Source: a virus (taxonomy: Duplodnaviria; Caudoviricetes). From it: a stretch of DNA of 54,951 nt. Under the pieces are notes generated by a model that was not told where the DNA came from, ran no database searches, and saw only the letters and a list, made by a program, of their open reading frames with translations. Location of the stretch: positions 1 through 54,951 of the IMG/VR virus record IMGVR_UViG_3300047157_000021; one strand, written 5' to 3'. Position numbers and translations under genes: made by a program. Of the stretch, positions 1 to 54,951 are shown in pieces. Positions within the stretch are counted from its first letter, which is position 1. The number at the start of each line of letters is the position of its first letter.

Positions 1-1685
1 CAGCAGACCAAACTGCTGCTGAAATAAGAGTTTTGGTAGAGTCTGCTACAGACAGTAATGTTTTTACTGATGCAGATCACTCTAAGTTAAACGCCATAGA
101 AGCATCTGCTACGGCAGATCAGACAGGCGCAGAAATAAAAACTTTGTATGAAGCAGAAGCTAATGCTTACACAGATGCTAAAGATACTAAACTGTCAGGT
201 ATTGAAACAGGTGCCACAGCAGACCAGACTGCGGCTGAGATACGCACTCTTGTAGAGTCTGCTACAGACAGTAACGTCTTCACTGACGCTGATCATACTA
301 AGCTTAACGCTATTGAAGCAGGAGCAACTGGCGATCAAACTAACGCTGAAATCAGGGCGGCGGTAGAAGCCGCTACTGACAGTAATGTGTTTACAGATGC
401 AGACCATACAAAGCTAAATGGTATTGAAGCTAGTGCAGATGTAACAGATACTACTAACGTAACTTCCGCTGGTGCCTTAATGGATAGCGAGGTTACTAAC
501 CTAGCACAAGTTAAAGCATTTGATAGCTCCGACTACGCTACAGCCGCACAGGGTGCTACTGCTGATGCCGCACTGCCTAAAGCTGGCGGCACTATGACTG
601 GTAATATTAATTTAGGCGACAACGACAAAGCCATCTTTGGTGCTGGGTCTGACCTACAGATTTACCATGATGGTAGTCGGAGCATTATTCAAGATAACGG
701 CACTGGAAACCTAAGAATACAGGCAAATAATCTTGAATTAAATAACGCTGACAATAGTGAAAACTATTTGTTTGCTGGTAATAACGGTGCAGTAACTCTG
801 TATTATGACAATGCTGAAAAGTTAAACACCACCAGCACAGGCATTGACGTAACAGGAAACATTGCAGCAAGCGGAACCGTCGATGGTCGTGACGTTGCAG
901 CGGATGGCACGAAGCTGGATGGTATTGAGGCTTCTGCTAATGTTACAGATAGTGCAAACGTAGGCACTTCTCTTACTGGTTTCCCTACCAATACGGACGC
1001 AACAGGTTCAGATCTTATTCCTGTATATGATGTGTCTGCTAGTAGATGGGAAAAGCAAACAATTACCAATGCGGCATTGCAAGGTCCAACTGGCCCTACA
1101 GGTCCAACGGGTCCAGCAGGATCTAATGGTTCTAATGGCTCTACGGGGCCAACTGGCCCTACTGGTCCGACTGGCCCTACGGGTCCAGCGGGTGCTGACG
1201 GTGATGATGGTGCTACTGGCCCTACGGGTCCAACAGGACCAACTGGCCCTCAAGGTAATTCTGTCACAGGTCCGACTGGACCAACAGGGCCAACAGGGCC
1301 ACAAGGTAACTCTGTTACTGGACCAACGGGGCCAACGGGGCCAACAGGGCCGCAGGGAAATACAGGAGCAACAGGCTCACAGGGTCCAACAGGGGCTACT
1401 GGCCCAACGGGTCCAACGGGTCCAACGGGTCCAGCAGCTTCTGCGTCTAATACTTGGCAAGCCTACGGCCTATCTAACAATACTCAATATCAAAATACTA
1501 CTGGCGAAATTATGCAAGTAGCTGGAATTGGCTTTTCATATGTAGGAACAAGCTCTGCTTCTGCTCCAGCGGGAGACCCAGGGGTTCCTGGTGTTGATTA
1601 CCCAACATTTCACTCCGTCATTCCAAACAACCAATATTTTCAAATAAGTTATGTTGCCAATGCAACAGTAAGGGCTTTAAAGTAA
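1..1685 (+). CDS. Fibre protein 1, C-terminal part (continues from 54243..54951; about 797 aa joined), with ~37-aa repeats and a collagen-like GPT region
   Basis: Frame open from base 3; final A of the window plus CA at 1-2 gives ACA, reading ...[20 protein letters not shown]; [17 protein letters not shown] repeats; Gly-X-Y run. Confidence 0.85.
1083..1436 (+). repeat. Collagen-like Gly-Pro-Thr coding repeat
   Basis: GPTGPT tandem triplets with two GNSVT interruptions. Confidence 0.95.
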
Positions 1686-2065
1686 TGAGACATTTTTACA
1701 GTCAGATTAAAGGACAATATTGGGTTACGCTTACAGATGATCTTGGGCCTCATATTACTGACGCATACCCATCAGATACGATAGAAGTAGAGCCGCAACC
1801 TACCCCTATACACACTTATGAAAATGGCGTTTGGGTAGAGCCTGACGCTCAAACTTCTTATGATTATTATTCTAATGAAGTTAGACAGTTAAGAAACTAT
1901 TTATTATTTGCTGAAGTTGATGCTATCTCTAACACACCGCTAAAATGGCAAGATCTTTCAGAAGAAAAAAAGGCTGAGTGGGCGCAATATCGCAGGGATT
2001 TATTAAACATTACAGAGCAGTCTGGATTTCCGCAAAATGTGATTTGGCCCACTAAACCTGCATGA
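1685..2065 (+). CDS. Tail fibre assembly chaperone
   Basis: C-terminal WAQYRRDLLNIT...FPQNVIWPTKP typical of fibre chaperones; TAATG coupling to the fibre gene. Confidence 0.75.
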   Translation: MRHFYSQIKGQYWVTLTDDLGPHITDAYPSDTIEVEPQPTPIHTYENGVWVEPDAQTSYDYYSNEVRQLRNYLLFAEVDAISNTPLKWQDLSEEKKAEWAQYRRDLLNITEQSGFPQNVIWPTKPA

Positions 2066-2117
2066 CGTAACGTTGGAGTAATTTTATGTATAATAATAAA
2101 AACAATAAGGATAACTT

Positions 2118-2666
2118 ATGGACAATGTAAGACAAAACTGGCAGCTATTTTCTGCTGCACTATCAGAAGATATAGTAGATAATATTGTAAAACAAGCTGG
2201 TGAAACAGCAGAAGCTTGTACCTTTAATAGCAGCGGTGCAGATATACGGAAGAGTAAAGTATCTTGGCTTACAAATAATAAACCTGTATTAGATTTACTT
2301 TATGACTTTGTAGATATAGCAAATAGAAATGCTTTTAACGCTCATATTTATAAAAAAGCGGATATACAATTTACAGAATACTTAGGCTCAGAAGGTGGTC
2401 ACTACTCTTGGCATCATGACATTAATTGGAACCGCAATGATGGTTTAGATCGTAAGCTATCTGTAACTGTACAGCTTTCTCATGTAGATGAATATAAAGG
2501 TGGTGCCTTTTCTTTTAGCGAGTGCACATCACCTGACCCAGTAATAAGTAAGCAAAAAGGAACAGTATTAGTATTTCCTTCTTATTTACAACATTCAGTA
2601 CAACCCGTAACGAGCGGAACACGAAGAAGTTTAGTAGCTTGGTTTGAAGGCCCAAAGTGGGTTTAA
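2118..2666 (+). CDS. 2OG-Fe(II) oxygenase, prolyl-4-hydroxylase/PKHD-like
   Basis: WHHD (HxD), RKLSVTVQLS, YKGG, GTVLVFPSYLQHSVQPVTSGTRRSLVAW; AAGGA RBS. Confidence 0.92.
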   Translation: MDNVRQNWQLFSAALSEDIVDNIVKQAGETAEACTFNSSGADIRKSKVSWLTNNKPVLDLLYDFVDIANRNAFNAHIYKKADIQFTEYLGSEGGHYSWHHDINWNRNDGLDRKLSVTVQLSHVDEYKGGAFSFSECTSPDPVISKQKGTVLVFPSYLQHSVQPVTSGTRRSLVAWFEGPKWV

Positions 2667-2683
2667 CTAAATAGGATACGTAG

Positions 2684-5167
2684 ATGACCAGTAAGGCAAG
2701 AGAGTTAGCAGATCTTTTAGATGCTAGTGGTAACATCAAAACAAAATCAGGTAGGACTACACAAGGTCGTAACTTGAGTAATGATGGTACTAAGTTAGAT
2801 GGTATTGAAAGTGGGGCAACTGCAGATCAAACGCACTCAGAGATTCGTGCGTTAATTGTTGCTGGTAGTGATACTAATGTATTTACTGATACTGATCACT
2901 CTAAGCTAGATGGAATAGAAGCTGGTGCAACAGCGGATCAGACAGATGCAGAAATAAGAGCAGCAGTAGAAGCAGCTACAGATAGTAATGTTTTTACAGA
3001 TGCTGACCATACGAAGCTTAACGCTATTGAGGCGGGTGCTACTGCTGACCAAACAGATGCTGAGATTAGAGCGGCTGTAGAGGCTGCTACAGATTCTAAC
3101 GTATTTACTGACGCAGATCACTCTAAGCTAAATGCGATTGAAGCAGGTGCTACTGCTGACCAGACTAAAGCTGACATTGATGCACTAAACATTGATGCAG
3201 ATACTTTAGATGGTAAGCAACTAGCTACTATTGAATCTGAGTATCAGTCATATGCAAATACGGCTGCAGCTAACGTAGTTGACTCAGCACCTGCTGCACT
3301 TAACACACTTAACGAATTAGCTGCAGCATTAGGTGACGATGCTAACTTTGCTACAACTACAGCAACTAGCTTAGGAGAAAAACTACCTAAGTCTGGTGGT
3401 CAAATGACTGGTAACATTACTATGTCAGGATCACAAACTGTAGACGGTAGAGACTTATCTGTAGATGGTGCAAAGCTAGATGGCATAGAAAGCGGTGCTA
3501 CTGCTGACCAAAGCGCTGCAGAAATAAGAGCATTAGTGGAAAGTGCATCTGATAGTAATGTATTTACTAATGCAGATCATAGTAAACTAAATGGAATTGA
3601 AGCCTCTGCTAATGTTACAGATAGTGCTAATGTAGGTTCATCTCTTACTGGTTTCCCTACTAATACAGATGCAGTATCTAGTGATTTAATTCCAGTGTAT
3701 GACGTTAGTGCAAGCAGATGGGAAAAGCAGACTATAGCTAATGCAGCTTTGGTTGGACCTACAGGCCCGACTGGTCCTACGGGTGCTACTGGACCTACAG
3801 GCCCACAAGGTTCTACAGGCCCACAAGGTTCTACGGGTCCAACAGGTTCAACAGGCCCAACAGGTTCAGATGGTGATGATGGAGCTACTGGACCTACGGG
3901 TCCAACGGGGCCAGCGGGTAATAACGGTGGTACTGGACCAACTGGACCAACTGGCCCGACAGGACCACAAGGGCCAACGGGTCCACAAGGAAACTCTGTC
4001 ACTGGACCTACGGGGCCACAAGGGCCAACAGGTAATACTGGCTCAACAGGCCCAACAGGCCCGACTGGACCAACTGGACCTTCTGGTAATCCCTTTGGTG
4101 GCGGTACGTTTACAGGTAATGTAAGTTTTGGAAACAACTCCATTACAGACGTTGAGAGCATTACTGTTGATAATGCTATTTATTCAACTGGCGATACTGA
4201 TACTTACATGCAGTTTCACTCAGGCAATCAATGGCGGGTAGTAGCTGGGGGTAATGAGAGCCTAGAGGTTCGCAGCGGTGTTGTTAACGTCGATATGCTT
4301 GAAATTCAGGGAACCGACGTAATTAGCTCAGGTCGGCAATTACAGAACATTGCTTCTTTAGACAGCACAACGCAATCAACTATTGCGAGTGCTTTAGGGT
4401 TTTTAACGGTTGATGTGTTGGTTGTAGCTGGCGGCGGTGCAGGAGGGATTAACAGATCTGGCGGCGGTGGCGCTGGTGGCGCTCTTGAAATAAACGGTGC
4501 GTTAGCATCAGGATCATCCGCTATAGTTATTGGTGGTGGTGGAGCATCCTCTGGTTCTGTATCAAGCGGAAGTAATAGCGCTGCGGGCGCTCTAGGCACT
4601 GCAACTGGTGGAGGTAGAGGCGCTACTCTTGGAACCCCTGCGGGTCAGGCTTTATCTGGTGGATCAGGCGGCGGCGGTGCTGCGCATGGCTCATATAGTA
4701 GTGGTGCATCTGGTACATCTGGGCAAGGTAACTCAGGAGGAAATGGCTCTACAGCTGCTGGCGGTGGTGGCGGCAAAAGTAGCTCTGGCAGCAATGGGTC
4801 GGGCAATAATGGCGGTGCTGGTGGCTCAGGTTTTGTCTGGAATGGCTTTATAACCGTAGCTGGCGGCGGCGGTGGCGGCCAGAATGGCAACAGTGGCGGT
4901 GGTGGTGCTGGTGGCTCTGGTGGTGGCGGCACAGGGGCTAGAGGCTATGTTGTTGCTGCAACTGGGGGATCTGCAAACACTGGCGGCGGCGGCGGTGGTG
5001 GATCTGGTCAAAGCGGTGTTGCAACTGGTTTTGGTGCTGGTGGTGGTTCTGGGGTTGTTGTTATCAGATATGCTGGCGGTACTGCTGCAACAGGCGGCAC
5101 TATAACTTCATCTGGTGGCTACACATATCATAAGTTTACGTCCTCTGGTACTTTCACGGTAAGTTAG
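2684..5167 (+). CDS. Fibre protein 2: ~37-aa repeats, collagen-like region, glycine-rich C-terminal domain
   Basis: Same repeats as fibre 1; [18 protein letters not shown] fibre motif; [11 protein letters not shown]...[10 protein letters not shown]...[12 protein letters not shown]. Confidence 0.88.
3755..4093 (+). repeat. Collagen-like Gly-Pro-Thr coding repeat
   Basis: GPT/GPQ/GST triplets. Confidence 0.95.
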
Positions 5168-5179
5168 TAGGAAAATAAA

Positions 5180-5566
5180 ATGGGTCATTATGCAAAAGTA
5201 TTAGATGGAACAGTAACAAATGTTATCGTAGCTAAAGCAGATTTTTTTGACACCTTTGTCGATACATCTGCGGGTGATTGGATAAAGTGTTCATATAACA
5301 CTAGGGGTGGGGTTCATTACGAACCTAATAGCAACACCCCATCCTCTGACCAGACAAAGGCTTTGCGAAAAAACTATGCTGGTGTTGATTGGAAATATGA
5401 TGGCGTAGGATTTTACGAGCCACAGCCATACCCTAGCTGGACACTTAATTCAGAAACATATCTTTGGGAGCCGCCTATTCCAGCCCCAGTCGTAGAAGAT
5501 ACACTTTTTTATTGGGATGAGAGTGCTTATCAGGCTGACAACTCTACAGGATGGGTGGCTTATTGA
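5180..5566 (+). CDS. Fibre-associated protein (possible chaperone)
   Basis: SYNTRGG..RKNYAG..PQPYPSW..WEPP pattern commonly seen after Gly-rich fibre genes; AGGA RBS. Confidence 0.6.
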   Translation: MGHYAKVLDGTVTNVIVAKADFFDTFVDTSAGDWIKCSYNTRGGVHYEPNSNTPSSDQTKALRKNYAGVDWKYDGVGFYEPQPYPSWTLNSETYLWEPPIPAPVVEDTLFYWDESAYQADNSTGWVAY

Positions 5567-5607
5567 TGGGCTTAAAAGTCAGAATAACTTTAAGGTAATT
5601 ATAGAAC

Positions 5608-6471
5608 ATGTTTGGTTTTACACCGTTAGCAACTACTACTCTAGCATCATCTGTATCAGGTGTTTCTGCAGAAGTACCTATTACAGGTGTAGTTGCTACG
5701 GGTGCAGTCTCTACTGTTGTAGAACATGTTACTGAGCGCCTTGCTAGTGTAACTGCTACAGGTGCAATAGGTACACCTTCTATAAACCCTGACGAAGTTA
5801 CAAACTCTGTAAGTGCTACAACAGCCGTAGGCACAGTAACTGTAAATATTTCTGAATTACTTGCTAGTGTAGCAGCCACAGGTACAGTAGTAACTGTAGG
5901 GTTTGATGCTAAAGGTAATCATACATTAGCATCTGTAAGTGCTACAGGATCTATTGAGCCAGTTTCTGTTGGTGGCTTTGAAGTTGATGTATCTGAAAAC
6001 TTACTATCTGTTTCAGCTACAGGTGCAGTAGGTAGCCTAACAGTTAATGTATCTGAGTTACTAAATAGTGTAGCTGCTACAGGTACAATAACAAATGTAA
6101 TACCTTCTGGTGACGCTAATCAAACACTTGTAGGTGTATCAGCATCTGGTGCAATTGAAGCCGTTAGCTTCGATGGATTTGAAATTGATATATCTGAAAA
6201 ATTACTATCTGTTTCAGCTACAGGTACAGTAGCAAGTGTAAAAGCAAATATAGCAGAGATACTCAATAGTGTAGCCGCTAATACAAATGTAGGAAGTGTA
6301 GTTGCTACAGGAGTTACATTCCAGTTTGATATAAACGCATTTGATAAAGATAGAGTTATTTATGCAGTAGCAGTACCAAGAGAAAACGTAGTACATATTA
6401 GACCAGATAATAGAACCATTGTGATTAATGAAATAAGTAGGATTAATCAAACAATTAGAGTTGCAGCCTAA
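5608..6471 (+). CDS. Putative virion structural protein with repeated SVSATG units
   Basis: Repeats of ExLxSVxATGxVG; structural gene context. Confidence 0.6.
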   Translation: MFGFTPLATTTLASSVSGVSAEVPITGVVATGAVSTVVEHVTERLASVTATGAIGTPSINPDEVTNSVSATTAVGTVTVNISELLASVAATGTVVTVGFDAKGNHTLASVSATGSIEPVSVGGFEVDVSENLLSVSATGAVGSLTVNVSELLNSVAATGTITNVIPSGDANQTLVGVSASGAIEAVSFDGFEIDISEKLLSVSATGTVASVKANIAEILNSVAANTNVGSVVATGVTFQFDINAFDKDRVIYAVAVPRENVVHIRPDNRTIVINEISRINQTIRVAA

Positions 6472-6481
6472 AGGATAACAA

Positions 6482-6799
6482 ATGTCATATAAGTGGCCTG
6501 ATAAAGATAAAGATGAATTGCTTGACTACAGCATTGATTGGTCACGCTTTTTAGGTACAGATACTATTTCTGCTGTTACTTGGTTTATAGATGCTGCAGA
6601 TGGTACTAAAACACAAGTTAATGCTACTGATATTGTTGATGGATTACAGTTTGTACAGGGTACATATACTAATACTGTTGCTACAATTAGATTAAGTTTA
6701 GGCACTAATAATAAACGTTATAAGATTACGTGTAAAATAACTACAGTAGGCGCACTACAGTATGAGCGTTCTGTGTTGTTGCGCGTGAGGGAGAAGTAA
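6482..6799 (+). CDS. Hypothetical structural protein
   Basis: AAGGA RBS; KWPDKDxDExLDYSIDWSRFL start; context. Confidence 0.6.
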   Translation: MSYKWPDKDKDELLDYSIDWSRFLGTDTISAVTWFIDAADGTKTQVNATDIVDGLQFVQGTYTNTVATIRLSLGTNNKRYKITCKITTVGALQYERSVLLRVREK

Positions 6800-6800
6800 T

Positions 6801-7485
6801 ATGGCATACGATTATCTTGGGTTAGTTAATGATGTAAATCGTAGGCTTAATGAAGTAGAATTAACCTCTGCTAACTTTGCTACTACTACAGGTTTTTATA
6901 GTTTTGCTAAAGATGCAGTAAACTCTTCTATTCGTCACATTCAACAAGAAGAGTACGAGTGGCCTTGGAATCATGTAGAGCAAGAAGAAGTTCTACTTGC
7001 TGGTGAAACTCGCTATAGCTATCCTTATGATGCAAAAACAATTAACATGAATAGTTTTAGAATTAAACGTGATGATAACCTAGCAACGAATACTATTAAA
7101 CTTAAAGTACTTAGTTATGAAGAATACCTTGACAAACATGTAGATACTGAGTATAACTCTAGTAATACAGGAACTCCACGTTATATAGTACGTGCCCCTA
7201 GTCGAGAGTTATTAGTAGTACCTAGTCCTGATAAAGCATATGAATTAATATATGAGTATTACTACTACAGGATTTGACTTAGAACTTTTTTCTGACGTAC
7301 CAAATCTTCCTGAACAGTATCGTTACGTTATTGTAGATGGTGCAATGTATTACGCATATCAATTTAGAGGCGATATGCAAGCAGCACAATTGTCTATGCA
7401 AAAATTTACACAGGGTATTAAACATTTACGTAGTATAAATATAAATCGTACAGAGTATGTACGTGACTTGAGAGTACACTTTTAA
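6801..7485 (+). CDS. Tail adaptor (tubular protein A-like), split by an apparent 1-nt insertion near 7263
   Basis: ORFs 6801..7277 and 7252..7485 join as YEYY-TTGFDLELFSDVP if one T is removed; position before the nozzle gene. Confidence 0.65.
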
Positions 7486-9034
7486 TGGCAACACAATGGC
7501 AGACATTTCCTATTGAGTTTAGAGGTGGTCTTATCTCTAATCTTACTGCACTTACAGCAAGGTACTAATGCTGTAGGCTCTGCTACGTTACTACAAAACT
7601 TTGAAGTAAATAAAGAGGGTGGCTATTCTAAGATACGTGGATATCTCAAAGTACAGCGCACAACAAGTTACGGGTAGTGGTCCTATACTTGCATTAAAAG
7701 TTATTAGTTCAGGTCGGATTGTTGCAGCACGTAAAAATGGAAGTAACTACACTCAGTATTATTACAGTACAGGTGGCGCATGGACTAGCATGGCTACTAG
7801 CGCAGCTACAAATGGTGGTAAAGCTAAGAGTGTTTTATTTAATTTGGATGGTGACGATAAAGTTATATTTGTAGATGGTACTAATTATCCTGCAATATAT
7901 AATACATCTGGTAACAGTACTACCTTTATGACTTCTTCAAATAGTACGGATGTTTTAGGTGCACAGCATGTGGCTATATTTAAAAATACAGCTTTTTATG
8001 CAAAAGGCAATACAATATTTTTTACTGCTCCTTTTACCGTAGATGATTTTAGTGTAGCAAATGGCGCAGGTTCCATTAACGTAGCTAATGATATTACAGG
8101 ACTAGCAGTATTTCGTGAACAACTTATTATATTTACTACTGATACAATTAAAAGACTTACTGGGAGTAGTTCCGCAGACTTTCAAGTATCACCTATTACA
8201 GATCGTATTGGTTGTATCAACGGTGATACTATTCAGGAGGTTGGCGGTGATATTATGTATCTATCCCCTGATGGTATAAGATTACTAAGCGCTACAGATC
8301 GTATTGGTGATTTTGGTTTAGACATTGCTTCTGATACTATTGTAAAAGATGCTACTACATTTTTAAGCCAGACTCCTGAGTTTTGTTCAGTTGTGTTAAA
8401 AGAAAAAGCTCAGTATCGTATTTTTGCATATGTACTATCAGAACAAACAGAAGCTGCAAAAGGATTAATAGCAACAAAGTTTGTATCACAGGGTGCTGGC
8501 GGTTTAGCGTGGTCTACTACAAAAGGTATAAAAGCATTTATTGCAGACAGTAGATATACAGGAACATCTGAAACTTTAGCGTTTGCTAATGAAGATGGTT
8601 ATGTGTATGTAATGGAAACAGGCTCTAATTTTGATGGGGGCAATATAGAGGCTATCTATGAATCTCCATTTATGCCTATCTCAGATCCTCAGATTCGTAA
8701 AACATTTTACAAAATGACACTTTACGCAGAGCCATCTGCAAGTATGACACTAGACTTAAACATTAAGTATGATTTTGCTTCTGCTACAAATACAAAAGTT
8801 GTTCAACCTTCTACACAACAAATATCAAGTACAGGTAGTCAAGTGTTTTTATTTGGAGCTTCGTCTTCTGTGTTTAATAGCTCTACATATGGTGGAGAGT
8901 TAGATAAAGTTTATAATACAAATTTAATTGGGTCTGGTAAAACTGTAGCAATACGATTAGAAGATTTATCTACCAACCCTACTTTTACTTTAGATACTGC
9001 GCTGTTGGAATACAGCCAAGAAGATAGACAATAA
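7485..9034 (+). CDS. Tail nozzle (tubular protein B-like), with two apparent 1-nt insertions near 7553 and 7645
   Basis: ATG 7485 overlaps the upstream stop; three frames join as MATQWQTFPIEFRGGLISNLTAL-QQGTNAVGSATLLQNFEVNKEGGYSKIRGY-SKYSAQQ; beta-rich body. Confidence 0.65.
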
Positions 9035-9043
9035 GGAAACACT

Positions 9044-10615
9044 ATGGCAGGTTATACTAGACAAGATACCGCAAACAACATTGCTAATGGTAATGTTATT
9101 GACGCTGACGATTTTGATGCAGAGTACAACGCTATTGAATCAGGGTTTAATGCTTCTACAGGCCATAAGCACGATGGTACTGCAGGTGAAGGTGCACCTA
9201 TTACAAAGGTAGGACCAAGCCAAGATCTTATTGTATCAGGATCGCAAGTGCTGCCTAAGACTGCAAACACGTTAGATCTGGGATCTAATAGTACTAGATT
9301 TAAAAATGCATATATAGATGGTACTACAGTATCAGATGCACTAACTGTTACAGACAACGCTACTGTAGGTGGTACACTAGGTGTGACAGGAGCAACAACG
9401 TTATCTAGCACAGCAGCTATTACAGGTAACACTACAGTAGGTGGTACATTAGGGGTTACGGGTGCATCTACATTAGCTAGTGCTGCAGTTACCAATAACG
9501 CCACAGTAGGCGGTACTCTTGGTGTTACTGGTAATAGTACTATTGGTGGCACTCTTGGTGTGACAGGACAGATTACAGGCAATATTACAGGTGCCGTAAC
9601 AGGTAATGCATCTACTGCAACTGCATTACAAACTGCAAGAAGCATTACTATTGATGGTGATGTAGATGCTAGTGCTACAGATTTTGATGGCACAGGTAAC
9701 ATTACCCTTACAACAACTTTGGATACAGTAAACTCTAATGTAGGCTCGTTTGGTAGCTCTACAGCTATACCTGTTGTTACTGTAAATGGTAAAGGTTTAG
9801 TTACTGCTGTAAGCACTGCTTCTATTACTACCGCACTAACTGTAGGTGCTGATAGTGGTTCTGACGATAGTGTGGCTTTAGCTACAGACACTTTAAACTT
9901 TGCTGGTACTGCTAATGAAATTGAGACTGCAGTAAGCAACAACCAGATTCAAATTGGTTTACCTAGTGCAGTTACCGTAGGTAGCCTTAATACATCAGGT
10001 AATGTTATTGTTGGAGGAAACTTAACTGTATCAGGCACAACTACTACAGTAAACACTGAGACTATTAACTTAGCTGATAATCAGATATTATTAAATTCTA
10101 ATGAGACAGGAACCCCCTCACAAAATGGTGGTATTGAAATTGAACGTGGTACATCTGATAACAAAACTCTTGTATGGAATGAGACAAGTGATAAGTGGAC
10201 TATAGGTAGTGAAACGTTTGTAGCAAGTACGTTTGAAGGCGCATTAAGTGGCAATGCATCTACTGCTACAGCATTAGCTACATCACGTACTATCAGTCTT
10301 ACAGGCGATGTTTCAGGTAGTGCTTCTTTTAATGGTACAGCTAATGCTACTATTACTGCAACTGTAGCGGATGACAGTCATAACCATGTTATATCAAATG
10401 TTGATGGGTTACAGACTGCGTTAGACGGTAAGGCTGCTCTTGCTGGTAGTTCCTCACAATCATTTCAAGCATCTACTATTGATTTAGGTGACTGGACAAT
10501 TACTCAATCTGGTTCTGATTTAAAGTTTGCTTATCAAGGCACAGACAGACTTAAACTAACAAGTGCAGGTGCGCTTACTGTAGAGAACGATGTAACAGCA
10601 TTTGGTAGCGCGTAA
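9044..10615 (+). CDS. Tail fibre protein
   Basis: MAGYTRQ..GHKHDGT N-terminus, TVGGTLGVTG repeats, GNASTATAL motifs. Confidence 0.82.
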   Translation: MAGYTRQDTANNIANGNVIDADDFDAEYNAIESGFNASTGHKHDGTAGEGAPITKVGPSQDLIVSGSQVLPKTANTLDLGSNSTRFKNAYIDGTTVSDALTVTDNATVGGTLGVTGATTLSSTAAITGNTTVGGTLGVTGASTLASAAVTNNATVGGTLGVTGNSTIGGTLGVTGQITGNITGAVTGNASTATALQTARSITIDGDVDASATDFDGTGNITLTTTLDTVNSNVGSFGSSTAIPVVTVNGKGLVTAVSTASITTALTVGADSGSDDSVALATDTLNFAGTANEIETAVSNNQIQIGLPSAVTVGSLNTSGNVIVGGNLTVSGTTTTVNTETINLADNQILLNSNETGTPSQNGGIEIERGTSDNKTLVWNETSDKWTIGSETFVASTFEGALSGNASTATALATSRTISLTGDVSGSASFNGTANATITATVADDSHNHVISNVDGLQTALDGKAALAGSSSQSFQASTIDLGDWTITQSGSDLKFAYQGTDRLKLTSAGALTVENDVTAFGSA

Positions 10616-11673
10616 TGACAATAACCGCAATAGATAACTTTGGTCACGCTTCTGGCTCAATATCTATGAGTGAGTTGCGCGACTACTATGGACAGTCTGG
10701 TGCTGTATCCCTTAATGCAAATCTAAATAGTGGTACGAATCCTGTGCCCAGCGATTTGCCAGCATCAGGCGCTACTACTTCTTTTTCTAACTACCGCAAT
10801 AAAACTAGGATACTTAGAAAGAAAGGCACAACAGAAACAAAAGCTAGTGGTACTTCTTGGTCGCCAGCACAGTCAGGTTGTGTTCAGTATCATGTATATG
10901 TTGTAGGTGGCGGTGGCTCTGGCGGTGGAGGCTCTACAGATTCTGGTCGTGAAAAGGTAAGCTCTGGCGGGGGTGCAGGTGGTACAGCATTTCGTAGATA
11001 CTCTGTGCAGGATCATGGTATCACTTCTGCCAGTATTAGTATTGGTGCTGGCGGTGGATCCATTGTCTATCCTGCTAGTAGTGGCACTAGAAAATCAGGG
11101 CGTAACGGGGGCACAACCACATTTAACCCTAACGGCACAGGCACAACAATTTCTGCAAGTGGTGGGCTGCGTGGTTTTGGTCAGGCACAAGGTAATCCTA
11201 GCACCACAGCTACTGCAACCACCCCTGTAGGAGAAAACTCTTCAACTGCTACAACTACTTGGGGGCACTGCTCTGCATCTGAGGGTGGTACAGGCTCTGG
11301 CGGTGAGAGTAATTTTACTGGTGGTAAGTCTGTTGGTTTCTTAATTGGTGGAGATGCATCTGCGTCTAGCGGTGGGGGTTCTCCAAATTTAGGATCTGGT
11401 GGTCATAATGGAACAACAGTTTCAGCAGCGGGTTACTCTAAAGGTGCTACTACTGCGGCTCCCACTAAACCCTCAGAATGGGGTTCTGACGTAAGTGCTA
11501 CCTTCCAAGGTGGCGCGGGTGTACAACACTCAAGCGGTGCGGCGGGTGCTTCTGATGCAGGGAACGATTACGGTGCAGGATCTGGAGGTTCTTCCTCAGA
11601 AAGTGGTGCAGGTTCTACAGGTAGCGGATCTAGTGGTGCTATATTTGTTACTTATTATGAGGTAAACACATGA
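10615..11673 (+). CDS. Glycine-rich putative adhesin / fibre tip protein
   Basis: YVVGGGGSGG..GGGAGG..GAIFVTYY domain; TAATG coupling to the fibre gene. Confidence 0.65.
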   Translation: MTITAIDNFGHASGSISMSELRDYYGQSGAVSLNANLNSGTNPVPSDLPASGATTSFSNYRNKTRILRKKGTTETKASGTSWSPAQSGCVQYHVYVVGGGGSGGGGSTDSGREKVSSGGGAGGTAFRRYSVQDHGITSASISIGAGGGSIVYPASSGTRKSGRNGGTTTFNPNGTGTTISASGGLRGFGQAQGNPSTTATATTPVGENSSTATTTWGHCSASEGGTGSGGESNFTGGKSVGFLIGGDASASSGGGSPNLGSGGHNGTTVSAAGYSKGATTAAPTKPSEWGSDVSATFQGGAGVQHSSGAAGASDAGNDYGAGSGGSSSESGAGSTGSGSSGAIFVTYYEVNT

Positions 11674-11918
11674 CCCCGCTAACGCCAGAGCAACTAGAAG
11701 CTATGATGGATAGAGCCGCTAAGAAGGGTGCTAGGCAAGCCTTGTGTGACTTAGGATTGGCTGACTTAGATGCAGCTACTGATATTAGAGAATTACGTAG
11801 TCTATTAGACTCATGGCGTGACACAAAGAAAAGTATATGGAAAACACTCATACAATTAGGTACAGTTGCAGTACTGACATTTATAGCTACTGCTGTGTGG
11901 ATGCAAGTAGGAAAATAA
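11670..11918 (+). CDS. Small membrane protein, DUF6127-like
   Basis: RAAKKGARQAL.DLGL...AATDIRELRSLLDSWR plus C-terminal TM segment. Confidence 0.65.
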   Translation: MTPLTPEQLEAMMDRAAKKGARQALCDLGLADLDAATDIRELRSLLDSWRDTKKSIWKTLIQLGTVAVLTFIATAVWMQVGK

Positions 11919-12386
11919 ATGATTGAAGTACTAGCACTTGCTGGCGCAGTAACTAAGATAGCAGGTGCAGTTAGCTCTGCAGTTAAGGCTGGTGGTGATG
12001 TAGCTGATTTACTACCTCACTTTGGTAGACTAGCAAAACTTGATTCTGAAATACAGCTTGCTGAAAAGGGTAAACACAAAGGCCCACTAGGTAGACTGTC
12101 TTCATCTGAAGAAGAAGGGTTTGCTATCGCCCAAGCTAAGATGAAACACAAAGAAGCAATGGATGAATTGCGTTCAGCGTGTCAGTTATATGGACCACCA
12201 GGAATGTGGGATTTAGTAGTCAAGGAGCAAGCTGCTGCTAGACAACGCCACAAAGAGGCATTAGAGAAACAGGCTGCAGCTAGAGATAGATTATTTTGGG
12301 GTTTATCCTTGACAGCAGGTGTATTAGTATTTATAATAGGCTTGGCCGCTATGACTTGGGGATTAAACGAAGTAGTAAATGGATAA
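11919..12386 (+). CDS. Hypothetical protein with C-terminal TM helix
   Basis: Abuts the previous gene; hydrophobic C-terminus. Confidence 0.6.
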   Translation: MIEVLALAGAVTKIAGAVSSAVKAGGDVADLLPHFGRLAKLDSEIQLAEKGKHKGPLGRLSSSEEEGFAIAQAKMKHKEAMDELRSACQLYGPPGMWDLVVKEQAAARQRHKEALEKQAAARDRLFWGLSLTAGVLVFIIGLAAMTWGLNEVVNG

Positions 12387-12401
12387 TAAGGAAGTAACAC
12401 A

Positions 12402-14633
12402 ATGATGCAGTTTAAAGGATTTAAGCCAGAGGCAATGAAACGTATTGCGGGTTCACTTGGTTATCAAGGTGATATGGATAAGTTTGATCAGTACTTACAG
12501 AGTAACCCCAGTGCTATGCAAAAAATGGATACTTACAGAAAGTCTGCTATGAAAATGGCAAGTGGAGGTTATGTACAAAACTATCGCGCTGGTGGTGCTA
12601 TACCTGCAAATCCTACAGGAGTATTAAATTCTGCATATAACTTAATGTCAGAAGAAGCAAAGGCTGCTGCTAGTGTACCGACTTCTAACATATTTCAACC
12701 TTTAAATGCTAGTTTACCAAATACGGGTATGGTTCTTGAAGACCCAAACGCTTCTTTATATCAAAGACCCCTTCAAAGACCTGGATCTGAGAATCTTGTT
12801 GTTAATCCTGATGAAAAACTATTGAGTGCTGGCATGGTAGCTTTAGGGCAAGACCCCATTAAAACTTCAGCTTCTACACCAGCCTCCCCACCTACTACTA
12901 CACCACCAGAAGATGAACCAGAAAATAAACCAGAAGATAAACCAAAAGGTAAGTCTGCTGCAGAAGTTACTATTGAAAGATTACAAGATCCTACGGGATC
13001 AATGCCAGAAGGTACAACTGTAGAAGCTACTAAGATAGAAACATCAGATGATCAAATCGTAGATGATACTGCTGGTCAGGTTGGTGAAGCTAAAACAGGA
13101 ACTACTACAGAGGCTACTACAACAGATGCAACTGCTCCTGAAGCAAAGGCTGCGGCGACAGTGGAAGCTGAAACAACTAAGGATGATGTTGATGCCGCTG
13201 CTAAAGTAGACGTAGCTAAAGGTGAAGTGTCAGATAAAGCTCAGGTAGAAGCTGCTCAAGAAACAGAAAGTTCCGTATCTGATTTAGAAGCTGCTCAAGG
13301 CAAAGCTATTTTAATGAAGAATCCTGTACAACGTGAGATACAGGACGGTGAAATTATATCAGGGGCAGCTAATGCACAAAAGGCTGCTAAGTTTACAGAA
13401 GAAGTACAAGCAGCAACAGCTACACCTTCTGAAAAAGCTACAGTACAAGGACAGCTAGGCGAGCTAACAAAAGACTTTGATGCCAACAATCCTCCTGCAT
13501 GGGCAGCGGGTGCACTACGTGGTGTCATGTCTAAAATGGCATCTCGTGGTATATCTGCATCTAGTATGGCAGGTCAGGCTATGGTTCAAGCTGCAATGGA
13601 AAGTGCGCTACCTATTGCACAAGCTGATGCATCTACATTTGCAAAGTTTGAAGCTCAAAACTTATCGAACCGCCAGCAACGTGCTATGCTCGCAGCGCAA
13701 CAACGTGCACAGTTTATGGGCCAAGAGTTTGATCAAGCATTCCAAGCTCGTGTAATGAATGCATCTAAAATATCTGACGTAGCTAACATGAATTTTACAG
13801 CAGAGCAAACGGTAGCCCTTGAAAATAGTCGTATCGCTAACACGATGAACATGGCTAATTTAAATAATAGACAAGCTATGGTTATGGCTGAAGCTGCTGC
13901 GTTATCTAACTTAGATATGGCTAACCTTAGCAATCGTCAACAAGCTGCTGTGCAAAACGCACAGAACTTTATGTCTATGGATATGGCTAACCTTTCTAAT
14001 CAGCAAGCTGCTAATATGTTTGCTGCTCAGTCTAGGGTACAGAGTATGTTTACAGATGCTGCCGCACGTAACGCTGCTAATGCATTTAATGCAACATCAG
14101 AAAACCAGACTAATCAATTTTATGATAGCTTAAGTGCACAAGTAAGTCAGTTCAATGCTTCTCAAAGTAATGCAATGTCACAATATAATGCTGGTCAAAA
14201 GAATGCTATGTCTCAGTTTAACGCTAATGTTCAAAATCAACGTGAGCAATTCAATGCTAATAACAGATTAGTAGTAGATCAATTTAATGCTAACTGGCGC
14301 AGACAAGTTGCTACAGTAGATAATGCTACTGTAAATAGAGTGAACGAATTAAACGCAAAAAATGCTTTAGATGTATCCAATACTGCCTACAATAATTTGT
14401 TTAGCTTCTATAGTGACACAATGAAGTGGGCATTTGATTCCTCTGAAAATGAAAAGGATCGAATTGCAAATATGACTATGGAAGAAATGCGTCAAAAGGG
14501 ATATAAAGATCGTGCTAATGATTCTAATAATTCCTCTTGGTGGAGCGCAGCAGGTAACCTAGTAGGTAATCTTTTAATGGCAGATTCAGATTCTGTAGTA
14601 GGAACTTGGATGGGCTATAACGAAGGGGGTTAA
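12402..14633 (+). CDS. Putative internal virion (ejection) protein
   Basis: Q/N/A/M-rich helical repeats (NLSNRQQAA); position after tail genes. Confidence 0.6.
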   Translation: MMQFKGFKPEAMKRIAGSLGYQGDMDKFDQYLQSNPSAMQKMDTYRKSAMKMASGGYVQNYRAGGAIPANPTGVLNSAYNLMSEEAKAAASVPTSNIFQPLNASLPNTGMVLEDPNASLYQRPLQRPGSENLVVNPDEKLLSAGMVALGQDPIKTSASTPASPPTTTPPEDEPENKPEDKPKGKSAAEVTIERLQDPTGSMPEGTTVEATKIETSDDQIVDDTAGQVGEAKTGTTTEATTTDATAPEAKAAATVEAETTKDDVDAAAKVDVAKGEVSDKAQVEAAQETESSVSDLEAAQGKAILMKNPVQREIQDGEIISGAANAQKAAKFTEEVQAATATPSEKATVQGQLGELTKDFDANNPPAWAAGALRGVMSKMASRGISASSMAGQAMVQAAMESALPIAQADASTFAKFEAQNLSNRQQRAMLAAQQRAQFMGQEFDQAFQARVMNASKISDVANMNFTAEQTVALENSRIANTMNMANLNNRQAMVMAEAAALSNLDMANLSNRQQAAVQNAQNFMSMDMANLSNQQAANMFAAQSRVQSMFTDAAARNAANAFNATSENQTNQFYDSLSAQVSQFNASQSNAMSQYNAGQKNAMSQFNANVQNQREQFNANNRLVVDQFNANWRRQVATVDNATVNRVNELNAKNALDVSNTAYNNLFSFYSDTMKWAFDSSENEKDRIANMTMEEMRQKGYKDRANDSNNSSWWSAAGNLVGNLLMADSDSVVGTWMGYNEGG

Positions 14634-14635
14634 TA

Positions 14636-14848
14636 ATGAGCTATAATAATCATAGAACAGCGTATTTAAATGTACTGCGTAAAGCACAGGCTAAAAAAGT
14701 AGCTACAGGAACTACATCAGAAAAGGGTGGACTGTTACGTAGAACAATGAAACCAGAAGAAACTGAGGCTACTAAAGATCCTAGTGAAATGGTTGTTGAA
14801 TATGTACGTGAAATTAACATGGCAAGAAAGGCACTAGCAGATGGATAA
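14636..14848 (+). CDS. Hypothetical protein
   Basis: Tightly packed ORF in operon. Confidence 0.6.
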   Translation: MSYNNHRTAYLNVLRKAQAKKVATGTTSEKGGLLRRTMKPEETEATKDPSEMVVEYVREINMARKALADG

Positions 14849-15353
14849 GGGGCCAAGCTTTGACGCACCTGTAGGTGGGCAGGGAATAGTAGCTGAGATG
14901 GGCAGTATGCCTTGGCAGCAACCAGCTAAGTATGATACAATAGATGAAGCGTTGGAGTTCTATTCTTCTCGTTTGTTAGAACCACAGTTTCAAGATCAAC
15001 TTCTTGATGTTATGGAACTAGGTACGCCACTCGCTGCGCTATCAAACTCACTTCAACTAGGCGGTGTAATGCAGGGGCTGCACACACTAGACGTGGGTAT
15101 ACTTATACAACCAGTCCTACTAGAAATGCTTGCTTTTGTAGGCGATAAAAATGGTGTTAAATACGACATGGGATTGCGTGATCCCGACATTGATCCTGAT
15201 AAGTTTCCAGATTCCAAGATTGCTCTGGCAGTAAAACGTGCTAGAAAAAACATGAAGGAAGATGATGAGGTAGAGCAGGGTGAGGAAGAAAACGTAGAAG
15301 CTGTTGCAGAGAATGTAGTAGACAGCGTAAAAGGTTTAATGGCTAGGAGATAA
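14841..15353 (+). CDS. Hypothetical protein (internal virion cluster)
   Basis: Overlapping start, co-oriented. Confidence 0.65.
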   Translation: MDKGPSFDAPVGGQGIVAEMGSMPWQQPAKYDTIDEALEFYSSRLLEPQFQDQLLDVMELGTPLAALSNSLQLGGVMQGLHTLDVGILIQPVLLEMLAFVGDKNGVKYDMGLRDPDIDPDKFPDSKIALAVKRARKNMKEDDEVEQGEEENVEAVAENVVDSVKGLMARR

Positions 15354-15355
15354 CA

Positions 15356-16543
15356 ATGGCGTTTAATGCAGGTGCATTCATAGGTGGCTTTTCACAGGCC
15401 GTATCAGCACGTATACAGGAAAGCAACAAAGAAGCTGCACGTATGCGTGAGGAAGAGCGTCTTGAACAAAGATCTATAGACAGAGAAGCTCGTGCTGCAC
15501 AAAGAGAAGATGAGAAGTTAGCACGTGAACGTGAGCGTGAACTTATAGATCTAACACAAAGCCTTGCGCTACACTATGATGAAGCACAAATGACTAGTAT
15601 ACTTAAGACAGGTAAAGCTGGCGCTAAGTATGCGCTGGAACAGGCAAACGCATATAGAGCAGAAGACCTAGATCCTAGAACTATGTATGATTTAAAAGAA
15701 TTTGAAATTGAAAGAGCAGAGGTTGCTCCTGTAGCTACATCACTACGTACTGAAGCAGAAGCTGGACCTGCAGTTAAGCAGGGTGATGCTATTCCTTTTG
15801 CTTCTAGGTTTAAAAGTTTACCTACTAAAGTTCGTACTAAAGCAAAAACATTTGAAGCTAGACTAGTTGAACTATCTGACAGAATGGCTAGTGCTGAAGA
15901 CGCGGAATCTAAAGAACGTTATAAAGAACAATATGCTAAGGTAACAGAACAGTATGTAGCTTTCAAAAAAGAAAATAAAGTACCTGATGACTTATCTATT
16001 CCTGATCGTAATAGCTTACTTAAAAATACTTTAAACAGAAAGTTAAGTGGCGTTCCTAGTGTATCTTTTGGTCTTGATGGCACCCCTACATATGTTGAGG
16101 GTGACGCACTTCTAGTTGCAAGGGCACATCAAGTAGCATATGAGGAGCTAATGGAACTTAACGATGTGGCTGAATGGAAAGATAATAGAGAAATGTTAGT
16201 TCAAATACAAGGTATAGGAGAAACAGCAAGAGAAATTTTTGGTACTAAAATTAATCCTGCTTTAGCGGATTACAGAGTTGCACTTGCAGGCGCAGAAAAT
16301 GAGGCACTAAAAAATGAAATTAGAAAAACAGGTGTTGAAGGCTATGTTCCGTTAAAAAAATATTCTGTAGAGGATGAAGATTCACCCGTCGATTATGCTT
16401 ACGTAGACCCTAACTATATAAGAAATAATGTAAATTTATACAGAGATGGTGACGTAATTGCATACGCCTACAATGGTAATATGTATCATGCAATTAGAGT
16501 TGGGCAAGAAATTATTTATGGACACACTTTTTATAGAAAATAG
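15356..16543 (+). CDS. Putative internal virion protein
   Basis: MAFNAGAFIGGF N-terminus followed by charged coiled coil. Confidence 0.55.
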   Translation: MAFNAGAFIGGFSQAVSARIQESNKEAARMREEERLEQRSIDREARAAQREDEKLARERERELIDLTQSLALHYDEAQMTSILKTGKAGAKYALEQANAYRAEDLDPRTMYDLKEFEIERAEVAPVATSLRTEAEAGPAVKQGDAIPFASRFKSLPTKVRTKAKTFEARLVELSDRMASAEDAESKERYKEQYAKVTEQYVAFKKENKVPDDLSIPDRNSLLKNTLNRKLSGVPSVSFGLDGTPTYVEGDALLVARAHQVAYEELMELNDVAEWKDNREMLVQIQGIGETAREIFGTKINPALADYRVALAGAENEALKNEIRKTGVEGYVPLKKYSVEDEDSPVDYAYVDPNYIRNNVNLYRDGDVIAYAYNGNMYHAIRVGQEIIYGHTFYRK

Positions 16544-16557
16544 TAGGGAATATAACT

Positions 16558-19500
16558 TTGGATATGAATAGCAATTATACTTTACCTCCATTAGATGATC
16601 TACTTAGTGTAGACGAGGAGGAGAAAGATAATAAAATAGATATGTTTCCTGATGTAGCAGATACTGCTATACAAGAAAACACTGGCCTTTCAGAAAGCAC
16701 TAATGAGGATGCAGACTCAGTGCTAGAAGATCCTGTTGCGCCTTCTCTTACTGAGGACACACTAACTACATATGAACCACAAGAGCTACTATCACTAGAT
16801 GACATACCATCTGTTGATGATGTACCTTCTACAGATATACCAGTAGATACTGAGGTACTTGACCCACGTGTAGATGCTTTAATGAATGATGACTTTGATT
16901 TTGCTGAAGAAAATATTGATAACATTTATAATGAAGCAGTTAAGATCTGGGAAAGAGAACGTGCGTTAAAGGATGGCAGATATTATAAAGTAGAAGTAGA
17001 AGATATTACTAATATACAATTAGGTGACGATGTAAGGAAACCTACACGCGAAGAAGCTTTACGTGATTACATGATAGAACGTGAAGATCGTGCCTACATG
17101 GTAAACGACATGCTACAGGGTGATAATCCTATACGTAAAGAGTTGGCGTCTACATTAGTAGACCAAGGTTACTCACCTTTAACTATTACATACATAATCG
17201 AAGGTGCAGAGTGGTCACCCTTTTTAGGTGCTGCTTTAGGTATTGCTGACATACCTGAAAATGTAGCCAACGCAAGACAGGCTTATGAAGACGGTGAGTA
17301 TGGTGTTATGGCTGCTAATCTTGGTATCAGTGCAGCAGAACTTGCCTTTACTATTACAGGAACTAAACAACTAGCACAGCCCATAGTTGGTGCACTAAAA
17401 AATAAAACACTTGGCGCTCGCCGCATGGCGAAAATAAATGAGGCCACAGACGCAGAGTTACGTGTAAAAGCAGAAGCCGCTAAAAAAGTAGCAGATGAAA
17501 ATCAAGATATTGCAGAGCAGATTATAACTGAGTACGAAGAAACTATGGTAGATGCTACTGGCAAGCAGGTAACTGTGTCTACTGTAGTAGATGGTAGAAA
17601 GGTTATGGATTTTGAGGCTGCTAAGGAACATGGGCGTACTGTAGCTGAAGATGTTAAAGCTATGCAGGATCTACGTGCCGCTGAGTTTGCTAAAAGTTCT
17701 ACAGAAGCTAATGCTAAATGGGGTGTTGGTGAAGTAGAAGCATTTAGTGGGTTGACAGAAGAGGTAGATGAATTAGTAACACCATTACTTAACGCTGAAA
17801 AGTTTAATGCTATTGTAGCTATCGCATCTGACTTAAAGAAAACAAACCCGTCAGCATTCTCTAAAGATAAAACTATTATTGAAAGTCTATTCGATTTAAC
17901 TACAGATAATAAAATAGGGTTTAAAGACTCTCAAGAATTAGCTGACATGTTAAATAAATATGGACTAAGTTTTGATGACTACGTAAACATGGTCGTTACT
18001 GGTGGCTCAGAGGCAGGTAAGATATTACAGAAACTATCTCAAATACGTAGAGCAGGTTCTGTAGATGATCTTAGGGCTATGAAGGAAAAGCTTCGCCAAG
18101 AGGGTCAGAATGATATACTTAAAACGTGGCGGCGTATAGAAAACTTACGGCGCGGTGGTATGGTATCTATGGTTAAGACTGCCTTTCGTAACGCAGGTTC
18201 GTTTGCCATTCGCGCACCATTAGAAACTCTTGAAAATGTTTCTGATTCTATTATGTATGAAATGAGTCAGAAGTTTCAAAAAAGAAATGATATAGGTTAC
18301 AGAAAAGCTGTTATGCAAGCTACATGGGCAGGAGCTAAAACAGCTATCAGTCCTAAGCAATGGTACAACAGCACTAAAATGTTACAGCGCGTGGTTGCTA
18401 ACCCCGTTATGGCAAGAGATGTAACTGACTTTATACTTAAGCGTCCTGAGTTTATAGACAAACATAAAAACTTGTTTGACATGGTAAATGAGTATCAGGT
18501 AGCAACAGGTAGAGGTGAAGGTGGTGCAGTTGACGCCACACTTACAAAGTTAGAAGACGTAGTTAATGTCTTAAACACACCAAACAGAATACAAGAATTT
18601 ACTATTCGTAGGGCTGCTTTTATGGGTGAGCTTGAGCGTCTAGTAAGTAGACACTACGACAAGAGCTTAATGACTATGCTAGAAGAAGGTAAGATAGGTG
18701 ATCTTATCGCAAATGCATCTAGCGTAAGACCTAAAGGCGCACCTACATTTGAACAGCTTATAGAAGACAGTACTAAAAAAGCACTGGACATTACCTATGC
18801 TAGTCCACCTGAGATAACTGCACTGGCAGATCTTAGTAACTGGCTTACTCGTAATGGTTTGACTGCTGTAACTACACCTTTCCCACGTTTTATGTTTAAG
18901 TCTATGGAACTTATGGGTCAGTATGGTGGCGGTGCACTTAACGTAGGCATACGTAAGGCATTCAATGTTAATGGTAAAAAGTGGGGTGATGCCTTAGATG
19001 CTAAGGACAGGCAGCTAATAGGGCGCAACTTAACTGGTTGGTCTGCTATATACGCAGCTTATCAATATCGTATCTCTGAGGGGTCACCCGCTGACCACAA
19101 AGAAATGGTTACAGACGAAGGTAAAGTCTGGGATACTACCTCATTCTTTCCCTTACGTCAGGCTATGTGGATTGGTGAAGCTATTAAGCGTGGGATGTGG
19201 ACCCCTTTTGGTACAAGGGATGAGGGTGAGTCTGCTAAAACTCTAGCTGAGTGGATAGACGTTAAAGAAGTACAGGAAGTATTTTTAGGTACTGCTGCTA
19301 GAACAGGTACTGCAAATATATACGTAGAAGAAATAACAAATATTATTGCAGACTCTGGCGATCCTGCTAGTAGTGAGTCGTTTAAAAAATTACTATCACG
19401 AAACCTAGCTAACTATCTACGCACATGGACGATACCTTTAACGCAAGTTCCTGAACTACAAAGGGCTACAGGGTACAGGCCAGCTACATACACTGAGCAA

Positions 19501-20187
19501 GCAGAAGATAGAGACACACTAAACGAAAACTATCTACAAGCTGCTATTTCTGAAACTGCTAGAAGTATGCGTACCGCTGGCGTTAGTAATATTTTTACGC
19601 CATCTAAAGAGTTTGAACGTGAACAGCGTGTAGATGTGTTTACACCTGACAGGCAACGGCTTAACATGGGTCTTGGTTTAGTTGCGGGTGTAACTCAATA
19701 CACTATGGACTCAGATGATGGTGAGTACTTAAAGCGCAAAGGGTTAAGTAAGTGGGAAATGTCTAGTAAATCTAGGATACCATCAAGACAGGCTGTGGAA
19801 AATTTATACCTACAAAAATACTTACCTAAGATTATTGATGGTGCTAGAAGCTTTGAAACTATTTTACGTAAAGATTATTTAAAGGAACCTAGTTTAAAAG
19901 AAGAAGGTATTAGCATAGATAAGTATGTAAATCAAAGAATAGTTCCTTATTTAAACAAACAAAAAGGTGCTTTACTTAAAGCGTCAGAAAGTGTTAGTGC
20001 TAAGGATACGGATAAACTACTTGTTGCTCACGAAGACTATAGAAGGATGGGTAAAAAGACTAGAGCGCTGGGCTTTAGTGAATACATCAGAAGGTTTGGT
20101 GAACCGCCCAACATGGCAGAGCTAAAAGACGTATTAAAATTAATAGAAACATCTAAGAAAGCGTCTAGTGCTTTTGGTAGTAAATAA
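16558..20187 (+). CDS. Large internal virion protein (T7 gp16-like position)
   Basis: 1209 aa, last gene of the structural arm; start may be ATG 16564. Confidence 0.6.
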   Translation: MDMNSNYTLPPLDDLLSVDEEEKDNKIDMFPDVADTAIQENTGLSESTNEDADSVLEDPVAPSLTEDTLTTYEPQELLSLDDIPSVDDVPSTDIPVDTEVLDPRVDALMNDDFDFAEENIDNIYNEAVKIWERERALKDGRYYKVEVEDITNIQLGDDVRKPTREEALRDYMIEREDRAYMVNDMLQGDNPIRKELASTLVDQGYSPLTITYIIEGAEWSPFLGAALGIADIPENVANARQAYEDGEYGVMAANLGISAAELAFTITGTKQLAQPIVGALKNKTLGARRMAKINEATDAELRVKAEAAKKVADENQDIAEQIITEYEETMVDATGKQVTVSTVVDGRKVMDFEAAKEHGRTVAEDVKAMQDLRAAEFAKSSTEANAKWGVGEVEAFSGLTEEVDELVTPLLNAEKFNAIVAIASDLKKTNPSAFSKDKTIIESLFDLTTDNKIGFKDSQELADMLNKYGLSFDDYVNMVVTGGSEAGKILQKLSQIRRAGSVDDLRAMKEKLRQEGQNDILKTWRRIENLRRGGMVSMVKTAFRNAGSFAIRAPLETLENVSDSIMYEMSQKFQKRNDIGYRKAVMQATWAGAKTAISPKQWYNSTKMLQRVVANPVMARDVTDFILKRPEFIDKHKNLFDMVNEYQVATGRGEGGAVDATLTKLEDVVNVLNTPNRIQEFTIRRAAFMGELERLVSRHYDKSLMTMLEEGKIGDLIANASSVRPKGAPTFEQLIEDSTKKALDITYASPPEITALADLSNWLTRNGLTAVTTPFPRFMFKSMELMGQYGGGALNVGIRKAFNVNGKKWGDALDAKDRQLIGRNLTGWSAIYAAYQYRISEGSPADHKEMVTDEGKVWDTTSFFPLRQAMWIGEAIKRGMWTPFGTRDEGESAKTLAEWIDVKEVQEVFLGTAARTGTANIYVEEITNIIADSGDPASSESFKKLLSRNLANYLRTWTIPLTQVPELQRATGYRPATYTEQAEDRDTLNENYLQAAISETARSMRTAGVSNIFTPSKEFEREQRVDVFTPDRQRLNMGLGLVAGVTQYTMDSDDGEYLKRKGLSKWEMSSKSRIPSRQAVENLYLQKYLPKIIDGARSFETILRKDYLKEPSLKEEGISIDKYVNQRIVPYLNKQKGALLKASESVSAKDTDKLLVAHEDYRRMGKKTRALGFSEYIRRFGEPPNMAELKDVLKLIETSKKASSAFGSK

Positions 20188-20213
20188 AAGAGGGGGCAAT
20201 TAAGCCCCCTTTA
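20187..20213. terminator. Probably bidirectional intrinsic terminator between the convergent arms
   Basis: AGGGGGC-aattaa-GCCCCCT stem with A-rich left and T-rich right flank. Confidence 0.85.
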
Positions 20214-20215
20214 GT

Positions 20216-20593
20216 TTATCGTGTGTCACCACTACCGCCTAGAGTTCCAGATTGTTTTCGTTGCCCTAGTTTCTTTTCGTTCTGTCCTGCTATCATACCT
20301 AATGACAAGTTCAAATCAGTAGCTAGTGCAGCGCAGTACCAGAGTACATCACCAATCTCACTGGCTATGTCCTCTCGCCATGTGTCAGGACGCTTATCAG
20401 GACCGTCACGTATGAGCTTCTTTACCTTGTTGGCTACTTCACCTGCTTCACCAGCTAACCCTAACGCAGGGTAGAGGATACGATGCTCCTCTGGGTAGAT
20501 GGCAGTTGAACTTGCGTTGCGCTGATACGAATTAAAGTCAGACATGCTGTACTTCTCCTGTAGAAATTTGGTTGCTTCTTCTTTTAGATTCAT
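20216..20593 (-). CDS. mazG: MazG-like nucleotide pyrophosphohydrolase
   Basis: LGLAGEAGEVANKVKK...EIGDVLWY. Confidence 0.9.
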   Translation of the reverse strand: MNLKEEATKFLQEKYSMSDFNSYQRNASSTAIYPEEHRILYPALGLAGEAGEVANKVKKLIRDGPDKRPDTWREDIASEIGDVLWYCAALATDLNLSLGMIAGQNEKKLGQRKQSGTLGGSGDTR

Positions 20594-20795
20594 ATTCCTT
20601 CTGCCGTTTCAATGTTTCAAAATAGGATTTGCTAAACCCTCTCTCCCATTCCCTGTACTGCATTGTGTCTTTATGGAATGGGTTAGTGACACGCCCTGCT
20701 CTGAAGTCTTGTGACCCCTGATTGTACTGGACACGCAATGGTGCATCGTGCTTCCCTAGTCCACGTTGCTTTCTCATGTTTTTATTGTTGCCCAT
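20538..20795 (-). CDS. Hypothetical protein with Rmf/CrpP-like pattern
   Basis: AAGGAG RBS; YNQG..DFRAGR..NPF...EWERGF. Confidence 0.55.
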   Translation of the reverse strand: MGNNKNMRKQRGLGKHDAPLRVQYNQGSQDFRAGRVTNPFHKDTMQYREWERGFSKSYFETLKRQKEYESKRRSNQISTGEVQHV

Positions 20796-20805
20796 TATAC
20801 TCTCC

Positions 20806-21306
20806 TTATGCTGCTTCTTTTAATACATCTATAGGCTTAAGATCACCTATCTTCATTTCGTAGTTATCTCTACGGTATTCGATTTCTCTAGTACCTGCGT
20901 AAAACTTCTCACCCTTACGCTTTAGTACACCATCCTTTACGAACCCGTCACGTTCATACGTACCACACACCCACACCTTAGACAAGTCTTTCTTTACGTT
21001 TGTGAACACAAAGTAATCGCAGCCTTGTTTCTCAGAGTACTTAAAGATCGTAGCTGCATACTCAGGTTTAGGTTTGTAGTTGGTACTCTTAGCTTTTACG
21101 TCTATCTTCTTACCATTGAGAAGGATGTCATAATCATATGTATTATGGATCTCCCCACCCAACAGAGAATGCACTGCCAGTTCTCCTAGAAAGCCAGAAA
21201 GATTGCGCCCACCGTTCATCATTGAACCTTTAAGTTGGCCCATCTCTCTGGCTTTTTTTGTTGCTTCAATAATCATTTCTTCTGTAACTGGTACTTCAAT
21301 AATCAT
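20806..21306 (-). CDS. Hypothetical protein, PD-(D/E)XK nuclease-like
   Basis: GFLGE...YDYD...IDVK motif spacing. Confidence 0.55.
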   Translation of the reverse strand: MIIEVPVTEEMIIEATKKAREMGQLKGSMMNGGRNLSGFLGELAVHSLLGGEIHNTYDYDILLNGKKIDVKAKSTNYKPKPEYAATIFKYSEKQGCDYFVFTNVKKDLSKVWVCGTYERDGFVKDGVLKRKGEKFYAGTREIEYRRDNYEMKIGDLKPIDVLKEAA

Positions 21307-21527
21307 TTTAAATACTCCTTGAGTTCAGTGTACCCACCAATATGTTTTCCATTACTGTCAAATATCTGAGGTACAGTTTTTATGTTTGCTTGTTTTAAAA
21401 GATGCAACAACCACTTGCTGCTGGGGGATTGTATATTGTACTCCACGTAACCAATGCGATCTACATTTAACAACTCCTTAGCCTTGTCACAGAAGATGCA
21501 TTCATTACGTGAAATTACAACATACAT
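21303..21527 (-). CDS. Glutaredoxin
   Basis: CIFC, TVPQIF, HIGGYTEL. Confidence 0.92.
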   Translation of the reverse strand: MYVVISRNECIFCDKAKELLNVDRIGYVEYNIQSPSSKWLLHLLKQANIKTVPQIFDSNGKHIGGYTELKEYLK

Positions 21528-21530
21528 TAG

Positions 21531-21623
21531 TTACAGGAACCCACTGACAAACTCTATTGTAGTTGGGATGATTAGGTCAGCTACTACTACTGCCCCTGCT
21601 AAAAATGTAATTACTTCAAACAT
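21531..21623 (-). CDS. 30-aa hydrophobic peptide (not in ORF track)
   Basis: MFEVITFLAGAVVVADLIIPTTIEFVSGFL; AAGGAG RBS; fills the gap between RNR and glutaredoxin. Confidence 0.65.
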   Translation of the reverse strand: MFEVITFLAGAVVVADLIIPTTIEFVSGFL

Positions 21624-21636
21624 ATTATATCTCCTT

Positions 21637-23544
21637 CTATGTTATGTCTACTATTTCACATGCATCACCAGTACAAGCCATAGTTTGCATTGCAGCGGTG
21701 TTATCGTCTTTCTCGTACTCAGACAGCCCAGCCCAATCAATCTTCTTAGGCATAGACTTTAGTAGCACACTATATGTATCCTTGTCTACATCTTGGTATG
21801 GTGCCTGTTGATATGTATGATCTGAGTGTGGCAAGAAAGACACACCTGACATTTCATCAAAGTGTTTGTAAACAAATGCACCCACTTCCATCCACTCATC
21901 ATCACGAACTGAAATAGTCACGCTTGGTTTATGCTCACACCAGTGCCGTTGGTACATAGCCAAGTCTCTAGTTGCTCAATCGCTGTCATATCATTGCGAG
22001 TGATTGACTTACGGGGTGACTTGACAGGGAAGCTAAACACAGTAGTCGTGTCTCCCTTCATAACACATGGCTCATTAGGAATGCCTTGATCCATCATAAA
22101 CTGTGTCAATGGATCTTTGTTATCACCACGAACAGTACGGATATAATAGGCACTATGGCGAGCATGTATCCCAGAGGCTGAATCCACCAGTTGCGAGACT
22201 GTGCCTGATGGTTTGACGCACGTAATTGCAGTGCTATGAGGTATACCAAGAGTGTCAGCAAGTTCAGCGTTAGTATTGACAGCAACTCCACGAAGATGTG
22301 CAAGGGTCTTCTCCAATCCTTTGTTCTCTGATGTAGTAATAGGGTTGTCCATGATACCCGTCAGTGATACCCCAAGCAAACGCTCTTCTTCTGTATTGTT
22401 CTTCCATACCTTACGTAAGTAAGGAAAGTTAGTTAAGGAAGACTGAATAGTACCAAGTGCGGTTGCAATCCTTACCTTTCGCTCCAAATCTGCGAGTGTA
22501 TCTGTCGCTCTGATAACAACTTCAGTAAGGTTGCAAAACTGATACGGACGTAGTATGATTTCGCTACATGGGTTAGTTCCAAACTCGATAGTCAGGGTTA
22601 CGTCTACCGTACTTCTTAGCTTGATTCTTACTAGCTTGCCTGTTGAATACACCACGCTCTCCTGATTTACTTTCTACTAATGCTTGCCACTCACGCATGA
22701 ATGTTTCCATGTCAGGCTTCTCTGTATAACTAACTGAGTTATTAGCTAACGCTCGCCAAGCTGCAGTCTCCCACCACTGGCCTGACTTAGCGTGACGCAT
22801 ACGGTCATCAGAGAGGTTAGACAAACTAATCATAGCACTACGGCGTACACCACCGACCACAACAATCTGACCAATGAAACACATAAGATCATGGCACTCA
22901 ATGCTTGTAAGCTTACGGCCCTGTGCATTCTTGAACGTTGTGATAGCGAAGTTAAACAGTTCGACTAACGGCGCTGGGCCACTGGCTCTGCCACCAAATA
23001 TTTTTAGTCTAGCACCAGCAGGACGAACACGAGAGACATCCCACTTGGGGATCTCACCAGCCCAGAGGAGAGCAAGAACTTGACGGAACGCTTTAGCCCA
23101 ACCTTCCTTACTGTCTTTGACAACGACTGTAGTATCACTGTAGAACAGCTCAGGGATCTCAGGAAGTTTAGTAACGTACTGACGCTCGACACTGAACCCG
23201 ACACCAGTTCCACACAAGAGGATGTACATAGCCTCATCGAAGGACTTAGGGTCATCTACGGGTAGATAGCTACAGTTGTAGCCAGCAGTGTTATCTCTGT
23301 CGAGGGCTGGCCCTGCAGTCATCATAGCTCGCATGGAAGGTGCTACCTCTAAGCCTAAGATAGCTTGCTCACATTCTAATGCAAGGTTATGTAAGCTGTC
23401 AGGTAGGACACGTCTTACTACGTTGTCTATGTATCTGCCTACAGTTTCATCCCATGTCTCACGTCTTCCTGCATCCTGTATCCACCTAGCATAGCGGGAT
23501 TTGTGGATGAACGACTGATAGTCGGTTGGTAAATAGTTATTCAT
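21637..23544 (-). CDS. nrdJ: Class II (B12-dependent) ribonucleotide reductase, split by indels near 22587 and 21958
   Basis: GYNCSY, VVVGGVRRSA, TNPCSE, TCVKPSGT, C-terminal CTGDAC; three ORFs join colinearly; no small subunit gene seen. Confidence 0.88.
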
Positions 23545-23551
23545 ATTATCA

Positions 23552-23710
23552 TCACTCCATAAATAGTTTCAAATGTTTTACGTCTAGGCCATCAATATCA
23601 TATATGTATTCAAGAATCAATGCCCTAATTTCTTCTTCAATATTTCCGTCAGATGGTACAGGGTATTCGTCTTCATCAAGCTCAAGTGTAAGAAATGTTT
23701 TGATTATCAT
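23552..23710 (-). CDS. 52-aa acidic hypothetical protein (not in ORF track)
   Basis: MIIKTFLTLELDEDEYPVPSDG...; ATGA coupling to the upstream gene. Confidence 0.7.
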   Translation of the reverse strand: MIIKTFLTLELDEDEYPVPSDGNIEEEIRALILEYIYDIDGLDVKHLKLFME

Positions 23711-23937
23711 TTCCTACTGTCCACTTCCTCAATCAAACGCTCTATGTACCACTTAGCTTTTTGTAGATCCTCTATTCCATTCTTGTAGTTCCAGCGCCAC
23801 AGATACTTGAAGCTATTCTGCCAGCAGTATGCTTCGTGTGCTGTTACATCAGCGTCCTCTACCATAGCTGCCATAGCGTCAATGCATTCTATGTTGGATG
23901 TATTGTAATGTGGTGGCTTGTTTACTACGTCAACCAT
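23707..23937 (-). CDS. DUF3310 (SaV-like) protein
   Basis: VNKPPHY..IECIDAM..N.FKYLWRW.YKNGIEDLQKAKWY. Confidence 0.88.
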   Translation of the reverse strand: MVDVVNKPPHYNTSNIECIDAMAAMVEDADVTAHEAYCWQNSFKYLWRWNYKNGIEDLQKAKWYIERLIEEVDSRK

Positions 23938-24298
23938 CTGTGTCTCCTTTGCTATTAAATAATACAGATATTACATTATCTGATACCCCTGCAACCTCAA
24001 TGGCTGGCTTAACTTTTTCCTTCTCTTCTTCTAGTGCATCGTCGATAGTTCTCTCTACCTCGTTCTCTAGTAACCTACGTACTGCTGAGTCTTCTTCCAT
24101 TACAGGAAGCGATGCACACATCATATGAGACAGCTTCATTAGTTGTGCATGGTCAAAGTCTGATAGCACATTGTCATCTGTAGTGCAAGTGCCTACCATT
24201 ATTTCTCCTGTCCACTCACCTTTTTTATTTAAGAAGGGGCTGATCCGTATGATGTAATCGTTCTGATCAAAGTCCATAAATATTTTTTCACTACTCAT
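23930..24298 (-). CDS. Hypothetical protein
   Basis: AAGGAG RBS, operon packing. Confidence 0.7.
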   Translation of the reverse strand: MSSEKIFMDFDQNDYIIRISPFLNKKGEWTGEIMVGTCTTDDNVLSDFDHAQLMKLSHMMCASLPVMEEDSAVRRLLENEVERTIDDALEEEKEKVKPAIEVAGVSDNVISVLFNSKGDTDG

Positions 24299-24299
24299 C

Positions 24300-24752
24300 T
24301 TATCTCCTTTTTATTTTCTTTAGAGGAAACTGTATCAAGGGTGGATGTTTGTCCTTACCCTTTTCATGCAGCCATTCCTCTGGAATAATGCGATCATGGT
24401 ACAGGAATTTATTCTTCTCGCACCACTGTCCATACGTAGTCTTAGCACCCTTACTTAGTTTAGCTCTGCTACTGGTAAATACAAAACGTATATCCAACTT
24501 AGGATGTTGCTTCTGTATCATTAAATGTTTGCGCCTATCGTCTGCTGTGAACCTGCCTTTAGTTTCAATTATAATACCATTCTTTAGAATAAAGTCAGGA
24601 GTATAGGTGCGGTACATGAGATCTTCCCACTCTATCTTAATGGCTTCGTACTTGAATGGATGTCCAAGTTCGTTAAGATAGTCTTTGTTTCTTACCTCAA
24701 GGCCGCTCCTATACCCATGTTTTAGGGCAGCAGAGTATTGCTTACCCCGCAT
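24300..24752 (-). CDS. T7 endonuclease I-like resolvase
   Basis: YRSGLE, YTPDF, IETKGRF..DRRKH, DIRFVF. Confidence 0.92.
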   Translation of the reverse strand: MRGKQYSAALKHGYRSGLEVRNKDYLNELGHPFKYEAIKIEWEDLMYRTYTPDFILKNGIIIETKGRFTADDRRKHLMIQKQHPKLDIRFVFTSSRAKLSKGAKTTYGQWCEKNKFLYHDRIIPEEWLHEKGKDKHPPLIQFPLKKIKRR

Positions 24753-24980
24753 TTAGATACGCCACAATCCATTCCAAGGACTAGGCAAACTACTTACAGT
24801 AGATACACCTAGTGATCGTAGCTCCTGCCGTATTACATCGTCTGCAGCCTTACGTGCTTCCATAGCTGAACGTAGTCCTGCATACTTAGCTTCGTGTAGC
24901 TGCTTCTTACGCTCTACAAGATCCTTTTCCATAGCAGTAATCTGATCTTGCATCTCTTTGATTTCGTCATCACCTAACAT
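24753..24980 (-). CDS. Hypothetical coiled-coil protein
   Basis: AAGGAG RBS. Confidence 0.7.
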   Translation of the reverse strand: MLGDDEIKEMQDQITAMEKDLVERKKQLHEAKYAGLRSAMEARKAADDVIRQELRSLGVSTVSSLPSPWNGLWRI

Positions 24981-24991
24981 ATGTTTCTCCT

Positions 24992-25831
24992 TTAATCTAT
25001 GTACGCAACTGTAGGTTTGTTCTTAGCCTGTGATACTCGTGATTCAGTCTCTGTCAACCCTTCAAAGCAACTGAACCTGTAGTCACAGAACTTACAGCTA
25101 TCATTGAGAATGGTATTACCCGTTGCCTTCCCCCTGAATGTCTCAGGTACAGGGCTGAAGCAACGCTTAAACTCATTACTCTCGACAGTATCAACTGTCT
25201 TATTCAATGTGGTAATTTCTTCTTTCATGTCAAGGGTATCAGCAGGAACATATTTAATATTTCCATTAGCTTTATTTACTACCCACCAGCCACCAGCCTT
25301 AGTGTCTGATGCCTTAGCGTAGCCAGCTAACTGACCTACATATCCAAATGGATCACTGTTCTTTAGTGTATCAAAAGACTCGAACTTGTTTCTATAACTC
25401 CAATCAGAGGCAGACTTAACATCGTCTACGGCACCGTCTATAATTAGATCATACGTACCGTTTACTTTTGTCTTGTCTAACTCAAGAGTTACATGCTCTG
25501 CATCACGATATGATACACCTGCTTCTTTTAGTATGCCCTTGAAAGCAGCCTCAACTATGTCTCCTATCAACATGTTCATTACAAATGTGGTTGGCTTGGG
25601 CAACGCAGTCTCTGGCTTGTTCTTCTCAAACCAAAGCTGACAGGTTGGCCTACCTATGTTAGACATACGTAAGCGAAACCCGTCACGCTTATTGCCCCCG
25701 CCAAACTGTTTACGCATTGCTTCCATAACCTCTGCGCCTACTTGTTGGATGGTGTCCTCTGACATAGAGGACTCACCCTTAGTCGCATTGACCAAGTAAG
25801 AATGAATAGACAGTTCAGCAGGATGGTTCAT
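24992..25831 (-). CDS. Cas4-like PD-(D/E)XK exonuclease
   Basis: RMSNIGRPTCQLW, GTYD..DDVKS, QLAGY, CKFCDY...C. Confidence 0.8.
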   Translation of the reverse strand: MNHPAELSIHSYLVNATKGESSMSEDTIQQVGAEVMEAMRKQFGGGNKRDGFRLRMSNIGRPTCQLWFEKNKPETALPKPTTFVMNMLIGDIVEAAFKGILKEAGVSYRDAEHVTLELDKTKVNGTYDLIIDGAVDDVKSASDWSYRNKFESFDTLKNSDPFGYVGQLAGYAKASDTKAGGWWVVNKANGNIKYVPADTLDMKEEITTLNKTVDTVESNEFKRCFSPVPETFRGKATGNTILNDSCKFCDYRFSCFEGLTETESRVSQAKNKPTVAYID

Positions 25832-26727
25832 TACACGAACTCGTCAGCGTCGATGTCAACGAAAGAGTCAACAAGCTCTTCGTCAACGTCATCATTCTTA
25901 TGCTTGTTCTCATCCCAAGCACCTAAGATGTACTCGTTGTAGTTTGAGATCCAAGCTAGGAAGTTAGCCAACGTTTCCTGTGAGTCACTATCTGCAATGT
26001 CGATAGTGTTTGCAGCATCTAACTGCACGTTAGGCAGATAGAAACAATTACCATTAGGTAACTCACGCTTCTCTGTGGTAGCAGAGAAGGTGTGCTGCGG
26101 TGGTAGACGCCGCATTTTTGTGAGTTGAGTAAAGATGCCGCCAACTGTTTTGAAGGCGTCACGATTCTCAATCTCCCAGATGAATGGGCTGGGCGCAAGT
26201 GTTACGCTGTTACCATCTTCATCTACAGGATCTACAAGCTCTACTGTACCAAGTAGAACACGCGCTCGTTTGATAGAGCGAATAAGATCCTTCATCGTGT
26301 CAGGCAACGCAGCGAAGTCTTCAATCCAACCAGAAGGTTTACCACAGTTGAAGCCGCCGTCGTTGTCCTTCATGTCACTGTTAAGGTCATTAGCCATAAC
26401 AGTTTTGACATAACGATTAGGTGAGTTGTCAGTGCCCATGATAAAACGCTTGTACATAAAGCGCTGTAAGAATGGGCGAATGATTGCACTACCAGCATAG
26501 TAGGTCTGGTCTTCTGGTACTTCTAGTTTGTATGTACCACCATCAACTACCTCAACCTTTACCATCTTACCTTTGACTTCCATCTCACCCATCAATGGGT
26601 TGTGGTGGATACGCAAACGTGGAAGGTTGCTAGACTTCTTCTTCTCAGAGGAAGGCATAGCGGTTGACATGCCCATCTGTTGGGCCATTGCTGCATAGTT
26701 ATCTGTTGCTGTTGTTACTTGTGTCAT
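25831..26727 (-). CDS. Putative single-stranded DNA-binding protein
   Basis: Acidic aromatic-tipped C-terminus (DIDADEFV); lies between polymerase and exonuclease. Confidence 0.6.
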   Translation of the reverse strand: MTQVTTATDNYAAMAQQMGMSTAMPSSEKKKSSNLPRLRIHHNPLMGEMEVKGKMVKVEVVDGGTYKLEVPEDQTYYAGSAIIRPFLQRFMYKRFIMGTDNSPNRYVKTVMANDLNSDMKDNDGGFNCGKPSGWIEDFAALPDTMKDLIRSIKRARVLLGTVELVDPVDEDGNSVTLAPSPFIWEIENRDAFKTVGGIFTQLTKMRRLPPQHTFSATTEKRELPNGNCFYLPNVQLDAANTIDIADSDSQETLANFLAWISNYNEYILGAWDENKHKNDDVDEELVDSFVDIDADEFV

Positions 26728-26765
26728 GTTTATATTCTCCTATATTTCATTTAAGACAGACGGTG

Positions 26766-26794
26766 GTTATATCACAGTACGTCTTTTGTGTCAA
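26766..26794 (-). promoter_or_regulatory. Sigma70-type promoter for the SSB operon
   Basis: TTGACA-17 nt-TATAAC on the minus strand. Confidence 0.75.
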
Positions 26795-28814
26795 GCCAAT
26801 TTGGGCCTATCTTTGCTTCTAATAATAAGGGTACGTTAAAGTCTATACCCCACTTAACATTTACCAGTTCTGCCAACCTGTCGTTTGCAGAGTTGATAAT
26901 GCGTAGTACTTTGTCCTCTTCATCTGGATGTACATCTATCACTAAGGAATCGTGTACAGAGTTTACGACACATGATTGCATCTTGTTAGCTGTAAGCATC
27001 TTGTCTACATATATCAGAGATATAGGTACGATGTCAGCGGTTGCGAACGATTGCACAGGATAATTTTTAATCTGTGTGAAAAATGTCACACCCCCATGCT
27101 TACGTCTGGTTACATCTGGGAATGCGAACTCACGTCCAGATGGTGTAGTGATCTTGCCTGTGTTGAGGGCTTCTTTGGCTAGAGCCTGATGCCACATACC
27201 AATACCAGAATACTTAGTAGTGAACTGGTTGTAGTACGCAGCCTCTGCCTTGGATCTACCAAAGCCACTGGCACCATACAGAGGTGCGAATGTGTGGGCC
27301 TTAGCTTCCTGTCTGGTCATAGGCTGACCCGCCTCGCTGATAACCTTGGCGGTGTAGCTATGAACGTCGAAGCCAGTAGATACTTCCTTGATGGCTGTAG
27401 TGTCTTGCGCTAGGAATGCAGCGACACGAAACTCAAGCTGGGCCATGTCAGCTTCAATAACTTTACCACCTTCCCAACGTGATATGAATACACGCTTGAC
27501 TGGGAACGTACCACCACGTGGCATGTTCTGCATGTTAGGATTGCGACCTGACAACCGACCAGTAGAGGTGCGGTGCTGTTGCAAGTTCACGTGCAGCATA
27601 CCGTTAGACTTAGTAAAGTCCTCGATGCCACCGACAAAACTCTTGAGGTATGTCTCGACAGCAGACAATCTACGCACGTTCTGTAAGAAGCGCTCAGCAT
27701 CCTTCATGCCTTTGGATCTAGCCACACCCTCAAGGTGCACGAGGTTGTCTTTGCTAGTGCCCCAGCCAGCGTTACTGATCCACTTAGCTGTAGGTGCTAC
27801 GAACCTCAGTCCAGCAACAGTATTGGTATCAGTGTATATAAAGCCAGTAGCGTCACAATTAGTACATCTATTAGTTCTAGCGAATGGAGTTCCATCTTTC
27901 TTTACCTTTCGTACTTGTCCTGTACCATAGCAATCTCTGCATTGATGTGCTTTCTGTTTGAATAGTTTCTCTGAGTGCTGCGATACAGTGGATCTGTACT
28001 CAGAGTCAGGCATACGCTCATCAAATAGATCTGCCCAAACCTTCTTGTCGTATGGCTTGCGGCTGTAGATAACCATAGACAACTGCTCTGTGCTGTTGAC
28101 GTTGACAGGTCTGTCACCCATGAGGTCACTGGCCTGTTCTTCCAAGGCAAACAGTAGCTCATTACGCTCACGCTCAAAGTCATCCTTAACCCTGTACAAC
28201 TCTTCCATGTCAACCTTGAAGCCCCGCTGATAGATACGGGCAAGGTGTACGACAAGCTGTTGCGTCAGCTTGAGTGTGGGTATAAGACCCATAGCATCTT
28301 CGTAACGTGCACTCTGGTTCTGATACAACTGATATGTAGCCTGAAGGTCAGAGATTAGGTACGAAGATAGTTCGTCGTGTGGCATCTCACGTACTGAGTT
28401 ACCATCCTTGAGCCACGCCTTGAGGCTGTCCTGCTTCTGTGTCTCAAGCTCATGTCGTTCAGCACATGCCTCAAGTGACAGAGGTTCTTTCTGTCCACGC
28501 TGCAGTATGTACTCACCCAGCATGGTGTCGTAGACAGGCCCATCATAGGTGAAGCCTGACTCCCACAACCATACTAGATCGTGTGTAGCATTGTGGGCAA
28601 TGAGCAGTGTAGTGAGGTCAAGAGTATCTTGTACCATCTTGTGCCCATCAGGTGTAGGCTCTACGTCTGCATGATCAAATGTAATTACATCTGTAGTGCC
28701 GTCAGTACCTAGCATACCCACCATAACCAAAGAGTTCTCTGGTTCAAATGGATCTAGGTGTAGTTTCTTGTTACGTTTTACTGTTGTGTTTTCTACGTCG
28801 AGGGTCAGTATCAT
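26772..28814 (-). CDS. polA: Family A DNA polymerase with 3'-5' exonuclease and DnaJ-like zinc-finger insert
   Basis: LDVE, HNATHD, ADMAQLEFR, RQEAKAHTFAPLYG, VHDS; CRDCYGTG...CTNCDATG. Confidence 0.96.
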   Translation of the reverse strand: MILTLDVENTTVKRNKKLHLDPFEPENSLVMVGMLGTDGTTDVITFDHADVEPTPDGHKMVQDTLDLTTLLIAHNATHDLVWLWESGFTYDGPVYDTMLGEYILQRGQKEPLSLEACAERHELETQKQDSLKAWLKDGNSVREMPHDELSSYLISDLQATYQLYQNQSARYEDAMGLIPTLKLTQQLVVHLARIYQRGFKVDMEELYRVKDDFERERNELLFALEEQASDLMGDRPVNVNSTEQLSMVIYSRKPYDKKVWADLFDERMPDSEYRSTVSQHSEKLFKQKAHQCRDCYGTGQVRKVKKDGTPFARTNRCTNCDATGFIYTDTNTVAGLRFVAPTAKWISNAGWGTSKDNLVHLEGVARSKGMKDAERFLQNVRRLSAVETYLKSFVGGIEDFTKSNGMLHVNLQQHRTSTGRLSGRNPNMQNMPRGGTFPVKRVFISRWEGGKVIEADMAQLEFRVAAFLAQDTTAIKEVSTGFDVHSYTAKVISEAGQPMTRQEAKAHTFAPLYGASGFGRSKAEAAYYNQFTTKYSGIGMWHQALAKEALNTGKITTPSGREFAFPDVTRRKHGGVTFFTQIKNYPVQSFATADIVPISLIYVDKMLTANKMQSCVVNSVHDSLVIDVHPDEEDKVLRIINSANDRLAELVNVKWGIDFNVPLLLEAKIGPNWLDTKDVL

Positions 28815-28822
28815 ATTATCTC

Positions 28823-29077
28823 CTAAGTTATATTGCCATCATGCCATGTATCCCAATCATCTTCTATTCCATTCTTGTATACCTTGTCAAGATGCTCGTG
28901 AAACTTTTTATCTTCCGCAAAGGAATCTATGGCATTTATGCACTCTTCTAGTGTCAACTCGTTACGTACCATTGCATTGTGTAGGCGTATCTCACATATT
29001 GATTTTGCTGTAGTCATATTACTAAGTCTCCTTTCTGTTGCACGTTCTCTTTCCTCTTGTGTCATAGGTCTAATCAT
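28823..29077 (-). CDS. Hypothetical protein
   Basis: ATGA coupling. Confidence 0.65.
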   Translation of the reverse strand: MIRPMTQEERERATERRLSNMTTAKSICEIRLHNAMVRNELTLEECINAIDSFAEDKKFHEHLDKVYKNGIEDDWDTWHDGNIT

Positions 29078-29295
29078 CTACCCGCTTCCTCTAAACAAAA
29101 ACCACAAGTACTATTCTGCGCTGGGCCACCGCAAGTTAAACAAGTCTGCCACTTCTCATCTTCCAGACCTCTCTTTACTAATGTTACAAACCCTACGTCA
29201 AAGATAGCCATGAATGTCTCAGGGTCACACTCTACTTGTAGTGTAGCACTACCGTCCTCGTGTTCTTCTATGTCTGTTACTTTTATTTTACTCAT
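29074..29295 (-). CDS. Hypothetical protein with C-terminal CxxC..CxxC
   Basis: AGGAG RBS; CLTC...CGFC. Confidence 0.7.
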   Translation of the reverse strand: MSKIKVTDIEEHEDGSATLQVECDPETFMAIFDVGFVTLVKRGLEDEKWQTCLTCGGPAQNSTCGFCLEEAGR

Positions 29296-29446
29296 TGTTT
29301 ACTCCTATACATGGTAGCAAGATTGATAGCTTACAATACTTTGGATACTCGTCATACGTCATAGCTATCAGTACTGGTGGTGCAGCGATCAGTAAAGCTA
29401 CAATAGCTGACGCCTTGATTGCACCGTTAATGTTACCTCTCATCAT
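29288..29446 (-). CDS. 52-aa membrane-anchored protein (not in ORF track)
   Basis: MMRGNINGAIKASAIVALLIAAPPVLIAMTYDEYPKYCKLSILLPCIGVNNE; ATGA coupling to thyX; GGGAG RBS. Confidence 0.65.
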   Translation of the reverse strand: MMRGNINGAIKASAIVALLIAAPPVLIAMTYDEYPKYCKLSILLPCIGVNNE

Positions 29447-30096
29447 TCATTCTCCCTTAATGCTTTCCATGATACAGGGAACAGCTTAGCCATCTCTGTG
29501 TCAATGTGACCAGCTACAACCTGTGTCTCGTACTGTGTGTCAGGCTTACAACGTAGGTTGCACATGTCAGCAAATGCATCCAAGCTACCTGACCAGTACC
29601 ACTCAGTGACCATGCTCTGAGGCAGTACCATACGTGCTTGCTCTGGGCATACACCATGTTCTAATAACTCGTTGTAACTGCGTAGTGTAGTGTGGTTGTA
29701 AAAACTTATGATGTCAGGATCAGGATAAGTGACCCCTTCACTACCCTGTTTAGCATCTACGCTACGTCCACGCCACTCTGTTGGCTGATAGAACTCAGGC
29801 TCATGGTCAACATACCTACGGCTGATCTCATTCCACCGTAGGAACTTATGCTTGACTAGCTGACGTGCCACAAACACAGGTGCCTTAACGTGGAAGCTGG
29901 CAAAGCAGTGCCCAAAGGGGCTGATGTGCTTGTGCTTGGCGAGGTAACGTATGAGCTTGGCATCCTTGTCTTTCAACTTAGGTGGCCCCCATACGTCACT
30001 CGTATCCATCTCGCTACGCTTACCAAAACTTACTCTTGCCGCATTAGCCACAGATAAGTCTGTACCCATGTGGTCTACGTAAAATGTTTGTATCAT
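29443..30096 (-). CDS. thyX: Flavin-dependent thymidylate synthase
   Basis: ANAARVSF, HISPF, ARQLVKH..WNEISRRY, EQARMVLP. Confidence 0.95.
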   Translation of the reverse strand: MIQTFYVDHMGTDLSVANAARVSFGKRSEMDTSDVWGPPKLKDKDAKLIRYLAKHKHISPFGHCFASFHVKAPVFVARQLVKHKFLRWNEISRRYVDHEPEFYQPTEWRGRSVDAKQGSEGVTYPDPDIISFYNHTTLRSYNELLEHGVCPEQARMVLPQSMVTEWYWSGSLDAFADMCNLRCKPDTQYETQVVAGHIDTEMAKLFPVSWKALRENE

Positions 30097-30182
30097 TTAT
30101 TTACCTCGCTAATTATTATATATACTATACCGCAGATAAGAAATAACAGTATCATAAGTGCTGTCAATGCTTCTCCTATCAT
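30093..30182 (-). CDS. 29-aa single-TM peptide (not in ORF track)
   Basis: MIGEALTALMILLFLICGIVYIIISEVNK; ATGA overlaps at both ends. Confidence 0.7.
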   Translation of the reverse strand: MIGEALTALMILLFLICGIVYIIISEVNK

Positions 30183-30610
30183 CCTACTCTCCCCACAAAC
30201 TTAGCTATGTGGTTTACGAATGGCAATAGACTTAGTGCCATCAAAAGATTAACACCAGTGTGTATCAGTGCAATACGCAAGGTGTCTCCTCTTGGCATAC
30301 CGTCAGACACTAACAGACCAGCCAACCAGATCGTACCTGTAGTACCTATGTTAGCCCCAAGCACAGCAGCCACAGCAGAAGGTAAGGGTAGCACACCTGA
30401 TGCAACCAAGGCGATGATAGCTGTAGTGCTAAGACTACTACTCTGCCATGCCAGTGTCATAACGATTGCCCCAAAGAACATGTAGATAGGATTGCCCAAG
30501 AACCACTGCAAGTGATCTATGTTACCCATGCTTTTCATACCGCCGCTAAACATCTTGAGGCCAATGTAAAATACCACAAGCCCAATGCTTGTATACAAAT
30601 AGTTGTTCAT
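30179..30610 (-). CDS. Na+/Pi cotransporter family protein, single repeat
   Basis: QSSS...GANIGTT signature of NptA/SLC34 repeats; strongly hydrophobic. Confidence 0.85.
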   Translation of the reverse strand: MNNYLYTSIGLVVFYIGLKMFSGGMKSMGNIDHLQWFLGNPIYMFFGAIVMTLAWQSSSLSTTAIIALVASGVLPLPSAVAAVLGANIGTTGTIWLAGLLVSDGMPRGDTLRIALIHTGVNLLMALSLLPFVNHIAKFVGRVG

Positions 30611-31830
30611 GCTACGTACCTTCCTATCTTGTATTCCAAATCAGTGTGCACAATACCATGCCACCCTGACAATTTGTTCTTTACCACATTGATGTGGCGT
30701 TGGTTATCTTCTTCCTCTTGCCCTTCAACTGTAGGGTTCTTAGAGATCATCAGCATGAGGTCAGCTTCCGCTGCCTTACCTGTACGTGAGCCTTCCATCA
30801 TAGCTTGGTTGAGTACAACCTTACCCTCTGCATCAGCAGATAGCTGAGACATGTAGAACATGGCACACTCTTGCTGCTTGGCAATCTGCCTTGCATGAAT
30901 AGCGTTAGCTTTGAGTGCTTCGTCAGGACGTGAGAAGCCAGCAGTGCGAGCAAACTTGTCACCCATGTCTAGTATAACTATGTCAGGCTTGTATGACTTG
31001 CACACAGACTCGACCCAGTTCATGTCACGTCCTGTTGCATCCTTGAACATCAACTGTGGACGTATCTTGTTGAACATAGCTAGAGCCTTGTCTCTGTTCT
31101 TAGCTACCTCATACTTGTCCATGCCAGTACATGCTGTAATGTAGCGGTGTACTACACGATGATAGCCTTCTTCATTGCACATGATAACGACACGTGCGCC
31201 CTGTGCACAGAAGCCATTAGGCCCAGCTACAAGTGAGGCATGGAAGGATGTCTTACCTGTGTTAGGGCGCGCCCCTACCTCTACCAAGTGACCAGCATTG
31301 ATGCCCTCAACCTTACGTGTAAGGGTTGGGATGTTGAACGTCCAACGTGTCTCAAGGTCATTGAGTGCAAGGATAGTGTCAAGGTCAATGTCTTCCCACT
31401 CCACCTTGAGGTTAGGCGTGAAGTCATCGCCGTACTGCTCAAGCATAAGGCGTAATGGCTCCAACGTAGACTTGCTACCGTTGACATAATCAAAGCCAAG
31501 ATTGGCAATGTCCTCACCAATTACCTGTTGAAATAACTTAGATAGCACCTCTTGTGCTATGTCACTGCCCATAGGTACTTCTTTGGCTACCTTGTAGAAC
31601 AAGGCAGAGTACGCCTGTTTCTGTGCTGTAGTAAGTGTAGGGTTGTTAGCCATGAACAAGGCTTCGATTTCAGCAGGAGTGACGCTACGCTCGTAGGTTG
31701 ACATAGCCTTGTCGATAGACTGCTTGATCTTCTGAACGTCTTTACTGAACAAGCGATCAGGACAACGTGCACCTCGATGCTCGTCGTAAAATTCCTTGTC
31801 CATAAGACTGCGGATGAGTGATAGTTCCAT
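30607..31830 (-). CDS. DnaB/T7 gp4-like replicative helicase
   Basis: Walker A GARPNTGKTS, VILD, SQLS, KNKLSG. Confidence 0.9.
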   Translation of the reverse strand: MELSLIRSLMDKEFYDEHRGARCPDRLFSKDVQKIKQSIDKAMSTYERSVTPAEIEALFMANNPTLTTAQKQAYSALFYKVAKEVPMGSDIAQEVLSKLFQQVIGEDIANLGFDYVNGSKSTLEPLRLMLEQYGDDFTPNLKVEWEDIDLDTILALNDLETRWTFNIPTLTRKVEGINAGHLVEVGARPNTGKTSFHASLVAGPNGFCAQGARVVIMCNEEGYHRVVHRYITACTGMDKYEVAKNRDKALAMFNKIRPQLMFKDATGRDMNWVESVCKSYKPDIVILDMGDKFARTAGFSRPDEALKANAIHARQIAKQQECAMFYMSQLSADAEGKVVLNQAMMEGSRTGKAAEADLMLMISKNPTVEGQEEEDNQRHINVVKNKLSGWHGIVHTDLEYKIGRYVA

Positions 31831-32597
31831 TATACATTATCTCCTAGTGTTGTCAGACTTAGTATGTCTGTGGGGTCACGATACTTTAGATCGTCATTGA
31901 TACGTAAAACTTTTATCGTGGATACGTAGCCACGTAACTCTCTTGCGAATTGCAGTGTCTTAGGTAATGCGTCAGGGTCAAGCGCAATAATAATAGTTGA
32001 GAACTGCGACAAGTACGTCTTGTGTGCGTCAGTTAATGATGTACCCAACACTGCCACCCCGACAAATACATCACTACCAATAGCCGCTGCACTTACGCAG
32101 TCCTCAACCACTACAGCCGTTTTACCACATCCATGAGCGTAGGGCAATCTGTTTTTTCCATAGCGTTTCCACTTAGGAATACGGATGCCCAACGATCTGC
32201 CTGTAGCATCGACCATTACTCCATCGTGTATAACAGGGAACACTACACGATGTTCTTTTACATCATACATAAGACCCAATACCTTGGGGTCAAGATCCCA
32301 CTTGTCACAGAAGTCACGTATCTTTAAGTGATCCCGCACCAAATAGTCTGGCTTGGAAAAAGATACAGCGTGTGTCTCTTCTGCAACAGAACCTAAGCTC
32401 TTACGTATGTCATCAGCAGATAGCTGAGTACGTGTACCACCTGACGTACCACACCCAGCCTTGTAACAGTTCCAAATAATTGATCCCATATTGTTAGTGA
32501 TTGTAAACGTATTACGCCCATTACATTTAGGACATGTCATACGTTTAGTTTCACCATTAGATAGTGATATATCATTCAGTATACTGTTAATATTCAT
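31830..32597 (-). CDS. DNA primase (zinc finger plus Toprim)
   Basis: CPKC..CYKAGC; VVVED; ALDPDA. Confidence 0.88.
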   Translation of the reverse strand: MNINSILNDISLSNGETKRMTCPKCNGRNTFTITNNMGSIIWNCYKAGCGTSGGTRTQLSADDIRKSLGSVAEETHAVSFSKPDYLVRDHLKIRDFCDKWDLDPKVLGLMYDVKEHRVVFPVIHDGVMVDATGRSLGIRIPKWKRYGKNRLPYAHGCGKTAVVVEDCVSAAAIGSDVFVGVAVLGTSLTDAHKTYLSQFSTIIIALDPDALPKTLQFARELRGYVSTIKVLRINDDLKYRDPTDILSLTTLGDNV

Positions 32598-32630
32598 TGT
32601 ATAATCTTTCTGTGTTGCTCACTTAGTTCG

Positions 32631-32661
32631 ATTATATAAGCGATTCGTTTCGTTGTGTCAA
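32631..32661 (-). promoter_or_regulatory. Sigma70-type promoter upstream of primase
   Basis: TTGACA-17 nt-TATATA (TATAAT at 19 nt). Confidence 0.6.
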
Positions 32662-33723
32662 TGCATTATTTGCACTGACGTAAGTATGTTTCACATATGG
32701 TTTCACAGAAGACACATGATTGTGTCCTGTCACCGCCATGACTTGGGGCAATGATACACCTGCCTCAACCATCTGTGTTACACCAGTCCTACGCAAGTCC
32801 ATAAGACGTAGCTCTTCTGGTAGTTCAGCTAACCGCATGACCCTTCTACCCACTTTGGATAGTCGTTCCATAGCATATGGTTTGTACACCCTACCCATAG
32901 GTCTAGGATGAGGTACTACGAAATGAGTAAGCGTCTGATACATAGCCCGTTGCTCCTTCAACATCTCACACAGATCATCTGATACTGGTAGTGACACGTC
33001 AGATCTACGCTTGCTCTGCTCAAGGTTAAGCCTCTTACCTTCAAGATCTAGGCTATGCCATTGTAACATACGCATGTCACCTAGTCGCTGACACCACTCG
33101 TATGCCATCTGAACAATCAGACCCACACTCCTGTACTCAAAGTCACTGTAAGCAACCTCAAGAAATCTAACCACATTGTCGTGTGTCCATACCACCTTTC
33201 GTTGAGGTGGAGACTTACGCTTGATGTTAGCCCAAGGATTATATGTGGTATGCTCCATCTGTATCGCATAGTTGTACACCCTACTTGCACAGGTTGCCGC
33301 ATGATTAGCAAAACTTACACCACGTTTGACCCATTCTTCATATGCCCTCTTTGCAACCTTAGCGGTAACGTGTTCAAACTTACGACCACCCATTGTCTGG
33401 TGCAGTATGGTAAGAAAGTACCTGTAGTCCACCTTAGTTGTATCACGTAACATATTGAAATCATTAGACCTATAGTAAAAGTTAATAAGATCTGTGACCT
33501 TGCTGCTCGACTTGATATGCCCAACCTTAAGTTGTTCTTCACGCCACGCATCAATAGCCTTGTTATGCTTACGGACAATCTGACGCACCTGCTTTAGGTC
33601 ACTCCCATACTCCTCACGTTTAACCAGACCCTCATCGACTAACATCTGAGGTGGGTTGAAGCGGTATGAGATCACCCCAGAGGGTGATTCTCGTTCTTGT
33701 ACATAGCGTGGAAGTTTAGGCAA
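32632..33723 (-). CDS. int: Tyrosine recombinase / integrase
   Basis: QRLGD, QSK, DLRRTG, TGH, terminal PY. Confidence 0.88.
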   Translation of the reverse strand: MPKLPRYVQERESPSGVISYRFNPPQMLVDEGLVKREEYGSDLKQVRQIVRKHNKAIDAWREEQLKVGHIKSSSKVTDLINFYYRSNDFNMLRDTTKVDYRYFLTILHQTMGGRKFEHVTAKVAKRAYEEWVKRGVSFANHAATCASRVYNYAIQMEHTTYNPWANIKRKSPPQRKVVWTHDNVVRFLEVAYSDFEYRSVGLIVQMAYEWCQRLGDMRMLQWHSLDLEGKRLNLEQSKRRSDVSLPVSDDLCEMLKEQRAMYQTLTHFVVPHPRPMGRVYKPYAMERLSKVGRRVMRLAELPEELRLMDLRRTGVTQMVEAGVSLPQVMAVTGHNHVSSVKPYVKHTYVSANNALTQRNESLI

Positions 33724-34572
33724 TTATGCAGCCTCCAACTGAATGAAACGATCATCAGATACCCACTTAGATACCTCTTGCTCACGTGACCACATGCTTA
33801 CAGCCTGTGTGTCATTGCCAGTGTTACGCAGGTTGAAACCATTACGCTCATCAGCATATGATGCATAGTTAGTGAAGGCAGAATATAGTGCCCACTTGTT
33901 GTGACCACGTTGTGAAGCCTCTTGCATGTATAAGCTGTACATCTTCTCAGCCTTGCGCTTAGAGTTAATCATGCTCTCAAGCAGTGAGCTTACATCTACA
34001 TACTTGAGGTCAGTCTGTGCCCACACTTGCATCTTACTGGCTTCTTCGTAGAAGTCCTTACGTGCACGTGTCAGTTCATAGATAAAACTTTCCATAGTAA
34101 AGTTAGATGTATTCTTCTTACGCACCTTGTCATACTCTCCACGTATCATGCCATTGGTACAGTAGAAATCAATAGCACCAAAGTAAACTTGGTTGCTGCA
34201 TGATCCATCAATACCATGTAATGATATAATACGATTGCCAATCTCTGTAGTATGCTTGTCTGTTTCAACAACAGTTTTCATGTTAGGCAGGGTGATGTCG
34301 AGCATAGCCCATGCCCCATTACGTGCGGTACGCCAGTTCATCTGGGCATCTTTCACCTCATCAAAGGATAGTTCATCTGTCACTGTGTCAAGGACACCAC
34401 GATAGAAGTCACCATGTGATGCACAGGTAAACGTGCTACCTACCACGCCAAGGTATTCACCTGACGTAGCATTGATGACATACTTCTTGTCCTTTACTTT
34501 GGTAGGTTCAAACTCTACATCAAAGTCCATGTACTCAGGGATGATGTCATCATTAATTATATCAAAAGCCAT
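33724..34572 (-). CDS. DUF932/DUF945-family protein
   Basis: YLGVVG, HGIDGS, CTNGM, WALYSAFTNY.S pattern; AAGGAG RBS. Confidence 0.75.
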   Translation of the reverse strand: MAFDIINDDIIPEYMDFDVEFEPTKVKDKKYVINATSGEYLGVVGSTFTCASHGDFYRGVLDTVTDELSFDEVKDAQMNWRTARNGAWAMLDITLPNMKTVVETDKHTTEIGNRIISLHGIDGSCSNQVYFGAIDFYCTNGMIRGEYDKVRKKNTSNFTMESFIYELTRARKDFYEEASKMQVWAQTDLKYVDVSSLLESMINSKRKAEKMYSLYMQEASQRGHNKWALYSAFTNYASYADERNGFNLRNTGNDTQAVSMWSREQEVSKWVSDDRFIQLEAA

Positions 34573-34654
34573 ACTATTATCTCCTTATGTTTAGTATGCG
34601 GCAACTGTGCCATAGTTATGTAGGGGATACTACCCCTGTACTAGTAACGATAAG

Positions 34655-35041
34655 CTATTTGTAGAACAGGTGTGACCCATAAGTCACAGTGTACTCTAGT
34701 TTGTCAGCCCAGTAGGGCCGTACATAGTTTGCATGGTAGTGCGTGGCACCTAATGTGATGTCCGTCACGTCACCCTGCATTACATCTGCTGCTACCATCT
34801 GGGCATAGGCCCATGCATACGGCTCACGTGGTCTGTCGGATCTACCATCACAGTACCAACTGAACTGACAGGTGCCATCACTACGTGACTGCTTGACCAC
34901 AGAGCATACATCATCTGGGAATTTGTCATGCTGTACACGATTGATGACCACATGAGCTACGGCATACTGCCCTGTCATGGTATCACTACGTGCCTCAAAG
35001 TATACGTTCAGTGCAAGGCACATCAATGCTGCTTCAATCAT
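34655..35041 (-). CDS. SleB-like cell wall hydrolase (Hydrolase_2)
   Basis: CLALNVYFEAR, AVAHVVINRV, CQFSW, GATHYHA, HLFY. Confidence 0.92.
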   Translation of the reverse strand: MIEAALMCLALNVYFEARSDTMTGQYAVAHVVINRVQHDKFPDDVCSVVKQSRSDGTCQFSWYCDGRSDRPREPYAWAYAQMVAADVMQGDVTDITLGATHYHANYVRPYWADKLEYTVTYGSHLFYK

Positions 35042-35103
35042 TTAGTATTCCTCTTGGGTAAGGGTGTGTCTGACCAATCATCACAGGGGTCATCCGTTGG
35101 CAC
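35038..35103 (-). CDS. Possible 21-aa peptide MPTDDPCDDWSDTPLPKRNTK
   Basis: GTG start after AGGAG; stop overlaps the hydrolase ATG. Confidence 0.35.
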   Translation of the reverse strand: MPTDDPCDDWSDTPLPKRNTK

Positions 35104-35482
35104 TGGCTTCTTCTCCTGATGTGTAGACTGATATAAATATACGTGTTCCATCGCCATCGCTCTCGCTGTCTGAGATGAGGCGCACTTCATTACCTGCATC
35201 TGCATATTGCTTTAGCTTTTGTATGCTAATGCGTCTATCACCTCGCTTGCCGCTGCGATAGAATGTGATGTCAGCCTCTGTGCCATCAATGTATTCGCCT
35301 GTGATAGTGAACTTGTTACGTTCAAATCTATCTTTCTCAGAGTTATAAAACTGTTCTGTAAAAAACTTGTCGGTGTAGTCCATACCAAAGTCTTCTAGCA
35401 AAAAACTTTGAACAGTTTTGTTGGCGTCAATGATACTCTTATCAAGCATCGTGTTAGTCAGTTTTATTCTAGCGTCTGTCAT
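35090..35482 (-). CDS. Hypothetical protein, possible DNA-recognition domain
   Basis: GAGG RBS; TMLDKSIIDA...FYR...GDRRI...LKQYADAG. Confidence 0.65.
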   Translation of the reverse strand: MTDARIKLTNTMLDKSIIDANKTVQSFLLEDFGMDYTDKFFTEQFYNSEKDRFERNKFTITGEYIDGTEADITFYRSGKRGDRRISIQKLKQYADAGNEVRLISDSESDGDGTRIFISVYTSGEEASANG

Positions 35483-35721
35483 TGTAACCTCATTGGTGTT
35501 TCATATACATATTCTATGTCTTTGTATTCTTCTGCCTCATACTCTTGGCAGTCGATAAACTCTACGTTGGTTGCATCCTGATGGGCATGACGCGCCATCA
35601 AGATTGCAAAGTTAGCTGCATCCGACCAAGAATTAACAGCAGGATAGGTATCATCTAATGCAATGATACTATCAACACCATCAATCTGTAGGTGGATCTC
35701 ATAAGATTTAATGCTTGGCAT
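35479..35721 (-). CDS. Hypothetical protein
   Basis: Start moved to ATG 35721 to reduce overlap. Confidence 0.6.
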   Translation of the reverse strand: MPSIKSYEIHLQIDGVDSIIALDDTYPAVNSWSDAANFAILMARHAHQDATNVEFIDCQEYEAEEYKDIEYVYETPMRLQ

Positions 35722-35998
35722 TGTAGTACCACGCACGTTCATCATTAGGTAACACATATTCTTTCCAATGTGCGGGTCTATCTGCATACTCATCATGTTT
35801 CTGTGGCTTAAAACTAAAAGTTTCTTTCAGTCTCCACGTTTGATGTCGTAAGTCACGTAATGTGGACAGGTCTATGTCAAACGTTTCTGATGCCTCATCT
35901 AACATACTGTCTAACGCAATGTACAACTCAAGCATTTCTTGTGCTTTGTCCTCTTGAAGTAGGTATGTTAGTTTCTCTGGTGTTTTTTTCTTAGTCAT
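35708..35998 (-). CDS. Hypothetical early protein
   Basis: AAGGAG RBS. Confidence 0.7.
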   Translation of the reverse strand: MTKKKTPEKLTYLLQEDKAQEMLELYIALDSMLDEASETFDIDLSTLRDLRHQTWRLKETFSFKPQKHDEYADRPAHWKEYVLPNDERAWYYNAKH

Positions 35999-36182
35999 AT
36001 TGTACTCCTTTTCTTATTACATCATTATACTCATAGGGGTGTTCTTCCCACTCTCCACCCATAGGTAGATTGATTTCGTCTTTTATACAATCCGCAAAGA
36101 CATCGTACCCATCATAGCACCAACCGTCTTTGTTAGACCACCCTTGCTCGCCATCTTCTTTGTTTATTATAATATAATTCAT
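35991..36182 (-). CDS. Hypothetical early protein
   Basis: AAGGAG RBS, ATGA coupling. Confidence 0.7.
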   Translation of the reverse strand: MNYIIINKEDGEQGWSNKDGWCYDGYDVFADCIKDEINLPMGGEWEEHPYEYNDVIRKGVQYD

Positions 36183-36574
36183 GGTCTTGCTCCTTCTGCA
36201 TATATGTATGGTCTGTTGACGGTATTATACACTACCATACTTGGTTGTATTCTTAGCATTGCACGTTTGGCTGAAAGGACAGGTCTTACGCCCTCTACAT
36301 CAACGAATGTATCCCATTTGTAAGGGTTGTATGACACAAGTGAGTAACCCAAATAGTCTGGATCAAAATCGTTAAACACTGTTATGTCACCACGTACAAA
36401 GGCATGTACATTTTTCTTGCCCTCACGCAGTACACGCTCACGTCCTGCCTTACGTACTACAAACGTAGGATTGTCTATGTGTACTTCATCAGTGTGAAGT
36501 ATCACCCTGCCCGTCTTACACGAACGAACAGACCATATGTATTTGTGTAGATTGAAATATACTTCAACTCTCAT
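36179..36574 (-). CDS. Conserved phage hypothetical protein
   Basis: VYFNLHK..SVR..AGRERVLREGKKNVHAFV pattern; AAGGT RBS. Confidence 0.75.
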   Translation of the reverse strand: MRVEVYFNLHKYIWSVRSCKTGRVILHTDEVHIDNPTFVVRKAGRERVLREGKKNVHAFVRGDITVFNDFDPDYLGYSLVSYNPYKWDTFVDVEGVRPVLSAKRAMLRIQPSMVVYNTVNRPYIYAEGARP

Positions 36575-36620
36575 CTGACTTACCTTTCAGTCGAAGGGTG
36601 TGAACAATAGGTATATCATA

Positions 36621-36959
36621 TTAACCTGTCTTTTTCAACTGCTGATCCACATCATCCAAGAAGGTGATCAGGATCTTACGCATACGCATCAACTTGCCAC
36701 GCTCCATGTTATACTTGCCTTCGATCATACCAAGGTCTTTGAGTACCTTGACACGATAGGCAATGCGGTTTGGATACTCATTGAGTACCTTGGCAATCTC
36801 AGCCATAGTCATCTCACCCCAAAGCTCATTGATAACCTCGTCAATTACAGCGTAATTGTAAGTGTACTTACGTGCCTTACTCATGTGGAATGTATGGTTT
36901 GCATACAATTCTGGGTGTGCTGTTTTTACTACGGGTGCTGTTGCTGTTGAGTTAGTCAT
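36621..36959 (-). CDS. Putative winged-HTH DNA-binding protein
   Basis: TMAEIAKVLNEYPNRIAYRVKVLKDLGMIE; AAGGAG RBS. Confidence 0.65.
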   Translation of the reverse strand: MTNSTATAPVVKTAHPELYANHTFHMSKARKYTYNYAVIDEVINELWGEMTMAEIAKVLNEYPNRIAYRVKVLKDLGMIEGKYNMERGKLMRMRKILITFLDDVDQQLKKTG

Positions 36960-36971
36960 GTGTATATCTCC

Positions 36972-37175
36972 TTAAGATATTTTGTTTGAACGATAGTTAG
37001 TTACGCTATTGCGTAGAGTTAGTTTACGTGAACGATCTTTCTTTCTGTCAATCTTCCACGCTTGCCGCCTTCGATTAGGTCCAACGTTGGACTTAACCTT
37101 AGTCATCTTGATGAAGTTTTGCATTTCGTATCGCATGTTCATTCTCCTGTTTGCGGTTACGTTTAGCCTTGCCAC
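36972..37175 (-). CDS. Small basic hypothetical protein (true start probably an internal ATG)
   Basis: AGGAG precedes the MNMRYEM starts; fills gap. Confidence 0.5.
   Translation of the reverse strand: MARLNVTANRRMNMRYEMQNFIKMTKVKSNVGPNRRRQAWKIDRKKDRSRKLTLRNSVTNYRSNKIS
37075..37096. repeat. Palindromic site, copy 1
   Basis: TTAGGTCCAACGTTGGACTTAA. Confidence 0.95.
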
Positions 37176-37281
37176 CTTTCTTAGGCGGCACGACCTGTGG
37201 GGATTTGCGCTCCTGTAACATAGCCTTTGCCACAGGATTACGGTATGTTACAGAAGTTTTCTTAGCCATGTTCAAATCCAT
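37099..37281 (-). CDS. Small basic hypothetical protein
   Basis: RNPVAKAM...VVPPKKG pattern. Confidence 0.6.
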   Translation of the reverse strand: MDLNMAKKTSVTYRNPVAKAMLQERKSPQVVPPKKGGKAKRNRKQENEHAIRNAKLHQDD

Positions 37282-37891
37282 ATGTTACACATTCTACGTG
37301 ATACCTAGACACTACGTCACCAGTATCTAAGGCACGATTGGCACGATTGCCAGCCACATATTTGCACCAAGTATCCCACCAATATTCAGCGCCTTCTTTT
37401 TGGCAAAGCTCAACGTAGTCCTCTACCTTGCGGCGTACTGTCGCAGCTTTCATGCCTGATGGTGGTGTCTTGACAAGGTTAGGTGATATACCTAACCGCT
37501 TGATATTGTGGCTGTCAATACATGCCACATTGAAGCCTAAGCATTGAGCTAGGAAGGCAGCTTTTACCATGCCAAGGTTAGGTACAGCCATGAATAACTG
37601 GATGACATCAGCACATGCTTCTACGCTTTCGTATCCTTTGGTGTCCACTATGTGGTAGAGCTTGCCATACAAGAACTCTTTGTGATCGTTTAGATACATG
37701 TAGCCATCAGCTTTCTTACCCCACAAACAATCAGCATGGTATCTGTCACGTTCTACTTTGACCATGCTGCCACGCACTGTGGACAAGCCAGCTTGTATTG
37801 TAAGCAGTACAAACAAGCCAGTGTTTACCAAGGCATCTGGGCCACGCCATTTTACGAAGGCTTTAATTTCATTTACATCACGCTGATACAT
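37262..37891 (-). CDS. HhH-GPD superfamily (DNA glycosylase-like) protein
   Basis: LFMAVPNLGMVKAAFLAQCLGFNVACIDSH; GGAG RBS. Confidence 0.6.
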   Translation of the reverse strand: MYQRDVNEIKAFVKWRGPDALVNTGLFVLLTIQAGLSTVRGSMVKVERDRYHADCLWGKKADGYMYLNDHKEFLYGKLYHIVDTKGYESVEACADVIQLFMAVPNLGMVKAAFLAQCLGFNVACIDSHNIKRLGISPNLVKTPPSGMKAATVRRKVEDYVELCQKEGAEYWWDTWCKYVAGNRANRALDTGDVVSRYHVECVTYGFEHG

Positions 37892-38133
37892 TATACTAAT
37901 TCTCCAATCAATGTTTCACAGGCTTCGACGATATTAGACATGCTTTCTTTTATAGAAGGCGACAGCCAATCGCCATTTGAAATAGGTTCAGCGAAGCTGT
38001 GGATACGTGTCAAGTCACGATGTATGTCACGTAAATCTTGCATCACTTGCCATGCTTCATGGGCGGCTTGTTGCTGAGCGTCAATCTTATCTAAGATTTG
38101 CATTATACTTCCTCTCCAAACATACTGTTCCAT
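37891..38133 (-). CDS. Hypothetical early protein (start probably ATG 38103)
   Basis: GAGG RBS and TAATG coupling at 38103. Confidence 0.6.
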   Translation of the reverse strand: MEQYVWRGSIMQILDKIDAQQQAAHEAWQVMQDLRDIHRDLTRIHSFAEPISNGDWLSPSIKESMSNIVEACETLIGELV

Positions 38134-38303
38134 TCAGCGGGTGTAACCCCTGAGATTATAAACTCACGCTCATCGACAGAGAGGTGAGGCATGACGTTTT
38201 GGATTAACTCACCGTCAACCCATGCGTCTAATTGTGATTGTGTAATGGGCAATTCCATTACGTTAGTGTTACCAGTGAGATGTGAAGTGCGAGTAATTAT
38301 CAT
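38103..38303 (-). CDS. Conserved hypothetical early protein
   Basis: AAAGGA RBS; LIQNVMPHLSVDEREFIISG. Confidence 0.75.
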   Translation of the reverse strand: MIITRTSHLTGNTNVMELPITQSQLDAWVDGELIQNVMPHLSVDEREFIISGVTPAEWNSMFGEEV

Positions 38304-38319
38304 TTTAACTTTCCTTTAG

Positions 38320-38341
38320 TTAGGTCCAACGTTGGACTTAA
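38320..38341. repeat. Palindromic site, copy 2 (intergenic, next to an RBS)
   Basis: TTAGGTCCAACGTTGGACTTAA. Confidence 0.95.
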
Positions 38342-38346
38342 GTTTC

Positions 38347-38478
38347 TCATTTAAGCAGGGCAGCTTTAGCTTCATCCACATTCTCAAAGAATGAGATTGA
38401 GCGCTGACCTGTGATCTTACAAGTACGGTAAACATGCCAGAAACCATACTGATCTGTGATGACTTTAATCGTATTCAT
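38347..38478 (-). CDS. 43-aa hypothetical protein (not in ORF track)
   Basis: MNTIKVITDQYGFWHVYRTCKITGQRSISFFENVDEAKAALLK; AAAGGA RBS. Confidence 0.75.
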   Translation of the reverse strand: MNTIKVITDQYGFWHVYRTCKITGQRSISFFENVDEAKAALLK

Positions 38479-38505
38479 TTAACTTCCTTTCTAGTATATG
38501 TATAC

Positions 38506-38543
38506 GTTATTTATACTTTCAATAAATATCAAGTATAAATAAC
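38506..38543. other. Inverted repeat with 13-bp perfect arms
   Basis: GTTATTTATACTT-12 nt-AAGTATAAATAAC. Confidence 0.85.
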
Positions 38544-38564
38544 TTATACTATACATAGAGTTTG

Positions 38565-38780
38565 TCAAGCTGGGTTCCATTCATGCTGGGGTAATTCCAC
38601 AGCGGCGTCTTTTCTCTCACGAAATTCTACTTCGTAGCCTCGCTTTTCCCATCTGTCAGCACATCTGCGCATAGCTTTCCCAGCCAGTTCACAGGCACCA
38701 TCATATGGCTTGGTTTCAAAGATGGTTTCACCATCATCATTTAATACAATTACAGAGTAATTCATTTGGGTTCCTTCCAA
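38565..38780 (-). CDS. Hypothetical early protein (start probably ATG 38765)
   Basis: AAGGA RBS, ATGA coupling. Confidence 0.65.
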   Translation of the reverse strand: MEGTQMNYSVIVLNDDGETIFETKPYDGACELAGKAMRRCADRWEKRGYEVEFRERKDAAVELPQHEWNPA

Positions 38781-38983
38781 CCGCTATCAATCACCATCTT
38801 GCCCATCATTGGCACAAGTGTACCTCTAGGCTTAGATGATTCCATCAGGTCATCCACACTTGTGAAAGGTTTAGGTCCAACGTTGGACTTAAGCTGTCTC
38901 GCCTCATCCAGACGCGCACGAAGGGCATTGGTACGCTGAGAGCGCACCTCTGCCTTGGTTGATGTGTGTTGCTTGTATCTCAT
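38762..38983 (-). CDS. Hypothetical early protein
   Basis: ATGA coupling. Confidence 0.65.
   Translation of the reverse strand: MRYKQHTSTKAEVRSQRTNALRARLDEARQLKSNVGPKPFTSVDDLMESSKPRGTLVPMMGKMVIDSGWKEPK
38871..38892. repeat. Palindromic site, copy 3
   Basis: TTAGGTCCAACGTTGGACTTAA. Confidence 0.95.
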
Positions 38984-39570
38984 GCCGCAGCCTTTTCTTC
39001 TGAGGCTGATACGCTGTCATATTCCATGAGCATCTCAGCAAGATCCAGAGGATCAATGTTATTTGCCATGCAAACCTTGATAAGCTTGTCGAAGACAACC
39101 TGCTTTGTGACTGGTCCAACGTCGGACTTAACAACAGCTTCGCTGGGTGTTTCAGCTTCGCTGACTGCTACAGCTTCGCTGTTTTCTGTTGTCTCAGCAA
39201 CCTCTTTAGAGGTAGCATCTTTCTGCTTCATTGCTCTCTGCAAAGCAGACAGTGAAGTAAAACCTTTCTTTGAGGTTTCAATGAATGCTCTGCATTCTGA
39301 TTCGTTCTCAACAAACCAAAGAGCTTCGCTCCGACGCCGTTTGTCGATCAAATGAAGATGGCAATCACGAAGCCTTTGGCTTGGGATACGATCACCACCC
39401 TCAGCTTTTAGCTCGACCATCAGCTTTCCAAGCTGTGTATCAAAGCCTTCAGCTTTGGTTGAAAGTTTGAATCTTTTCTTGTCAGCAGCTTCGATTTTAG
39501 CCCACTGTTCTGAAAGAACCTTGCCTTGATCTTCGAGGGTTGAGATGTTTTGAATTTCGAGATTTGCCAT
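38980..39570 (-). CDS. First early gene, hypothetical protein
   Basis: AAAGGA RBS, 196 aa. Confidence 0.8.
   Translation of the reverse strand: MANLEIQNISTLEDQGKVLSEQWAKIEAADKKRFKLSTKAEGFDTQLGKLMVELKAEGGDRIPSQRLRDCHLHLIDKRRRSEALWFVENESECRAFIETSKKGFTSLSALQRAMKQKDATSKEVAETTENSEAVAVSEAETPSEAVVKSDVGPVTKQVVFDKLIKVCMANNIDPLDLAEMLMEYDSVSASEEKAAA
39110..39131. repeat. Palindromic site, copy 4 (variant)
   Basis: ACTGGTCCAACGTCGGACTTAA. Confidence 0.9.
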
Positions 39571-39586
39571 TTTGAGCTTCCTTTAT

Positions 39587-39670
39587 CTATCTTCTATTTT
39601 TATATGAGAGAATCTATATCTCTCACAAGAAGTGAGATATAGTTCTATCATTAAAAATGTAAGAAGATAG
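39587..39670. other. Long imperfect hairpin upstream of the first early gene
   Basis: Nested pairs CTATCTTCT/AGAAGATAG, ATTTTTA/TAAAAAT, ATGA/TCAT, AGAA/TTCT, CTATATCTC/GAGATATAG. Confidence 0.8.
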
Positions 39671-39850
39671 TATAAGTTTTGGAGATTGAAAAGCTGCCTC
39701 GCGATCCTCTGCGCCTGCCGTTTCACACGCTGTTGCAAGAAATAATATTCTCTTCGATAATATTTTTCTGAAACTCATGCGCTAAACTTGCGACCTCAAC
39801 CCACAGCTTCACCACCTTAACTGTGACATTTTAGCAACATCAAAGATGTT

Positions 39851-39872
39851 ATAGGTCCAACGTCGGACTTGA
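39851..39872. repeat. Palindromic site, copy 5 (variant, non-coding)
   Basis: ATAGGTCCAACGTCGGACTTGA. Confidence 0.9.
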
Positions 39873-40359
39873 CTTGAACCATTGGCAGAGCAGCACGTGG
39901 CTTGTAGGATCATGTGCATTGCCCCAAAGGGGGTGGGGTAGATTATAAGCATCGTCTTGCCAACACACTAAGAGTGTGACAAATCCCCCTATTCATTCTG
40001 TCTTTAGACAGGCAACTGATTCCATAACAGTTGTCGTAGACAAGTAAGTGGTTGTTTTTAAACACATCTACGATGTAATGGTGGAATGTGACATGCTGTT
40101 TGCTCTCACCACGCGCCATGACCTTGCATTATAGGCGCAATTGCGCGGTGAAGAGCGAGGGGCCGCAGGGGCCAGTGGGGGTAGCGTAGATAGTATGCAT
40201 GAATATACACACAGATCAGGAAAATACACTGGTAACCACTTTACATATAAGGTGGTTTACACACACAATGGTTACATAGTTGTAACAATTCGTGATGAGA
40301 TACACAGGTAACGTAATGTTTCAGTAGATCACATAATGTTACAGTGACGATATTAACAC

Positions 40360-40390
40360 TTGACATATCATATTAGATGTGTAAAACTAT
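40360..40390 (+). promoter_or_regulatory. Putative promoter
   Basis: TTGACA-16 nt-TAAAACTAT. Confidence 0.5.
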
Positions 40391-40571
40391 GTAATAGTAA
40401 TAGCTAAGGTGCTTACATGTACAATGTAGCATTTAAATGTCCTTACAATGTTACTCTTAAAAATAATTCCTTACAATATTACACATAACATAAACATGTA
40501 CAGTGTAACACTTAAGTGTACTCCGCTTTATGCGGAGGCGTTTGTATATTAATTTAAATTAGGTATTGACA

Positions 40572-40778
40572 ATGGCAAAGAAATCTGTAAAACTATATAC
40601 AGACAATGTTCTTGAAGAGTTTTATAAACACGTATTAGACGGTAATCTTGAGAACTTGCATATCCCCCATAGTGATGTATTCTACGTAAGAGAGGCTGTA
40701 CAGGCTCACTACGGTAGATCTTTTACTTTAGAGCATGTGGAGTGGGCTATGCGTGAAGAAGGATGGACAGATGCCTAA
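40572..40778 (+). CDS. Hypothetical protein
   Basis: AGGT RBS; first ORF of the plus arm. Confidence 0.65.
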   Translation: MAKKSVKLYTDNVLEEFYKHVLDGNLENLHIPHSDVFYVREAVQAHYGRSFTLEHVEWAMREEGWTDA

Positions 40779-41055
40779 AGACCCCAGACTAGAACGTGCA
40801 GGTGTATCAGGCTTTAACAAACCTAAGCGTACACCTAACCATCCTAAGAAGTCACACGTAGTTGTAGCTAAAGAGGGTGATACGGTTAAGACTATTCGCT
40901 TTGGTGAGCAAGGCGCTAAGACTGCAGGAAAACCTAAAGCAGGTGAATCAGATAAAATGAAAAAGAAACGTGCAAGCTTTAAAGCACGTCATTCAAAGAA
41001 CATAAAGCGTGGTAAGTTGAGTGCAGCTTACTGGGCTGATAAAGTTAAATGGTAA
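40771..41055 (+). CDS. Basic conserved phage protein (DUF5754-like)
   Basis: KTIRFG..RASFKARH..SAAYWA..KW. Confidence 0.7.
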   Translation: MPKDPRLERAGVSGFNKPKRTPNHPKKSHVVVAKEGDTVKTIRFGEQGAKTAGKPKAGESDKMKKKRASFKARHSKNIKRGKLSAAYWADKVKW

Positions 41056-41073
41056 ATAGAAGGAACTATACCA

Positions 41074-41553
41074 ATGGGAAAACTACCTAAGTTTAAACAG
41101 AAACAAACAGGACAAGAGCGTGGACGTGCTGCATCAGGACGTATCTCAGCTATCACAACTAAAGCTGGTGACAAGCCACTATCAATGGCTGCGTACCGTT
41201 CATTTACAGATAAGCAACGTGCAGATGCTATGATACAGGCAGGTAAAGATTTACGTGCAGGTAAAATTACACAAAAAGAATTTGATGCTATCGAAAAGAA
41301 AATTGATGCTGCAGATGCTGCGGAAGCACAAAAGTCAGCTACAAAAGGCGCTAACACAAAAGCTGGTAATAAGAAAGTTAAACCGCTACCTAATCCTTTT
41401 GCAGATATGGCACATGGAGGCATGGCGCATAAAAAGAAAAAGTCATATTCTAAAGGTGGCTATGGTGATGGCAAGAAAAATATGTACGCAAAGGGTGGCT
41501 ATGCAAACGCAGGTGCATCTGTAGGCGGCACACAGAAGTGGACGGCGGGTTAA
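41074..41553 (+). CDS. Lys-rich hypothetical protein with xxGG repeats
   Basis: AAGGA RBS; MAHGG, YSKGG, YAKGG. Confidence 0.7.
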   Translation: MGKLPKFKQKQTGQERGRAASGRISAITTKAGDKPLSMAAYRSFTDKQRADAMIQAGKDLRAGKITQKEFDAIEKKIDAADAAEAQKSATKGANTKAGNKKVKPLPNPFADMAHGGMAHKKKKSYSKGGYGDGKKNMYAKGGYANAGASVGGTQKWTAG

Positions 41554-41747
41554 TGTGGCTTGCAGTGTTGCTGGGTTGTTATAGCCCAGCAGCAACATCT
41601 TGTGACGTAATGATACGTACCAGTGGATTGATAGCAACTGAAAAGTTGTGTCAAGAAGAAGTAGCTAATGCAGCTAAAGCTCTAGCACAACAGGGGCTAT
41701 ACATCCGTACAAAATGTTTTAAACTAAAGGTAGGCTCTACAGTTTAA
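41553..41747 (+). CDS. Small Cys-containing hypothetical protein
   Basis: TAATG coupling at both ends. Confidence 0.65.
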   Translation: MWLAVLLGCYSPAATSCDVMIRTSGLIATEKLCQEEVANAAKALAQQGLYIRTKCFKLKVGSTV

Positions 41748-41998
41748 TGACTTTAATATCTCACTTTCCTTTACCTAGTTTTCCTTTTCAGACGCATGAA
41801 AACATAGTGTTTGAAAAGGCAGACAAGGATAGGTCCAGTAGAAATAATGAAGAATATAAACCTGAGCAGCCTAACAAAGTAACTCCTGATACACCAGTAG
41901 AAGATCTTAAGCTAGTGAATCAGATGTATGCTTATAACCCCAATCCAAATAAACTACGTAAACCTGACGGTCAGATCGTAGACTTTATAGTAGCGTAG
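41747..41998 (+). CDS. Hypothetical protein
   Basis: TAATG coupling. Confidence 0.65.
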   Translation: MTLISHFPLPSFPFQTHENIVFEKADKDRSSRNNEEYKPEQPNKVTPDTPVEDLKLVNQMYAYNPNPNKLRKPDGQIVDFIVA

Positions 41999-42006
41999 GA
42001 AATAAT

Positions 42007-42375
42007 ATGTCAATAGATACACGTACATATACTACAGACACAGCAGCAGTAGCAGTAACAGCTACTTCAGGTGGCGCTAGTGCTAACTTAGTATATACGT
42101 GTCCACCTAACCACGATGCTACTATAGATTTCTTACATATTAGTAATGGTTCTAATTCTACTCATAACGCTACTGTTCAGTGGTATCATGCAGACACAAA
42201 CTCATATCATCACTTAATAAATGCAAAGGCTATAGCTGGGCATGATGTATATAATATTGTAACGTCTGACAGGATTCACCTACATGCTGGCGATAAGATC
42301 TTAGCGTTTGATGGTACTAGTAGTGGGCTAGAAGTATTTATCTCTGTACGTCAGTACTATAACCCTAATAGATAA
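42007..42375 (+). CDS. Hypothetical beta-rich protein
   Basis: AGGA RBS; YTCP..LHAGDKI pattern. Confidence 0.7.
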   Translation: MSIDTRTYTTDTAAVAVTATSGGASANLVYTCPPNHDATIDFLHISNGSNSTHNATVQWYHADTNSYHHLINAKAIAGHDVYNIVTSDRIHLHAGDKILAFDGTSSGLEVFISVRQYYNPNR

Positions 42376-42387
42376 TGCATAGCGGGG

Positions 42388-42417
42388 TTGCAAACTTGTC
42401 TATACTATGTTATAACT
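42388..42417 (+). promoter_or_regulatory. Sigma70-type promoter for the DUF1127-like gene
   Basis: TTGCAA-17 nt-TATAAC. Confidence 0.65.
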
Positions 42418-42430
42418 AAGTATGATATAA

Positions 42431-42480
42431 CTATCTCCATAAGGGTAAGTAATTCTTACCTTAACATATATAGGAGATAG
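42431..42480 (+). promoter_or_regulatory. 5'-UTR hairpin occluding the RBS
   Basis: CTATCTCC pairs with GGAGATAG; inner GGTAAG/CTTACC stem. Confidence 0.7.
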
Positions 42481-42483
42481 AAC

Positions 42484-42645
42484 ATGTTTAAAAAAGTACT
42501 TAATAAAATTCAAGAACATCAACAGCGCAGAGCAGACTATTGGGTTCTTCAGAATATGTCAGATAAACATCTGCATGATATGGGAATTTCTCGTGGCGAA
42601 ATCTACAACAAAATCTACGGCGAAGAAAGCAAAATCCAAGGTTAA
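42484..42645 (+). CDS. DUF1127 (YjiS/CcaF1-like) small protein, 53 aa (not in ORF track)
   Basis: MFKKVLNKIQEHQQRRADYWVLQNMSDKHLHDMGISRGEIYNKIYGEESKIQG matches RR....L..LSD..L.DIG.SR.EI; AGGAG RBS. Confidence 0.82.
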   Translation: MFKKVLNKIQEHQQRRADYWVLQNMSDKHLHDMGISRGEIYNKIYGEESKIQG

Positions 42646-42799
42646 TGAGGCAGGAAATTATACTAAGCCTGCTATGCGTAAACGTTTGTTTGAGCGGATT
42701 AAACGGGGAACCAAAGGCGGGAAGGCGGGTCAATGGTCTGCACGTAAAGCCCAACTCCTCGCAAGTGAATACAAAAAAGCGGGTGGGGGTTATAAATGA
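42593..42799 (+). CDS. Basic conserved phage protein (DUF5872-like)
   Basis: YTKP.MRKR..GGKAGQWSARKAQLL..YKKAGGGY; GTG start proposed. Confidence 0.7.
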   Translation: MAKSTTKSTAKKAKSKVNEAGNYTKPAMRKRLFERIKRGTKGGKAGQWSARKAQLLASEYKKAGGGYK

Positions 42800-42963
42800 A
42801 GGTAGAAGCACCTAAAGGCTACCACTGGATGAAACAATCTAATGGTAGCTTTAAACTTATGAAGCACACAGGAAAGTTTGTACCACATAAAGGTGCAAGC
42901 TTGTCTGCTAATTTTGAGGTACAGAAAGTACATGGCACTAGCAAAAAGTCAAAAAAGTCTTAA
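42796..42963 (+). CDS. 55-aa basic hypothetical protein (not in ORF track)
   Basis: MKVEAPKGYHWMKQSNGSFKLMKH...; ATGA coupling. Confidence 0.7.
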   Translation: MKVEAPKGYHWMKQSNGSFKLMKHTGKFVPHKGASLSANFEVQKVHGTSKKSKKS

Positions 42964-43177
42964 CAAGTGGACTAAGGAAAAGTGGCGTACTAAAAGCGGG
43001 AAGCCTAGTGCTAAAACTGGTGAACGCTATTTACCTACTAAGGCTATCAATGCTCTTAGTTCTAGTGAGTACGCAGCCACTACTAGAGCAAAACGACAAG
43101 GCACTAAGGCAGGTCAGCAGTTTGTGGCTCAACCTAAAGAGATTGCAAAGAAGACCGCTAGATACAGGCGAGGATAA
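42932..43177 (+). CDS. Basic conserved phage protein (DUF5872-like)
   Basis: SQKSL.KWTKEKWRTKSGK...ERYLP; GAGG RBS. Confidence 0.7.
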   Translation: MALAKSQKSLNKWTKEKWRTKSGKPSAKTGERYLPTKAINALSSSEYAATTRAKRQGTKAGQQFVAQPKEIAKKTARYRRG

Positions 43178-43180
43178 CTT

Positions 43181-43387
43181 ATGACTATAGCAATGGAAAG
43201 AGTGTTAGCTTGGAAGATTATGCCAAGACTAATGATGTTAGTAATGACATGGATGTACATAGAAGTTTTGTTTTGGTTTATGGCGTTATCTTCTGCTGAT
43301 ATGACATCACAAGCTACTGCACTTACAGCTACTGTAACTGGTGCTATGACTGGTGCGTTTGCTGTTTGGCTGGGGCATGAAAAATGA
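43181..43387 (+). CDS. Two-TM membrane protein (lysis cluster)
   Basis: Two hydrophobic segments; GAGG RBS. Confidence 0.65.
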   Translation: MTIAMERVLAWKIMPRLMMLVMTWMYIEVLFWFMALSSADMTSQATALTATVTGAMTGAFAVWLGHEK

Positions 43388-43740
43388 TTGGTCAAATTTT
43401 AGGCGCAGTAGGTGGGCTAGCAACTACGTACCTAGATGGTAAAGTAGCTGTACAGAAAGCTAACGCTGAGATTAAAGTTAAACAAGCTACAGGTGAGATT
43501 GATTGGGATCTTGCTGCAATACAAGCTACACAGAATAGCTGGAAAGATGAATGGATAACTTTACTTTTTTCTATTCCATTAATTCTAGCATTCTGTGGTG
43601 ATTGGGGTAACAACATTGTGCAAGCTGGGTTTGCGGCACTCGAAACTATGCCATCTTGGTATCAGTATTCATTAGGTGGAATCGTTAGTGCCAGTATAGG
43701 CATTCGTTCTGTAAGTAAGTTTTTTGGAGGAAAGAAATAA
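43384..43740 (+). CDS. Putative holin (3TM type)
   Basis: SWKDEW plus TM segments, basic C-terminus, near the endolysin. Confidence 0.6.
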   Translation: MIGQILGAVGGLATTYLDGKVAVQKANAEIKVKQATGEIDWDLAAIQATQNSWKDEWITLLFSIPLILAFCGDWGNNIVQAGFAALETMPSWYQYSLGGIVSASIGIRSVSKFFGGKK

Positions 43741-44195
43741 TGGTAGCACCGTTAGTGGTAGCAGGAGCAGCAGCCGTAGCTAGGTTTATTGCTAGTAGAG
43801 GTATGGCAGCAGCAGTTAAAAAGTATGGTAAGAAACTAGCGCAGCAAGGTGCTAAACACGCCAAAGACATGACTACTAAACCTAAAGCAGGTCAACGTCA
43901 AGTAGAACAAGCAACTAGAGGGCAACGTGCCTCACGTAAAGCGCAGCGTATTGGCTTTGGTGTAGGTGCAGCAGGTGCAGGTTTAACAGGTGCAGCTAAG
44001 ATCGCTGATATGCGTAAGAAGCTTAAAGCTGAAACTGACGCTAAGAAACGCGCGCAGTTACAAGCCCGTATTGAAAAAGAAGTAGCTAAAGCTAACGCAG
44101 CTAAAACTAAAGATGCAGCTAAGATTCCTAACAAACGTCCACCCAAGAAACCTGCATTAGCAGGATCTATGCGTCCACCAAAAAGGCCCAAATAA
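43740..44195 (+). CDS. Very basic Ala/Lys-rich hypothetical protein
   Basis: GGAGG RBS, TAATG coupling. Confidence 0.65.
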   Translation: MVAPLVVAGAAAVARFIASRGMAAAVKKYGKKLAQQGAKHAKDMTTKPKAGQRQVEQATRGQRASRKAQRIGFGVGAAGAGLTGAAKIADMRKKLKAETDAKKRAQLQARIEKEVAKANAAKTKDAAKIPNKRPPKKPALAGSMRPPKRPK

Positions 44196-44196
44196 T

Positions 44197-44712
44197 ATGC
44201 ATAAAAACTTTAACAAATGTTTATCCATGTTACTTCACCATGAAGGTGGCTTTGTAAATCATCCCAAAGACCCAGGGGGTATGACTAACCTTGGTGTTAC
44301 TAAAGCTGTTTACGATAAGTGGATAGGTAGAGAATCTACAGAAGAAGAGATGCGTGAGCTTACCTCAATAGATGTAGCTCCCATCTATAAGAAAAATTAT
44401 TGGGATAGGGTACGAGGTGATGATCTTCCTAGCGGTGTTGACTGGTGCGCCTTTGACTGGGCCGTTAATTCTGGTAGCGGTCGCCCAGCTAAAGCTATTC
44501 AACGTGCTGTCGGAGCAACTGCAGATGGGGCTATAGGACCACGTACACTACAAGCTATTATGAATAAAGAACCTAAAGCTATTATTGAAAATGTATATAC
44601 ACAACGTCAAACATTTTATGAGTCGTTAAAAACATTTGAGACATTTGGTCGCGGTTGGACACGCCGTAATAAAGAAACATTGGAGCAAGCACTCCGTATG
44701 ATAGAGGACTAG
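44197..44712 (+). CDS. Endolysin, GH108 with peptidoglycan-binding domain
   Basis: HEGGFVNHPKDPGGMTNLGVT; FGRGWTRR. Confidence 0.93.
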   Translation: MHKNFNKCLSMLLHHEGGFVNHPKDPGGMTNLGVTKAVYDKWIGRESTEEEMRELTSIDVAPIYKKNYWDRVRGDDLPSGVDWCAFDWAVNSGSGRPAKAIQRAVGATADGAIGPRTLQAIMNKEPKAIIENVYTQRQTFYESLKTFETFGRGWTRRNKETLEQALRMIED

Positions 44713-44713
44713 T

Positions 44714-45088
44714 ATGGCACGAGAACTAACAGAGCGTCAACAAAAGTTTCTTGCAGTCCTTATGGATGAGGCAGGTGGCGATGTCACTATGGCTAAGAAG
44801 CTGGCAGGATACTCACCTAACACTACTAACACTGAAATTACTAATAGTCTTAAGGAAGAGATCCTAGATGTTACGCATAGTTATCTAGCACGTAACGTAC
44901 CTAAAGCTGCTATGGCTATGGTTAGCGCTTTGTATGATCCTACTGAGTTAGGTATTCGTGATAAGATGGCAGCAGCTAAAGAGTTACTAGATCGTACTGG
45001 TTTAGTTAAAACTGAAAAGATGCAAGTAGAAGCTAAGGGTGGTGTTATGCTAATGCCAGCTAAACAAGTACAGGAAGATGATGACTAA
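44714..45088 (+). CDS. terS: Terminase small subunit
   Basis: LTERQQKFL..AKKLAGYS; AAKELLDRTG; upstream of terL. Confidence 0.72.
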   Translation: MARELTERQQKFLAVLMDEAGGDVTMAKKLAGYSPNTTNTEITNSLKEEILDVTHSYLARNVPKAAMAMVSALYDPTELGIRDKMAAAKELLDRTGLVKTEKMQVEAKGGVMLMPAKQVQEDDD

Positions 45089-45509
45089 GCCATTAGGTAA
45101 ATGGAAACTACCCCAACCAACGGATCTTAAAGAAGACAATGAGTGGACACCTATTCCACGAGTAGCAAGAACAGTTCCATTTGGATATGAATTAGATCCA
45201 GAAGATGACGGAATACTATTGCCAATTAGTTTAGAACTTGATATGCTTGAGGAAGCGAAACAATATCTTAAACAGTATTCGTATCGTGAAGTAGCGAACT
45301 GGTTGACCAGAAATACAGGTAGAACTATATCGCACGTAGGACTCAAGAAACGGTTGGATAATGAACGAAGAAGAAAAAACAAAGCTGGCAGCTTACGCAG
45401 ATGGGCAGACTATGCGAAAAAGGCAATCGCCAAAGCGGAAGAAATCGAAAATAGCCGCACAGGAGCCACCGCGAAAACGCAAAGCGAAAACGCCCAATCC
45501 GCAGCCTGA
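45078..45509 (+). CDS. Hypothetical protein, possibly DNA-binding
   Basis: PFGYEL and SYREVANWL...ISHVGL helical pattern. Confidence 0.65.
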   Translation: MMTKPLGKWKLPQPTDLKEDNEWTPIPRVARTVPFGYELDPEDDGILLPISLELDMLEEAKQYLKQYSYREVANWLTRNTGRTISHVGLKKRLDNERRRKNKAGSLRRWADYAKKAIAKAEEIENSRTGATAKTQSENAQSAA

Positions 45510-46938
45510 TATAATAGAAGAGTTTACCCAGCAGGTTGAAGAAGATCATAACGTAATCTTTAAGCCTAATGTTGGACCACAAACAGACTTCTTAGCTGCA
45601 GGTGAACGTGAGGTACTATATGGTGGCTCTGCAGGTGGCGGTAAGTCCTACGCTATGTTGGCTGACCCTTTACGCTTTATGGGTCATCCAGCCTTTTCAG
45701 GATTGCTCCTACGGCATACTACAGAAGAACTAAGAGAACTTATATTTAAGTCTCAAGAAATGTACCCTAAGATCTGGCCTGGGATTAAATGGTCAGAACG
45801 TAAGATGCAGTGGACTGCACCCTCTGGTGCCAGACTGTGGATGTCTTACTTAGATAAAGAAGATGACGTACTACGTTACCAAGGTCTTGCTTTTAGTTGG
45901 ATAGGCTTTGACGAACTAACTCAGTGGCCTACTCCATTCGCTTGGAATTACATGCGAAGTCGCTTGAGATCTACAGCAAGTGATTTACCAGTATACATGA
46001 GGGCTACTACAAACCCAGGAGGTAGGGGGCATCATTGGGTAAAAAAGATGTTTATTGATCCCGCCTCCTCTGGGGAATCTTTTGATGCAACTGATATTGA
46101 AACAAATGAAGTATTACGCTATCCTGCTGGACACTCAAAAGCTGGCAAACCTTTATTCAAGCGTAGGTTTATACCTGCCCGTCTTTCCGACAATCCTTAC
46201 CTAGCAGAAACTGGTGATTATGAAGCAATGCTTCTGTCTTTACCAGAGCAGCAAAGAAGACAGCTACTGGAAGGTGACTGGGATATTAAAGAAGGCGCAG
46301 CATTTACTGAATTTAATAGGCAGATACATGTAGTTGAGCCATTTGCTATACCACATAACTGGGTTAAATTTAGAGCGTGTGATTACGGATATGGAAGTAA
46401 GTCAGGGGTTATTTGGTTTGCAGTATCTCCTAGTGAACAGTTAGTAGTATACAGGGAACTGTATGTAGGCAAAGTATTAGCTACAGATTTAGCTGATATG
46501 GTATTAGATGCAGAGGCTGAAGATGGCTCAATTAGATATGGTGTTTTGGATAGTTCTCTATGGCACAAGCGTGGTGATACTGGCCCGTCATTGGCTGAAC
46601 AAATGATTATGAAGGGCTGTCGCTGGCGTCCATCTGACAGATCAAAAGGCTCTCGTGTAGCTGGTAAAAACGAAGTGCACAGGAGATTGCAAGTTGACGA
46701 ATACACAGAAGAGCCTCGTATGGTTTTCTTTAATACTTGCCACAATCTTATTGCACAGCTTCCAGCCTTACCTATAGATAAACGAAATCCAGAGGATATT
46801 GACACGACCTCAGAAGATCACTTGTACGATGCTTTAAGATATGGTATTATGTCACGACCACGATTTACTAACTTTGAATTTGGTGGGCCTACTATGGCAA
46901 GCGGAATGCAAGTAGCAGACGCAACATTTGGATATTAA
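45361..46938 (+). CDS. terL: Terminase large subunit
   Basis: YGGSAGGGKS, IGFDE, ATTNPGG, DYG, DHLYDALRY; start 45361 or 45412. Confidence 0.95.
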   Translation: MNEEEKTKLAAYADGQTMRKRQSPKRKKSKIAAQEPPRKRKAKTPNPQPDIIEEFTQQVEEDHNVIFKPNVGPQTDFLAAGEREVLYGGSAGGGKSYAMLADPLRFMGHPAFSGLLLRHTTEELRELIFKSQEMYPKIWPGIKWSERKMQWTAPSGARLWMSYLDKEDDVLRYQGLAFSWIGFDELTQWPTPFAWNYMRSRLRSTASDLPVYMRATTNPGGRGHHWVKKMFIDPASSGESFDATDIETNEVLRYPAGHSKAGKPLFKRRFIPARLSDNPYLAETGDYEAMLLSLPEQQRRQLLEGDWDIKEGAAFTEFNRQIHVVEPFAIPHNWVKFRACDYGYGSKSGVIWFAVSPSEQLVVYRELYVGKVLATDLADMVLDAEAEDGSIRYGVLDSSLWHKRGDTGPSLAEQMIMKGCRWRPSDRSKGSRVAGKNEVHRRLQVDEYTEEPRMVFFNTCHNLIAQLPALPIDKRNPEDIDTTSEDHLYDALRYGIMSRPRFTNFEFGGPTMASGMQVADATFGY

Positions 46939-46951
46939 GGAAAGAAACTAT

Positions 46952-49075
46952 ATGTCAGATATTGATGAAATTTTTATTGAGGACGATTCCATTGCCCTTG
47001 AAGACACAGAAAACTCTGATGTTGAAGACTATGGTGCATCTAAAATAATTCCATTTATTATGGAAAGATACAAACGTTCTGAGGATTATCGTGAGCAGGA
47101 CGAACAGCGCTGGCTTAAATCATATAGAAACTATAGAGGACTATATGGCTCTGATGTACAATTTACAGAAGCTGAAAAGTCTCGTGTATTTATTAAGGTA
47201 ACTAAAACAAAAACACTGGCTGCATATGGTCAGATGATTGATGTACTATTTGCTAACAATAGATTTCCATTAAGTGTAGATCCTACAGAGCTACCAGATG
47301 GTGTTGTAGCAGATGTTAATTTTGATCCTAAAGAACCTGAACAACTACGTAAAGATACTAAGAATGAGATTGTGTCTCCTTATGGTTACAAGGGAGATGG
47401 CAAAGAGTGGGTTAAGGGTGCGACAGAAAAGACCCTTATGGAAAGTCTTGGCCCACTAAAAGAAAAACTAGAAGATATAGATAATCTAAAAGGTACTACA
47501 GGACTTACACCATCTGCAATCACATTCAGCCCAGCTATGATTGCAGCTAAGAAAATGCAAAAGAAAATACATGACCAGTTAGATGAGTCAAGTGCAGGTA
47601 AACATCTACGTAGTACAGTATTTGAAATGGCGTTGTTTGGTACTGGTGTAATGAAAGGTCCATTTGCTGTAGATAAAGAATATGCTAACTGGAATGAAGA
47701 GGGTGAGTACTCTCCTGTGATTAAAACAGTACCACAGATATCTCACGTATCTGTGTGGAATTTTTATCCAGATCCAGATGCAAGTAATATGGATGAAGCT
47801 CAGTTTGTTATTGAGCGCCATAAACTATCACGCACACAACTACGTGCCCTTAAGAAACGTCCTTACTTTAGATCATCTTTAATTGATGAAGCTATTTCTT
47901 ACGGTGAAGATTATACACGAAAAGATTGGGAGCATGACTTAGCTGACTTTGCACCTGAACATGGTATTGATCGTTTTGAAGTATTAGAGTATTGGGGTAT
48001 GGTAGACGTAGAGCTACTAGAAGAACAAGGTGTAGATATCCCTAACGAACTATCTGGCTTTGATGAGTTACAAGCAAACGTTTGGATATGTAATGGTAAA
48101 CTACTACGTATGGTACTTAATCCTTTCAAACCTGCTAAGATTCCGTACCACGCCTCTCCATATGAACTAAACCCGTATGGTTTTTTTGGTGTGGGTCTTG
48201 CAGAAAATATGGACGATACGCAAACTTTAATGAATGGTTTTATGCGAATGGCAGTTGACAATGCCGTATTGTCTGGTAATCTATTGATTGAAGTAGATGA
48301 AACTAACTTAGTTCCAGGTCAAGACTTATCAGTATATCCTGGTAAAGTATTTAGACGCCAAGGTGGTGCCCCAGGACAAGCAGTGTTTGGAACTAAGTTC
48401 CCTAATGTTGCAGGAGAAAACCTGCAGTTATTTGATAAAGCAAGGGTATTAGCAGATGAGTCAACTGGATTTCCATCTTTCGCTCATGGTCAAACAGGGG
48501 TCAGTGGCGTGGGCCGTACTGCTTCTGGCATTTCTATGCTTATGGGTGCCGCACAAGGCGGTATAAAAACAGTAATTAAAAACATTGATGACTACTTGCT
48601 ACGTCCTTTAGGTGAGGGCTTGTTTAGTTTTAATATGCAGTTTAGTTACGATCCTGAGTTGCGTGGAGATTTAGAAGTTAAAGCTCGTGGCACAGAAAGT
48701 CTTATGGCTAACGAAGTACGTAGTCAACGTTTGATGCAGTTTTTACAAGTAGCATCTAATCCTTCACTAGCGCCGTATGCTAAGTTCCAGTATATTATTA
48801 GGGAGATAGCTAAGTCAATGGAGCTAGACCCAGATAAAGTAACTAACAATATGGATGAGGCAGCAATACAAGCAGAGCTTATGAAAGGCTTTGCAGCCCC
48901 AGCCCAAGAGCAACAACAACAGGGAGCCAACCCTTTAGATCCTACAGGAGCAGGGGGTGGTAACATAGGAACAGGTCAAGTACCTACACCTCAAGAACAA
49001 GGATTTAGTGGAAATGAACAAGGACCAACTGCTCAACCGCCTCAAGCCAACGCTGGGCAACCCCCAACAGGCTAA
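46952..49075 (+). CDS. Portal protein
   Basis: About 707 aa directly after terL; AAGGA RBS; Q/P/G-rich tail. Confidence 0.85.
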   Translation: MSDIDEIFIEDDSIALEDTENSDVEDYGASKIIPFIMERYKRSEDYREQDEQRWLKSYRNYRGLYGSDVQFTEAEKSRVFIKVTKTKTLAAYGQMIDVLFANNRFPLSVDPTELPDGVVADVNFDPKEPEQLRKDTKNEIVSPYGYKGDGKEWVKGATEKTLMESLGPLKEKLEDIDNLKGTTGLTPSAITFSPAMIAAKKMQKKIHDQLDESSAGKHLRSTVFEMALFGTGVMKGPFAVDKEYANWNEEGEYSPVIKTVPQISHVSVWNFYPDPDASNMDEAQFVIERHKLSRTQLRALKKRPYFRSSLIDEAISYGEDYTRKDWEHDLADFAPEHGIDRFEVLEYWGMVDVELLEEQGVDIPNELSGFDELQANVWICNGKLLRMVLNPFKPAKIPYHASPYELNPYGFFGVGLAENMDDTQTLMNGFMRMAVDNAVLSGNLLIEVDETNLVPGQDLSVYPGKVFRRQGGAPGQAVFGTKFPNVAGENLQLFDKARVLADESTGFPSFAHGQTGVSGVGRTASGISMLMGAAQGGIKTVIKNIDDYLLRPLGEGLFSFNMQFSYDPELRGDLEVKARGTESLMANEVRSQRLMQFLQVASNPSLAPYAKFQYIIREIAKSMELDPDKVTNNMDEAAIQAELMKGFAAPAQEQQQQGANPLDPTGAGGGNIGTGQVPTPQEQGFSGNEQGPTAQPPQANAGQPPTG

Positions 49076-49229
49076 TGCGTTAGAGGAATACTTTGACTAT
49101 CTTATTACTGAACAACACAGAATAATGGAACAAACAGATAGTATTACTGTTGTGCATAGAGCGCAGGGTGCAATAAATCAATTACGCAGATTAAAGTTAT
49201 TGAAAGATGAAGTACTAAATGGCAGATAA
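49014..49229 (+). CDS. Small protein after portal
   Basis: HRAQGAI..LRRL pattern; position. Confidence 0.65.
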   Translation: MNKDQLLNRLKPTLGNPQQANALEEYFDYLITEQHRIMEQTDSITVVHRAQGAINQLRRLKLLKDEVLNGR

Positions 49230-51381
49230 AAAAGTAGGTACAAGTACAGGTAAAAAAACACAGGCAGGTAGGGATGTTTATAAAACTCCTGAAGGTGAAA
49301 TGGTATCTGAAAAATCTACTACGTTTAAGTATAAGGATATGTGGATAAACATTCCTAGTATACATAATGGTCATAAATACGATGATGCTACATTAAAACT
49401 TATGCTAGAGGCAGAAATTATTAAGCCTACTAGTTCACATAAAAGTAGAGAAGATGCAGAACAAGCTGCACGTAAGCGTAGTGATAATTTAAAATTTAAC
49501 AAAGGTGGAACTGCTATGAAAGATCAAATGAGCTTCTTTGAAGACGGTGGACTAAAAGATGAAGGCGGTATGGTGGATGAGGTATCTGGTAATGAAGTTC
49601 CATCTGGAAGTACACGTAAAGAAGTTCGTGATGACATTCCAGCTAACATCAGCGAAGGTGAATTTATTTTCCCTGCAGATGTAGTTAGGTTTATTGGTCT
49701 TGAAAAACTTATGCAGATGCGTCAGATGGCTAAGATGGGCCTGAAAGAAATGGAAGCTATGGGTCAGATGGGTAACTCTGAAGAAGCTACTATGCCTGAT
49801 GACTTACCGTTTGGTATGGCTGACTTAATTATTGTAGAAGGTGAGGACGATAGCGAAGAGAATAACTTTGCTATTGGTGGTATTCAGTGGCCTGTATCTC
49901 CTGCAGATGTTCCTATTGAAAATAAAGTATATATTAATGAAGCTGGTAATAAAATAAATATTAGGTTCCAAGGCGATAAACCTCTTGACACCATACCTGA
50001 TGGTTATGTATTATTTACAGGTCAACCCATACCCACGCAACCTGCAGCACCCGCGAGTAGTGGTGGTGGTGGATCAGATGAACCCGCACCTAAAAATCCA
50101 TTTGTTGAAGCAGGTGGGTGGGCAGATGCTCCATTAGATATGTATATTAAAGAAATAGAAACTATTAGTGGTGCTACACCAAATATTGTAGCAGGTGTAG
50201 CCAGTGTTTTAGGCGGTCCATTAATAGGTGGCTTAGCATATGCAGCTAATAAATATAATAAAAAAGAAGCGCTAAAACATATAGATGCTCGTATAGAACA
50301 AGCAAAGAAAACTACAGTACCTGGACAAGTAGCAGCATTACGTAGTGCTAAAGAAAAACTATTAGGTAAAAAAGAACGTACTAGTATTATTGGTGCAGTT
50401 ATAGGATCAATAGCTGAGTCTTTAGGGCTAACAGGAGAGCAGCAAGCTGCTGTTACAAATACTGCAACTAAATTAAATAAAGTAGAAACGCCACCTAAAG
50501 ATGTTACACCTGTAGATAGTAGTGCTATTCCTTTATCACCAAGCTTAATTGCAACTTCAAAGCAAACTCCTTTTGAACTTTCTATTGAAGATTATATGTC
50601 TGCAGAAGAAAAAGAAGCTCTAGGAATACCTAAAGAAGATAAAGTTCCAGTTACAGGCGAACAAGGTTCTGCTGCTGTAGAAAAAATATTACAAGAAATA
50701 CCTGCTATGCAGCAAGATCCTATGACTCAAGTTCCTGTTGACAATAGATTAACAGGTATGTCAGGTACGATTAAAGATGCTGGTACTCCTATAACAACAT
50801 TAGGAAAAATAGCAATGCAACCTCCTACTGTAGTACCTACTCCTACTGATCTACAAACAAATGTAGGTGATATAGATAGACAAACTAGAGCAGCTTACGA
50901 AAGTGATCTTATAAATAAAGGTAAAGAGCTAGTTGCACAGCAATCTAAAATGGCTAGTTTAGGCTTAATGGATAAAGTTAAAAATGCAGTTATGAATAAG
51001 AGTGCTATACCTGAAACAGGATTAACTGGAACTGTATTAAGTGAAACAGGCCCAGTAAGTAAGCCAACAGGACGCGCAGGATCACTAACACCTGTATCAG
51101 CTACAGGTAGCGGTAGATCACCTACAACAACTACAGCACCTTCTACTTCAACGGTTTCAAATAATGATAGAGATGACAGAAGTAGTTTTTCTGAAACATT
51201 AGCTAAAACAGGAACAGCAACTAGAATTGGATCTGCTGCACCTAAAACTTCTGTTAAACCGCCATCACGTCCATCAGGTGGCCCTGCACAAGATAATAAT
51301 CCTAACAAACCAGATAAACCCAAACGTGGAGGGGGCGGTGGTAAAGCACATGGAGGTTTAATGAAGAAACGTGGTAAGTAA
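49219..51381 (+). CDS. Large head-cluster protein with FxxGG / GEF module
   Basis: FEDGG..DDIPANISEGEFIFPADVVRFIG; low-complexity remainder. Confidence 0.7.
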   Translation: MADKKVGTSTGKKTQAGRDVYKTPEGEMVSEKSTTFKYKDMWINIPSIHNGHKYDDATLKLMLEAEIIKPTSSHKSREDAEQAARKRSDNLKFNKGGTAMKDQMSFFEDGGLKDEGGMVDEVSGNEVPSGSTRKEVRDDIPANISEGEFIFPADVVRFIGLEKLMQMRQMAKMGLKEMEAMGQMGNSEEATMPDDLPFGMADLIIVEGEDDSEENNFAIGGIQWPVSPADVPIENKVYINEAGNKINIRFQGDKPLDTIPDGYVLFTGQPIPTQPAAPASSGGGGSDEPAPKNPFVEAGGWADAPLDMYIKEIETISGATPNIVAGVASVLGGPLIGGLAYAANKYNKKEALKHIDARIEQAKKTTVPGQVAALRSAKEKLLGKKERTSIIGAVIGSIAESLGLTGEQQAAVTNTATKLNKVETPPKDVTPVDSSAIPLSPSLIATSKQTPFELSIEDYMSAEEKEALGIPKEDKVPVTGEQGSAAVEKILQEIPAMQQDPMTQVPVDNRLTGMSGTIKDAGTPITTLGKIAMQPPTVVPTPTDLQTNVGDIDRQTRAAYESDLINKGKELVAQQSKMASLGLMDKVKNAVMNKSAIPETGLTGTVLSETGPVSKPTGRAGSLTPVSATGSGRSPTTTTAPSTSTVSNNDRDDRSSFSETLAKTGTATRIGSAAPKTSVKPPSRPSGGPAQDNNPNKPDKPKRGGGGGKAHGGLMKKRGK

Positions 51382-51473
51382 CAGCACGTAAGTAATCTGT
51401 TACATTTGTCTGGCTACTCATCCCCCTAACAACAACACTAGGCTACGGTGGCCCCAGAAAAGAAAGTAAATAA

Positions 51474-52349
51474 ATGGACGATACAATAATGGCTGGCGAA
51501 ATGGAAGCGCCAAAAAAAGTAGCATTTGCAAATCGCAAGTACTCAAACGAAGATAAACGAAAGTTAGAAGAAGAAGAACTGCAAAAATTAATGGACGAAC
51601 AAGATGAGTCTGTAAAAGAACAGGGAGTGCAAAAGGAAGAGCAAGTACCTGAAACAGCAGAAGAGCGTAGTTTTAAAAAACGTTATGGTGATTTACGTAG
51701 ACATACTCAAGAAAAAGAACGTAGCTACGAAGATCGAATTAAAAAACTAGAAGAACAACTTAACGAATCTGCAGCACAAGGAATTAAACTACCTACTAGT
51801 GATGAGGACTTAGATAAGTGGGCAGCAGAATATCCTGATGTAGCAGCTATCGTAGAAACTATTGCAATTAAAAAGGCAAGAGAACAGTCAAAGGAATTAG
51901 AAGATCGTGTTAAAGCTATTGATGAAATGCGATATGAGGCCACACGTGAAAAGGCTGAAGCAGAGCTTATGCGACTTCACCCTGACTTTGGCACAATACG
52001 TGACAGCGATGACTTCCACGAATGGGCTGAAGAGCAGCCTAAGTGGGTTCAAGACGCTTTGTATGAAAACACTGAAGATGCTCGTTCAGCTTCTCGTGCT
52101 ATCGACTTATATAAAAGCGATAGAGGCATTGCAAAAACTAAAAGTAAAAATACTGACAAAGATGCGGCGAGATCAGTAGGAACTAAATCTACACGTACTC
52201 GCCCAGAAACTGATGAGACAAGTAACTACCTAAAGGAATCTCAGGTAAATAAAATGTCTCCACAAGAATACGAGAAGTATGCGGATGATATTATGGAATC
52301 TATTCGTACTGGAAAATTTATTTATGATATTTCAGGAAATGCTCGTTAA
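51474..52349 (+). CDS. Putative scaffolding protein
   Basis: Highly charged coiled coil directly upstream of the capsid gene. Confidence 0.72.
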   Translation: MDDTIMAGEMEAPKKVAFANRKYSNEDKRKLEEEELQKLMDEQDESVKEQGVQKEEQVPETAEERSFKKRYGDLRRHTQEKERSYEDRIKKLEEQLNESAAQGIKLPTSDEDLDKWAAEYPDVAAIVETIAIKKAREQSKELEDRVKAIDEMRYEATREKAEAELMRLHPDFGTIRDSDDFHEWAEEQPKWVQDALYENTEDARSASRAIDLYKSDRGIAKTKSKNTDKDAARSVGTKSTRTRPETDETSNYLKESQVNKMSPQEYEKYADDIMESIRTGKFIYDISGNAR

Positions 52350-52353
52350 GCTA

Positions 52354-52384
52354 TTGACATGTAGAAAAACTATGGTATAACTAT
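52354..52384 (+). promoter_or_regulatory. Promoter for the capsid gene
   Basis: TTGACA-16 nt-TATAACTAT. Confidence 0.7.
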
Positions 52385-52615
52385 ATGTACAATCCTTTAG
52401 TATAGGGTAGCCCTATTAAATAGCAACCTACTCTATACTAAATTAAACTTTACTATTCACAAACAGCAATACTCTTACGGAACTACCTAATCTCTATTGG
52501 CCCATTGCATATAGGAGCGGCCACTCTTGTAAACAATGCACCCAGTATGTTAGCCTCTAAACTTGAAATTGTTTTAGTTTGTATCTTGGAACCAATAATG
52601 CGAAAGGAATAAACA

Positions 52616-53713
52616 ATGGCATTTGGATCAGCGAGTGGATATGGTAACCTTCCCAATGGGGTTTGGTCACCAGTAATCTACAGCAAACAGGTACAACTTG
52701 CATTCCGCAAGTCTGCTATCTGTGAAGCAATTACTAACAACGACTATTTTGGCGAGATTGCCAACATGGGCGATAGCGTGAAAATCGTTAAAGAGCCTGA
52801 AGTAGAAGTTAAACCTTATCTGCGTGGTACAACTGTTGCCGCACAAGATTTGATTGACTCTGACTTTAGTCTTAATATCGACAAAGCCAATTATTTTGCC
52901 TTCAAAGTCGATGATATTGAGGATGCTCATTCCCATGTCAACTTCCAAAGTCTTGCGTCAGATCGCGCAGCCTATCGTTTGGCTGACCAGTTTGACAAAG
53001 ATGTACTTGGTTACATGGCTGGTTATAAGCAAACACCTGCTGCTGGTGCAACTGGTAACATCTTGGAAGATGAATCTGCTGATACTGTAAACAACGTTAT
53101 CAACGGAACCAAAGCTAACTCAGCGGCTGGTACAGACGAGTTGCTCGCAGTTAATAAGCTGAAAAAAGGTGACTTTGGTAACATCACTACATCTTCTGCT
53201 GGTGACCATTCAATCCCAGTAGCTGCACGTCTTTCTGGCGCTACAGCATTGCCAACAGCAACTGTGTCTCCTGCGATGATTGTATCGCGTATGGCACGTT
53301 TGCTGGATCAACAGCAAGTTGACTCACAAGGTCGCTGGTTGGTTATTGATCCCGTAATGATGGAAGTCTTGCGCGATGAAGACTCACGTTTGTTGAATGC
53401 AGACTTTGGTGGTTCAGGGTTACAGAACGGTATGGTTCTGAATAACTTTCATGGCTTCCGCGTCTACGTAACTTCAAACTTGCCAGCAGTTGGTACTGGT
53501 GCAGGAACTTCAGGTTCTGCAAACCAGAACACTAACTTTGGAGTTATCTGTGCTGGACACGACTCAGCCGTTGCATCTGCAGAGCAGATCAACAAAACTG
53601 AGACTTATCGTGACCCAGACTCATTTGCAGATATTGTGCGTGGGATGCACCTTTACGGTCGCAAGATCCTTCGTCCAGAAGCTCTGGTATCAGCGAAATA
53701 TAATATCGCCTGA
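52616..53713 (+). CDS. Major capsid protein
   Basis: P.IYSK, DYFGEI..GDSVKI, FADIVRGMHLYG.K; AAAGGA RBS; followed by a terminator. Confidence 0.9.
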   Translation: MAFGSASGYGNLPNGVWSPVIYSKQVQLAFRKSAICEAITNNDYFGEIANMGDSVKIVKEPEVEVKPYLRGTTVAAQDLIDSDFSLNIDKANYFAFKVDDIEDAHSHVNFQSLASDRAAYRLADQFDKDVLGYMAGYKQTPAAGATGNILEDESADTVNNVINGTKANSAAGTDELLAVNKLKKGDFGNITTSSAGDHSIPVAARLSGATALPTATVSPAMIVSRMARLLDQQQVDSQGRWLVIDPVMMEVLRDEDSRLLNADFGGSGLQNGMVLNNFHGFRVYVTSNLPAVGTGAGTSGSANQNTNFGVICAGHDSAVASAEQINKTETYRDPDSFADIVRGMHLYGRKILRPEALVSAKYNIA

Positions 53714-53725
53714 TAATACACTTAC

Positions 53726-53761
53726 AGAGATAGGCTGCTTAACTGTGGCCTATCTTTATTT
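53726..53761 (+). terminator. Intrinsic terminator after the capsid gene
   Basis: AGATAGGCTGC-ttaact-GTGGCCTATCT then TTATTT. Confidence 0.75.
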
Positions 53762-53782
53762 GCATATAAAGGACATCTTCAA

Positions 53783-54220
53783 ATGGCAATTACTACAGCA
53801 ATGTGCAACACGTTTAAGCAAGAGCTACTTGGCGGTGTTCACGATCTTGATACTCACTCACTAAAATTGGCTCTAATTAAAGCTTCACCATCAGGTACTT
53901 ATGGTGCAGCTACTACTAACTACTCAAATGTTACTGGTAACTCCGACGAAGCATCAGGAACAAATTACACTGCAGGTGGTCAAGTACTAGATGGCGCTGC
54001 TATTACTTTAGATGGTAGCACAGCTATTGTTGACTTTACTGATGAGGTATTTCAAAATGTAACTATCTCTACAGATGGTTGTATTATTTACAATACTGCA
54101 CAGGCTAACAAAGCAATAGCAGTTATTGACTTTGGTGGTACAGTTAGTGCAACAGCAGGTGATTTAACTATTGAGTTTCCTGCGGCAGCAGCAGGTACAG
54201 CAGTAATTCGTATTGCATAA
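53783..54220 (+). CDS. Virion structural protein
   Basis: AAAGGA RBS; directly after the capsid gene; YTAGG..DFGG pattern. Confidence 0.7.
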   Translation: MAITTAMCNTFKQELLGGVHDLDTHSLKLALIKASPSGTYGAATTNYSNVTGNSDEASGTNYTAGGQVLDGAAITLDGSTAIVDFTDEVFQNVTISTDGCIIYNTAQANKAIAVIDFGGTVSATAGDLTIEFPAAAAGTAVIRIA

Positions 54221-54242
54221 GATACTTTAAGGATACCTATCC

Positions 54243-54951
54243 ATGACAATTAAGTTTGCAAATCGTGTAAAAGTAAGTACGTCTACTACAGGAACAGGTA
54301 CTATTACCCTTGGTTCTGCAGTAGGAGGGTTTCAGACTTTTGCTCAAGGTGGTATCCTTAATGGTAACTCAGTACGCTACACAATTCTTAATGGTAACAA
54401 CTGGGAAGTAGGCACAGGAGTCTACACTCATAGCGGAACCACTATGTCAAGATCTTACGAGGAAAGCTCTACAGGGTCTTTACTTAATTTAACAGGTGAA
54501 TCAGAAGTATTTATTACTACGTCTGCTACTGATATTGAAAACTTAGGTAATCGCTCTATTGATTACTTTTACTTTACTGCTACATCAGGTCAAACAGCGT
54601 TTACAGGTAATGATGGCAATAGCAATCAACTAGCATTTTTTGAAGATAACGTATTAGTATTTCTTAACGGTATTGTCTTAGAAGGTGGTGGTACAGACTA
54701 TAGTGTTTCAGGTGGAAATACTGTTACTCTAAGTACAGGTGCTACTGTTTCAGATGAGTTAAATATTGTAGCGTTTAAGTCCTTTACTGTAGCTGATGCT
54801 GTACCTAAATCTACTGGTGGGCAGTTTGATGCTAATGTAGACTTTGCTGCAGGTATTGACGTTACAGGTAACATTACTGTTACTGGTACTGTAGATGGAA
54901 GAGATGTAGCTGCAGACGGTACTAAGCTAGATGGTATAGAAGCATCTGCTA
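54243..54951 (+). CDS. Fibre protein 1, N-terminal part (not in ORF track; runs off the end into base 1)
   Basis: [24 protein letters not shown]...; 236 open codons; AAGGA RBS. Confidence 0.88.

Follow-up and report, generated by a model that had tools for sequence, protein, structure and literature searches.

The open reading frame (ORF) at positions 42484-42645 on the + strand of a 54,951-nt phage genome, the whole stretch of DNA analysed here (hereafter the window), raises the questions of whether a phage carries a genuine gene of the DUF1127 family, how such a gene would be expressed, and what its product would do in the infected cell. The first-pass annotation had proposed a hidden DUF1127-like gene with its own expression unit, captured from an alphaproteobacterial host as a post-transcriptional or phosphate regulator. 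We consider, with a probability of roughly 0.55 for the reading as a whole, that this is a selected DUF1127 gene in a conserved, probably gated cassette and a phage version of host regulators, possibly acting via PhoR.

Family membership of the 53-residue protein

The 53-aa ORF was found as quoted and reads MFKKVLNKIQEHQQRRADYWVLQNMSDKHLHDMGISRGEIYNKIYGEESKIQG. In the Pfam comparison, it scores 28.4 bits for PF06568 (DUF1127; E = 1.4e-6), above the gathering score of 23.3, which bears out the DUF1127-like identity suggested for this phage protein. ORF residues 7-41 align with positions 3-37 of the 37-position profile, so that the domain fills most of the chain. A six-frame PF06568 search of the whole record returned this ORF as the single match (27.9 bits), and the profile is also matched by all 35 distinct relatives of the window protein. 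The alignment of the relatives contains 23 invariant columns, including QQRRADYW and DMGISRGEI; the latter is invariant in 35 sequences, and the family motif D-[IM]-G-[IL]-x-R-x-x-I is present in the window protein.

In 84/84 copies (the window, 80 IMG/VR loci, CRP-603, CRP-13, and CRP-212), the frame is uninterrupted and begins with an ATG at the homologous position. Both the family match and the conserved frame, on which the first-pass annotation had made its proposal depend, were thus found. Across 81 loci (52 distinct sequences and 46 codon columns, these being the first 46 codons and mostly outside the overlap with the next gene), pN/pS is 0.218 in the DUF1127 frame versus 0.96 and 1.95 in the other two frames, which carry stops in 46 and 52 of the 52 distinct sequences. 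Third positions vary in 41 of the 46 codon columns, versus 14 of 46 for second positions. A chance or decaying open frame, with the overlapping next gene or an RNA element accounting for the conservation, is very improbable: the ORF is short and shares its final 53 nt with another gene, but the pN/pS values, the stops in the other frames, and the above-cut-off Pfam matches of the relatives contradict this reading, and the gene persists in 35/84 loci without an overlapping neighbor gene. These sequence comparisons establish 42484-42645 as a genuine gene under purifying selection that encodes a DUF1127-family small protein.

The window protein falls within the size class of the small regulators (~47-54 aa) and is net-positive, like SDP1-3 and YjiS, with a net charge of +2 (9 K+R versus 7 D+E). 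Its Arg content is 3/53 residues (5.7%), and the clade of 37 proteins has a mean of 9.8% (range 5.6-13.8%); the DUF1127 family average is given as ~14% in PMC12501420. The low Arg content lowers the probability that the protein works like the characterized members and does not affect its Pfam membership.

Roseophage relatives and possible cellular origin

The window is a complete HMO-2011-type podophage genome, and its closest isolates infect Roseobacter. Its TerL is 85.8% identical to that of CRP-345 and 82.8% identical to that of CRP-1. PF06568 or a homologue of the window protein was found in 11/11 Roseobacter-infecting relatives (CRP-1, 2, 3, 9, 13, 207, 212, 235, 345, 603, and 738), and DUF1127 was found in 0/7 relatives with other or unknown hosts (HMO-2011, HTVC033P, HTVC115P, HTVC104P, RHph_N3_19, phiM6, and MW202701); this host correlation counts related phages and not independent events. 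The TerL kinship and the distribution of the gene narrow the likely host to Roseobacter. That the host is an alphaproteobacterium, to which the DUF1127 gene had been taken as a pointer, is very probable, and the stronger basis for it is the whole-genome kinship to roseophages.

A tblastn search with CRP-345 gp72 against 50,697 phage records gave 29 matched records, 28 with Rhodobacteraceae hosts and one with Sinorhizobium. The restriction to alphaproteobacterial phages refers to the three queries used, none of them of the gammaproteobacterial YjiS type, and not to the whole family. The Pfam cut-off was passed by 10/10 phage ORFs tested. DUF1127 genes also occur in three further roseophage lineages (Siovirus/Zobellviridae, CRP-6 type, and Autographiviridae), usually between the MazG and ribonucleotide reductase genes, and the subtype of the window protein is encoded by 177 IMG/VR stretches.

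The CRP isolates belong to the same phage group as the window and carry a gene of the same family, placed between a ~120-aa gene and the lysis/terminase genes. CRP-1 and CRP-345 additionally share the promoter-like block and the hairpin masking the Shine-Dalgarno sequence (SD) that are described below, whereas the hairpins of CRP-603 and CRP-2 mask the start codons instead of the SD. The window protein represents the QQRRADYW subtype and is 41-58% identical to the copies in the CRP isolates; those of CRP-1, 2, 345, and 603 differ from it in belonging to a second subtype of 72-92 aa. CRP-603 gp69 (UAW59236.1) is annotated as a "DUF1127 domain-containing protein", and the homologues in CRP-1, 2, 3, 9, 207, 212, 235, 345, and 738 are labeled "hypothetical". 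The gene is unannotated in CRP-13, as is its homologue in SIO1, in keeping with the remark that it is easy to miss.

The claim of a captured host gene fared less well. In a profile search of 1.84 billion representatives, the best 150 of the 206 matches are short metagenomic proteins. Of 20 matched clusters examined, a phage is named in one (CRP-207 gp64) and a cell in a single other, Sneathiella sp., whose protein is a tandem form of 170 aa (E = 2e-9). The 52 proteins retrieved by a word-based search were without exception phage-like in type, and neither the profile matches nor the clusters examined contained a close cellular donor. Since the best matches are short metagenomic proteins and a single cell appears among the 20 clusters, any capture would be old.

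The cassette and its Shine-Dalgarno hairpin

In the HMO-2011-type Roseobacter phages, comparison of the loci reveals a conserved cassette consisting of a TTGCA block, one or two TAWAAC boxes, an SD-masking leader of ~45-70 nt, and the ORF, located at the head of the lysis and packaging (terminase) genes. The 5' border of the cassette is the stop of the upstream syntenic gene (42007-42375, + strand, 122 aa; weak phrog_1276 match, E = 2.1e-5), and most related loci show this gene end ahead of the cassette. Position 42376 is also the exact point at which contigs from two RNA-library runs depart from the window. Coupling of translation to the upstream gene was rejected, since the stop of that gene at 42375 is 56 nt before the 5' arm of the hairpin.

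The conserved block CATAGCGGGGTTGCAA (42378-42393, + strand) contains the -35-like hexamer TTGCAA (42388-42393). The element AACGGGKWTGCA occurs once per locus in 58/97 loci retrieved and lies ~70-105 nt before the DUF1127 start in every listed locus with a mapped DUF1127 position; it is absent from the HMO-2011 and HTVC033P loci. Box 1, the extended -10-like TGtTATAAC at 42408-42416 (+ strand), follows 17 nt after TTGCAA and forms with it a candidate promoter, P1. A P1-type arrangement (TTGCA-16/18-TAnnnY) is found upstream of the gene in 59/84 related loci, and TATAAC in 54/84, leaving 25/84 loci without P1 by the pattern used. Box 2, the -10-like TGaTATAACTA at 42423-42433 (+ strand), is a second candidate promoter, P2, which has no -35 element and abuts the anti-SD arm of the hairpin. 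Its TAWAAYTA sequence lies ≤75 nt from the DUF1127 start in 84/84 loci, the anti-SD core starts 2-4 nt after it in 83/85 loci, and a TG is found ≤3 nt upstream of it in 56/83. In the window, the two boxes form a direct repeat, TGnTATAACTA, 15 nt apart.

The genome holds five similar promoter-like sites versus 0.5 expected, for a pattern picked after the sites had been seen, and further + strand gene blocks have sites of the same type ahead of them, such as TTGACA-16-TATAAC, found at 52354 upstream of the capsid gene. A sigma-70 promoter scan of 40500-45500 listed 10 sites versus 10.7 expected and none at the DUF1127 gene; P1 was missed because the scan demands a T at the last -10 position. The upstream promoter of the first-pass annotation is therefore upheld as a conserved TTGCAA-17-TGtTATAAC element but not as a site listed by the sigma-70 scan.

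The AGGAG ribosome-binding site (RBS) is located where it had been claimed, at 42472-42476, 7 nt before the ATG. It overlaps the 3' hairpin arm GGAGATAG (42473-42480), the two together occupying 42472-42480 (+ strand), and the 5' arm is formed by the anti-SD sequence CTATCTCC (42431-42438, + strand). A nested hairpin, AGGGTAAG / CTTACCTT (42442-42462, + strand), lies within the loop of the SD helix in the window-type loci only. The fold of 42415-42500 has a predicted energy of -21.1 kcal/mol (z = -3.64), and 0/200 shuffles are as stable. Pairing of GGAG with a CTCC-type arm farther upstream is part of the minimum-energy fold in 43 of the 44 distinct upstream variants, and at least five arm pairs keep the hairpin: CTATCTCC/GGAGATAG, ACTACTCCT/AGGAGTAGT, AGTCTCCAGTTGGT/ATTAACTGGAGATT, GTCTCCG/CGGAGAC, and AATTACCTTCA/TGGAGGTAATT. 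RNAalifold, applied to 21 sequences in an unfitted MAFFT alignment, returned the SD helix as its sole helix. Paired cells amount to 93.7%, versus 81.5% in shuffles (0/500 reach the observed value) and 41-58% with the partner slid, although the cells in which both sides changed represent few independent events, since they come mostly from one clade and a one-base register shift. GGAG is predicted to be paired with P = 1.00 at 10, 20, 30, 37, and 45 °C in 8/8 representatives. From the window sequence alone, SD pairing ranks 6 of 68 genes, and thus SD masking is not exceptional when judged from a single sequence. The predicted folds and the comparison together indicate that the RBS is sequestered in a conserved hairpin.

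Other roles of the leader were tried and rejected. An RNA thermometer is contradicted by the FourU score (18.9 bits versus a gathering score of 60; E = 1.5) and by the predicted closure of the helix from 10 to 45 °C, and no Rfam family reaches its gathering score in the whole window. The hairpin is not an intrinsic terminator, since no T-run follows it and no terminator is listed on the + strand at 40541-45500. A conserved upstream ORF (uORF) was also rejected, since mini-ORFs (e.g., ATG-ATA-TAA) occur in some groups and are missing in others, as judged by reading and not by counting. The window contains no tRNA or tmRNA.

Downstream, the next gene (42593-42799, + strand, +1 frame) belongs to the phrog_17747 family (E = 3e-33), with a match that begins at 42617, ahead of the end of the DUF1127 ORF. 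The GTG at 42593 is the most likely start of this gene, in which case the two reading frames share 53 nt. Every candidate start of the next gene in related loci is inside the DUF1127 ORF, with a +1-frame GTG in 49/49. Since the terminator scan found no + strand terminator-like site between 40541 and 45500 and the next gene starts inside the ORF, the DUF1127 gene heads an operon and does not form a closed unit; the claim of its own expression unit has to be qualified accordingly. RNA-library contigs cover the DUF1127 gene, although DNA carry-over is possible and transcript ends are not visible from contigs: library X1 contains an identical 348-nt contig spanning 42166-42513, and library X4 a 3231-nt contig over 42376-43293 with 22 differences from the window.

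This arrangement resembles that of phage T4 genes e, soc, and 49, in which the RBS is masked by a hairpin on early read-through transcripts and a late promoter lies inside the hairpin. In both cases, the SD is held in a stable hairpin and a -10-like box is placed so that a transcript starting there would skip the 5' arm. The box here differs in being sigma-70-like (TAWAAC), whereas the T4 late box is TATAAATA, and here the two transcripts are a prediction. On transcripts with both arms, produced by read-through or from P1, the DUF1127 cistron is predicted to be nearly silent. We tentatively propose, at somewhat less than even odds, that hairpin-free translation would come from a transcript starting at box 2, just past the anti-SD; alternatively, a factor may open the hairpin.

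A reading without a two-transcript switch also has a substantial chance, short of one half, of being correct. The only transcripts would then come from the upstream promoter or read-through, and the hairpin would lower output, stabilize the 5' end, or await a trans-acting factor, with box 2 kept for another reason, as the binding site of a regulator or a duplicate of box 1. The missing -35 of box 2 and its direct repeat with box 1 are consistent with this, as is the quality of P1, which combines a good -35, a 17-nt spacer, and a TGn in 54-59 of the 84 loci. The CA/ACA-rich loops found in several groups may, on general grounds, be standby sites. On the other hand, box 2 is the sole element found in all 84 loci, including the 25 without P1, and the anti-SD core follows it at 2-4 nt, where a start site would fall. 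Since the helix is predicted to be closed at 10-45 °C, hardly any translation would be expected from a transcript that carries both arms, which would be odd for a gene under strong purifying selection.

Possible functions of the phage DUF1127 protein

We consider that the phage protein may be a version of the small DUF1127 regulators of the host that reprograms Roseobacter physiology during infection. The retention of the same gene by many roseophages hints at such a use. The action that we put first, though we regard it as doubtful, would be on the host phosphate sensor kinase PhoR, by which the phage would set the output of the Pho regulon. PMC12501420 reports PhoR binding and a restraint on phosphate uptake for E. 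coli YjiS and for the small DUF1127 proteins from Agrobacterium; the Agrobacterium mutant can be complemented with the homologues of Rhodobacter, Sinorhizobium, and E. coli. The window protein resembles SDP1-3 of Agrobacterium tumefaciens and YjiS in its length (~47-54 aa for those regulators), a domain that fills the chain, the Pfam family, the D-[IM]-G-[IL]-x-R motif, and the net positive charge. It differs from them in being encoded by a phage, in its low Arg content (5.7% versus ~14%), and in its own SD-masking leader, and PhoR binding is proposed for it by analogy. The PhoR reading is weakened in two respects: it leans on positive charge, as RNA binding does, in a protein with 5.7% Arg and a charge of +2, and small DUF1127 proteins switch Pho signaling off, with no obvious gain for a phage that needs phosphate.

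Our second choice, which is unlikely but deserves to be weighed, is RNA binding of the CcaF1 type. By analogy with CcaF1, the protein would bind host or phage RNAs, possibly among them its own structured leader or the long late transcript headed by the gene, and alter their RNase E-dependent processing or stability. In Rhodobacter sphaeroides, a member of the same bacterial order as the hosts of the relatives, CcaF1 (RSP_6037) has a DUF1127 domain, binds RNA, and affects RNase E-dependent maturation, as reported in PMC8034643. A DUF1127 protein of Vibrio alginolyticus is treated as RNA-binding in PMC11380419, and the window gene opens a long operon that has a structured leader. The CRP-13 and CRP-118 homologues have weak SAM-like Pfam matches (17-17.7 bits, below the cut-off), which echo the Smaug-like prediction in PMC8034643. 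However, CcaF1, a protein of 71 aa, shares its transcript with CcsR sRNAs bearing CCUCCUCCC loops (PMC8034643), whereas the anti-SD CUCC of the window locus is in cis in the leader stem. A search limited to Rfam families gave matches no better than chance in 41500-43500, and no family, whether of the CcsR/cuckoo type or another, was found at gathering score beside the gene or elsewhere in the window. The low Arg content also argues against RNA binding. In PMC11707872, no RNA binding of YjiS was seen, and changes of single arginines or of the DIGL motif gave no phenotype; both results also weigh against the preferred reading.

Structure searches gave no RNA-binding fold. The AlphaFold model of the window protein consists of three helices (pLDDT 77.7). 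A PDB sequence search found no solved DUF1127 structure, its best match (E = 0.2) being unrelated; Foldseek against the PDB returned weak HTH-like rows (best E = 4.1), and a wide VIA-align search returned generic helical rows (best Z = 5.0) with no SAM/Smaug row. Since these matches are weak, generic, or unrelated, the fold is uninformative. The three best ESM Atlas clusters are YjiS-like, with scores of 0.84-0.87, below 0.9, and no taxa recorded.

A phage-internal or anti-defense role, in which the protein would regulate late, lysis, or packaging functions or inhibit a Roseobacter-specific defense, seems improbable. The gene directly precedes the lysis/terminase genes in the HMO-2011-type phages and overlaps the TerS start in CRP-13 and the L034 group, and restriction to phages of one host group would also be expected of an anti-defense gene. 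The position between MazG and ribonucleotide reductase in the other three lineages is away from the packaging genes, and thus a packaging role does not generalize; moreover, the protein belongs to a family of cellular regulators.

A comparable case is duf1127-1 of Sinorhizobium meliloti, which is under post-transcriptional control by its 5' leader, with pairing of an RBS, as described in PMC12218461. There, control involves a translated uORF and Rho-dependent premature termination (PMC12218461), whereas in the window the SD of the gene itself is masked, and a reading of the loci showed no conserved uORF. A bolder version of the preferred reading, in which DUF1127 would be a roseophage-wide takeover microprotein in at least four unrelated lineages that plugs into PhoR-PhoB and sets the flow of phosphate during infection, with a T4-like switch in the HMO-2011-type phages, is a long shot.

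That relatives of the window protein belong to DUF1127 is already known from the labels of one GenBank record and of JGI. A DUF1127 and phage literature search returned no report of phage DUF1127 genes by title or abstract, and "DUF1127" occurs 0 times in the main texts of the roseophage genome papers checked, whose supplementary tables may list it. The regulatory features of the phage cassette and its host-range pattern are so far unreported. Functions of small DUF1127 proteins have been described only recently: in Rhodobacter they bind RNA, and those of Agrobacterium and E. coli bind PhoR and control the uptake of phosphate. PMC9038755 counts the HMO-2011-type phages among the most abundant groups of marine phages. 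With its masked RBS and the -10-like box against the anti-SD arm, the locus offers a compact example of translational gating in a marine phage, one that lends itself to direct testing. Should the protein act on host phosphate signaling or RNA turnover, ocean roseobacters would be subject to a widespread auxiliary regulator of 50 aa. The gene would also be a practical marker of Roseobacter hosts among uncultured HMO-2011-type genomes.

The DUF1127 gene and its genomic position

The 53-residue ORF at 42484–42645 (+ strand), proposed by the first-pass annotation as a DUF1127-like gene, carries the motif quoted there and the claimed ribosome-binding site, a Shine-Dalgarno (SD) AGGAG at 42472–42476 (+), 7 nt 5′ of the ATG. 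The family assignment was borne out by a profile search, which placed the ORF above the curated cut-off of PF06568 (Pfam DUF1127; 28.4 versus 23.3 bits, E = 1.4e-6) and aligned profile positions 3–37 of 37 with residues 7–41. The six-frame profile search of the 54,951-base record detected this single copy, and PHROGs gave a weak match to the unannotated phrog_26566 (E = 4.4e-4).

A pattern scan of IMG/VR returned 197 stretches, 177 of which encode a relative; the best 80 of these 177, the window and three isolates make up the 84 copies compared here, which encode 38 distinct proteins of 46–72 aa. The frame, on whose conservation the first-pass annotation had made its assignment depend, is open behind an ATG at the homologous position in 84/84 copies. 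Over the first 46 codons of 81 loci (52 distinct sequences), the DUF1127 frame has a pN/pS of 0.218; the two alternative frames have 0.96 and 1.95 and contain stops in 46/52 and 52/52 sequences. In the DUF1127 frame, 41 third positions vary versus 14 second positions. An alignment of 35 distinct proteins, all matching PF06568, has 23 invariant columns, including QQRRADYW and DMGISRGEI. The AlphaFold model of the window protein built from this alignment (mean pLDDT 77.7) contains three helices, at residues 2–24, 27–32 and 37–46. Judged from these sequence comparisons, 42484–42645 is a genuine gene under selection and encodes a DUF1127-family protein.

The window, rated complete by CheckV, is the genome of an HMO-2011-type podophage; PMC9038755 describes this group. 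Its TerL is 85.8% identical to that of Roseobacter phage CRP-345, 82.8% to that of CRP-1 and 77.6% to that of Puniceispirillum phage HMO-2011. The genome encodes a family-A DNA polymerase, a DnaB-like helicase and a tyrosine integrase; ribonucleotide reductase (RNR), ThyX, MazG and endonuclease I; and a GH108 endolysin, small and large terminase, portal and major capsid protein. Genes are on the + strand at 1–20187 and 40735–54951 and on the − strand at 20216–39570. The DUF1127 gene lies about 1.7 kb inside the second + block, 5′ of the lysis genes, TerS and TerL (+ strand; endolysin, TerS and TerL start at 44197, 44714 and 45361). Between the divergent blocks, about 1.16 kb (39571–40734) holds no ORF of at least 100 aa and contains palindromic G+C-rich stretches and two promoter-like sites. 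The RNR similarity at 21918–23544 (−) is divided between two overlapping ORFs, 22573–23544 (phrog_367, E = 3e-92) and 21918–22655 (Pfam barrel domain, E = 2.2e-7), which could mean that the gene is split or frameshifted, or that a start was wrongly assigned.

Promoter-like boxes and a Shine-Dalgarno-masking hairpin

The intergenic stretch 42376–42483 is kept as a unit across loci whose synonymous sites are saturated in coding sequence, and it comprises three elements: a −35 block with box 1, box 2 and an SD-masking hairpin. The conserved block CATAGCGGGGTTGCAA (+) includes a −35-like TTGCAA at 42388–42393, and box 1 (TGtTATAAC, 42408–42416, +) follows it after 17 nt. The earlier claim of an upstream promoter stands in part. 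The TTGCAA-17-TATAAC site is present, and TTGCA-16/18-TAnnnY occurs in 59 of the 84 loci whose upstream sequence reaches 125 nt or more; the other 25 are one 22-member clade and CRP-603, CRP-2 and CRP-212. The site is not listed, however, in a consensus scan of 40500–45500, because the scan demands T at the last −10 position; that scan found no excess of promoters (10 sites versus 10.7 expected). The pattern TTG[AC][AC]A-15/18-TAWAAC occurs six times in the window versus 0.54 times in 200 dinucleotide shuffles (maximum 3), an excess that is indicative only, since the pattern was devised after four of its sites had been noticed. All six sites (7129, 40360, 40566, 42388 and 52354 on the + strand; 26794 on the − strand) are on the coding strand of their own block, most with TG just 5′. 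Those at 40360 and 40566 stand at the start of the + block, and that at 52354 precedes the capsid gene with a leader of about 235 nt.

The −35 block occurs once per locus, invariably 5′ of DUF1127, and is missing from the HMO-2011 and HTVC033P regions; it therefore travels with the DUF1127 gene and not with the terminase. Contigs from two RNA-library runs (X4 and X5) match the window at about 97% from 42376 onward and differ 5′ of it. This position is a mosaic joint that coincides precisely with the upstream gene's stop codon and forms the 5′ border of the cassette, and IMG/VR loci likewise show two versions of the upstream gene's end.

In the predicted hairpin, the 5′ arm CTATCTCC (42431–42438, +) pairs with the 3′ arm GGAGATAG (42473–42480, +), which is the Shine-Dalgarno arm, and a second hairpin is nested in the loop. 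The window leader folds at −21.1 kcal/mol (z = −3.64), but a caution applies: in the window alone, SD pairing of this gene ranks no higher than sixth of 68 genes. GGAG is paired with an upstream arm in the minimum-energy fold of 43/44 distinct upstream variants; in the sole exception, CRP-603, the start codons are paired instead. Across groups, eight SD-including arm pairs maintain pairing although the arms differ, and at least five of them are plainly distinct solutions. From an unfitted MAFFT alignment of 21 representatives, RNAalifold recovered the SD helix and no other. Paired cells in this alignment amount to 93.7% versus 81.5% in shuffles (0/500 as high) and fall to 41–58% when the helix partner is slid. 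The number of independent events is small, because the sequences are related and part of the "double change" signal is a one-base register shift in one clade. An RNA thermometer is argued against by the predicted GGAG pairing of 1.00 from 10 to 45 °C in 8/8 representatives, and the FourU match is at chance level (18.9 bits versus 60).

Box 2 (TGaTATAACTA, 42423–42433, +), a second −10-like box, is found as TAWAAYTA no more than 75 nt from the start codon in 84/84 loci. In 83/85 loci the anti-SD core begins 2–4 nt 3′ of it, where a box 2 transcript would be predicted to have its 5′ end. This coincidence suggests a two-transcript gating of DUF1127 translation, arranged as in T4 genes e, soc and 49, which have a comparable combination of hairpin and internal start. 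Transcripts initiated upstream would carry both arms and leave the DUF1127 cistron silent, and one initiated at box 2, free of the anti-SD, would be translated. Two features of box 2 count against this arrangement: it has no −35, and TG is present within 3 nt 5′ in only 56/83 loci.

Overlap with the next gene

The "own expression unit" of the first-pass annotation is not a closed one. The terminator scan lists nothing on the + strand from 40541 to 45500, and the next gene starts inside the ORF; DUF1127 therefore heads the lysis/packaging operon, or a transcript joining it, as its first cistron. This next gene, phrog_17747 (E = 3e-33), likely starts at GTG 42593 in the +1 frame, overlapping DUF1127 by 53 nt (42593–42645), and its family match begins at 42617, ahead of the DUF1127 stop. 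It is the 3′ neighbor in 49/84 loci. In these 49, the candidate starts all lie within the DUF1127 ORF (overlap 29–74 nt), with an additional GTG 7 nt past the stop in two loci and, in three, a GTG in the S-R-G-E codons as the sole candidate. That +1-frame GTG, reached by two codon solutions, is present in 49/49 loci with phrog_17747 versus 17/35 without it. For the Gly of D-M-G-I, 49/49 loci with the neighbor use GGG or GGA, and 33/35 lacking it use GGT; GGG/GGA creates an SD-like GGGGA or GGGAA 9–12 nt 5′ of the GTG. The invariant D-M-G-I-S-R-G-E codons of DUF1127 contain both the start codon and an SD-like motif for phrog_17747. The codon classes follow clades, so independent events are few. 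In CRP-13 and one IMG/VR group, TerS itself overlaps the DUF1127 3′ end.

Phage distribution, origin and putative function

Among cultured relatives of the window gathered by TerL, DUF1127 is present in 11/11 that infect Roseobacter, detected by tblastn in CRP-13, 207, 212, 235, 3, 738, 9 and 345, by annotation in CRP-603 (gp69) and by profile search in CRP-1 and CRP-2. At E = 0.1 or better it was found in 0/7 of the others: HMO-2011 (SAR116), HTVC033P, HTVC115P and HTVC104P (SAR11), Rhizobium phage RHph_N3_19, Sinorhizobium phage phiM6 and the spring-water genome MW202701. The corresponding place in HMO-2011 is taken by another small gene, gp57 (38 aa; 3759–3872 of its fetched locus, L086), homologous to the C-terminus of window ORF 43181–43387, a likely membrane protein just 5′ of the lysis genes. 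CRP-1 and CRP-345 encode a second subtype of 88–92 aa, preceded by the same promoter-like block and by an SD-masking hairpin. A tblastn search of 50,697 phage records with the CRP-345 protein matched 29, some of them GenBank/RefSeq duplicates; the hosts are Rhodobacteraceae for 28 and Sinorhizobium for one (a jumbo phage). The matches include the Siovirus phages SIO1, Lentibacter ICBM1 and ICBM3 and Celeribacter P12053L, as well as CRP-4, CRP-5, CRP-6 and the Autographiviridae CRP-118 and CRP-403. A cellular tandem DUF1127 query matched only roseophages (10 records), and 10/10 tested phage ORFs passed the Pfam cut-off (30.5–56.7 bits). For the three queries used, DUF1127 is limited to phages of alphaproteobacteria.

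In SIO1, ICBM1, CRP-6 and CRP-118, DUF1127 lies immediately 3′ of MazG and 5′ of RNR, with one intervening gene in this stretch of CRP-6. The unannotated SIO1 ORF (60 aa; 1450–1632 of fetched locus L093, NC_002519 19995–20177) overlaps each neighbor by 4 nt; the DUF1127 ORFs of the other fetched roseophage loci with this order are at L096 1450–1629, L094 1495–1692 and L095 1450–1629. The MazG-DUF1127-RNR mini-module occurs in Siovirus, CRP-6 and Autographiviridae roseophages.

A 35-protein profile searched against 1.84 billion representatives gave 206 matches with E ≤ 1e-3, 34 of them with E ≤ 1e-10, and the inspected ones share a QQ[RK]RA-type helix. Most of the 20 matching clusters looked up derive from metagenomic contigs of at most about 57 kb; one names CRP-207 gp64, and many carry the JGI label "YjiS (DUF1127 family)". 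Only one cluster is of clear cellular origin: its 170-aa tandem protein is encoded on a 346-kb contig of Sneathiella sp. (E = 2e-9). Tandem proteins with two or three domains (170–231 aa) are represented by P0093, P0099 and P0102 of the profile search. The window subtype is thus a diversified viral lineage. An old capture from a host is plausible, and no donor was found among the 20 clusters.

Identifying DUF1127 in phages is not new, because the CRP-603 GenBank record and the JGI pipeline already label relatives as such. Judged by titles and abstracts, no discussion of phage DUF1127 genes was found in the literature, and the main texts of PMC9038755, PMC6918029, PMC8528129 and PMC11092137 do not mention DUF1127, which their supplementary tables may list. 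As far as can be told, the SD-masking leader and the −10-like box that adjoins it, the overlap with the next gene, the association with Roseobacter hosts and the MazG-DUF1127-RNR order in other roseophages are unreported.

According to PMC12501420, PhoR is bound by E. coli YjiS and by the small Agrobacterium DUF1127 proteins, and their loss raises phosphate-uptake gene expression, uptake and polyphosphate; the Agrobacterium mutant is complemented by Sinorhizobium, Rhodobacter and E. coli homologues. Rhodobacter CcaF1 is an RNA-binding protein that influences RNase E-dependent sRNA maturation (PMC8034643), Salmonella YjiS is membrane-associated and did not bind RNA when examined (PMC11707872), and in Sinorhizobium the leader of a DUF1127 gene controls that gene (PMC12218461). 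We consider the window protein most likely a phage-made analogue of the host small DUF1127 regulators, for four reasons: its size class fits, homologues complement across species, the gene is linked to phages of a bacterial order rich in DUF1127, and it is placed beside nucleotide-metabolism genes in three other lineages. Of the candidate targets, both at less than even odds, PhoR comes first and RNA somewhat behind it. The low arginine content of the window protein (3 residues, 5.7%, versus a clade mean of 9.8%) weighs against PhoR, and so does the direction of the known effect: since the known small proteins turn Pho signalling off, a phage copy acting on PhoR would need either to profit from that or to antagonise it.
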